Assembly (NCBI GenBank): GCA_023396665.1
Contig: JAEWVL010000071.1
Coordinates: forward strand, 1 to 32,562
Origin: Spirochaetota bacterium
Lineage (GTDB): Bacteria; Spirochaetota; UBA4802; JAFGJZ01
Length of the DNA stretch: 32,562 nucleotides
Reading direction: 5' to 3'
Part shown: positions 1 through 32,562 of the stretch, piece after piece
How the letters are laid out: each line of letters begins with the position of its first letter
How positions within the stretch are numbered: the stretch's first letter is position 1
Position numbers and translations under genes: made by a program
Notes under the pieces: generated by a model
What the model saw: only the letters and a program-made list of their open reading frames with translations
Told to the model about the DNA's origin: nothing
Database searches by the model: none

Positions 1-35
1 ATTATTCCTCCGGGCGGTAACAGGTCTGCGGTTTC

Positions 36-58
36 CCCTCAATTATCGGATTTGAGGG
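36..58 (+). terminator. Small hairpin CCCTCAA-N9-TTGAGGG, possibly the terminator of a gene lying left of the window
   Basis: 7-bp perfect inverted repeat at 36-42 and 52-58. The following sequence is A/T-rich but has no clean T-run. Confidence 0.2.
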
Positions 59-507
59 CTAATAATTGACAAAAAAACGTCCACAGTCGCTATCATGCTA
101 GCGCACAGGCCGATTGATGACAAGCAAATAACGCAAAAGACGGCAATACATCAGCAGTGTCATCGCTACGATAGCAGGTATTGTTCGGCCCTCCCGGTAT
201 AACGATCCTTTCAAAAATAAATTGACGTCAACCCGATTGTGTTTAGTTTGGGCATCGTAGGGTAGCGGTCAGGGCTCATTTTTCGCTTCGCGCAAACAGT
301 ATCCTTGCGCCGTAAATGATGACGGAATACCGCTTCAATATCGGAAATTCGCTAATTAATCATGGCAATTCGAACCTCGGATTAATCCAATGAAAACGAG
401 GTACAGTTCTCGTCGTGGACAATTATTCGGGTTCCCAATTAAAAATGAACTTATCGCGCCGAACCGGAAATATCTGAGCTGTCAGTGCAGCAAAGTTCCA
501 AAGTGAA

Positions 508-1326
508 GTGTTTATGAAAAATCTTCGTTTAGCAGCAATTCAATCGCAGAAAGAAAAAACGACATTCAAGGTCGGCGATGTTACCGTTGGTAAGGATTTT
601 GTCATCGTCGGGGGTCCATGTTCGGTTGAGTCTGAACGTCAGACAATAGAAACCGCGATCGGTGTGAAACAGGCCGGTGCGCATATGCTGCGGGGAGGGG
701 CTTTCAAGCCAAGAACCTCACCCTATGCGTTTCAGGGTCTCGGACTCAAGGGGCTTCGCTATCTTGACATGGCTCGCCGTGAAACGGGCTTGCCGATCAT
801 CACCGAGGTGGTCGACCCCCGGGATGTGTCATGGGTTGCCGAATACGCCGACATCCTGCAGATCGGCGCACGTAATATGCAAAATTTTACATTACTTCGC
901 GAGGCGGGACGTTCCTGGCGTCCCGTTTTGCTGAAACGGGGCATGTATTCAACTCTGGCCGAATGGCTTAACTGTGCAGAATACATTCTCAATGAAGGTA
1001 ATCCCAACGTTATTCTTTGCGAAAGGGGTATACGTACTTTCGAAACCTATACGCGTAACACGCTCGATTTGAGCATTGTGCCGGCGGTAAAAGAGTGCAC
1101 CCACCTTCCGATAATGGTCGATCCCTCACATGGAACAGGACGCATGTCGCTTATCGAGAGCATGAGTCTCGCCTCGATTGCGGCCGGTGCCGACGGACTG
1201 TTGCTTGAAGTGCATATTTCTCCCAAAGACGCGCTTTCCGATGCGGATCAGCAGTATGACATACCGGCTTTCAAGAAAATCGTTCCGCGTTTGCTGAAAC
1301 TTCATGCTGCGATGGCTGACATATGA
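508..1326 (+). CDS. aroF: 3-deoxy-7-phosphoheptulonate (DAHP) synthase, short type I-beta (KDO8PS-like) form without a regulatory domain
   Basis: 272-aa ORF with VIVGGPCSVES, MLRGGAFKPRTSPYAFQG and MVDPSHG motifs typical of I-beta DAHP synthases. The GTG at 508 may be replaced by the ATG at 514. The stop overlaps the aroB ATG (ATGA). Confidence 0.88.
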   Translation: MFMKNLRLAAIQSQKEKTTFKVGDVTVGKDFVIVGGPCSVESERQTIETAIGVKQAGAHMLRGGAFKPRTSPYAFQGLGLKGLRYLDMARRETGLPIITEVVDPRDVSWVAEYADILQIGARNMQNFTLLREAGRSWRPVLLKRGMYSTLAEWLNCAEYILNEGNPNVILCERGIRTFETYTRNTLDLSIVPAVKECTHLPIMVDPSHGTGRMSLIESMSLASIAAGADGLLLEVHISPKDALSDADQQYDIPAFKKIVPRLLKLHAAMADI

Positions 1327-2366
1327 GGCGTGACGAAGTTTGTTACACCACTGCGGGTGCAAAGGTTACCGTTATTGTCGGTGCAGGCTTCGAGTCGCTT
1401 TCCCTTTTTCCGACACCCGGAAGAACGATCATCATCGCCGATGAGAACGTTCACAGATTGCACAAAGACAAGTTTCCCGATCTTCCCCTGATTGTAATAC
1501 CGACGAGCGAAAAACTGAAAACACTGCAAACGGTCGAGTATATCTACGAAAGGCTTTTGCAGTTGAATGCTGACCGCTTTACGCGCGTTGTCGTAGTGGG
1601 TGGCGGTATCGCAACCGATACCGGGGCCTATGCTGCCGCAACCTTTATGCGCGGCCTCAAATTCGGTTTTGTTTCCACGACCCTGCTCGCCCAGGTTGAC
1701 GCGAGTGTCGGTGGAAAAAACGGAGTCAACTACCATGGCTACAAGAATATAATAGGGACCATCACGCAGCCCGAATTCGTTTTGTGTGACACTTCACTGT
1801 TGTCAACGCTCAGCGATGCTGAATACTCGACAGGAGCCGCTGAGATAGTCAAGGCGGCCTACATCGCCGATGCCGCCCTGATTGACTATCTGCAGACAAA
1901 CGTCAGATCTTTCCTTGAAAGGGATGCCGATGTGATACATCATCTCGTACTTCGTTCGGTGCAGATTAAGGCGAAGGTGGTCGAGCAGGACGAGCATGAA
2001 AACTCCCTGCGTCGTACGCTCAATTTCGGTCACACGCTGGCGCATGCGATTGAGAAGTGTGCGCTTATCACGCACGGTGAGGCCGTTGCGATCGGCATGG
2101 TCTTCGCCGCGAAAATATCCCAGCTGCGGGGACTGATTTCGCCCTCGCTTGTCGACTCGCTCGAGAAGCTCATCTCGGCGCTCAATCTGCCACTTTCCGT
2201 GGCTGCGCTCGGCCTTGATCACACAGTGCTGAAAGAGGCGCTGTTGCATGACAAAAAGCGGCAGTCCGATTCGATTCATTTCGCGCTTCTCGACGGACCC
2301 GGAAGCTGTCGTATAGAAAAGCTTTCACTTACAGAGGTGGAGGCTCATATAGATGCTTTGTGTTAG
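1323..2366 (+). CDS. aroB: 3-dehydroquinate synthase
   Basis: 347 aa. Contains VVGGGIATDTGAYAAATFMRGLKFGFVSTTLLAQVDASVGGKNGVN (nucleotide and metal site) and NFGHTLAHAIE. ATGA overlap with aroF. Confidence 0.92.
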   Translation: MRRDEVCYTTAGAKVTVIVGAGFESLSLFPTPGRTIIIADENVHRLHKDKFPDLPLIVIPTSEKLKTLQTVEYIYERLLQLNADRFTRVVVVGGGIATDTGAYAAATFMRGLKFGFVSTTLLAQVDASVGGKNGVNYHGYKNIIGTITQPEFVLCDTSLLSTLSDAEYSTGAAEIVKAAYIADAALIDYLQTNVRSFLERDADVIHHLVLRSVQIKAKVVEQDEHENSLRRTLNFGHTLAHAIEKCALITHGEAVAIGMVFAAKISQLRGLISPSLVDSLEKLISALNLPLSVAALGLDHTVLKEALLHDKKRQSDSIHFALLDGPGSCRIEKLSLTEVEAHIDALC

Positions 2367-2988
2367 TCTGTTTGAAGCTGAATTCGACGCGCTTAAACAG
2401 GCATTGTCCGCTGTCGATTGTGCCGAAATTCGTCTGGATGCAGCCGCTTTCACCCGCGAACAGATTCGTGAGGTTTTTTCGCAGAAGGGAAAACAGCTTA
2501 TTGCGACTCATCGTCCGACAGATATATCCGACGAAGAGCGTGCTGACAGCCTTTGTGTCGCTATTGCGGCCGGAGCCGCCTACGTTGATATTGAAATCGA
2601 GTCTTCGCCGGCGTTTCGTGAAACAGTGCTCGGCTTTGCCCGCGGGCACGAATGCAGGGTGATTGTTTCCTATCATAACTATGAGACCACTCCGGGTGAG
2701 GCCGAGCTTACCGCAATCGTCAACGAGTGCCGGCAGAAAGGAGCCGATGTGGTGAAACTCGCGTGTATGACGCACAACGCCGCCGATGCGGCGCGCATGC
2801 TCGCGCTGTATAAATTTGACAATATTCTTGCCATCGCAATGGGCGATTACGGCAGAGTTACAAGAGTGGTCGCCCCTTTTCTTGGTGCGCCTTTTACCTT
2901 TGTCTCTCTTTCCGCGGACAAAGCGACTGCCCCCGGTCAGATAAGCCTTGATGCCATGAGAACGATTTTAGACAGGATGCAGAAATAA
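2353..2988 (+). CDS. aroD: Type I 3-dehydroquinate dehydratase
   Basis: 211 aa with AEIRLD, YVDIEIES, VSYHNYETTP and KLACM motifs of type I DHQase. Overlaps aroB by 14 nt. Confidence 0.85.
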   Translation: MLCVSLFEAEFDALKQALSAVDCAEIRLDAAAFTREQIREVFSQKGKQLIATHRPTDISDEERADSLCVAIAAGAAYVDIEIESSPAFRETVLGFARGHECRVIVSYHNYETTPGEAELTAIVNECRQKGADVVKLACMTHNAADAARMLALYKFDNILAIAMGDYGRVTRVVAPFLGAPFTFVSLSADKATAPGQISLDAMRTILDRMQK

Positions 2989-4274
2989 TGCAGCTCTACG
3001 CGGTATCGGGAAACCCGGTATATCATTCGAAAAGCCCGCTCATCTTCAAACGGCATTTTGCAGCCAAACGAATTGATGCATGCTATCTTCGCTATGCCGC
3101 TGTCGATGCAAATGATATTATCAGTTTTATTCATGACATGCCCTTGTGCGGTATGAATGTCACCGCACCCTTTAAAACAGAGATCTTTTCTCTAATTGAA
3201 AACTGTGATGAATCGGCCGCTTCGATCGGTGCGGTCAACACGCTTGCAAACCGTGAGGGGCGGCTTTACGCGACTTGCACCGATCCCGAAGGTGTTTTGC
3301 GGCCGCTAAGGCGTCGAACACCGCTTGACGGCGCGGAAGCCGTCGTTATCGGTGCCGGCGGTGCCGCCCGTGCCGCTGTGTATGCCCTTGTCTCAGCGGG
3401 ATCCCGGGTGACTGTCGTTAATCGTTCTTTTGAGAAGGCGCACGCGCTTGCTGACGAGTTCGGCGCGCAGGCCGCTCCCTTGAGCGCCGATGCAATCACC
3501 AAACTCTTTGCCGAAAACCGCATTATTGTGCATACCCTGCCGCACGGAGCTTCGCTTCCGGTTCTTCCTCAGCTGCGCAATTCGCATATTATTCTCGACG
3601 CGAACTACCATGACAGCATATACCTTGACGCGGTACGGGATGCCGCCGCGATACTGATTCCCGGAGAAGAATGGCTTTACGAACAGGCCGATGCGGCCTC
3701 GCGCTTCATGGGGGCGATGGCGATCGACGATCCGCACACCTCCGCATATATCAGCGCTCCCCGTGATAACAGGAAAAAGCATATCGCGCTGACGGGCTTT
3801 ATGGGCTGCGGTAAGACGACGATCGGAGAGCGCCTGAGCGCGATTGGGGATTTTCCGCTCTACGATCTTGACACCATGATAGAGCGTGAGGCATCACTGT
3901 CCGTCTCTGAAATATTTGAAAAATTCGGCGAGTCGCATTTTCGCGATCTGGAATCACAGATGCTTGCCCGTGTACTTGATCTGCCCCGCGGTATTGTCTC
4001 CTGCGGCGGGGGGATAATTGAACGTGAGGCAAATCGTGCACTGCTCGACTCAGCGCATACTGTCTGGCTCTACGCCTCAGTTGATGCTTTGTTTCGTCGC
4101 ATATCGGCTTGTGGCGAAGCGCGTCCTCTCGCGCACAATTCTGATGATTTTCAAAAACGTTATGAACGTCGTGTTCCTCTATACGCGGCAAGTTCCGATC
4201 TTGTTATCAGCAGCACCGGCGACGTTGACGCTGTTGCCCGACGGATTTACGCGGAGCTGTATCCCTTTCTCTGA
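2988..4274 (+). CDS. aroE/aroK: Bifunctional shikimate dehydrogenase (N-terminal) / shikimate kinase (C-terminal) fusion
   Basis: 428 aa. The N-terminal part has GNPVYHSKSPLIF, GMNVTAPFK and VIGAGGAARAAVYAL (the AroE Rossmann fold). From about residue 265 comes IALTGFMGCGKTTIGERLS (Walker A) and the rest of a shikimate kinase. The start overlaps the aroD stop by 1 nt (TAATG). Confidence 0.9.
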   Translation: MQLYAVSGNPVYHSKSPLIFKRHFAAKRIDACYLRYAAVDANDIISFIHDMPLCGMNVTAPFKTEIFSLIENCDESAASIGAVNTLANREGRLYATCTDPEGVLRPLRRRTPLDGAEAVVIGAGGAARAAVYALVSAGSRVTVVNRSFEKAHALADEFGAQAAPLSADAITKLFAENRIIVHTLPHGASLPVLPQLRNSHIILDANYHDSIYLDAVRDAAAILIPGEEWLYEQADAASRFMGAMAIDDPHTSAYISAPRDNRKKHIALTGFMGCGKTTIGERLSAIGDFPLYDLDTMIEREASLSVSEIFEKFGESHFRDLESQMLARVLDLPRGIVSCGGGIIEREANRALLDSAHTVWLYASVDALFRRISACGEARPLAHNSDDFQKRYERRVPLYAASSDLVISSTGDVDAVARRIYAELYPFL

Positions 4275-4494
4275 ACGGGGTCTGCGATGATGCCCGCTCC
4301 TGATGTCGGGTAAAAGCGCGGTGGAGAAGGGATCATTACGAAAGTTTATCCCCCCGCATCGCGCTGGACTTCGTTCTCTGAAGTTCTTGACGAATGTGCC
4401 GCTGTTGTGCAGCCTGCGGTGAACGGAAAAGTGAAAAAAGTAAATGACCCGATCATATATCTAATACCAAATGAAACAGTAAGGATGGAACACG

Positions 4495-5556
4495 ATGAGC
4501 CTTGAAAATATCCGTCAGAAAATTGACCTGAAAGACGCGCAGATTCTTGAACTGCTTCACGAGCGTATGGAGCTCTCACTCATGTCGCGCAAGTTTAAAA
4601 CCAGTGTAGAGGATCGCGTTCGCGAAGAAGAGCTGCTCAAAAAGATCAAACTGCATTCCGGTACCCTTCTCGGAAAAGATTTTTGCGAGGGACTGTACCG
4701 GCAGATAATTGCGGAGAGCAAGCGCCTGCAAAAAGGTGATTATCAGGTTATCGGTTTTCAGGGTGAGCATGGCGCTTACTCCGAGATAGCCGCCAATCAC
4801 TGGAACAGCAGCTTTGTTTCATCGGCCTGTCCGGCCTGGACCGATGTTTTCGAAGGGGTGATGAGCGGTATCTACGATTACGGTATTGTGCCGATCGAGA
4901 ACACGCTCGGCGGTGTCGTCGAACAGACGAACGACCTTCTTATCCATTCCGATGTCTCGATTGTCGGGGCCGTCGAGCTGACGATTCATCAGTGTCTTTT
5001 GACGCTTCCGGAGACCGATCATCGTGAGATACGTGTGGTGTATTCTCATCAGCAGGCGCTCGCACAATGCAGAAATTTTCTCGCAAGAAACCGCCTCGAG
5101 GGCGTTCCCTGGTACAATACCGCCGGTGCCGCAAAAATGTTAATGCTTGAAAAACCGAAGGCCGCGGCCGTCATCGCCAGCAAGTTGACCGCCGAGCTTT
5201 ATAATCTTGAAATCATTAAAGAAAATATCGAGGACAACGCGGCCAACCGTACGCGTTTCATTGTCATCGCGAAAAATCCCGAAGATAACGGCGGGGATAA
5301 ATGCTCGATACTGTTCAGTACAGAGAACACGCATAAGGCGGGAGTGCTTTTCAAAGTGCTTGAACTTTTTGCAAACGAAAATATCAGTATGACGAGAATC
5401 GAATCGATACCTGACACTCCGGGTAACTATGTTTTTCAGGTTGATCTTCTCGGTTCCAGAAACGATGAGAATGTTAAACGTGCCCTTGAGCAGATTGAAG
5501 CGCGCACATCAAAAATGCGTTTCATGGGCTGCTACAAGGAGATTGCTGTCGGTTGA
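4495..5556 (+). CDS. pheA: Chorismate mutase / prephenate dehydratase (P-protein) with a C-terminal ACT domain
   Basis: 353 aa. N-terminal AroQ-type chorismate mutase helix (IRQKIDLKDAQILELLHERMELS), a PDT core (GFQGEHGAYSE, NRTRF) and an ACT-like tail. AAGGA RBS lies before the ATG. Confidence 0.9.
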   Translation: MSLENIRQKIDLKDAQILELLHERMELSLMSRKFKTSVEDRVREEELLKKIKLHSGTLLGKDFCEGLYRQIIAESKRLQKGDYQVIGFQGEHGAYSEIAANHWNSSFVSSACPAWTDVFEGVMSGIYDYGIVPIENTLGGVVEQTNDLLIHSDVSIVGAVELTIHQCLLTLPETDHREIRVVYSHQQALAQCRNFLARNRLEGVPWYNTAGAAKMLMLEKPKAAAVIASKLTAELYNLEIIKENIEDNAANRTRFIVIAKNPEDNGGDKCSILFSTENTHKAGVLFKVLELFANENISMTRIESIPDTPGNYVFQVDLLGSRNDENVKRALEQIEARTSKMRFMGCYKEIAVG

Positions 5557-5605
5557 ATAGGCAGCAGTCCTTGCGATCATAAGGCATATATTTCCGGGGT
5601 AGGGG

Positions 5606-6346
5606 ATGAGCGAAAAAAAACCTGAGACCGGCGTGCGCCGCGCCGCAACAAAAAAGACAGCCGGTGTGCGCGGTAAAAAGACCACGCGAAAACCGCCGGT
5701 CAGAAAAGCGGTTCCCGCATCAAACGCATTTGCCGGGGTTTTACTCGCGGGATCTCTCGTCGCCCTTGCGATTCTGGGGCTGACCGTTGTGCGTCAGCAG
5801 CGGGCCATCAACGAATTGCAGCACGCTATTCGAACGGAAGATGCTGTAGTTTCGAAAGGAGACGGGGATTCCGCTGCACGCAAAGAAACTGCGCCGACGA
5901 AGCAGCAATCCGAACAGAAGCCTGAAGTGAAAGAACCGGGCACGGTTGCGGGTGTTCTTTGCATGCTGCATTATGATGAACAGAAAGATCAGGTGTCGTA
6001 TGTTAAGGTGCGGCGAACTCTTGATGAGCCGACGATCGCGGCGGCAATGCTTGAGCTGATCAAGGGCCCCGACGCGAAAGAACGCTCGAAGGGCATTCTC
6101 AGCACCATCCCTTCCGATTTGAAAGTTCGCTCAATCGTCATAAAGGGGGATACCGCCACGATTGACCTTTCCTCTGATTTTCTGCATGAAGCCTTCGGTG
6201 ATATTGCCGTTAACCGGATTAATCAGGTTTTCACGACAGCAACACAGTTCGAATCGGTCAGCTCCGTAATCATACTCGTCGAAGGTCGTGAACTGCATGA
6301 TATTGACGGAAGGGTGATCGACTGGCCCCTGAAGCGGAGACTGTGA
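5606..6346 (+). CDS. Membrane-anchored GerMN-domain protein
   Basis: 246 aa. Basic N-terminus, one TM helix (FAGVLLAGSLVALAILGLTVV), a low-complexity linker, then a GerMN-like LELIKGP...GILSTIPSDLKVRSIVIKGDTATIDLSSDF. A GGGG-rich RBS precedes the ATG. Confidence 0.6.
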   Translation: MSEKKPETGVRRAATKKTAGVRGKKTTRKPPVRKAVPASNAFAGVLLAGSLVALAILGLTVVRQQRAINELQHAIRTEDAVVSKGDGDSAARKETAPTKQQSEQKPEVKEPGTVAGVLCMLHYDEQKDQVSYVKVRRTLDEPTIAAAMLELIKGPDAKERSKGILSTIPSDLKVRSIVIKGDTATIDLSSDFLHEAFGDIAVNRINQVFTTATQFESVSSVIILVEGRELHDIDGRVIDWPLKRRL

Positions 6347-6882
6347 TGCTTGAGATAGAGATTAAGGCCTGGTGTGACGATCCCGCTCGTGTTGAAACGG
6401 CGCTGAACGCTTCGGGCGCAACGCTTGCCGCAAATCTCATTCAAACCGATATGTATTACAATCATCCCTCGCGTGATTTCGGGCAAACCGACGAAGCTTT
6501 CCGCATTCGAACGAGTAATGATGAGACCCTGATTACCTACAAAGGCCCGAAGCTTTCTGATAAATCGAAAGCCCGTTTCGAGAAAGAAACGGCGATCAGC
6601 GATCCCGCCGCTTTTTCTGAAATTCTCGATCGCCTCGGGTTTCGCCGGGCCGGTGTCGTGAGAAAAAATCGTAACGAGTATCTGCTTGGCGATATTCATA
6701 TCTGTGTTGACCGCGTCGAAGGCCTTGGTACCTTTGTAGAATTCGAACAGTGCGGAGATAATCTTGCGTGTATCGAACCGCAGTTGTTTGCCTGTGCGGA
6801 ACGCTTCGGCCTCGACCGTTTTGAGCGGCGCTCGTATCTTACACTGCTTTTGCAAAAAAACAAAACGGAGACGGAACAATGA
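6346..6882 (+). CDS. CYTH-domain protein (class IV adenylate cyclase CyaB / triphosphatase family)
   Basis: N-terminal EIEIK (the CYTH EXEXK signature), then EAFRIR, ITYKGPK and GTFVEFE. The ATG at 6346 overlaps the upstream TGA by 1 nt. The ORF track starts it at the GTG at 6343. Confidence 0.78.
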   Translation: MLEIEIKAWCDDPARVETALNASGATLAANLIQTDMYYNHPSRDFGQTDEAFRIRTSNDETLITYKGPKLSDKSKARFEKETAISDPAAFSEILDRLGFRRAGVVRKNRNEYLLGDIHICVDRVEGLGTFVEFEQCGDNLACIEPQLFACAERFGLDRFERRSYLTLLLQKNKTETEQ

Positions 6883-8156
6883 CGATTATCGAGAAAGCTG
6901 AGCAGGCAAAATCCGTCACCCCCGCTCTTGCAGAGCAGACGAGTGATGAAAAAAACAGGGCTCTCGCCGCCATAGCCGGCAATCTGCAGAAAAACCGCGA
7001 ACGTATAATCGCGGCGAACAAAACAGATCTCGACCGCGCCGAGGCGGATAAACTCGATGCGCCGCTGCTGAAGCGGCTGAAATTCGACGCCGCGAAGATT
7101 GATGCCGTCTGTGCGGGCATTGAAAGCCTCATCGCGCTGCCCGATCCGGTCAACAAAGTCATCTCCCGCACCGAACTTGATAACAATCTTGAACTGTCAA
7201 AAGTTAGCTGCCCGATCGGCGTTATCGGCATCATCTTCGAATCAAGACCGGATGCTTTGGTGCAAATCGCGAGTCTGTGCCTGAAAAGCGGCAATGCCGT
7301 TCTTCTCAAAGGGGGAAGCGAAGCCTCGCATACAAATGCTATTCTTGCTGATTGTATTACCGGAGCCACCGATGAAGCGGGTTATCCAGCGGGATGGCTG
7401 CACCTGCTCGAAAGCCGGTCCGACGTCAACGAGATGCTGAAACTTGATTCGCATATAGATCTGATCATTCCGCGCGGATCGAACAGTTTTGTGCAGTACA
7501 TAATGAACAATTCCAATATTCCTGTCATGGGTCATGCGGACGGAATCTGCCATCTTTTTGTCGACGAAAGCGCCGATTTGAAGATGGCGCTCGAGTTGAC
7601 CTACGATTCGAAAACGCAGTATGTTGCGGTCTGCAACGCCCTTGAAACGCTGCTGGTTCACAAGAATGCGGCGCCATCATTTCTGCCATTACTGAAAGAG
7701 CGTTTCGACGCAAAACGGGTAAGACTCGTCGCTTGCGAGCGTACGCGCGCTATCATTCAGGTTGATGCCGCCACCGAAGAGGACTGGGCGAGCGAATACC
7801 TCGATTACATTCTTTCTGTCAGGATTGTCGATTCTCTCGATGAGGCAATCGCGCATATCAATCATTACGGTTCGGGGCATACCGATTCGATTGTGACCGA
7901 AGATCAGTCAAATGCGGAGCGCTTTATGGCTCGGGTCGATTCGGGCAATGTTTTCTGGAACGTTTCCACGCGTTTTTCAGACGGCTATGTTTACGGGCTT
8001 GGCGCCGAGGTGGGGATAAGCACCGCAAAGATTCACGCCCGCGGACCGGTCGGGCTGGAAGGGCTGGTTATTTACAAGTACCGCCTAAAAGGCAGGGGCG
8101 CAGTAATGGCGCCTTACGCAAGTGGTAATAAAAAATTTACGCACAAAATAATGTGA
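6879..8156 (+). CDS. proA: Glutamate-5-semialdehyde dehydrogenase (gamma-glutamyl phosphate reductase)
   Basis: 425 aa. Full-length ProA-like sequence (IFESRPDALVQIASLCLKSGNAVLLKGG, CNALETLLVH, YGSGHTDSIVT, NVSTRFSDG). ATGA overlap with the CYTH gene. Confidence 0.94.
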   Translation: MTIIEKAEQAKSVTPALAEQTSDEKNRALAAIAGNLQKNRERIIAANKTDLDRAEADKLDAPLLKRLKFDAAKIDAVCAGIESLIALPDPVNKVISRTELDNNLELSKVSCPIGVIGIIFESRPDALVQIASLCLKSGNAVLLKGGSEASHTNAILADCITGATDEAGYPAGWLHLLESRSDVNEMLKLDSHIDLIIPRGSNSFVQYIMNNSNIPVMGHADGICHLFVDESADLKMALELTYDSKTQYVAVCNALETLLVHKNAAPSFLPLLKERFDAKRVRLVACERTRAIIQVDAATEEDWASEYLDYILSVRIVDSLDEAIAHINHYGSGHTDSIVTEDQSNAERFMARVDSGNVFWNVSTRFSDGYVYGLGAEVGISTAKIHARGPVGLEGLVIYKYRLKGRGAVMAPYASGNKKFTHKIM

Positions 8157-8250
8157 ACTTCGCCATGTCATTCGCAAGTGCTGAAATCATCGCTGAATTG
8201 CGGTATCAGACGCTGATGGCGCTTGCATACCGTAACCTGAGCCGTCAACG

Positions 8251-8781
8251 GTGAAACTGCGCCCCAACAATTTCGTTCCCCTGTCGGCCGCCATCGTTGC
8301 ACTGTTTATTCTGCGCGTGCTTGACAATATCGCGGGTACTGCATTGTACCCGCTTTTCGCTTTTCCTTCTTCGAAAGCGGCGGCTCTCTTTTATAAGGCC
8401 TCGCTGTCAATGCAAAACGGTGTGTATTGCATTAGCGACGCTCTTCTCGTATTGCATATCACCAGACAATGTTCGGCTTTTTCTTTTTTTTCCATTCTTT
8501 TTTCTCTTTTGCTGTATGAGTCGTTTCGTTTTGAAAGAAGAAGGAAGTGTATGTCGCTATTGTCCGCACTGCCGCTATCATATGTGTTGACAATTTGTTC
8601 AAATGCTGTTCGCATCATTCTCTGGCGTGCGGTTTATCCGTTTATTGTTGCATTTTTGCCGGCGAAGCTGTTCGCCCTGGCTCATCAGTTTACCGGCATT
8701 ATTGTTTTTCTTCCGCTGTTGTGCGGCGTCTATTATTTTGCTGAAAAGGGGTTACCGGATGAAACAAAAATGGAATCGTAA
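8251..8781 (+). CDS. Minimal exosortase/archaeosortase-family transpeptidase (short Xrt-type)
   Basis: 176 aa with about 5-6 TM helices. The Cys/Arg/His triad occurs in the expected order: C74 in TRQCSAF (8470-8472), R121 in SNAVRII (8611-8613), H145 in LAHQFTG (8683-8685). The next gene carries a PEP-CTERM signal. The start codon (GTG) is uncertain. Confidence 0.65.
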   Translation: MKLRPNNFVPLSAAIVALFILRVLDNIAGTALYPLFAFPSSKAAALFYKASLSMQNGVYCISDALLVLHITRQCSAFSFFSILFSLLLYESFRFERRRKCMSLLSALPLSYVLTICSNAVRIILWRAVYPFIVAFLPAKLFALAHQFTGIIVFLPLLCGVYYFAEKGLPDETKMES

Positions 8782-11689
8782 TGTTGATCTGCCGCAAGCC
8801 GCGGCGCATCCCCTTGTTTGGCTGCTCGTCAGCGCTCTTCCTGCCGTAATACTTCTGTTCGTAAATGGCAGCATGTTCCCGCTTATTGAATCGGCTCTTG
8901 ACAAGAAGGGAAAAATCTTATTGGCTGTTTATTTCGTTCTGATAGCGCTGCAATTTTTTTATGCCTGTATAACGGGGGCTGCAGCGCTAATCAGAAAAAA
9001 ACGGATACACTTGCTTTTCGTAGTGCCCTCGTTTCTGTTAGTGCTGGCTTACCTGATCGTTTTTATATATCATATCGATAAAATCTGTTTGCCCTGGCAG
9101 CATTCATGGGTAGTCAACATGCAGGCGCTGCTGTACTTTCAGTTTGTGTTCCTGCTGCCGGTGATATTTTACGCACTCGTTCGCTTTGCCGTTTTCCCCC
9201 TCCCTTTGCGTTTTAAACATGATGTAATCGCCTCGGCTCTGTCCGTATTCATTTTTCCCTTATGCTGGTATCTCGGTTTCAAAATTATCGTTTCCGTCAG
9301 TGTTTTCAGAATTTCCGCGCTTGTTTCTTTAATCTTTGTCTTTATCTCTCTTGCAATGACCTTGTTGCTTTTTCTCATACTCATCCGTCTTCTCCTGTTC
9401 GTAACGACACGCCTTGGCAATCCCCCCCTTCCTCTTAAAATTTCAGTCGCATGTCTTGTCGGGCTTTTGCTTCCGATCGGGGGGCTCGTTCTGAACCGTT
9501 ATATCCCTTTTCCGGCAAATCTTCAGCGTTACTCGATTTACATCTGGACGGTCGTGAACGGTCTGCTTCTCGTCGCTCCCGAATGTAAAAACAAGGGGCT
9601 TAATACACTTTTGTATTATCTCAGAGTCGCATCCTATCCCTTTGTTCTGTATTTCTTCGTACTCTTTCTTCCTTTCCTGCCGCTTTCCATTCCCGCTCTT
9701 GTATTTTTCGGCGGCGGATTTCTGATTTTGACACCGACAATACTTTTTTTCCTTTATACCAAAAGGCTGCTTGGTGAATACAGGCAGCGGCAGTCCTTTC
9801 GGAAAAAAGCGGCAAGTTTCGGCTCATTCGTATCCATACCCCTGATAATTGCCGTTCTGGCACTTGGTGATCGCATTATCATCAATCATGCGCTTGATCA
9901 TGCCTTCACGCCATCCTATGCTGACGCCAAACAGTTTTCTGCGCCGCCAAGCCTTATTCGTCATGCCCTTTCCCATCAGTTCGATTTGCAAAACGATCGC
10001 GAAATTCCCTTTATATCTGCTTTTTACAATAAAATTGTGTATGACAATTTGGTATTGAGTACATCAAAGCGTGTTTTTCTCGAGAAGCTTTATCAGGGAG
10101 AAATCAGTGAAGAAAAATCACTGCTTCCGGGTGACGTATTTTTTGAGGAGGCCAATATTTTTACCCGTTCAAGATTTCCGTCCGAAGGCCCCAAAAGACC
10201 GTTTCAGATGTCGACCGATGTGCTTATAAGCGCAATGAGCCATTCGCTGCAAACATCGAAAGAATTGCATTCGGTGACGATCCGGCTTCATATTGAGAAC
10301 AGGGGAGAGCGGTCTGTCGATGAATTCCGCACACTCATCAAAATACCCGTCCATGCTGCGTTAACAGCATTCTCGCTGAAAATAGACGGCGTTGACGTTC
10401 CCGGCCGGATATTTGAAAAGAAGACGGCTCTTTTTGTCTATGATTCAATCGTATCGACAAAACGTGACCCTGCCATCGTCTATCATCTTTCGCCCGATAC
10501 CTTGGCACTTCGTGTTTTTCCCGTATCGGATAAAGAACCGAGAGAATGTACATTGACACTGACCTTTCCCGTACACTGCGGTGTCGATACGACAGTTGAG
10601 ATCGGCGCTAAGCAGCTTACAATCGCACATGACGATTCCATAGTTCCTGTGAAATTCGCAATGGGTGAAAGATCCTTTACGATTATTCCACCGGGAATCT
10701 GCAGTCCGCTTGAAACTCCGATTCGCCGTCCCTGTGTCTATTTCGTCATTGACCGTTCAATTCACGGTCCCGATAACTACCTCTCCTTGATTCGCAGTGC
10801 TTCAAAACGTCTGCCTGAGGGGCTGCAGTATCGTTACTTTTGTGCAAATTATAATACTTATCAGCTTTCGAATATGCAGAACAATGCTGACGCTACTTCT
10901 GAACAGTCAGTGCGTCTCCCCCGAAAAAGGGGCGGTTTTAATGCGGAAGCCGCCTTGCGCCGTATTGTCAATGTCTCGCTCGATGCAGATCAGCGTGGTA
11001 CTTATCCCTTGATTGTTTTTGTAACATCCGATGAGAGCGAGCCGCTTTTTGCGACTCCCGAATTGTCCGCCTACTTCGAAGACCTTATTCCGGAAGGTCT
11101 TCAGGTGTATCGGGTCAGCGATACGAAATTCGAGAGTCTCGATCTCGCTCCGGGACACTATAGGCCCGCCGCTGCAGTTGTTCCGGCTCTGACGGTTGAA
11201 GATTCTGATGATGCGGATACAAGGGCTCAAGCCCGGATACAGGTGCTGATGCCCTATAATGACAATCGTGCGTATAGGATTTCACAACGTGCCCCGCTTG
11301 TGTTGTACAAAGATCCTGATACGTCCTTACTCAAAGATGCCGGTGTTTTCAGCGTTGCAGCGGACGGGGCCTATTTCGAGGCCATGCTTGCAAAGGAAGA
11401 GCATTTTAACTGGCTGAATACACACAGGGAATCATACAAAAAATCACTGCTCAAACGATCGAAAGAACTGGGCTATCTCACTCCTCTGACTGCGTTTATC
11501 GTTGTCGAGGATGCCATTCAATGGAAGGCTCTCGAAGAGAAGGAGAAGCAGATTTCAAAATCGCATGACGCGCTGGATCACAGCGACACACCAGAACCCG
11601 GATCGCTGTTATTGCTTCTCTTTGCTGTTTGTGTTTTTATCGGTGAAACGATACGCAGGCAAAAAAAACGAAAAGGGCACAAGCGGTGA
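8759..11689 (+). CDS. Polytopic membrane protein with VIT-like and vWA-like domains and a C-terminal PEP-CTERM sorting signal (putative dedicated exosortase substrate)
   Basis: The probable ATG at 8759 (MKQKWNRN) lies within the 1028-aa ORF. About 12 TM helices span the first ~440 aa. A VIT-like segment lies at roughly 10271-10575 (EKKTALFVYDSIV). A vWA-like strand VYFVIDRSIHG lies at 10751-10765. The C-terminus reads DTPEPGSLLLLLFAVCVFIGETIRRQKKRKGHKR (PEP at 11591-11599). Confidence 0.75.
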   Translation: MKQKWNRNVDLPQAAAHPLVWLLVSALPAVILLFVNGSMFPLIESALDKKGKILLAVYFVLIALQFFYACITGAAALIRKKRIHLLFVVPSFLLVLAYLIVFIYHIDKICLPWQHSWVVNMQALLYFQFVFLLPVIFYALVRFAVFPLPLRFKHDVIASALSVFIFPLCWYLGFKIIVSVSVFRISALVSLIFVFISLAMTLLLFLILIRLLLFVTTRLGNPPLPLKISVACLVGLLLPIGGLVLNRYIPFPANLQRYSIYIWTVVNGLLLVAPECKNKGLNTLLYYLRVASYPFVLYFFVLFLPFLPLSIPALVFFGGGFLILTPTILFFLYTKRLLGEYRQRQSFRKKAASFGSFVSIPLIIAVLALGDRIIINHALDHAFTPSYADAKQFSAPPSLIRHALSHQFDLQNDREIPFISAFYNKIVYDNLVLSTSKRVFLEKLYQGEISEEKSLLPGDVFFEEANIFTRSRFPSEGPKRPFQMSTDVLISAMSHSLQTSKELHSVTIRLHIENRGERSVDEFRTLIKIPVHAALTAFSLKIDGVDVPGRIFEKKTALFVYDSIVSTKRDPAIVYHLSPDTLALRVFPVSDKEPRECTLTLTFPVHCGVDTTVEIGAKQLTIAHDDSIVPVKFAMGERSFTIIPPGICSPLETPIRRPCVYFVIDRSIHGPDNYLSLIRSASKRLPEGLQYRYFCANYNTYQLSNMQNNADATSEQSVRLPRKRGGFNAEAALRRIVNVSLDADQRGTYPLIVFVTSDESEPLFATPELSAYFEDLIPEGLQVYRVSDTKFESLDLAPGHYRPAAAVVPALTVEDSDDADTRAQARIQVLMPYNDNRAYRISQRAPLVLYKDPDTSLLKDAGVFSVAADGAYFEAMLAKEEHFNWLNTHRESYKKSLLKRSKELGYLTPLTAFIVVEDAIQWKALEEKEKQISKSHDALDHSDTPEPGSLLLLLFAVCVFIGETIRRQKKRKGHKR

Positions 11690-12498
11690 TTGACTTTTCA
11701 CTAAGTCCGCTTACAGAGGGGGATCTTCCCTTGCTGGCTCACTTGCAGCCGGCCGATTGGTCTGACATCACAGCAATGCACCGCTTTTATCTTTCATCTC
11801 AATTCGCCCATCCCTATAAAGTTATCGTCGGGGGCAACATCGCCGGTATCGGCAGTGCCCTCATTCTCTCGGGTACGGCCTGGCTTGCTCATATCATCGT
11901 CGCCGAAGAGTTCCGTAACAGGGGGATAGGCGCTTTCATAAGCGCATCGCTCAGAGATATCGCCCTTGAAAAGTTCAACTGTAAAACAGTGTCGTTGATT
12001 GCATCCGATATGGGGCTTCCCGTGTATAAAAAACAGGGCTTTGTTGTACAGGGAGAGTACAATGTATACACTACAAGCGCCGGACAGCCGCACTTCCCCC
12101 CGAGTGAGCATGTCATTCCCGCAGATGAGGAGCATCTGTCCGGAATACTGTCTCTTGACAGGATGATTTCCGGTGAAGATCGTCAGGCCGTGATTCGGCA
12201 GCACCTGGACGGTGCATATGTTTATGAAGAATCCGGCAGACTGACAGGAGCCTATCTGACAAATCTCGGAGAGGGCTTGATTATCGCTAATGACAAAACA
12301 TCGGGTATCGAACTTCTGAAACGCAAGGTGTCCGAATGCGACAGGCTTACTCTTCCAGCGGAAAATACTGATGCCGGGTGTTTTCTGCGCGAGGCCGGTT
12401 TTACCAAATTGCGAAGTGTCACTCGAATGTTTTATGGTGACGCGTTTCAATGGGAGCCCCGGTCTCTATTCAGCAGGTTGGGCGGCTATCTTGGGTAA
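11686..12498 (+). CDS. GNAT-family N-acetyltransferase with a C-terminal extension
   Basis: 270 aa. Acetyl-CoA motif A in IIVAEEFRNRGIGAFISASL. The GTG start overlaps the upstream stop (GTGA). Confidence 0.72.
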   Translation: MIDFSLSPLTEGDLPLLAHLQPADWSDITAMHRFYLSSQFAHPYKVIVGGNIAGIGSALILSGTAWLAHIIVAEEFRNRGIGAFISASLRDIALEKFNCKTVSLIASDMGLPVYKKQGFVVQGEYNVYTTSAGQPHFPPSEHVIPADEEHLSGILSLDRMISGEDRQAVIRQHLDGAYVYEESGRLTGAYLTNLGEGLIIANDKTSGIELLKRKVSECDRLTLPAENTDAGCFLREAGFTKLRSVTRMFYGDAFQWEPRSLFSRLGGYLG

Positions 12499-12556
12499 GC
12501 GTTTGACAAATGCCTGGTTCCGGATACTGTCATTTCTGAAGCAAAGGGGGGATATC

Positions 12557-13480
12557 TTGCAAACTAATCACTATGTGTATAGAAGGGTTCATGTCTTTTT
12601 TCTGATGCTGATTGTACTACTCGCTGCGCTTTCCTGTGACAACGGCAGTCATGGCGGTTCATATCCCTCTTTTAGCGATGAAAGCGAAGTTGTTATCAGA
12701 AATTATGCGGGTGATGCGATGGAACCTTTCATCTGCAGCGACGGCAAAACGCTATTTTTCAATTCGCTTAACGATGCGGTGAATACCTCCATCTATTATG
12801 CGACCGGTTCTGACGGCATCGTCTTCGATTGCGGGGGACCGCTTGACGGGGTCAATGAACTTGCTCCCCATCTTGATGCGGTTGCCAGTATCGATGATGG
12901 CGGGAAATTCTATTGTATTTCCACACGTAATTATACAAACTCATATCGTACGGTGTATTGCGGTACCTACTCGAATGCGGCCGTGACTGATCTCAAAGCA
13001 CTTTCAGGCGATTTTTATATCGAGGAGGCATCGTGGATTGTCATGGACGCGGAGATAAGCCGGGATGGAAAGACCCTCTTCTTTGTGAACGCAAAGTTTG
13101 TTGACAATGTTCTGGTGCGGTCTTTTCTCGGTATTGCCGAATATGATGAGGGATCTGAATCGTTTCTTAAGCGCAATGATTCTGACGAGATGTTACAGGT
13201 GGTCAACGACAGCGACTATCTGGTCTATGCTCCCTCGCTTTCTGCGGATGGAACCGAACTTTACTTTACAAGAGTCGCAGCCGATCTGAGTTCTTCAGAG
13301 ATATGTGTTGCACACAGAAAAAACAACGCTTCAGTTTTCGAAGTACCGCGAAAAATCGGGATTTCAGGATATATGGCCGAAGCGGTAAGCATAAGCGCAT
13401 CGGGTGATCGGATATACTATCACAAGAAAAACAGTCCCGAAGAAAAATGGCGTATATTCAGCATGAAGGTGAGCAGGTGA
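12557..13480 (+). CDS. Lipoprotein with TolB-like PD40 beta-propeller repeats
   Basis: Signal peptide plus lipobox (RRVHVFFLMLIVLLAALSC). Repeated PD40-type motifs: SDGKTLFFNS, SRDGKTLFFV, SADGTELYFTR, SASGDRIYYH. Start is the TTG at 12557 (GGGGGG RBS 6 nt upstream) or the GTG at 12575. The 12371 ORF start is rejected. Confidence 0.62.
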   Translation: MQTNHYVYRRVHVFFLMLIVLLAALSCDNGSHGGSYPSFSDESEVVIRNYAGDAMEPFICSDGKTLFFNSLNDAVNTSIYYATGSDGIVFDCGGPLDGVNELAPHLDAVASIDDGGKFYCISTRNYTNSYRTVYCGTYSNAAVTDLKALSGDFYIEEASWIVMDAEISRDGKTLFFVNAKFVDNVLVRSFLGIAEYDEGSESFLKRNDSDEMLQVVNDSDYLVYAPSLSADGTELYFTRVAADLSSSEICVAHRKNNASVFEVPRKIGISGYMAEAVSISASGDRIYYHKKNSPEEKWRIFSMKVSR

Positions 13481-13544
13481 ACGGGACAAAAAAGACTTGC
13501 TTCATTGCAGACAAAACCGATCAATTCAGCCTGTAGAGGATACT

Positions 13545-14372
13545 ATGTTTATTTATAGAAGCAAAAAAACTAATGCGCGTTTCCCCTGGACAGCCGGAGC
13601 TGTTAGCGCACTGATGCTGTCTTTGTCGCTGACGATGGGCGGCTGTGTCAGTACCGGCAGCAATACGTCCCCTCACCTTGACGAAACGAAGGCGCAGGCA
13701 GCCGCGGTTATTTCCCGGATCAACGAGATCAATGCCGCTTTGCCGTCGACAATTCGCTGTAATGTTAGCGTTTCGGGAATGATGGAGAAACGCCCCTTCA
13801 AAGCCGACGGAAAGGCGTCTATGAGCCGTGAACCGCAACGTGCCCGAATACAGCTGCGGGATCCGATATTTCTTGCACCGGCGCTTGAGATATATGCCGA
13901 CAGTTCACTGATAAAGTTCTACTTTCCGGTTGAACGCGTTGCGCGCATAACCCGTGGTAATTTCACCGATCTGTCGCTCTCCGGTCGGGGTGAGACGCGA
14001 TTTCTCATCGCCTGGATGTTTTCGGGAGAGATTCCCCTGATAAAAAATTTTTCGGTGAGAACCGTGAGCGAAGAGGGTGAGGCCCTTATCCTTGTGATCG
14101 AGAATGACAGTGTTGAACAGCATATCGTAATGAAGAAGGGAAATCCCTATGAAATAACCCTGCTGAACAAGGTGTCCGGTCTGCATTACCGCGTCCGGTA
14201 TGGGCAGCTTTACACGAGCGGTGAGAGAATGTTTTTCAGAAATATACACGCATGGTCGAGGACAACCGGTGATCGTGTGAACGTCTATTACTCTGATCTG
14301 CGTTTTGACAGGCAAATCAAAGCATCGGATTTCTCTCTGGATATCCCCCCCGATGTGACGCTGATTCGCTGA
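13545..14372 (+). CDS. Putative lipoprotein of unknown function
   Basis: The ATG at 13545 gives MFIYRSKKTNARFPWTAGAVSALMLSLSLTMGGC (signal peptide plus lipobox). No catalytic motif recognised. A LolA/LolB-like fold is only a guess. Confidence 0.45.
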   Translation: MFIYRSKKTNARFPWTAGAVSALMLSLSLTMGGCVSTGSNTSPHLDETKAQAAAVISRINEINAALPSTIRCNVSVSGMMEKRPFKADGKASMSREPQRARIQLRDPIFLAPALEIYADSSLIKFYFPVERVARITRGNFTDLSLSGRGETRFLIAWMFSGEIPLIKNFSVRTVSEEGEALILVIENDSVEQHIVMKKGNPYEITLLNKVSGLHYRVRYGQLYTSGERMFFRNIHAWSRTTGDRVNVYYSDLRFDRQIKASDFSLDIPPDVTLIR

Positions 14373-14468
14373 ACAGGGGTCGGAGTCTCTTTTCAACTTG
14401 CAAAAATACAGGGGCTTGTCCGCTGTCGCTTGTTACTCAGTGTATGAGCGCCGGCAGAAATTATGAAT

Positions 14469-14852
14469 TCATTTATGCAATTTGATAATCATCTGTACTG
14501 TGATATATCCGGCGAGTACCATGCCCAGTCCCAGCAAGTTGCTGGCAAGAAGGTTCAGTAGTGCCAGGCGAATTTCCCTTCCTTTCAGCAGATGAAAACT
14601 CTCGAGGCAAAATGTAGAAAAGGTGGTAAAGCCCCCCAGAAAACCGGTAAAGATGAACAATCGCAATTCCGGCGAAATAATCCACCTTTCAAAAAAAGCG
14701 GAAAGCAGACCGATCAGAAAACAACCCGTCAGATTGACCGCCAGTGTCCCGAAGGGAAAAAAATCCGGGCTTAGTGAGCAAACCCCCCTGGAAAGAAGGT
14801 AGCGCGCCAGACCGCCGGTACCGCTTCCGATAAGAATGCAGAGATATTTCAT
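14469..14852 (-). CDS. crcB: Fluoride ion channel CrcB/FluC
   Basis: 127 aa starting at MKYLCILIGSGTGGLARYL, with FPFGTLAVNLTGCFLIG and GFLGGFTTFSTF. This is the C-terminal part of the 296-aa ORF. A GGTGGTG RBS lies 8 nt upstream of the ATG (14850-14852). Confidence 0.9.
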   Translation of the reverse strand: MKYLCILIGSGTGGLARYLLSRGVCSLSPDFFPFGTLAVNLTGCFLIGLLSAFFERWIISPELRLFIFTGFLGGFTTFSTFCLESFHLLKGREIRLALLNLLASNLLGLGMVLAGYITVQMIIKLHK

Positions 14853-15015
14853 AATCACACCACCGGCATAAAATGTCGGAGCGTCAGCTCCTTGCTGCAT
14901 CACTGTTGAGTGCTGATCTGATTTTGTCCATAATTTCACGCAAAAAATGCAGATTACAGCTGTCTTTCGGTTTTCAGGATATGAGATTTCGCCGGTTTTA
15001 GGTAAAAATGTCTTA

Positions 15016-15549
15016 TTAATAGAAGAGAATCGCGAGATCAAGAATGACTGCGTCGAGCAGTTCCTTAATCTCCTCGTCATCGGGAAATGAGCGGGAAAGC
15101 TCCAGGCATTTCGTATACGCGATGAATATATCGCCGGTTTCACGATAAAGATTGATGATGTTGATGCGCGCTTCGATGAGATCGGGCTCGTATTCGAGTG
15201 CTTTGCGATACAGTTCGAGAGCTTCTTCAAGAAGATCTTTTTCCCAGCAGATAGAGGCTTTGTTCGCCAGAGTGACAGAATCATCGGGGTAGGCTTCGAG
15301 CGCACGGTCGATAATGTATTCGGCGTCTTCGATGTTTCCCATTTCAAAAAGGCAGACACCGAGACCGTTCATTGCTTCAGCCGATTCATTGTCGTATGAA
15401 AGAAGGGTGAGGAACATCTGCGCCGCGCCAACCCAGGCCTCATTGTCCATATTCTCATAGGCAAGGTCAAACAGATGGTCTATTTCTTTTTCAAGGTCTG
15501 AGATCCCGTTAATCACAAGAAGCTCATCAAGTCGTTTCTTTTGGATCAT
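15016..15549 (-). CDS. Tetratricopeptide (TPR) repeat protein
   Basis: 177 aa, acidic, with three to four TPR-like units (AAQMFLTLLSYDNESAEAMNGLGVCLFEMGNIEDAEYIIDRALEAYPD, LEEALELYRKALEYEPD). Confidence 0.8.
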   Translation of the reverse strand: MIQKKRLDELLVINGISDLEKEIDHLFDLAYENMDNEAWVGAAQMFLTLLSYDNESAEAMNGLGVCLFEMGNIEDAEYIIDRALEAYPDDSVTLANKASICWEKDLLEEALELYRKALEYEPDLIEARINIINLYRETGDIFIAYTKCLELSRSFPDDEEIKELLDAVILDLAILFY

Positions 15550-15882
15550 CGTTTCCTTTTTGTTGCCGTTTTTTTAATAGCTTTTCACAAATCATCGCAA
15601 AAACCGGCCTTGCACTTCAAAAAGACTGCACCGACGATTAAAACAATCATGAACAAAAACGGCTTTCGGTTCTAAAAACAAACCCGCAATTACAATATGT
15701 CGTATTGCGAAATTGTCAATACGATTTTATCTTTTCGCTCTGCGTTGAAAATAGCGTCCAAAAAGTTATTGTCACGTTTTTTTTGAGTTTTTAAGCGATT
15801 TGGTATAAAAAGACAGCGGAACCGGGCAGTTGGCGCATTGAGCGGGGAGAAAAGCGTGAATCGGTACTTTGACTTAACGGGT

Positions 15883-16137
15883 CTAATTGAGCAGTTTCGA
15901 GATATGGCTGTAGTCATCCGCATTGATCTTTCCGCTGTATTTCCCCTCGACGACAAGTGAATCGAAATTTTCAACATCAAGACCGAGTTCTCTGGCGGAA
16001 TCCATGTAAAACGACAGAACTTTTTTAAAACGTTGTACCGCTTCGTTTCGGGAAGCGCCGTAGCAGCTGATTTCGAGATCCTGGCATGTGGCAACAAACT
16101 TGTCATTTTTCCTGATAAGCTGAACCGATACTTTCAT
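15883..16137 (-). CDS. HicB-like (UPF0150) antitoxin-fold protein with no adjacent HicA
   Basis: 84 aa. KFVATCQDLEISCYGASRNEAVQRFKKVLSFYMD matches the HicB N-terminal pattern (yvA.vPeLpGc.sqG.t.eEA..n..eai). Confidence 0.5.
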   Translation of the reverse strand: MKVSVQLIRKNDKFVATCQDLEISCYGASRNEAVQRFKKVLSFYMDSARELGLDVENFDSLVVEGKYSGKINADDYSHISKLLN

Positions 16138-16270
16138 CTGTATCCCCGGTAAATAGGCGAATTGAACTGTCTGTGTATAGTATCGGTTGAGGGCGGCAAT
16201 AGCTTAATAAACGCAGTCTCTTGTGTTTTTTTTATGGCGGGGGGATACCGGTTTTCCCGGAGACGGATTC

Positions 16271-18616
16271 TTACTCGATTGAAATGCAAACCGCGGTGAT
16301 ATCATCCGGAATGTCTTCCAGTTCGCTTGATTCAACCAGCTGGCTGATTTTTTCGATGATCACCTCTCCGCTGCCGGCCGCGTTTTCTGAAAGAAGGGTG
16401 ATGATCGGTTTTTCGCCAAGACTGTGCCCCGATTCCATGCGTATATCCACGAGTCCATCGGTGTAGAGAAAGAGCTTGTCTCCCGGTTCAATCGTAATGC
16501 TGCTTTCCATGTACGAGGGCTCGTTCATGACGCCAAGTATGTGGTTTCGCTGATGCAGAGACTGCACCGTTCTGCTCGCGTTCACATAGTGAAGCGGAAG
16601 ATTGTGACCCGCGTTCACATAACGAAGCAAACGGGTGCGGGGGTCATAAACGGCGATCAGCAGGGTGATTAGTTCGTGTCCGCGGTATTTCTCGATCAGG
16701 AATCTGTTTATATATTCCATCACTTCGGTGATTTCCTCTTCTTCTTTCATCAGTGCGTTTACCAGTGCCGCCGTTGTCGAATGAAGCATGGCTGCCGGCA
16801 AACCGTGTCCGGTGATGTCGCCGATGACAATTGCACTCCTGTTATCCGGGAGGGAGACGATGTCAAAATAGTCTCCCGTTACCTTGTTAAAGGGGCGCAG
16901 ATAAAAGGAGATGTCGATCCCCGATGATAGCGGCAACTCAACCGGAAAAAGGCGCATTTGAATGTATGATGCGTTGTCGAGTTCTTCTTCGTATTTGCCT
17001 TTCAGAAGATATTGCTGAAATAACAGTTCGTTTTCAATCATCTGGTAGATCAAAAGCGCTGCCGATTGCAGATAATGAAATTCGGCGCTGTAAAAGGGGG
17101 CGGCCTTTGACTTGTCACTTGCGAAGATGACACAGGGAATTTTTGATTCAAATTCAACAGGAATAATGATCGTGAACTGATCGCTGTTTTTCCCCTCAAA
17201 ATAGTTCACTTCGTAATTTTCGAAAATATAGTCTTTTCTTATTATATCCCGGTAGGTCTCATATTGTTTTGCCAGCGGGCTGGAAGCGTCAATATAGAAG
17301 AAAAACCGTTCATAGCGGTCAAGACGTGTGGTCATCGAATGGGATATGATTCCGATTTTCAAATGGGCGATTTCAAGCATCAAAAGCATTTGATTGAAAA
17401 TGGATTCCAGCCGTTTTTCGAGCGGTTTGGGCAAGACCGATATTTCGGCAATTAACTGCAGCGAAAGCGTCAGTTTGTCACCGGTGAGACTGTATTTCCC
17501 CCGCATGCGCTCAAGAATCAATGAACGCAGTAGTAATATTACCGAGGCGCTTGTGATATAGAGAATTGAATTGTGAATTGTCGTCACTTTCGATGTCAGA
17601 ATGTAAAAAAACAAACCGAGCGCAAGCGATGATATGAAGTCGACAATGAAACGAATATTGTAGACTGTCCTGATGACATATTCTGTCAGATGGCTCCGTT
17701 CGATAAAGCCTCTTCCGAGAGTAAGGGGAATAATGCAGGTGAACAGTGTAATCACCGGTGCCGGCACCGGAAAGTCAAAAAAAGTCGTGATCAGAAGTGT
17801 CAGCGCGGGGATAATTATCCCCCCGACGCTTGCAACGATTACGGTGAAGCTTGAGCCGAACTGATGACGTCGTGTGTGGTTTTTGTAGATACCGAAACAG
17901 GCGGCAAACACAAAAAGAAAAAGAAAAGAAATAAGGTAGAATTTGAATGACAGATCACTGGTCAGCGAAAAAGAAGTGAAAAGATGCAGAAGTAAAACAG
18001 CGAGCATTGCACATAACAGAACGAGTGACAAGGCCCTCCTTTTATTCGCAGAAAGATTGAGCATTTCACCGGTAGCGGAAAGCGCGAAGTAATAAAACGC
18101 GGCATGTGTCAGCAGTAGCAATATAATATTTCCCGTACAAATTATATCAACATAAGAGAATAGTACGGATCCGAGTATTATTGAGAAATATGCGTAGTAT
18201 TTCGCCGATTTGTTGATCTTCTTGACGAAAAAAATCACTACACCCCACAAAAGGTGTACGGTTCCAGTTACAACGAGTATGGTAAGGTAGATGAAAAGAT
18301 CAATGTTAAATGATCTGGAGATGAAGTGGAGTACAGTCGAGCCGTCTTGCTTTATCAGGGGAACTGTCCATGAGCTTCTGGCCGGTGTTTTCAGATGAAC
18401 GTCATGAAGCAGGTGCAGCAGCGACTCGTCACTTATTTGCGCCTTATACAGCGTGTCATTGTTGCCGAATTTGATGGTATTGGTAAGCATGTTGCCGTTC
18501 AGAAGCCGCGAAAAAGGGTATCTGGTACACAGGGTATATGCATTGCTCAGCATTATAATATTGATGATGGCAATTGCGATAAACACCGTTATTCTTCGAA
18601 ACAGGTTAGATCTCAT
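16271..18616 (-). CDS. Multi-pass membrane PP2C-family (SpoIIE/RsbU-type) serine phosphatase with an intervening GAF-like region
   Basis: Signal anchor, a ~80-aa extracytoplasmic segment and about 9 TM helices. The C-terminal domain has GDYFD, IGDITGHGLPAAM, VNAGHN, LYTDGLVD and PDDITAV. The ATG at 18614-18616 is preferred to the TTG at 18640. Confidence 0.85.
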   Translation of the reverse strand: MRSNLFRRITVFIAIAIINIIMLSNAYTLCTRYPFSRLLNGNMLTNTIKFGNNDTLYKAQISDESLLHLLHDVHLKTPARSSWTVPLIKQDGSTVLHFISRSFNIDLFIYLTILVVTGTVHLLWGVVIFFVKKINKSAKYYAYFSIILGSVLFSYVDIICTGNIILLLLTHAAFYYFALSATGEMLNLSANKRRALSLVLLCAMLAVLLLHLFTSFSLTSDLSFKFYLISFLFLFVFAACFGIYKNHTRRHQFGSSFTVIVASVGGIIIPALTLLITTFFDFPVPAPVITLFTCIIPLTLGRGFIERSHLTEYVIRTVYNIRFIVDFISSLALGLFFYILTSKVTTIHNSILYITSASVILLLRSLILERMRGKYSLTGDKLTLSLQLIAEISVLPKPLEKRLESIFNQMLLMLEIAHLKIGIISHSMTTRLDRYERFFFYIDASSPLAKQYETYRDIIRKDYIFENYEVNYFEGKNSDQFTIIIPVEFESKIPCVIFASDKSKAAPFYSAEFHYLQSAALLIYQMIENELLFQQYLLKGKYEEELDNASYIQMRLFPVELPLSSGIDISFYLRPFNKVTGDYFDIVSLPDNRSAIVIGDITGHGLPAAMLHSTTAALVNALMKEEEEITEVMEYINRFLIEKYRGHELITLLIAVYDPRTRLLRYVNAGHNLPLHYVNASRTVQSLHQRNHILGVMNEPSYMESSITIEPGDKLFLYTDGLVDIRMESGHSLGEKPIITLLSENAAGSGEVIIEKISQLVESSELEDIPDDITAVCISIE

Positions 18617-19943
18617 GTTCTGGTACCGAAAACACCGCAATCATACTGCGGGAGATGTCAATGTTCTTTGTATCGAAAACATTTACGATAGTGTTGATGA
18701 TGTCAGATGATTGTGGTACGGCCGGCAACAGTGACTTTATCAGTTGCAGATGAGTAAAGAAATAATAAGAAATGTGACGGTTTACAAAGATAAACAGATC
18801 GCCCTTCAGCAGTGTAAATTCATCCGTTTCGATTCGGCTGAATTCAGCATTGCGGTAAAGCCAGGGAACCGGCATGTCTTTTCTGGAAATTTCGGCCTTT
18901 CCGCTGCTGTCAAATTCGACAGCGAATATATTCGGGCTGACGTCGAAAAAGCCGTGTGTCATTATGATCTCATTCGTCTTTCTCATCGACTCGCTGATGC
19001 AATACCCTTTCGATGAATAAAAACGCAGCAGTGATGAGATGACAGGGAGAAAAATCAGAGTCGACTTATTGGAGTTACCGGTCCAGTAAGCGGTAAAATA
19101 GAGCGCGTTATTCTGTTCGAAGAAGTCGATGAATCTGTCAGAGTAGATGGTTTCCGTGTTGTAATACAGTTCAGCCTGTATGAAATCATTGCGAAATGTA
19201 TTAGCCGGCAGAAAATCCTTCTGTACACGTTTTTCAAGGTGTTTCTCCCGCTCGAGTTCTTTTTTTCTGGCAAGCTCTTTCCACAGGAAAGAATTTATCG
19301 AAAGAGCGGCAAATTTCGTACCGAAAAGTTTCAGCGCGTTGATTTCATTAGAGGTATAGGGGGTGGATCTTTTGCCGAAAACGAGAGCACCCATAAGCAG
19401 ATTTGAGTAAAACATCGGAATGATGATTTCAGCACCAAGTCGTTCCATTTCATGTCTGATATTTATTTCGAAGTTATGCGCATTTGTCAGCCGGCTCTTT
19501 ATCAGCACATCGTCAGGAGTATTGAGAACTTTCAGCAGAATGTTGTTATAATTCAAAAAGCCTTCCTGCTCAAGCGCATTTTTCTTTTTTGCATAAAGAA
19601 TATATTCTTCGTTTATCTTGTCATAAAATATCAGGCTTCCCGTTTTTACAGACAGAATGGAAAGAATCCGGTTGAATTTCTTTTCGAAAAACTCGGTGAC
19701 CGATTCGAAAGACAGAACCGAGTCGATGGTGTCGAGAAATATCTCGGGGTTCAGTTTTCGGTGTTTCGAGAAGGCCAGCGTTGAAACGATAAAATCGTAA
19801 AACGGTATTGTCATAAGAAAGATGATTACGGCGAGTGCGAAAAAATAGACTTCGTCTATTCCGAGGTGTTGTGCGGGTACCAATATCGCGAGCACCAGCG
19901 AACTGTAGAAAAAAGCCATAAGGCCGATAAGCGGGTATATCAT
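18606..19943 (-). CDS. Membrane protein with a GAF-like domain and a degenerate SpoIIE/PP2C-like domain (predicted pseudo-phosphatase)
   Basis: 445 aa. Two to three N-terminal TM helices, a GAF-like middle (LGAEIIIPMFYSNLLMGALVFGKR) and a coiled-coil linker. The PP2C-like region has SDRFIDFF, YWTGNSN and FIFVNRH where the paralog has GDYFD, GDITGHG and LYTDGL. ATGA overlap with tmk. Confidence 0.6.
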   Translation of the reverse strand: MIYPLIGLMAFFYSSLVLAILVPAQHLGIDEVYFFALAVIIFLMTIPFYDFIVSTLAFSKHRKLNPEIFLDTIDSVLSFESVTEFFEKKFNRILSILSVKTGSLIFYDKINEEYILYAKKKNALEQEGFLNYNNILLKVLNTPDDVLIKSRLTNAHNFEINIRHEMERLGAEIIIPMFYSNLLMGALVFGKRSTPYTSNEINALKLFGTKFAALSINSFLWKELARKKELEREKHLEKRVQKDFLPANTFRNDFIQAELYYNTETIYSDRFIDFFEQNNALYFTAYWTGNSNKSTLIFLPVISSLLRFYSSKGYCISESMRKTNEIIMTHGFFDVSPNIFAVEFDSSGKAEISRKDMPVPWLYRNAEFSRIETDEFTLLKGDLFIFVNRHISYYFFTHLQLIKSLLPAVPQSSDIINTIVNVFDTKNIDISRSMIAVFSVPEHEI

Positions 19944-20542
19944 CGACCACTCCCGGTCAAGGTGTCGAGATAATCCATAATATTCGCGTGAACAGCGTCA
20001 ATGGATCTGCTGCCGTCAATGATGATGAATTTCTCCGCTATCTTTACGTAGTTTGCACGTATCCGTTCAAGTTCCTCCCTCCTTTCAAAACACTGAAGAG
20101 AATCCCTGTTGCCGACCCGTTGCAGAGCTTCTTCGGGAGATATGTCGATGTAGAAGATGATATCGGGTTCGGGAAAATTTCTGCTCCGGTTTTCCCTGAG
20201 TATGTGTGCAATTTCAATATCATTGTTCGACTGATAGGCTGCATTGGAATAATAATAGCGATCAAGAACAACGCTTGTTCCGGCCTTCAGTGCTGGAAGA
20301 ATGTTCGTTGAGACATCGTAGGCACGGTCTTCTATGAACAGCTTTGTCAGATATTCCGCATCGGGGGAATTGCCCGATTGTATCAGTTCACGTATCCTGA
20401 TTCCGCTCTGCGCGTCAGTGGGTTCCCGTATAAAAATAGCCGGGGTATACTCATTCAGTTTATTTGCGAGAATTTTTGCCTGCGTCGTTTTCCCGCTGCC
20501 GTCAATGCCTTCGAAAAGTATGAATTGTGGAGATATCGACAT
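19940..20542 (-). CDS. tmk: Thymidylate kinase
   Basis: 200 aa. FILFEGIDGSGKTTQ P-loop, REPT and DRYYYSNAAYQ motifs. Confidence 0.94.
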   Translation of the reverse strand: MSISPQFILFEGIDGSGKTTQAKILANKLNEYTPAIFIREPTDAQSGIRIRELIQSGNSPDAEYLTKLFIEDRAYDVSTNILPALKAGTSVVLDRYYYSNAAYQSNNDIEIAHILRENRSRNFPEPDIIFYIDISPEEALQRVGNRDSLQCFERREELERIRANYVKIAEKFIIIDGSRSIDAVHANIMDYLDTLTGSGR

Positions 20543-20545
20543 TGA

Positions 20546-21307
20546 TCATTCGTCCAATGATGCTATTTCATGGCGGGCCTTTTCGCAATAAAGAGTACTA
20601 ACCTGCAGTATGGCGCCGACATGCGCAAGAAGACCGGCGAAGGGAATGCTGCTCAGAATGATGAATCCCGCTCCGGTTCCGGCAATCGCCCATTTATATT
20701 TCCAGAAAAGATAGACCCGTGTTTTGAATGAGAATCCGTAACGGGAAAAGACCAGTTCGTAGAAAGGAATCCCGCAAAAGACCAGGGTGAATATGATGAA
20801 AAACAGAAAGAAAACCGCTCCGCCGGCAAAAGGAATAAGATTAAGCGGCAGGAAGATGACGATGAGAAGCAGAACCAGCAAAGAGCTGCGCAGCAAAGCG
20901 AATGGGCTTCCCAGGAAAGCCAGCAGTCCCGTATGGGTTTCGATGTCATGTTTGATTTCGGTATGTTTGATCAGAGGCGGCAAGAATAAACCGATGATAA
21001 ATGACAGAAAACTGTAAAATGAATAAAATACCAGCAATGTCGCAAAAAAAACAAGCGGCGAGAGCATCCATCGGACAAAACGACCGGAGAGCGCAGTTCC
21101 GGCCGGCAACCATTTGGATGCGCCTGGAAAAACAAAGCGGACACACAGATAAGTTCCGAGCGCAAATGCGGCGCTTGAAAGCAGCAGAGGAAGAACAGAG
21201 CGGGCGATGAGTCCCCGGTCGGCTTTTAATTGTTCGAAAACCGATAAAACGCCTGCGATACTTCCCGTTATATCGCCTATTGGGCCGTTGCTTCGTTTAA
21301 TACGCAT
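20546..21307 (-). CDS. Polytopic membrane protein, possibly EI24/CysZ-like
   Basis: About 6 TM helices. The N-terminal GSIAGVLSVFEQLKADRGLIARSVLPLLLS and the LNLIPFAGG segment resemble the CysZ/EI24 family. The ATG at 21305-21307 is preferred to the TTG at 21358. The stop lies 3 nt before the tmk start. Confidence 0.4.
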   Translation of the reverse strand: MRIKRSNGPIGDITGSIAGVLSVFEQLKADRGLIARSVLPLLLSSAAFALGTYLCVRFVFPGASKWLPAGTALSGRFVRWMLSPLVFFATLLVFYSFYSFLSFIIGLFLPPLIKHTEIKHDIETHTGLLAFLGSPFALLRSSLLVLLLIVIFLPLNLIPFAGGAVFFLFFIIFTLVFCGIPFYELVFSRYGFSFKTRVYLFWKYKWAIAGTGAGFIILSSIPFAGLLAHVGAILQVSTLYCEKARHEIASLDE

Positions 21308-21561
21308 ATCTTTCACTTTTTGTGGAATCAGGAGTCCGGGCTTGAAAACAGTCAACACAACATGTAACGCAATACGGACGCGATTATGGCATATGGCCGC
21401 AAAAAGTCAACTACTAAAAGAAAGCAGTCTGTTTCGAACGGAGCGTTGTCATCATTTTCGCGGCAGTTTCCTTTTATGTCCGGAACCGTATTAGTTCGGA
21501 TTTTCCAATACGCCTGATTCACTTCTTTTCCTCGGATATCTTCTTCCAATCAGATTGAATT

Positions 21562-21652
21562 AGCAGTTTGCTGCTTAACAACAAACTGCTGAGCGGTACA
21601 TGGATGTACCGCCGTTAAGCTCGGCTTACTCCGATTATAAAGACGAGCTTAA
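21562..21652. repeat. Three consecutive perfect hairpins (candidate structured RNA or leader element)
   Basis: AGCAGTTTG (21562-21570) pairs with CAAACTGCT (21582-21590). GCGGTACA (21593-21600) pairs with TGTACCGC (21605-21612). TTAAGCTCG (21615-21623) pairs with CGAGCTTAA (21644-21652). All sit inside an ORF-poor divergent intergenic region. Confidence 0.5.
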
Positions 21653-21925
21653 TGCGAGTTTCGGCCAAACGCAACAAAGAAACCGCGAGGAGACTGTCAG
21701 TACAAAATTGTAACATGACTGCATCGCAAATAACATTTATGTGGGAATCATCTGTAAAATAACTGAGAGCAATAGTTAGACAATACAAAATTCCATAGTG
21801 GGAAAACGTCTGGCTTTACCATCTCTGCTCCTGAATGTTATCAGCATGTTAAAGATGTATCAAAATCGATGAATTAGTATCCGCATCCTTTCTCCCGATT
21901 ACATTTTCTATCCTGTCATTTCATC

Positions 21926-21941
21926 TGGCACGCAGATTGCA
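21926..21941 (+). promoter_or_regulatory. Sigma-54 (RpoN) -24/-12 promoter
   Basis: TGGCACGCAGATTGCA matches TGGCAC-N5-TTGCA at all 11 specified positions, with GG (21927-28) and GC (21939-40) 12 nt apart. It faces the APC permease ATG about 160 nt downstream. Confidence 0.7.
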
Positions 21942-22068
21942 AACATAGTGTGAATCAGTGCTGAACCGGGTTTTGAAATAACGCCATTGCTGCTCGGAGA
22001 GCAAGCGTTCACTCTTCATTTATGCTCGATGTTGCAGTGGAACTAAGGGTTCGAACAAATCTGTATGA

Positions 22069-22084
22069 TTGCACACCGGTGCAA
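22069..22084 (+). promoter_or_regulatory. Palindrome TTGCAC-ACCG-GTGCAA abutting the RBS of the permease gene (candidate operator or RNA hairpin)
   Basis: Perfect 6-bp arms with a 4-bp spacer, ending 1 nt before the AGAGGGGAGG RBS. Only the position is suggestive. Motifs this size occur by chance several times in 32 kb. Confidence 0.25.
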
Positions 22085-22101
22085 GAGGGGAGGATAAAGA
22101 G

Positions 22102-23484
22102 ATGTATCAGACAAAGAAACTGGGTTTCGTCTCGTCATTTTCGGTTGCTGTCGGACTTGTTGTCGCGTCAAGCACGCTGGTGACACTGGGACAGGGGATG
22201 GGAGCCGCAGGCGGAGGATTCATTTTCGCTATGGTTGCGGCGTGGCTTCTGCAATATTTTTCCGCGCAGAGTTTTGCCGAACTGACAACGGCAATGCCCA
22301 AGTCAGGAAGTATTAATGTGTATGCCCGTATGGCCATGGGCCCGGCAGCAGGTATTCTGTGTGTGCTTGCAGGATATGTCTACATGAGTTTTCTGACAGT
22401 TCCGGCCGAGTTGAGTGTAGCCGGTGCGGTTTTTAATGAGGTATTCGCCGCTGATTTCTCGCCGGCGCTGTTTGCTCTCATTCTTCTGGTGTTGTTCACT
22501 TTAGCCAACTTGCTCGGTGTTGATATTTTCGCCAAACTTCAGATAGTATTGACTGTGGCGATGATAGTATCCATGAGCGCTCTCGGTATAGTCGGGCTTC
22601 TCAACATCGGCAATACGGCGCCCTCGCTTCCATCCATGTCTTTCAATCCGATGGGTATTGGCGTGTTAAGCATGACCGCGCTCGCGATCTGGCTATACAT
22701 AGGAATAGAATTCGTCTGTCCCATGGTCGAGGAGATCAACAAGCCGGAACGCAATATTCCCTGGGCCATGTTCAGCGGATTGATAGTCATTTTCTTTGTG
22801 AATATTCTCTACGGCTTTGCCTCGATCAAGTATGTTCCGGCTGAATCGCTCGCTTCTTCGGATACTCCGCACATTCTTGCGGCGCAGGCGATTCTCGGCG
22901 GTGGCGGAAAAATCTGGATAGGTATCGTATCCATTCTTGCAACCGCAAGTTCGGTTAACACCTTTGTCGCTGTTATTCCCCGCATGCTTTACAGCATGGC
23001 CAAGGAAGGCGAAGCTCCAAAACTGTTCGCCGTGATTCACCCGAAATTCCGCACACCGTGGGTCGGTATCGTTCTGGTTTCTCTTGTGTACGGACTGCTT
23101 CTTTTCATGGGCATAGCGGGAATAGAAAAAATCATGATTCTCATAATGTCTGCAGCAGCATGCTGGCTACTTGTGTACATGATGGCTCATATAATCGTGA
23201 TAATCATGCGCTTCAAGTACCCGTCTCTCAAGCGTCCCTACAAGTCCAGACTGTATCCATTTCCGCAGATCGCCGGTAGTCTAGGAATTGTATATGCAAT
23301 ATGGGAAATCTGGCCGGATATGATAACCAGGATGGAAATATACAAATATGCGTTAGTGGCGATTGTGATCTGTGTCATTTACGCCCTTGTGTGGACAAAG
23401 TTCGTCATGAAAAGAAAAGCTTTCACTCCCGTCTCGCTGGAAGAGGAGATGGGCGCCGAGTTTGTGCGTTCTTCGATGGAATAG
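22102..23484 (+). CDS. APC-superfamily amino acid/amine permease
   Basis: About 12 TM helices. The N-terminal KKLGFVSSFSVAVGLVVASSTL and overall layout are typical of APC permeases. The ATG at 22102 is preceded by GGGGAGG. The TTG at 22069 is rejected. Confidence 0.88.
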   Translation: MYQTKKLGFVSSFSVAVGLVVASSTLVTLGQGMGAAGGGFIFAMVAAWLLQYFSAQSFAELTTAMPKSGSINVYARMAMGPAAGILCVLAGYVYMSFLTVPAELSVAGAVFNEVFAADFSPALFALILLVLFTLANLLGVDIFAKLQIVLTVAMIVSMSALGIVGLLNIGNTAPSLPSMSFNPMGIGVLSMTALAIWLYIGIEFVCPMVEEINKPERNIPWAMFSGLIVIFFVNILYGFASIKYVPAESLASSDTPHILAAQAILGGGGKIWIGIVSILATASSVNTFVAVIPRMLYSMAKEGEAPKLFAVIHPKFRTPWVGIVLVSLVYGLLLFMGIAGIEKIMILIMSAAACWLLVYMMAHIIVIIMRFKYPSLKRPYKSRLYPFPQIAGSLGIVYAIWEIWPDMITRMEIYKYALVAIVICVIYALVWTKFVMKRKAFTPVSLEEEMGAEFVRSSME

Positions 23485-23533
23485 TATGAATACTGACTGT
23501 CGGGATGCTGAATAAAAAGTACCGGAGGGGAAA

Positions 23534-24118
23534 ATGAAAACAAAAGCCGCGCTTGCCGCCGAAAGATATTTAGCCACTGTTGCGGATATGTTCATGCCGT
23601 TTTTAGGAAGAGCTAGCTGTGAAAACGGATGCACGTGTTTTTGTTTCCCCTCCATCGCAATAGACAGGGCCGAGTTATGTCAGAGAAAAAGGTCCCACCT
23701 TTTTGGAGGGTTCATAGGTCTGGAAGTGGTCGGCACAGTGAATACAGGTGTGAGTTTTCCGGAATCGAAAATGTCAATTTTGTATAAAGGCATGATGGTC
23801 AAGGGAGATGCTTATTTCAGAGTTATAGATGGTAATAAGAGCGCAATGCATGATGAATTGAACGCTAACAGTGATCTCATCAAAACGCTCTCAGAACTTG
23901 ATCTTGAACACGGTGAAGTGATCGTTTCAGAATCAGAAGTAAAAGTTTCCCTGGCTCCGCTTGGATCAACATACACGTATATGACTTTTCCACCAATGCA
24001 GCATGCCGGTTATTTCAACAAAAATGAAGCCGCTTTGTTGAGCAGAGCTCTTGATTTGATCGGGAAAACTGTTGTGAAAATGCCTGCGAGAAGCGGCACA
24101 AGGGAAGGCGTAAAATGA
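23534..24118 (+). CDS. Hypothetical protein with a Cys-rich N-terminal segment
   Basis: 194 aa. GGAGGGG RBS and ATGA overlap with the next gene support that it is translated. Contains SCENGCTCFCFPS. No family recognised. Confidence 0.5.
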   Translation: MKTKAALAAERYLATVADMFMPFLGRASCENGCTCFCFPSIAIDRAELCQRKRSHLFGGFIGLEVVGTVNTGVSFPESKMSILYKGMMVKGDAYFRVIDGNKSAMHDELNANSDLIKTLSELDLEHGEVIVSESEVKVSLAPLGSTYTYMTFPPMQHAGYFNKNEAALLSRALDLIGKTVVKMPARSGTREGVK

Positions 24119-25182
24119 TGAATAAACAGGTAATAATAATTTCAACACTGACAATACTGACTGCCGCATGCGTGGCTATGGCATCAGTAGTCATTTCAAA
24201 TTCGGAAAACAAAACTAATCCCGCTCTTCCGAAAGTCGCAATTCAGGAAGTAGATTTTGATGCGGAACAGATGCAATTACTTGGAGAAATTGTTGAGGGT
24301 GAACAGCGAACAATTGCTGCCGCCTTATCCGGATCAGTTATAGCGGTATTCTCCAAATCATTTGAAGAGCTTGTGAGATTCAAAACACCTCACGAGACGG
24401 AAATCACCGCATTGTGCGCCTCGGGTAATGAGGGGATATTAATCAGTGCAGATAAAGGCGGTTCCGTGTGTGTGTGGGATCTCGCAAAGAAACGTGTTGT
24501 TATGTTGAATTCTGTTCACAAGAGCGAGATCAGTGACATTAAAATAAGCGAAGACGGAACAAAATTCGCCACAGCAAGCCGTGATCGCACTGTAATTGTC
24601 AGGGATACAAGTTCACTCGAAGCAAAATTCGTACTGAAAGGTCACAGCAGTTACGTATCGGGAATAGATTTTTCCCCTGACGGATCAAAACTGGCATCTG
24701 TAGGCCTTGATAACAAACTTGTGATTTGGAACTGCGAAAACGGATTAAAGATAAAAGAGCGCAGCAACAGTCACTATCGAGCGGTTAACAGTGTGCGTTT
24801 CAGCAAAGACGGAAAACAGCTGATTACGTCAAGCGCTGACAAGATGATCAAGGTTTGGAACGCGGAAAATCTTGAACCGATTCATTCGATTAAAGGTCAT
24901 GTGAACGAGGTTCTTGCGATATCGTATAACGTTAGTGGAACCTTGATGTTTTCTGCCGGCAGGGACGGGTTTCTGTATGTGTATGACGCCTCCAGCGGAG
25001 AGCGTATGGGGAATGTAGAGCTGAAAAACAATGTGTATTCGTCAGGTATTCTGTCTGATCCCGATTTTGATCTCGTGTATGTTGCCGACAGATCAGGCGA
25101 TATAACCTGTATCGACGCGGCCGCGATGAATGTTCGCTATACTGCCACATTGGATTCCGTTAATGCGATTAGCTTTTTATAA
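24115..25182 (+). CDS. Membrane-anchored or secreted WD40-repeat beta-propeller protein
   Basis: 355 aa. N-terminal hydrophobic anchor (VIIISTLTILTAACVAMASVV), then repeated WD40 ends: SVCVWDL, TVIVRD, KLVIWN, MIKVWN, FLYVYD. Confidence 0.85.
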   Translation: MMNKQVIIISTLTILTAACVAMASVVISNSENKTNPALPKVAIQEVDFDAEQMQLLGEIVEGEQRTIAAALSGSVIAVFSKSFEELVRFKTPHETEITALCASGNEGILISADKGGSVCVWDLAKKRVVMLNSVHKSEISDIKISEDGTKFATASRDRTVIVRDTSSLEAKFVLKGHSSYVSGIDFSPDGSKLASVGLDNKLVIWNCENGLKIKERSNSHYRAVNSVRFSKDGKQLITSSADKMIKVWNAENLEPIHSIKGHVNEVLAISYNVSGTLMFSAGRDGFLYVYDASSGERMGNVELKNNVYSSGILSDPDFDLVYVADRSGDITCIDAAAMNVRYTATLDSVNAISFL

Positions 25183-25202
25183 TAACGGTACTGGAGCGAG
25201 TC

Positions 25203-25907
25203 ATGCTTTTAACATTTGAAAAACTGCCGTCTGAAAAACAAAATTCGATTCTTGAAGCCGCTGCAAGTGTATTCGCTGAGGAAGGCTTTCATTACGCGCG
25301 CATATCAAAAATATGCGAAAAGGCTTCGATTTCAAACGGTGCATTATATAAATATTTTACCGGTAAAGAGACTCTTTTTGTCGCTGTCATAGAATATGCG
25401 GCGGATCTTGTGAAAAAACATCTGTATCAGAAATTCTTTTCCGGGGAAAGACACCTTTTTGACTCACTCGCTCATCTTCTTGAGGAGATGGTTCTGTTCA
25501 ATAACGGAAACAATAATTACATATCGATCTATTCTGATCTCGGATCATCTTCGATGAACCGCTTTGCGCGAATCGCATCATCCAAATTCAAAAACGCAAC
25601 CAGTCAGTACACTATTCGCATGGTTGAGAGCGCAATTTCGAAGGGAGAAATACGGGCCGACATGTCGAGCGACAAAGCCGCATGCCTTATCGACAGCTAT
25701 ATCACGCTATTCTCCTTTACCCTTGTAAGTGAATACCACAGCAACCGTTTTGATTCTTTTTTTACCGGTAGTGACAACTCGCTTACAGAGCAGCAGAGAA
25801 TCAGGCTGGTCATTGATTCACTCAAAGAAGCACTGGCAAAATCTTCTTCGTGCGGAGAGCGACTGATCGCTTTCCGGGATACTAATTCATGTGAAGAGGC
25901 GATCTGA
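25203..25907 (+). CDS. TetR/AcrR-family transcriptional regulator
   Basis: 234 aa. N-terminal HTH: ILEAAASVFAEEGFHYARISKICEKASISNGALYKYFTGKETLF. Confidence 0.85.
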   Translation: MLLTFEKLPSEKQNSILEAAASVFAEEGFHYARISKICEKASISNGALYKYFTGKETLFVAVIEYAADLVKKHLYQKFFSGERHLFDSLAHLLEEMVLFNNGNNNYISIYSDLGSSSMNRFARIASSKFKNATSQYTIRMVESAISKGEIRADMSSDKAACLIDSYITLFSFTLVSEYHSNRFDSFFTGSDNSLTEQQRIRLVIDSLKEALAKSSSCGERLIAFRDTNSCEEAI

Positions 25908-26651
25908 ATGAAAATACTCGAGTTCATACACGATGAAGATCATCCAGAGACAAGCAATATGGACGCATGGGTTGAATCCAGGTTTTTTCATCTTACACAA
26001 AAGATCCGCGTGTACCGGAACGGACTGTCTTTTGTCGGTGAAGATTATGACATGATAATTCTGTACGGGGGGGCCCAGCATCTGTGGGATGAGAACAGGG
26101 AGGCCTGGCTTTCTGAGGAGATAGATTTTGTCAGAGATGCGATTTTTAATAAGAGAAAAGCAGTTATCGGCTTTTGTCTGGGCAGTCAGATTATCGCTGA
26201 GGCTCTCGGAGCGAAGGTTTACAAAATGGAGAAAGGCGAAATCGGGTGGTTCGGTATTAATGTAAAACATGATCACCCCCTGGTTCGGGATCTTGGAGAT
26301 CGTTTCGAAAGTTTTTTGTGGCATACTGATCATTATGATCTTCCCGGAGGATGTGTCTCCCTGGCGTCGACCGGACTGGCAGAGCATCAGATATATGCCA
26401 GTGAAGAGTATCCGGTTTGTGCGTATCAATTTCATCCGGAATATACGAAAACAATTATACAACATTATTTTGAAACCGGTTTTGATGAATACTGGGCTAA
26501 TGAAGCGTTTAATTCAAGTAAAGACGATTTCTCCGCAGATCTTGCGATCCGCCCGCAGACCTACGGGCTGTTTTCAAGACTGATGGACAATGCAATGGAA
26601 TATTTAGCGGCTAAATACAAAATATCAAATGAAAGTGAGGTACAGTTATGA
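25908..26651 (+). CDS. Class I (triad) glutamine amidotransferase-like protein, possibly a gamma-glutamyl-amide hydrolase
   Basis: 247 aa. Nucleophile elbow GFCLGSQ and a His-Glu pair in YQFHPEY. Starts immediately after the TetR stop. Its stop overlaps the next ATG (ATGA). Confidence 0.78.
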   Translation: MKILEFIHDEDHPETSNMDAWVESRFFHLTQKIRVYRNGLSFVGEDYDMIILYGGAQHLWDENREAWLSEEIDFVRDAIFNKRKAVIGFCLGSQIIAEALGAKVYKMEKGEIGWFGINVKHDHPLVRDLGDRFESFLWHTDHYDLPGGCVSLASTGLAEHQIYASEEYPVCAYQFHPEYTKTIIQHYFETGFDEYWANEAFNSSKDDFSADLAIRPQTYGLFSRLMDNAMEYLAAKYKISNESEVQL

Positions 26652-28039
26652 CATCAGCAGGTTTGTCAACGGCACCCAAAGAGGCGTTATCCGGTTACCG
26701 TAAGATGACGCAGGAAGATGTGAAAAACATAATTCGCGAGAAGGGTATCGAAATGATACGTCTGGAATATGTTGATATGAACGGAATTAACAGGGGCAAA
26801 TTATTGCCGGCCAAAATGCTTGATGAAGCTCTGGATGGCGGAATCGCCTTCGCGGCGGCAATTATGGCAATAAGCTATGATAACAATGTCGCCCAGGTAA
26901 AAGGGCTCAGTGAGTACAATTATGATGACATGAAAGTTGTCGCCGATCCCTCAACCTTTGTCGTGTTACCCTATCTGGAAAAAACAGCGCTGTTGCTCGG
27001 CGATCTGCATTATCATCACAAGCCGATGCTGCAATCGCCGCGCTGGTTTCTCAAAAAGATGATAGAGCAGTACAATGATCTTGGCGTAAATCCGATTACC
27101 GCGAGTGAACTCGAGTTCTTTCTGTTCAACAAGACCTCTGAAGGCGGATTCGTTCCCTATACAAGCAAAAATTGCAACTGCTATACCAGCAACACCCGTA
27201 TAGATCCCAAGGGATTTCTCAACAAACTGACGAGAATATTCACCGAAATGGATTTCAAGGTTCTGTACATGAACCATGAATTTTATCCGGGACAGTATGA
27301 ATATAACTGGATGCATGGTCCGGCCCTGAGAAATGCGGATGAAACTTCTATGTTCAAGGGAATATGCAAGGATGTGGCTGATATCAATGACATGCTGGCT
27401 ACGTTCATGGCCAAACCGCTCAATGGAGGCGGTGGAAGCGGATGTCACTTTCATGTATCTATGTCTGATCTCGAAAGCGGAGAGAATGTGTTTTACGATC
27501 CCGCAGACGATAACGGGATGTCCGGGATGATGAAGTACTTTGTCGGCGGTGTCCTCAAACATGCGAAATCTCTGGTCGCCTTTTTGTCCCCGACTATCAA
27601 CTGTTACCGCCGTTACCGTCCTGATTCTTTTGCACCCTATTATATCGGTTGGGGTTACGACAACCGCACAACATACATACGCATTCCCGATGAGCGGCAT
27701 GCGGCGACACGGGTCGAAGTGCGCGCGGCGAGTGCGGCGACAAATCCTTATCTGGCGCTTGGCGGAATTCTGGCCGCAGGTCTCGATGGTATTAAAAATA
27801 AAATTACACCGTCGGAAATAGTCACAACAGATCTGTATCATGACGAGGGAAAACAGCGGGAAACGGTTCCGAGAAGTCTGTTCCGGTCTCTATCTGAGCT
27901 TGAGAAGGATGAGTGGATGTGCGAAATGGCAGGACAGGATCTGATAAACAATTTCGTCGCCCTGAAAAATCTCGAAGTTGAGGGATTCAACACGAGTGTG
28001 ACAGACTGGGAATGGAATACCTATTCGTATCATGTCTGA
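26648..28039 (+). CDS. Glutamine synthetase family ligase (type I fold; glnA-like or gamma-glutamyl-amine synthetase such as GmaS/PuuA)
   Basis: 463 aa. Contains SELEFFLF, NHEFYPGQYEYN, GGGSGCHFHVS, NCYRRYRP and RVEVRAASAATNPYLA, the GS catalytic motifs. Confidence 0.88.
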   Translation: MTSAGLSTAPKEALSGYRKMTQEDVKNIIREKGIEMIRLEYVDMNGINRGKLLPAKMLDEALDGGIAFAAAIMAISYDNNVAQVKGLSEYNYDDMKVVADPSTFVVLPYLEKTALLLGDLHYHHKPMLQSPRWFLKKMIEQYNDLGVNPITASELEFFLFNKTSEGGFVPYTSKNCNCYTSNTRIDPKGFLNKLTRIFTEMDFKVLYMNHEFYPGQYEYNWMHGPALRNADETSMFKGICKDVADINDMLATFMAKPLNGGGGSGCHFHVSMSDLESGENVFYDPADDNGMSGMMKYFVGGVLKHAKSLVAFLSPTINCYRRYRPDSFAPYYIGWGYDNRTTYIRIPDERHAATRVEVRAASAATNPYLALGGILAAGLDGIKNKITPSEIVTTDLYHDEGKQRETVPRSLFRSLSELEKDEWMCEMAGQDLINNFVALKNLEVEGFNTSVTDWEWNTYSYHV

Positions 28040-28071
28040 AAAGAATTAGATCCAATGCACAGGAGGAAAAC

Positions 28072-28968
28072 ATGTGCGGTATAGCCGGTATTATTAATAA
28101 AGAGGGAATGGATGTTTCCACCAAACTGGTGGATATGCTGAAACTCATTCAGCATCGGGGTCCCGATGCGACGGGTATAGCGGTTTACGGAGCCGGTGAA
28201 TCAATTACAATGCGTGTCGCGATTACAGACAAGGACAGGCATATTGAACTGATGAACATAGTGGCCGAGTACGCGAGAATCGCCGGAGAAAGCACATCAG
28301 ACTGGAGACGCAATATTGTATTCGCTGATTTTGTTCTCGAAATGGAGCAGACCGATATCCCCCGTTTGCATGAGCGGATCAACAGTGTTGACGGCCTTTG
28401 TGTACACTACGTCGGCAGAGGGATGCGCTTATTCAAGGATGCTGGTTCGACAACAGAGCTGGTTGAAAAGCATCGTATCGGATCCATTACCGCGACTCAT
28501 GGAATGGGTCACGTGCGTATGGCAACGGAAAGCGCTGAAGACATCAACGCTGCGCATCCCTTTGTTTCTCCGTTTTATCCTGAACTGAGTGTTGTGCACA
28601 ACGGACAGTTTACAAACTATTTCAATTTGCGAAGATCGCTTGAGCGCAGAGGTGCTATCTTTAAAACACTAAACGATTCTGAAGCGGCAAGTCATCTGAT
28701 AGCCTGGGCAATGAAAGAAAACGGCGGAGATCTGAAGGCTGCTCTCCTGTACGCACTTGAGGAGATGGACGGTATTTTCTGCATCATCGCTGCGACATCA
28801 AAGCAAATGGGATTCGTGAAAGACAGAATGGGAATAAAACCCTTTCTGCTATTTGAAAAAGACAACATGACGTTTTTCGGATCGGAGCAAATCGAATTTA
28901 CCACAGTCTTTCCGGATGTATACGCCGAAGAGATGGAACCGGGAGAGGTGCGGGTATGGAATATATAG
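28072..28968 (+). CDS. Class II (Ntn) glutamine amidotransferase, glutamate synthase domain-1-like (MgsA-like)
   Basis: The ATG at 28072 after an AGGAGG RBS gives MCGIAGI (catalytic Cys1). HGMGHVRMAT and VVHNGQFTNY motifs are present. Confidence 0.85.
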   Translation: MCGIAGIINKEGMDVSTKLVDMLKLIQHRGPDATGIAVYGAGESITMRVAITDKDRHIELMNIVAEYARIAGESTSDWRRNIVFADFVLEMEQTDIPRLHERINSVDGLCVHYVGRGMRLFKDAGSTTELVEKHRIGSITATHGMGHVRMATESAEDINAAHPFVSPFYPELSVVHNGQFTNYFNLRRSLERRGAIFKTLNDSEAASHLIAWAMKENGGDLKAALLYALEEMDGIFCIIAATSKQMGFVKDRMGIKPFLLFEKDNMTFFGSEQIEFTTVFPDVYAEEMEPGEVRVWNI

Positions 28969-29675
28969 ATGCCGCTAACATGAAAAGCGGAGAACTTAAT
29001 CCGATCATTACTAAAATTCTGGATTGGGACTCTGAGGTGCACATCAAAAACCCTCATTCTATGCACAATATCGCGATCGGAATCAGGAAGAAGGGCCGGA
29101 TTGTCATTGATGGAAGTACGGGCTTTTATACCGGCGGTTTTCTTGAAGGAGCCACTGTTGTTGTCGAGGGAAACACCGGATGGTATGCGGGTGACAACAT
29201 GATGGATGGTGAGCTGATAATTAAAAAGAATGCGGGATGCAATGCTGGCGCCTATTTCTACGGAGGAACCATGGTTATTCGCGGAGGCACAGGGAGCCGG
29301 GTGGGATACGGCATGAAAGGTGGAACCATAATAGTGTGCGGTTCAGCCGGCAGGTGGGCCGGGCAGATGACACTGGGTGGAAAACTTGTCATTCTGGGTG
29401 ATCCCGGGAAACAGCTGGGCGAGTCGATGTACCGGGGGGCGATATTCGTGCGCGATGATGAAGTTGAATCCAGACTGGGGGGCAATGTGTTTGTTGATTC
29501 TCCGACAGCGCAGGAGATCAGCGAACTGAACGCGATGTTCACGTTGTACGATATTGATGCAGACGGTGCCCGGCTTCGTGCTGTGCGCCCCATGACAACG
29601 GGTCGGCACAATTATGTGCTGTTTAAGCCGGAACTGCGTCCTGAACTTTCAAACAGGAATGGTCTGACATTATGA
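28956..29675 (+). CDS. GXGXG-motif protein, glutamate synthase C-terminal-domain-like (MgsB-like)
   Basis: 239 aa of repeated beta-helix G-x-G motifs (VVVEGNTGWYAGDNMMDGELIIKKNAGCNAG, GGTMVIRGGTGSRVGYGMKGGTIIVCGSAG). Overlaps the upstream gene by 13 nt. Confidence 0.85.
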   Translation: MEYIDAANMKSGELNPIITKILDWDSEVHIKNPHSMHNIAIGIRKKGRIVIDGSTGFYTGGFLEGATVVVEGNTGWYAGDNMMDGELIIKKNAGCNAGAYFYGGTMVIRGGTGSRVGYGMKGGTIIVCGSAGRWAGQMTLGGKLVILGDPGKQLGESMYRGAIFVRDDEVESRLGGNVFVDSPTAQEISELNAMFTLYDIDADGARLRAVRPMTTGRHNYVLFKPELRPELSNRNGLTL

Positions 29676-30976
29676 AAGATAACGAGATAAGAGAAAAAGA
29701 ATTCTCTCCGAAAGACGAGCAGCGCGGAGTTTGGAACCAGCAAACCGTTTCGGAGATAGAATACAAGGCCCGCTACGGCAAACACCGTATTCGCGGGTGC
29801 GGTGCAACGCGTTATATGCCGAATTTCGACGATCTGATGGTTCTTCCCTCACAGTTGACGCGTATGTCAATAGATACCTACCGCGAACCCTGTGAGACCA
29901 GAACCGTTCTGGGCAAGCGTTTTGCGACAAAGCCATTGGTAATTGAAACTCCGATCATGATCGCCGGTATGTCCTATGGGGCGCTCAGCAAAGAATCAAA
30001 AATTGCACTGGCGAAAGCGACAGCGTTGACAGGGACGGTAATCAGTAACGGCGAGGGCGGACTTCTGCCCGAAGAAAGAGAGCACTCCTATCGTCAGTCT
30101 GTGCAGATTCTTCCCAGCCGTTTCGGTTTCAGCCGCAGAAGCATGGATGTGGCTGACATGCTGGAATTTCTTGTCGGTATCGGGGCCAAGCCCGGACTGT
30201 CGGGGCATCTGATGGGCGAGAAAATCACAGAGGAGATTGCCGCTTTCAGGCAGTTGCCCGTGGGAATAGATCTGCACAGTCATCCCCGTCATGGTGACGC
30301 CTTCGGTGCCGATGACATGGTCGTTAAGATGGAGCAGATCCGTGAACTGACGAAGGGTGAGATTCCCATTTTCGCGAAAATCGCCGCGGGCAGAGTAAGG
30401 GACGATGTGAAGATAGCCGTGAAGGTTGGTGCTGACGGCATCATCATCGATGGCGCTCAGGGGGGGACCGGAGCGGCTCCGGTGATGGCGACCGATCATC
30501 TCGGTATTCCGGCGATGCCCGCTCTTGTGCAGGCCGTGGCGACGCTTGAAGAGATGGGACTGAAGGATGATGTCAGCATCATCATATCCGGCGGTATAAA
30601 AGACGGAGCCGACATGGCCAAAGCCCTTGCTCTCGGAGCCGACGCGGTTGCAATCGGTACCGGTGCGATGATCGCAATGGGCTGCAGAGTCTGTCTTCGC
30701 TGTCACAGCGGAAACTGTGCATTCGGCATAGGCACTCAGCGTGAGGATCTGCGCGTGAAACTCGACATAGAAGAAGCCGCACAACGTGTTGCGAACTATA
30801 TCACCGCGATGACGAACGAAGCAATACTGCTGGCCAAGGCGGCGGGAAAGACTAAACTGAAAAATCTTGAACGAGAGGATCTAAGGTCGATGACACTGGA
30901 AAGCTGCGCGATGACCGGTATACCTCTGGTCGGAAGTGATTTTGTTTTTGGAAAACGATTCGGGTTCGGAGCGTGA
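29672..30976 (+). CDS. FMN-dependent glutamate synthase domain-2-like subunit (MgsC-like)
   Basis: 434 aa. Contains IAGMSYGALS, GEGG, KPGLSGHL, IIIDGAQGGTGAAP and ISGGIKDGADMAKALALGADAV, plus the Cys cluster CRVCLRCHSGNC. ATGA overlap upstream. Confidence 0.9.
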   Translation: MKDNEIREKEFSPKDEQRGVWNQQTVSEIEYKARYGKHRIRGCGATRYMPNFDDLMVLPSQLTRMSIDTYREPCETRTVLGKRFATKPLVIETPIMIAGMSYGALSKESKIALAKATALTGTVISNGEGGLLPEEREHSYRQSVQILPSRFGFSRRSMDVADMLEFLVGIGAKPGLSGHLMGEKITEEIAAFRQLPVGIDLHSHPRHGDAFGADDMVVKMEQIRELTKGEIPIFAKIAAGRVRDDVKIAVKVGADGIIIDGAQGGTGAAPVMATDHLGIPAMPALVQAVATLEEMGLKDDVSIIISGGIKDGADMAKALALGADAVAIGTGAMIAMGCRVCLRCHSGNCAFGIGTQREDLRVKLDIEEAAQRVANYITAMTNEAILLAKAAGKTKLKNLEREDLRSMTLESCAMTGIPLVGSDFVFGKRFGFGA

Positions 30977-30988
30977 GGAGGAAAGCTG

Positions 30989-31312
30989 ATGAGAATAGAA
31001 ACCCATCCGATATTGGAGAAATTTGAAAAGGGGCCGAAGGTGAGTTTTGAGTATGACGGAAGAATTCTCGAAGGATACGAGGGTGAGCCCATAGCGGTTG
31101 CCCTGCGTGCCAACGGTGTAATGACCCATCGTTATACGTCAAAGCGCCATGAGCCCAGAGGAGTTTTCTGTGCAATCGGTCGCTGTACGGACTGTGTGAT
31201 GATTGTCGATGGAAAACCCAACGTACGAACCTGTGTGACCGGTTTGAAAGCCGGCATGAAAGTGCAGACACAACATGGTGTATCAGCAAAACCGAACGGA
31301 GACGGGCTATGA
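30989..31312 (+). CDS. Small (2Fe-2S)-binding protein, HcnA / sarcosine-oxidase-alpha N-terminal type
   Basis: 107 aa. GEPIAVALRANGV and CAIGRCTDC...VRTC (C-x4-C-x2-C-x11-C). Confidence 0.75.
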   Translation: MRIETHPILEKFEKGPKVSFEYDGRILEGYEGEPIAVALRANGVMTHRYTSKRHEPRGVFCAIGRCTDCVMIVDGKPNVRTCVTGLKAGMKVQTQHGVSAKPNGDGL

Positions 31313-32562
31313 AAAGATATGACTTGATTGTGATCGGTGCCGGACCCGCCGGCCTTTCAGCAGCCATCGAGGCTGCGCAGGCGGAAATGAAGGTTGTTGT
31401 GTATGACGAGAATTCCCGGCCGGGCGGTCAGCTGTTCAAACAGATTCACAAGTTTTTCGGATCGAAAGAGCATCGCGCCAAAGAAAGGGGTTTCCGAATA
31501 GGAGAGAGACTGCTCGCTGAAGCCCGCGCACTTGGTGTTGAAGTTTCACTCGATACAACCGTGACAGGAATTTTTGAAAACAGGGAAGTCACCTTCATGA
31601 AAGACTCACGTATCGGGCATGTGAAGGCAGCTTCTATTATTATAGCGACCGGCGCATCGGAGAACATGCTGCCTTTCCAAGGCTGGACTTTGCCGGGTGT
31701 AATCGGCGCCGGTGCCGCACAGACCATGATGAATCTTCATGGTGTCAAACCGGGTAATCGTGTGCTGATGGTCGGCTCAGGAAATGTTGGTCTTGTTGTC
31801 GGCTACCAGATCATGCAGGCAGGATGCACGCTTGTTGCGGTGGTTGATGCCGCTCCGACTGTAGGGGGATACGGTGTTCACGCATCAAAAATTGCCCGCA
31901 CCGGTCTTCCCTTTTACATGTCGCACACCGTCAGGGAAGCGCATGGAACAGATAAAGTTGAAGGTGCGACAATCGTTGAGGTTGATAAGAACTGGCAGCA
32001 GATAGCCGGAAGCGAAAAACATTTGGATGTGGATACCATCTGCATCGCCGTTGGTCTTTCACCGATGTCCCAGCTTGCGGCAATGGCCGGATGTGCTATG
32101 GAGGAAAATCCTTTGAAAGGCGGTCTCGTTCCCGTATGCGGAAGTTGCGGCGAGACTTCGGTGGAGGGGATCTATGTTGCCGGAGATGTCGCCGGTATCG
32201 AGGAAGCGAGCTCGGCCATGATTCAGGGAAAAATTGCCGGAGCCGCGGCTGCGAGAGCCATGGAATGCATGAGTGACAATGAATTCGAACTGAGGCGGGA
32301 ACAGTATGCGCAATCGCTGAGCCGGCTTCGTGAGGGAATGTTCGCGCACAAGAATCGCGGAAAACCCAAAATCGAAACGGACGAAGGTCTTCCTCTGTCA
32401 CAGAGTCTTTTGACGAAGGGCTATGTCGCTGATATTGAATTATCCCATTTTCCGGGAATACCCGCAGCCGAAAAACGCGCATCGGGTCTTGTTCCGGTCA
32501 TCGAGTGCATGCAGAATATTCCCTGTGATCCCTGTCAGGATGCCTGTAAAAAAGGCTGTATC
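31309..32562 (+). CDS. FAD/NAD(P)-binding pyridine-nucleotide-disulfide-type oxidoreductase (HcnB / opine oxidase A / proline dehydrogenase alpha-like), 3' end outside the window
   Basis: Not in the ORF track because no stop is reached. The ATG at 31309 (ATGA overlap) opens a 418-codon frame to the window end. It has DLIVIGAGPAGLSAA, LMVGSGNVGLVVG and YVAGDVAG, plus a terminal Cys cluster CDPCQDACKKGC. Confidence 0.82.
   Translation, partial: MKRYDLIVIGAGPAGLSAAIEAAQAEMKVVVYDENSRPGGQLFKQIHKFFGSKEHRAKERGFRIGERLLAEARALGVEVSLDTTVTGIFENREVTFMKDSRIGHVKAASIIIATGASENMLPFQGWTLPGVIGAGAAQTMMNLHGVKPGNRVLMVGSGNVGLVVGYQIMQAGCTLVAVVDAAPTVGGYGVHASKIARTGLPFYMSHTVREAHGTDKVEGATIVEVDKNWQQIAGSEKHLDVDTICIAVGLSPMSQLAAMAGCAMEENPLKGGLVPVCGSCGETSVEGIYVAGDVAGIEEASSAMIQGKIAGAAAARAMECMSDNEFELRREQYAQSLSRLREGMFAHKNRGKPKIETDEGLPLSQSLLTKGYVADIELSHFPGIPAAEKRASGLVPVIECMQNIPCDPCQDACKKGCI

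Follow-up and report, generated by a model that had tools for sequence, protein, structure and literature searches.

A divergent XrtK/MSEP-CTERM gene pair from an uncultured bacterium: a candidate one-enzyme/one-substrate sorting cassette

Results

The window, by which we mean the whole stretch of 32,562 nucleotides that was analysed, carries two overlapping genes for proteins of 176 and 976 aa (Table 1). Both open reading frames, the 23-nt overlap beginning with the ATG at 8759, the sequence motifs and the C-terminal tail that an earlier note on this DNA had described are all present in the sequence at the positions given there. The small frame opens with a GTG codon, and since an in-frame TAA stop codon is located at 8233-8235, position 8251 is its first possible canonical start. 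For the large gene, a mechanically produced list of open reading frames offered the ATG at 8603; this start is disfavoured in comparison to the ATG at 8759 because of the database gene call (976 aa), the N-termini of the homologues and the TIGR04286 alignment, in which residue 16 is paired with profile position 4. Judged from the sequence, the overlap is likely to allow translational coupling of both genes. A promoter and terminator scan yielded matches at or below the shuffle expectation, and an Rfam scan gave no match.

The neighbouring genes in the window include members of the shikimate pathway, proA and a GNAT gene, and no glycosyltransferase or exopolysaccharide (EPS) genes were found within the 32.6 kb. 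Named matches of the ProA protein are from Spirochaetota and Bacillota (about 66%). The GNAT gene, whose overlap with the stop codon amounts to 4 nt, is missing downstream in the closest relative.

Table 1. Positions of the genes and features discussed in the text, numbered from the first nucleotide of the window.
Feature	Position	Strand	Evidence
xrtK-like gene, 176-aa minimal exosortase	8251..8781	+	TIGR04287, TIGR04178, AlphaFold, phmmer
Cys74 codon, putative catalytic nucleophile, motif TRQCSAF	8470..8472	+	invariant in 60/60 aligned sequences
Arg121 codon, motif NAVRII; invariant Asn118 just upstream	8611..8613	+	invariant alignment column
His145 codon, motif LAHQFTG; invariant Gly149 just downstream	8683..8685	+	invariant alignment column
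AAGGGG, Shine-Dalgarno-like run within the xrtK 3' end, 7 nt upstream of the target ATG	8746..8751	+	sequence; putative function
Overlap of xrtK and target gene, 23 nt	8759..8781	+	sequence; related loci mostly overlap or nearly abut
MSEP-CTERM family gene, 976 aa	8759..11689	+	TIGR04286
N-terminal polytopic membrane domain, aa 1-383, about 11 helices	8759..9907	+	AlphaFold helices; loop charges fit the positive-inside rule
Best-conserved stretch of the membrane domain, aa 294-331, PFVLYFFVLFLPFLPLS...GGGFLILTPTILF	9638..9751	+	19 homologues
VIT domain, aa 497-600	10247..10558	+	Pfam PF08487, 38.1 bits (cutoff 26.5); PDB profile search matches the ITIH4 VIT domain
vWA-like alpha/beta domain, about aa 655-800	10721..11158	+	model secondary structure; Foldseek match of the whole ectodomain to ITIH1
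Tripartite C-terminal signal, aa 944-976: TPEP, 18-residue hydrophobic helix, RRQKKRKGHKR	11588..11686	+	homologues have MSEP / [ST]P[EA]P at the aligned position

Profile comparisons support the assignment of the 176-aa protein as a divergent copy of the XrtK-type minimal exosortases. By far its top-scoring exosortase subfamily model is TIGR04287 (exosortase K), which aligns residues 13-166 with profile positions 8-157 of 163 and gives 52.0 bits (E 5e-14), i.e. 3 bits short of the cutoff of 55. The general exosortase/archaeosortase signature TIGR04178 is passed with 32.3 bits (cutoff 23), and a Pfam search gave no match. As a word-indexed search through 5.8 billion proteins recovered nothing but the protein itself, a full phmmer scan was needed to collect relatives; this yielded 146 family representatives, and the 60 nearest, which were tested, all match TIGR04287 (best E 1e-40). 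The nearest relative is 42% identical, and the nearest relatives all come from metagenome contigs. AlphaFold models the protein as four long helices and a short beta hairpin (pLDDT 93, pTM 0.88). No solved exosortase fold is detectable, because both the search of the XrtK profile against PDB sequences and a Foldseek search with the confident model came back empty, the latter with no match better than E 0.65.

The proposal that Cys74, Arg121 and His145 match the catalytic residues of exosortases is supported, as these columns align and, together with Asn118 and Gly149, are invariant in an alignment of 60 representatives that includes the 176-aa protein. In the AlphaFold model Cys74 sits at the outer end of the helix formed by residues 77-94, and according to the positive-inside rule all three residues are predicted to face the periplasmic leaflet of the inner membrane. 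A Cys/Arg/His triad has been described by Haft (10.1101/2023.06.07.544157). The third critical residue of the archaeosortase ArtA is Arg and not His (PMC9263693), so a catalytic role of His145 in XrtK is putative. The score under the XrtK cutoff, the very divergent lineage and the lone self-match in the word-indexed search could also be taken to indicate a non-catalytic partner, a pseudo-sortase or chaperone that binds the C-terminal helix of the large protein in a stable complex. We consider this highly improbable, since a pseudo-enzyme would be expected to lose exactly those five residues that are kept in all representatives.

By sequence, the 976-aa protein is a full-length member of the MSEP-CTERM family: TIGR04286 is matched with 366.2 bits (E 3e-109, cutoff 150), and the alignment extends from residue 16 to 969 and from profile position 4 to 916 of 920. 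Its nearest relative, from a metagenome contig, is 45% identical. The architecture corresponds to the family pattern of a polytopic N-terminal domain, a VIT domain and a tripartite C-terminal tail. The membrane domain (aa 1-383) matches no Pfam family and none of the solved structures; its best-conserved stretch contains eleven columns that are invariant in 19 homologues (Y298, F299, F303, P305, P308, G318, G320, L322, L324, P326 and L329). The ectodomain of about 560 aa matches ITIH1 (6FPY) in Foldseek with an E of 8e-9 over about 595 columns, and in the model the VIT and vWA-like domains resemble together a whole inter-alpha-inhibitor heavy chain. In place of the MIDAS motif DxSxS, the vWA-like domain carries DRSIH. 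Since the K/R-rich loops at aa 79-84, about 333-350 and 965-976 lie on the same side of the membrane, the ectodomain and the TPEP motif are predicted to be outside and the basic tail inside.

The protein ends with ...DHSD-TPEP-GSLLLLLFAVCVFIGETI-RRQKKRKGHKR, with TPEP encoded at 11588-11599. Of the earlier description as a canonical PEP-CTERM signal, the tripartite organisation stands and the term canonical is borderline: TIGR02595 (cutoff 16) scores the whole protein at 12.4 bits and the isolated 48-aa tail at 17.5 bits, and Pfam PF07589 reaches 17.7 (cutoff 20.7). The literal Met-Ser-Glu-Pro signature is absent, as the window reads D-T-P-E-P-G, which retains the Pro-x-Pro core at the usual place. 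Among the loci compared, MSEP or MTEP is confined to Bacteroidota, and [STAN]P[EA]P is found in other phyla. Across the family, even the Glu of P-E-P varies, with TPSP in the closest relative and [ST]PAP in many members of the PVC group. This means that Met-Ser and also Glu of the eponymous signature are dispensable, and that the constant feature is P-x-P beside the helix.

We surveyed 80 genome loci with a gene of the MSEP family for adjacency. Of these, 73 contain an XrtK-type ORF, which in 68 immediately precedes the MSEP-family gene in the same orientation, in line with the expected co-conservation of the pair; two of the seven loci without XrtK are cut by contig ends. A third conserved component was not found in the 80 loci, and no other gene family occurs in more than 10. 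The closest relative (45% identity) shares the 23-nt overlap as well as the flanking housekeeping genes, and in a relative from the Kiritimatiellae the overlap amounts to 8 nt. In the closest relative, xrtK looked truncated, but this was traced to gene calling: the DNA of L001, L002 and L003 is identical, and the gene caller was misled because a canonical start codon is lacking. The family is common in Verrucomicrobiota, Lentisphaerota, Kiritimatiellae and Omnitrophota, so the restriction to Bacteroidota assumed earlier does not hold, and the same cassette is encoded in cultured Flavobacterium, Hymenobacter, Aequorivita and Opitutaceae strains.

These data also bear on the possibility that the 976-aa protein is one of many substrates of an EPS-tied exosortase of the XrtA/EpsH kind and lies next to xrtK by chance. 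The isolated tail does exceed the TIGR02595 cutoff, and three loci without a nearby xrtK (L007, L011 and L046) have clearly canonical VPEP tails of 20-23 bits, which suggests that general exosortases can serve the family. A rule that loss of xrtK goes along with a canonical VPEP tail would fit these three loci, but it is not clean because L021 combines an adjacent xrtK with the most canonical tail of all (27 bits). Against a many-substrate system, XrtK is the best-matching model, the EpsH/XrtA models give nothing at E <= 1, and a protein of 176 aa is far below the size of the larger exosortase models, e.g. XrtN with 406 positions. In addition, the pair adjoins across phyla, EPS genes are missing from the window, and the 976-aa protein is the only ORF of the window with a P-x-P/helix/basic tail, next to its only exosortase-like ORF. 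The co-operonic layout and the conserved adjacency fit a dedicated system as conceived by Haft (10.1101/2023.06.07.544157), which has a single target per genome in an operon with its enzyme; one tail and one sortase were counted over the 32.6 kb of the window, and a second exosortase or further PEP-CTERM proteins may be encoded elsewhere in the genome. We regard membership in a many-substrate system as improbable.

Discussion

Based on our data, the locus is probably a two-gene, one-enzyme/one-substrate sorting cassette of the XrtK/MSEP-CTERM type, and the gene pair is a new and divergent member of this already catalogued, experimentally uncharacterised system. Our observations comprise the assignment of each gene to its family, an invariant Cys/Arg/His set, the adjacency across phyla, the tripartite tail and the ITIH-like ectodomain. 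With the catalogued system the locus shares the sortase gene directly upstream in a two-gene layout, the size class of the sortase (a 163-position model and 176 aa here) with its invariant Cys/Arg/His, and the full-length substrate composed of polytopic N-terminal domain, VIT, vWA-like domain and tripartite tail. It differs in the sub-cutoff score of the sortase, in the signature, which is TPEP instead of MSEP, and in the host, which is probably not a member of the Bacteroidota, judging by the use of a Shine-Dalgarno-like site and by the named ProA matches.

Two systems had been named as possible counterparts in the earlier note, and only the comparison with XrtK/MSEP-CTERM was upheld. The XrtN (TIGR04476)/VIT protein (TIGR04477) pair also consists of a dedicated exosortase and a single VIT-domain target, and there is a weak cross-match of 38 bits in the VIT region; nevertheless, an XrtN identity is excluded by the scores of both models, which are far under their cutoffs (12.6 vs 200 and 38.4 vs 250, respectively), and the enzyme model is more than twice as long as our protein. 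With XrtA/EpsH and its PEP-CTERM substrates (TIGR02602, TIGR03109, TIGR02595), the pair has in common the superfamily (TIGR04178), the tripartite tail and a P-E-P motif abutting the helix, whereas XrtA/EpsH is an EPS-linked, eight-helix enzyme with many substrates and here a four-helix protein is found beside one neighbouring substrate.

Our search of the available literature turned up no paper that mentions MSEP-CTERM or exosortase K, the matches to 'XrtK' being unrelated strings, nor any account of cleavage, of an acceptor or of a phenotype in an XrtK/MSEP-CTERM pair. This is consistent with the earlier statement that the function of such systems has never been determined experimentally, and it is the reason why every catalytic step is proposed here by analogy. 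To our knowledge, ArtA from Haloferax volcanii is the sole member of the exosortase/archaeosortase family with an experimental mechanism. ArtA belongs to a homologous enzyme family, requires Cys173, Arg214 and Arg253 and couples C-terminal cleavage to lipid attachment (PMC9263693, PMC7157517); in contrast to XrtK, it is archaeal and acts on many substrates with signal peptides and a PGF motif (PGF-CTERM).

In our reading, the 176-aa protein is predicted to be an exosortase-family cysteine protease or transpeptidase that is embedded in the membrane by four helices, with its gene translationally coupled to that of its substrate. The latter would consist of an 11-helix membrane domain with the N-terminus inside, the periplasmic ectodomain and a TPEP-helix-basic tail that re-enters the membrane. 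By analogy with ArtA and the sortases, XrtK would recognise P-E-P where the motif abuts the C-terminal helix and cleave there via a Cys74 acyl-enzyme, so that helix and basic tail are discarded; the new C-terminus would then be released, or transferred to an amine or hydroxyl acceptor such as a lipid head group or a glycan, and the ectodomain would remain tethered through the N-terminal membrane domain of the same protein. With such an 11-helix anchor left in place, the cleaved substrate would have no need of sorting in the usual sense, which is a point against this reading.

A sub-variant of this explanation assumes that XrtK is an endoprotease only, which clips the C-terminal helix without transfer to free or activate the ectodomain in maturation or quality control. 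Re-anchoring is unnecessary if the 11-helix anchor is kept, no acceptor-synthesis gene is conserved beside the pair, and, as Haft points out, even ArtA has not been proven to act by one-step transpeptidation (10.1101/2023.06.07.544157). On the other hand, ArtA-dependent cleavage no longer takes place without the pathway presumed to supply the lipid acceptor (PMC7157517), and the Cys/Arg/His set mirrors that of the transpeptidating sortases. Our observations fit both variants, and we judge the endoprotease-only one to be less likely than not.

The cassette reading also leaves room for a more far-reaching idea. ITIH heavy chains lose a propeptide from their C-terminus, and the Asp that is thereby exposed at the end forms an ester with chondroitin sulfate. 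The likeness to ITIH1 comprises the whole ectodomain structure with VIT, vWA and C-terminal region, whereas ITIH1 is eukaryotic and soluble, shares about 12% identity, has neither membrane domain nor exosortase and lacks the degeneration of the MIDAS seen here. A functional parallel between the 976-aa protein and the heavy chains is speculative. It is conceivable, but rather doubtful, that MSEP-CTERM proteins are bacterial counterparts of the inter-alpha-inhibitor heavy chains: XrtK would cleave at P-x-P and transfer the new C-terminus of the VIT-vWA ectodomain to a glycan or lipid acceptor, which would result in a covalent cross-link between protein and envelope. The conserved 11-helix domain of the protein, which carries an invariant Pro/Gly-rich motif, may bind this acceptor or bring it in.

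The only bacterial small-exosortase system with phenotype data that we found in the literature is that of XrtF and its associated protein in Flavobacterium johnsoniae. It is likewise a small Bacteroidota exosortase system without classical PEP-CTERM substrates, and in its mutants both surface colonisation and the formation of biofilms are impaired; XrtF represents another subfamily with another partner protein, and the study contains no XrtK data (PMC10936215).

As the source organism is uncultured and the cassette is also present in cultured strains, the window itself offers no special experimental access. We know of no bacterial exosortase with a demonstrated cleavage site or acceptor, and the cleanest setting for finding both is offered by one-enzyme/one-substrate cassettes such as XrtK/MSEP-CTERM. 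To this picture the present copy adds a range well beyond Bacteroidota, the relaxation of the motif and the ITIH-likeness over the whole ectodomain. If the heavy-chain parallel were true, no available model of acceptor chemistry in bacterial exosortases would be simpler than this cassette.

Identity of the gene pair

The two adjacent genes summarized in the table make up the system that NCBIfam curates as XrtK/MSEP-CTERM. The large protein reaches 366 bits with TIGR04286 (MSEP-CTERM; cutoff 150) and covers profile positions 4-916 of 920. For the small protein, exosortase K (TIGR04287) is the top subfamily match with 52 bits, 3 bits short of the cutoff of 55, and the general exosortase/archaeosortase signature TIGR04178 is passed (32.3 bits, cutoff 23). 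Given these scores, the NCBI pipeline would presumably label the large protein MSEP-CTERM and give the small one only a generic exosortase-family name. The earlier note had named both XrtK/MSEP-CTERM and XrtN/VIT-protein pairs as models: the former agrees with the profile scores, whereas an XrtN system is ruled out, as the small protein scores 12.6 bits with TIGR04476 (cutoff 200) and the large one 38.4 bits with TIGR04477, the XrtN target (cutoff 250). Pfam has no match for the small protein and recognizes only a VIT domain (aa 497-600) above cutoff in the large one.

When the small protein was compared with 5.8 billion others by word index, it matched only itself. A phmmer scan of 1.84 billion cluster representatives recovered 146 relatives with E <= 1e-3; their length is 140-200 aa in nearly all cases, and the best shares 42% identity. 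Sixty of them were aligned; all 60 match TIGR04287, and C74, N118, R121, H145 and G149 are invariant. The Cys/Arg/His correspondence to exosortases, on which the earlier note had staked its reading beforehand, is therefore borne out. The nearest relatives of the large protein share 45% and 35% identity and the remainder less than 30%, which by sequence comparison places it on a deep, thinly sampled branch of the MSEP-CTERM family.

Features in the window (forward-strand nucleotide positions, or residues of the large protein where marked aa)
Feature	Position	Strand	Details
In-frame TAA upstream of small gene	8233-8235		
Small gene (xrtK-like)	8251-8781	+	ORF, GTG start, 176 aa
Earlier in-frame ATG for large gene	8603		mechanical ORF list
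AAGGGG run	8746-8751		7 nt 5' of ATG 8759
Overlap of both frames	8759-8781		23 nt
Large gene (MSEP-CTERM family)	8759-11689	+	ORF, ATG start possible at 8759, 976 aa
Membrane part of large protein	aa 18-383		eleven helices (model)
Pro/Gly-rich intramembrane stretch	9638-9751 (aa 294-331)		PFVLYFFVLFLPFLPLS...GGGFLILTPTILF
VIT domain			beta-sandwich (model)
vWA-like domain			alpha/beta; DRSIH replaces DxSxS MIDAS motif (model)
C-terminal region			helical; terminal helix 950-975 (model)
GNAT acetyltransferase gene	11686-12498		overlaps large-gene stop codon by 4 nt (GTGA)
ORF with CrcB (fluoride channel) domain	14469-15359	-	296 aa; domain at residues 173-285 only
TetR gene, then five tightly packed ORFs	25203-30976		

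The ORFs, their overlap, the motifs TRQCSAF (Cys74), NAVRII (Arg121) and LAHQFTG (His145) and the C-terminus of the large protein (...DHSD-TPEP-GSLLLLLFAVCVFIGETI-RRQKKRKGHKR) are all present where the earlier note had placed them. Because of the in-frame TAA, the GTG is the first canonical start of the small gene, and it has no upstream site comparable to the AAGGGG run. For the large gene, the later ATG agrees with the annotated database entry (P0002, 976 aa), with where homologues begin and with the HMM alignment. A P-x-P/helix/basic tail occurs in one of the 84 window ORFs of at least 80 aa; only one ORF is exosortase-like, and no EPS or glycosyltransferase genes were found in the window, which spans its whole contig. 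As the GNAT gene does not follow the cassette in the closest relative or in other loci, it probably lies outside the system.

Elsewhere in the window, the five packed ORFs encode a class-I glutamine amidotransferase, a glutamine-synthetase-like ligase, a class-II amidotransferase domain, a GXGXG domain and a glutamate-synthase FMN domain. Together they look like split glutamate-synthase or gamma-glutamyl-amine pathways, and none of them reaches an NCBIfam equivalog cutoff. The true crcB gene is probably shorter than its ORF, since the domain fills only part of it; Rfam gives no fluoride riboswitch at the gathering threshold.

Conservation of the cassette

HMMs from both alignments were run over 80 genome loci retrieved with the MSEP-family alignment. 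An XrtK-type ORF lies directly upstream on the same strand, usually overlapping or at most tens of nt away, in 68 loci, which confirms the co-conservation that the earlier note had proposed to check. In four loci it lies 0.9-3.3 kb upstream, in one downstream of a disrupted target gene, and in seven it was not found. Contig ends interrupt two of these seven (L041, L082); in two more (L037, L063) the target gene runs off the contig at its 3' end, which leaves the tail unreadable. All-against-all clustering of neighbouring ORFs in the 80 loci gave no third family in more than 10 loci, so the cassette consists of two genes.

The closest relative (L001-L003) has an identical 23-nt overlap and the same upstream neighbours as the window (EPSP synthase, chorismate mutase/prephenate dehydratase, Germane, CYTH and ProA); in a Kiritimatiellae relative the two frames share 8 nt. 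The xrtK region of the closest relative is identical in L001:5480-6030, L002:1-528 and L003:290-838. From the preceding stop codon (TAG) to the catalytic Cys, its frame lacks ATG, GTG and TTG, which is why gene callers give only a 70-aa stub; the codons left as possible starts are CTG and ATT, immediately 3' of a Shine-Dalgarno-like run, GGGGGGAAG. This xrtK may use a non-canonical start, in which case sortase expression would be low relative to the substrate. In the 35%-identical relative (L086:4514-7861), three successive ORFs (683, 103 and 150 aa) take the place of a single MSEP-family gene. SPEP, a helix and a basic tail close the third, and the first shares 8 nt with xrtK (164 aa). The split points to gene decay or else to errors in the assembly.

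Predicted structure and reaction

The AlphaFold model of XrtK, built from the 60-sequence alignment (pLDDT 93, pTM 0.88), contains four helices (5-47, 77-94, 99-135, 138-166); residues 51-70 form a short beta hairpin. Sequence-profile and model searches found no resemblance to solved structures. The ERRR(K) loop (95-99) would mark the cytoplasmic side, and Cys74, Arg121 and His145 would thus point toward the periplasmic leaflet. In the model of the large protein (pLDDT 75, pTM 0.75), the K/R-rich loops 79-84 and ~333-350 and the tail are all on one side, which predicts an inside N-terminus, an outside ectodomain and an inside basic tail. With this topology, TPEP would sit at the outer interface of the membrane, facing the predicted active site. 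The ectodomain matches inter-alpha-inhibitor heavy chain ITIH1 (6FPY; Foldseek E 8e-9, ~595 of 600 target residues), and a PDB profile search with the large protein found only ITIH VIT domains. The Pro/Gly-rich stretch, which has no Pfam or PDB match, shows the strongest conservation in the whole family (11 invariant columns in 19 sequences); this suggests that the membrane domain does more than anchor.

In the literature searched, neither MSEP-CTERM nor exosortase K is the subject of any paper. The nearest experimental data concern two other systems, archaeosortase A (ArtA) and XrtF of Flavobacterium johnsoniae, the latter being required for surface colonisation (PMC10936215). ArtA requires Cys173, Arg214 and Arg253 and couples cleavage to the attachment of a lipid (PMC9263693, PMC7157517), and Haft describes a Cys/Arg/His triad (10.1101/2023.06.07.544157). 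By analogy with both, XrtK would recognise the P-x-P/helix junction of the large protein and cleave there through a Cys74 acyl-enzyme, which would then be hydrolysed or would pass the new C-terminus to an acceptor. Since the substrate would keep its 11-helix anchor after cleavage, classical "sorting" would be unneeded. It is rather improbable that the ectodomain C-terminus is joined covalently to an envelope glycan or lipid in an ITIH-like manner.

Variation of the signal and distribution

The tail, described in the earlier note as canonical PEP-CTERM, is borderline as a generic PEP-CTERM: the last 48 aa alone exceed the TIGR02595 cutoff of 16 bits (17.5), but the whole protein does not (12.4) and also remains below that of Pfam PF07589 (17.7, cutoff 20.7). 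Among the 80 loci, a literal R-M-S-E-P (or MTEP) is confined to Bacteroidota, in contrast to TPEP in the window; Myxococcales has MDEP and the remaining loci [STAN]-P-[EA]-P. The closest relative carries TPSP versus TPEP in the window. What stays constant across these tails is a P-x-P directly next to the helix, and Glu is dispensable.

Three loci (L007, L011 and L046; MSEP-family genes at ~3650-6960) have no xrtK within 4 kb and clearly canonical VPEP-type tails (20-23 bits on TIGR02595), which hints that their proteins were handed over to a general exosortase. A rule that loss of xrtK entails a canonical VPEP tail fails, as L021 keeps an adjacent xrtK with an even more canonical tail of 27 bits.

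The earlier note had given the pair as a Bacteroidota system, which proves too narrow: besides Bacteroidota, the 80 loci include Verrucomicrobiota (among them Opitutaceae, Chthoniobacterales and Methylacidiphilum), Lentisphaerota with Victivallales, Kiritimatiellae, Omnitrophota, Phycisphaerae and one MAG each of Leptospirales and Myxococcales. Cultured carriers of the cassette include Flavobacterium, Hymenobacter crusticola, Aequorivita viscosa, Opitutaceae bacterium EW11 and strain IMCC26134. ProA of the window has named matches in Spirochaetota and Bacillota (~66%). The window adds to the family a divergent XrtK/MSEP-CTERM member that carries TPEP as its signal, and its host is probably outside Bacteroidota.

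Follow-up and report, generated by a model that had tools for sequence, protein, structure and literature searches.

A gene cluster of an anaerobic Spirochaetota bacterium most likely encodes an undescribed pathway related to the N-methylglutamate pathway for methylamine

The N-methylglutamate pathway for methylamine runs in three stages, catalyzed by GmaS, MgsABC and MgdABCD, and is represented in our comparison by Rhizobium leguminosarum pCC283b_2 (locus L089). The heteromeric secondary-amine dehydrogenases, among them the l-proline dehydrogenase PDH1 of Pyrococcus/Thermococcus (1Y56), opine oxidase OoxAB, HcnABC and d-hydroxyproline dehydrogenase, combine a DAO-family catalytic subunit with a Pyr_redox_2 subunit and small 2Fe-2S proteins. 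Methanobrevibacter has a split glutamate synthase (L074) composed of three proteins, one each for the amidotransferase, GXGXG and FMN domains, with an intact 3Fe-4S triad and encoded directly after a GS-family gene. PuuABCD (putrescine), the TdnQ/TdnT-type aniline cluster of pTB30 (L094) and a haloarchaeal polyamine pathway (L090) pair a ligase lacking an ammonium site with a class I amidotransferase; these pathways modify the gamma-glutamyl-amine, then hydrolyze it, and have no GltS-like enzyme.

We analyzed a window of 32,562 nucleotides, the whole stretch of DNA available to us. ORF listing and Pfam/NCBIfam scans confirmed 11 tightly packed genes at positions 22102 to 32562, all on the + strand. 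Four gene pairs share 4-nt ATGA-type overlaps (24115/24118, 26648/26651, 29672/29675 and 31309/31312). Elsewhere, one pair overlaps by 13 nt, one pair abuts, and no gap exceeds 50 nt. This agrees with the 11 genes of the preliminary description of this 10.5-kb cluster, but the cluster is incomplete in the window: the last gene is cut and related loci continue with genes for a BFD-like protein, a DAO protein and RidA. The cluster is most likely an undescribed relative of the N-methylglutamate pathway in an anaerobic bacterium. It shares with that pathway the three-stage logic and the protein superfamilies, encoded by adjacent, co-directional genes: a ligase without an ammonium site; Ntn, GXGXG and FMN subunits; and a flavoprotein related to sarcosine oxidase. 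We consider it probable that the pathway is inducible and converts a primary amine to an aldehyde, with the nitrogen passing to glutamate or ammonia.

The GS-like ligase (26648 to 28039; 463 aa; Pfam Gln-synt_C, 1e-96) retains the metal, ATP and glutamate ligands (E129, E131, E212, E220, H269, H271, R321, R339, R344, E357 and R359). However, the FDG of the Asp50' loop has become FAA with an 11-residue insertion, Ser53 is replaced by Gln, Tyr179 by Cys and the flap residue Glu327 by Phe, whereas Asp50', Ser53, Tyr179 and Glu327 are kept by every canonical GlnA compared, including the neighbor of the archaeal split glutamate synthase. With these losses, the usual mode of ammonium binding is closed to the ligase. 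The same kind of ammonium-site change, involving Ala48' and Trp300, is described in the structure paper on GmaS (PMC7948447). In the phylogenetic tree the ligase groups with gamma-glutamyl-amine ligases and apart from GlnA with 100% bootstrap; deep nodes have 42 to 68% support, and GmaS is not its sister. All NCBIfam models score below their own cut-offs, including TIGR03105 (GmaS; 313 bits, cut-off 470), NF045547 (gamma-glutamylputrescine synthetase; 309 bits, cut-off 650) and TIGR00653. Moreover, the catalytic Asp177 of GmaS is Asn in the window ligase and in its whole clade, and the earlier likening to GmaS is not upheld. The GS-like protein is most likely an ATP-dependent gamma-glutamyl-amine ligase and not a glutamine synthetase.

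The next three genes encode an Ntn (class II) amidotransferase subunit similar to MgsA and the corresponding GltS domain (28072 to 28968; 298 aa; Pfam GATase_6 and GATase_7), a GXGXG subunit similar to MgsB and the GltS C-terminal domain (28956 to 29675; 239 aa; Pfam GXGXG, 2.1e-17) and an FMN subunit similar to MgsC and GltS (29672 to 30976; 434 aa; Pfam Glu_synthase, 4.6e-100). The Ntn subunit starts with MCGIAG, which gives Cys1 as the nucleophile. Identities to the Methanobrevibacter and Rhizobium proteins are 34% and 31% (MgsA) for the Ntn subunit, 41% and 38% (MgsB) for the GXGXG subunit and 50% and 43% (MgsC) for the FMN subunit. The FMN subunit has an intact C-x5-C-x4-C 3Fe-4S motif, and GCRVCLRCHSGNC aligns with the cluster ligands of E. 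coli GltB. In contrast, MgsC of Rhizobium, Acinetobacter and Paracoccus lacks this cysteine triad and carries an insertion of 16 to 25 residues that the window protein does not have. In a neighbor-joining tree in which glutamate synthase was represented by only one archaeal and one bacterial sequence, the FMN subunit was sister to canonical MgsC (85% support). The preliminary description likened the three subunits to MgsABC; we assign them to a sister family of canonical MgsABC and not to MgsABC itself. The archaeal locus differs in several ways: the GS-family gene there encodes a canonical GlnA, a ferredoxin domain precedes the FMN subunit at its N-terminus, the locus contains an extra 357-aa gene, and it has neither a secondary-amine dehydrogenase nor RidA.

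The last two genes in the window, encoding a 2Fe-2S (Fer2_4) subunit (30989 to 31312; 107 aa; Pfam Fer2_4, 2.4e-29) and an FAD/NAD-type Pyr_redox_2 subunit (PyrRedox; 31309 to beyond 32562; Pfam Pyr_redox_2, 1.7e-37), had been listed correctly but not recognized as the start of a third pathway enzyme. The Fer2_4 subunit is the counterpart of the SoxA N-terminus and of HcnA, and its gene is syntenic in the relatives. PyrRedox has matches to the N-terminal part of SoxA (NCBIfam soxA, model region 170 to 486, 137 bits) and to 1Y56_A. The window contains 418 of its approximately 530 aa, the final ones being the start of a C-terminal 2x[4Fe-4S] domain; the full-length homologue in locus L003 has 529 aa. 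This extra domain sets it apart from the known heteromeric dehydrogenases, and in Desulfobacterota it is encoded by a separate gene; in L097 the C-terminal part is a Fer4 protein of its own. Downstream, the relatives encode a 113-aa SO_alpha_A3/Fer2_BFD protein, a 373-aa DAO flavoprotein and RidA; for the window organism, whose sequence ends before these genes, we infer them from L003, the ligase of which is 82% identical. The best solved structure for the DAO subunit is the beta subunit of Pyrococcus PDH1 (1Y56_B, 156 bits), followed by sarcosine oxidase beta. PDH1, sarcosine oxidase and the SoxA relatives all oxidize secondary amines. By its subunits the dehydrogenase is classified as the HcnABC/opine-oxidase/PDH1 type, of the secondary-amine kind, with a composition that we take to resemble that of OoxAB, HcnABC and LhpBEF. 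Unlike in those systems, a gamma-glutamyl ligase and a GltS-like enzyme always accompany the complex. It also differs from the dehydrogenase of the N-methylglutamate pathway in consisting of Fer2_4, PyrRedox-ferredoxin, BFD and DAO subunits, and no GCV_T folate-binding domain, SoxD or SoxG was found in the dehydrogenase sets of the relatives. Further differences from that pathway are that RidA is a fixed member and that the hosts are anaerobes.

The order GS-like, MgsA, MgsB, MgsC, Fer2_4, PyrRedox recurs in about 30 independent genomes, which takes the clustering beyond chance. With BFD, DAO and RidA these genes form a nine-gene core (one gene for the ligase, three for the GltS-like subunits, four for the dehydrogenase and one for RidA). 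Synteny of this core extends over about 30 genomes from the Bacillota, Desulfobacterota and Chloroflexota, including Desulfoscipio gibsoniae, Halanaerobium hydrogeniformans, Fusibacter paucivorans, Syntrophomonas and Intestinibacillus. In two genera a gene of the gamma-glutamylamine cyclotransferase family (GGACT) lies 3' of RidA; together with the class I amidotransferase gene that the window has instead, next to the ligase gene, this points to a gamma-glutamyl-amide intermediate. In locus L034 the Mgs genes are followed by genes for a microcompartment (BMC) shell protein, an Octopine_DH-family dehydrogenase (1e-33), an aldehyde dehydrogenase and a PduS-like protein, and Desulfobacterales loci have microcompartment shell genes directly downstream. 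In L030, which has no Mgs genes, Fer2_4, PyrRedox and DAO come directly after the ligase, and an aldehyde:ferredoxin oxidoreductase follows DAO. Distant relatives swap the last step for non-homologous enzymes or extend it, which supports an N-substituted glutamate intermediate and an aldehyde product. Window-type clusters of Bacillota contain no aldehyde-handling gene, so that the proposed aldehyde product rests on distant relatives with 41 to 48% ligase identity. Overall, these neighbors, the downstream dehydrogenase and RidA genes and the ligase support the catabolic, N-methylglutamate-like reading offered in the preliminary description.

We hypothesize the following pathway. The gene content, synteny, missing ammonium site, conserved Fe-S ligands and family placements are observations, whereas we infer the individual reactions, the release of an aldehyde and the kind of amine from the sequences. 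The amine would be imported by the APC permease, perhaps assisted by the DUF3156 protein and the membrane-anchored WD40 protein, and converted by the GS-like ligase to a gamma-glutamyl-amide at the cost of ATP. The Ntn subunit of the GltS/Mgs-like enzyme would hydrolyze this amide and the FMN/3Fe-4S subunit would transfer the amine to 2-oxoglutarate or glutamate at C2, yielding an N-substituted glutamate, an opine-like secondary amine. The four-subunit iron-sulfur flavoprotein (Fer2_4 and PyrRedox-ferredoxin in the window, BFD-like and DAO just past its end) would then oxidize the secondary amine to an imine, and hydrolysis of the imine, aided by RidA, would release glutamate and the aldehyde. 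TetR could act as the local regulator and the class I amidotransferase as an accessory gamma-glutamyl-amide hydrolase.

Could the cluster encode the true methylamine pathway, with a divergent GmaS, an N-methylglutamate synthase and a four-subunit N-methylglutamate dehydrogenase releasing formaldehyde? The order of enzyme functions matches that in Rhizobium, Paracoccus and Burkholderia, the changes of Tyr179 to Cys and Asp50' to Ala are shared with GmaS, the FMN subunit is sister to MgsC, and GmaS enzymes accept several small amines (PMC7948447). Nevertheless, we find this unlikely: the residue lost from the whole clade, Asp177, is the proposed deprotonator of methylamine, the ligase is neither sister to GmaS nor within reach of the TIGR03105 cut-off, and there is no folate-binding domain, SoxD or SoxG to capture formaldehyde. 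Moreover, the CoA-type aldehyde dehydrogenase, microcompartments and aldehyde:ferredoxin oxidoreductase that accompany the genes in relatives serve for aldehydes of two or more carbons.

We give little credence to a Puu-like route in which the DAO complex oxidizes the gamma-glutamyl-amine (as PuuB), the amidotransferase frees the product (as PuuD) and the GltS-like enzyme has a separate role. The overlap of the GS-like and class I amidotransferase genes, the pairing of such genes in haloarchaeal and aniline-type clusters, and the L030 arrangement of ligase, dehydrogenase and aldehyde oxidoreductase genes without Mgs would all fit. However, the amidotransferase is missing from most related loci while about 30 of 32 have the three GltS-like genes, the amidotransferase sequence is not similar to that of PuuD, the ligase falls far below the NF045547 cut-off, and window-type clusters have no PuuC-like aldehyde dehydrogenase.

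Equally doubtful is a pathway that starts from an amino acid or from a preformed secondary amine, either an opine or an N-alkyl amino acid. The DAO complex would then be the first enzyme, and the ligase and the GOGAT-like enzyme would make glutamate with the electrons and the amine or ammonia that it releases. RidA usually acts on free 2-imino acids, so an amino acid substrate would fit too; the DAO family and the PDH1, opine oxidase and HcnABC relatives act on amino or imino acids, the FMN subunit retains the GOGAT Fe-S ligands, and the transporters are of amino acid type (APC or, in Desulfobacterales, a Liv-type ABC transporter at the locus). Against this stand the loss of the normal ammonium site from the ligase and the GGACT and amidotransferase genes, which indicate gamma-glutamyl-amides of organic amines, and the aldehyde-handling genes of relatives would be left unexplained. 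The competing reading raised earlier, in which a glutamine synthetase and a split glutamate synthase of the archaeal type would simply assimilate ammonium, is highly improbable, and we reject it because of the lost ammonium site, the placement outside GlnA and the TIGR00653 score, even though GSI-alpha enzymes are the best solved-structure matches of the ligase by raw score (246 bits), identities to the Methanobrevibacter subunits slightly exceed those to MgsABC and the 3Fe-4S motif is retained; the secondary-amine dehydrogenase, RidA, permease, GGACT and TetR would have no role in it.

The class I glutamine-amidotransferase-like protein (25908 to 26651; 247 aa; Pfam GATase, 8.2e-19) has a readable GFCLGSQ nucleophile elbow and FHPE motif. 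Its gene does overlap that of the ligase by ATGA, but the proposed PuuA/PuuD hallmark does not hold and concerns an accessory gene outside the core, as BLASTP against PuuD gave an E-value of 1.3 and only about 8 of the 37 related loci have the gene. It is 25% identical (E = 5e-12) to the amidotransferase that adjoins the GS-like gene in the pTB30 aniline-type cluster, and it is probably an accessory gamma-glutamyl-amide hydrolase. The APC permease (22102 to 23484; 460 aa; alternative TTG start at 22069; Pfam AA_permease_2, 2.7e-42) adjoins the core in 23 related loci and is the probable importer of the amine; it reaches no NCBIfam equivalog cut-off, the best specific model being ethanolamine permease (108 bits, cut-off 382). 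The TetR-family regulator (25203 to 25907; 234 aa; Pfam TetR_N, 2.2e-13) is present in 8 related loci. The 194-aa protein previously called Cys-rich (23534 to 24118) belongs to the DUF3156 family: its own match to PF11354 is subthreshold (17.7 bits), the homologues in L003, L005 and L097 carry PF11354, and its N-terminal cysteines are not conserved among relatives. The WD40 beta-propeller protein (24115 to 25182; 355 aa; Pfam WD40, 2.8e-39) has an N-terminal hydrophobic segment (signal or anchor) and belongs to a family conserved in L003, L005, L006, L008, L009 and L097. The genes for APC, DUF3156 and WD40 proteins form a recurring triad.

The gene cluster at positions 22102 to 32562 most likely encodes a variant of the N-methylglutamate (NMG) pathway, sharing its logic and the protein superfamilies that serve it. 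Unlike that pathway, the cluster has its own type of dehydrogenase module, a retained Fe-S site of the glutamate synthase (GOGAT) type, a fixed association with RidA, anaerobic hosts and, in some lineages, a link to microcompartments. The ORF listing confirmed the eleven plus-strand genes almost without intergenic space that a preliminary description had recognized, and four of the gene pairs overlap by ATGA. According to Pfam and NCBIfam, these genes encode, in order and all on the plus strand, an APC permease, a 194-aa protein with a weak match to DUF3156, a WD40 propeller with a hydrophobic segment at its N-terminus, a TetR regulator, a class I amidotransferase, a glutamine synthetase (GS)-family protein (the ligase; 26648 to 28039, 463 aa), three glutamate synthase (GltS)-like subunits (28072 to 30976), a Fer2_4 2Fe-2S protein (30989 to 31312) and a Pyr_redox_2 flavoprotein (PyrRedox; from 31309) that is open at the window end. 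The GltS-like subunits are an Ntn amidotransferase starting with MCGIAG, a GXGXG protein and an FMN glutamate synthase-domain protein. The 194-aa protein had been called Cys-rich; its cysteines are not conserved in its relatives and do not qualify as a functional trait. One paper on DUF3156 proposes a fold like that of type III secretion chaperones and, in Pseudomonas, a function as an antitoxin, which leaves its role in this cluster unexplained.

The remainder of the window holds chromosomal housekeeping genes, including a shikimate/phenylalanine operon and the gene for thymidylate kinase; hence, the cluster is not a mobile element. No Rfam family, and hence no riboswitch, reached its gathering score in the window or in five related loci, and the window has no tandem repeats. 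Matches to promoter and terminator consensus sequences occurred at the level of shuffled sequence (17 versus 15.0 and 12 versus 11.1), and we therefore drew no operon boundaries from them.

The ligase should be an active ATP-dependent gamma-glutamyl ligase, because it retains all metal, ATP and glutamate ligands of GlnA, the residues E129, E131, E212, E220, H269, H271, R321, R339, R344, E357 and R359 being identical at 11 of 11 positions. Its ammonium site is lost. The FDG motif of the Asp50' loop is changed to FAA and accompanied by an 11-residue insertion, Ser53 is replaced by Gln, Tyr179 by Cys and the flap residue Glu327 by Phe. Changes of this kind, Ala48' and Trp300 in the Rhizobium enzyme, distinguish GmaS from GS (PMC7948447), and the window ligase carries Ala and Phe at the same positions. 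Is the ligase then a GmaS? It scores 313 bits against the type III/GmaS model TIGR03105, which has a cut-off of 470. Asp177 of GmaS, the proposed base for deprotonating methylamine (PMC7948447), corresponds to Asn209 in the window ligase and to Asn throughout the wider clade (44 sequences), and Asp occurs only in Rhizobium GmaS. Moreover, the window clade is not the sister of GmaS, which falls outside a group formed by the window clade, PuuA and a haloarchaeal ligase (nodes of 42 to 68%, with one GmaS included). On these points, the ligase is not a canonical GmaS.

The second reading, assimilation of ammonium by a GS and a split GOGAT, draws on raw similarity: the top PDB match of the ligase is a GSI-alpha enzyme, and the GltS-like subunits are slightly more identical to an archaeal GOGAT than to MgsABC. 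These similarities are outweighed by the active-site residues and the trees. Every canonical GlnA aligned, including the Methanobrevibacter GlnA encoded beside a split GOGAT, keeps the D, S, Y and E of the ammonium site, and the ligase reaches 315 bits against the GlnA model TIGR00653 (cut-off 429). In a neighbor-joining (NJ) tree, which like all trees here contained few reference sequences, the GS-like ligases (PuuA, Rhizobium GmaS, an aniline-type ligase, haloarchaeal ligases and the window clade) separated from bona fide GlnA at 100% bootstrap. The grouping with GlnA that, according to the preliminary description, would refute the catabolic reading is thus not observed, and the lost ammonium site and this split rule out the assimilation reading. 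The suggested likeness to PuuA and PuuD is not borne out, with 309 bits for the ligase against the gamma-glutamylputrescine synthetase model NF045547 (cut-off 650) and an E-value of 1.3 for the amidotransferase against E. coli PuuD in BLASTP.

For the three-subunit enzyme, the comparison with MgsABC stands in part. Its subunits are separate proteins encoded beside a GS-like ligase, and their sizes had been given correctly as 298, 239 and 434 aa (302, 228 and 442 aa in Rhizobium MgsABC), but the enzyme keeps an Fe-S triad and lacks the insertion typical of MgsC. The subunits are 31, 38 and 43% identical to those of Rhizobium MgsABC and 34, 41 and 50% identical to those of the Methanobrevibacter split GOGAT; a separate comparison of the FMN subunit gave 44% identity with MgsC and 49% with its archaeal counterpart. 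In NJ trees, the window-type FMN clade and canonical MgsC each form a monophyletic group at 100%, and the two group together at 85% when set against a single archaeal sequence and a single one from E. coli. The Fe-S site marks the clearest divergence from the canonical system. The cysteine triad C-x5-C-x4-C, the ligand set of the glutamate synthase 3Fe-4S cluster, is present in the window FMN subunit (GCRVCLRCHSGNC, aligned with GCKYLRICHLNNC of E. coli and GCKVCQSCSEGIC of Methanobrevibacter) and in all its relatives, none of which has the MgsC-type insertion. All three cysteines are gone from the MgsC of Rhizobium, Acinetobacter and Paracoccus, which have an insertion of 16 to 25 residues at that site. 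This trait is not universal, as a Burkholderia MgsC has the insertion and keeps the cysteines, and, judging from these alignments, an Fe-S cluster may be present in some canonical NMG synthases and absent from others. The Burkholderia gene (L099, 7013 to 8374) lies on a plasmid of Burkholderia sp. FXe9 within a canonical glnT-glxBCD-amt cluster. An archaeal GOGAT is partnered by a true glutamine synthetase, whereas the ligase adjacent to the enzyme described here has no ammonium site. The Methanobrevibacter sp. locus (L074, 10007 to 15838), which served as a reference only, has a canonical glnA followed by the split glutamate synthase; a further ORF of 357 aa separates the gene for the GXGXG subunit from that for the FMN subunit, which bears a 2x[4Fe-4S] domain at its N-terminus.

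An exact look-up of the Fer2_4 protein returned only two short contigs, which end at the same point as the window or earlier; the downstream genes, among them those for the DAO, BFD and RidA proteins that lie outside the window, were therefore read from relatives. In the closest of these, a JGI metagenome contig (L003) with an 82% identical ligase, the 529-aa Pyr_redox_2 protein is followed by a 113-aa SO_alpha_A3/Fer2_BFD protein, a 373-aa DAO flavoprotein, a glutamate dehydrogenase, which L003 alone has, and RidA. The BFD-DAO-RidA continuation is also present in Desulfoscipio gibsoniae, Halanaerobium hydrogeniformans, Fusibacter paucivorans, Intestinibacillus and one Desulfobacterota-like contig. 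Scanning species-representative genomes, together with a tblastn matrix and the clustering of ORFs, revealed a core of nine genes, encoding the ligase, the MgsA-, MgsB- and MgsC-like subunits, Fer2_4, PyrRedox, BFD, DAO and RidA. The whole core occurs in about 20 Bacillota (ligase identity 55 to 82%) and most of it in Desulfobacterales, Desulfovibrio and Chloroflexota MAGs (40 to 48%). The permease gene usually adjoins the core, and the DUF3156, WD40 and permease genes move as a triad, even in the distant locus L097, where they lie downstream. The TetR and class I amidotransferase genes are confined to eight loci. Bacillota loci without DUF3156, WD40 and TetR always encode, upstream of the permease, a family of about 496 aa (L016, 6355 to 7905; homologues in L010, L011, L013, L014, L017 to L020, L087 and L098) with no Pfam domain other than a weak N-terminal HTH_19 match; because of this constant position, the family is probably the regulator of that architecture. 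The nearest relatives of the cluster are from Bacillota, whereas the PheA of the host has its affinities with Spirochaetota and Deltaproteobacteria MAGs, which suggests lateral spread of the cluster among anaerobes. Named proteins share at most 65% identity with this PheA, and the host lineage is therefore poorly represented. Full-text searches found no description of the operon in open-access papers, and it may have been described elsewhere.

The dehydrogenase module combines parts of known amine dehydrogenases. The DAO subunit of the relatives matches SoxB at 138 bits, and Fer2_4, Pyr_redox_2 and SO_alpha_A3 are separate proteins equivalent to the N-terminal modules of SoxA. Canonical NMG clusters encode an NMG dehydrogenase of the SoxBDAG type with a folate-binding SoxA; here, in contrast, the folate-binding GCV_T domain, SoxD and SoxG are absent from all annotated relatives. 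Where the folate domain would be, the C-terminus of PyrRedox has a 2x[4Fe-4S] domain, which is encoded by a separate gene in L097 and in Desulfobacterales. Among solved structures, the DAO subunit matches best 1Y56_B (156 bits), the beta subunit of the Pyrococcus L-proline dehydrogenase PDH1, followed by sarcosine oxidase beta, and 1Y56_A is among the top matches of PyrRedox. The gene set of DAO, Pyr_redox_2 and small 2Fe-2S proteins is that of amine dehydrogenases of the PDH1, opine oxidase and HcnABC type.

Relatives of the cluster provide clues to its chemistry. In a Desulfovibrio MAG (L034), the GltS-like genes are followed by genes for a microcompartment (BMC) shell protein, an NAD(P) dehydrogenase of the Octopine_DH family, an aldehyde dehydrogenase, a second shell protein and a PduS-like Fe-S flavoprotein; these microcompartment genes span 14689 to 19966. 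Opine dehydrogenases are non-homologous enzymes that oxidize N-(carboxyalkyl) secondary amines, and the replacement of the DAO complex by such an enzyme argues that the product of the GltS-like enzyme would be an N-substituted glutamate. In five Desulfobacterales loci, genes for shell proteins, EutN, a PduS-like and a EutJ-like protein come directly after PyrRedox and those for a Liv-type ABC transporter are upstream (L024, L025, L028, L031 and L035; BMC-H/T shell genes, seen within the 10-kb flank). The 2021 catalogue of microcompartments does not mention such enzymes in its main text, and the Desulfobacterota genes may represent an uncatalogued compartment type. In another relative (L030), a gene for an aldehyde:ferredoxin oxidoreductase lies 3' of the DAO gene. 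What microcompartments, CoA-type aldehyde dehydrogenases and tungsten aldehyde oxidoreductases have in common is the handling of aldehydes; their genes, found in relatives with 41 to 48% ligase identity, support an aldehyde as the predicted end product. The L030 locus (1966 to 8688) encodes a GS-like ligase, Fer2_4, PyrRedox, a DAO::ferredoxin fusion and the aldehyde:ferredoxin oxidoreductase without GltS-like genes, and this shorter variant may oxidize a gamma-glutamyl-amine directly.

Two accessory genes support a gamma-glutamyl-amide as the putative intermediate. One, found 3' of RidA in Fusibacter and Intestinibacillus, encodes a member of the gamma-glutamylamine cyclotransferase family (GGACT). 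The other encodes the class I amidotransferase of the window, in which the Cys-His-Glu signature is intact. This protein shares 25% identity with the partner of an aniline-type GS-like ligase, is unrelated to PuuD, and is predicted to be a second, unrelated route for cleaving the gamma-glutamyl-amide.

From these gene contents we infer a five-step pathway. An amine would be taken up and gamma-glutamylated at the expense of ATP, the GltS-like enzyme would move it onto a glutamate skeleton, the Fe-S flavoprotein would oxidize the resulting secondary amine, and the imine would be hydrolyzed with the assistance of RidA to glutamate and an aldehyde. Methylamine is a possible but disfavored candidate for the amine, because the folate domain is missing, Asn occupies the position of Asp177 of GmaS, and relatives have machinery for aldehydes of two or more carbons. 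For NMG synthase, the published proposal moves the methylamide group onto 2-oxoglutarate in the manner of GOGAT, with an unidentified redox cofactor (PMC6237917). The window-type family, with intact Fe-S ligands and an Fe-S flavoprotein always encoded next door, is a good system in which to address this question.

A return of electrons from the dehydrogenase to the GltS-like enzyme is an attractive, speculative extension of the pathway. Electrons from the N-substituted glutamate would pass through DAO to BFD, Fer2_4 and the 4Fe-4S domain of PyrRedox and on to the GltS-like subunit, where, at the 3Fe-4S/FMN site, they would power a reductive transfer of the amine to 2-oxoglutarate like that of GOGAT. 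Overall, amine, 2-oxoglutarate and ATP would yield aldehyde and glutamate in the net reaction. In Desulfobacterota, the same chemistry would take place inside a so far uncatalogued microcompartment type, with the octopine-type dehydrogenase and the PduS-like protein cycling redox equivalents. We consider such a self-contained, redox-neutral, ATP-driven, PLP-independent 'transaminase' metabolon, with its electron return, net reaction and compartment version, rather unlikely, at perhaps one chance among several; if the electron loop were true, the missing electron donor of NMG synthase-type enzymes would be identified.

Anoxic sediments, digesters and guts are rich in amines such as methylamine, ethylamine, ethanolamine, polyamines and lysine-derived amines. 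To our knowledge, descriptions of an NMG-type route have been limited to aerobic methylotrophs and marine Proteobacteria. A conserved operon shared by Syntrophomonas, Desulfoscipio, Halanaerobium, Fusibacter, Intestinibacillus and Desulfobacterales would give anaerobes a further way to capture amine nitrogen and carbon, one that depends on ATP but not on oxygen, and the microcompartment link in Desulfobacterota suggests a compartment type absent from the main text of the 2021 catalogue. The predictions are directly testable in cultured hosts, namely, D. gibsoniae, H. hydrogeniformans and F. paucivorans.

Outside the cluster, the aromatic amino acid operon (508 to 5556, plus strand) encodes DAHP synthase, 3-dehydroquinate synthase, type I dehydroquinase, a fused shikimate dehydrogenase-shikimate kinase of 428 aa, and chorismate mutase-prephenate dehydratase. 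On the minus strand, positions 16271 to 19943 hold two overlapping ORFs, one for a protein of 789 aa that ends in a SpoIIE/PP2C phosphatase domain and one of 445 aa without Pfam match, and a 296-aa ORF (14469 to 15359) matches the CrcB fluoride channel domain only at residues 173 to 285, so that either its start codon was called too early or it has an unusual N-terminal extension. A 1,028-aa protein (8603 to 11689, plus strand) combines a long, polytopic membrane N-terminal half with a VIT domain; its hydrophobic codons account for the strong T-rich skew at 9001 to 10000 (AT skew of -0.35), and its C-terminus, PEPGSLLLLLFAVCVFIGETIRRQKKRK, resembles a PEP-CTERM (exosortase) sorting signal.
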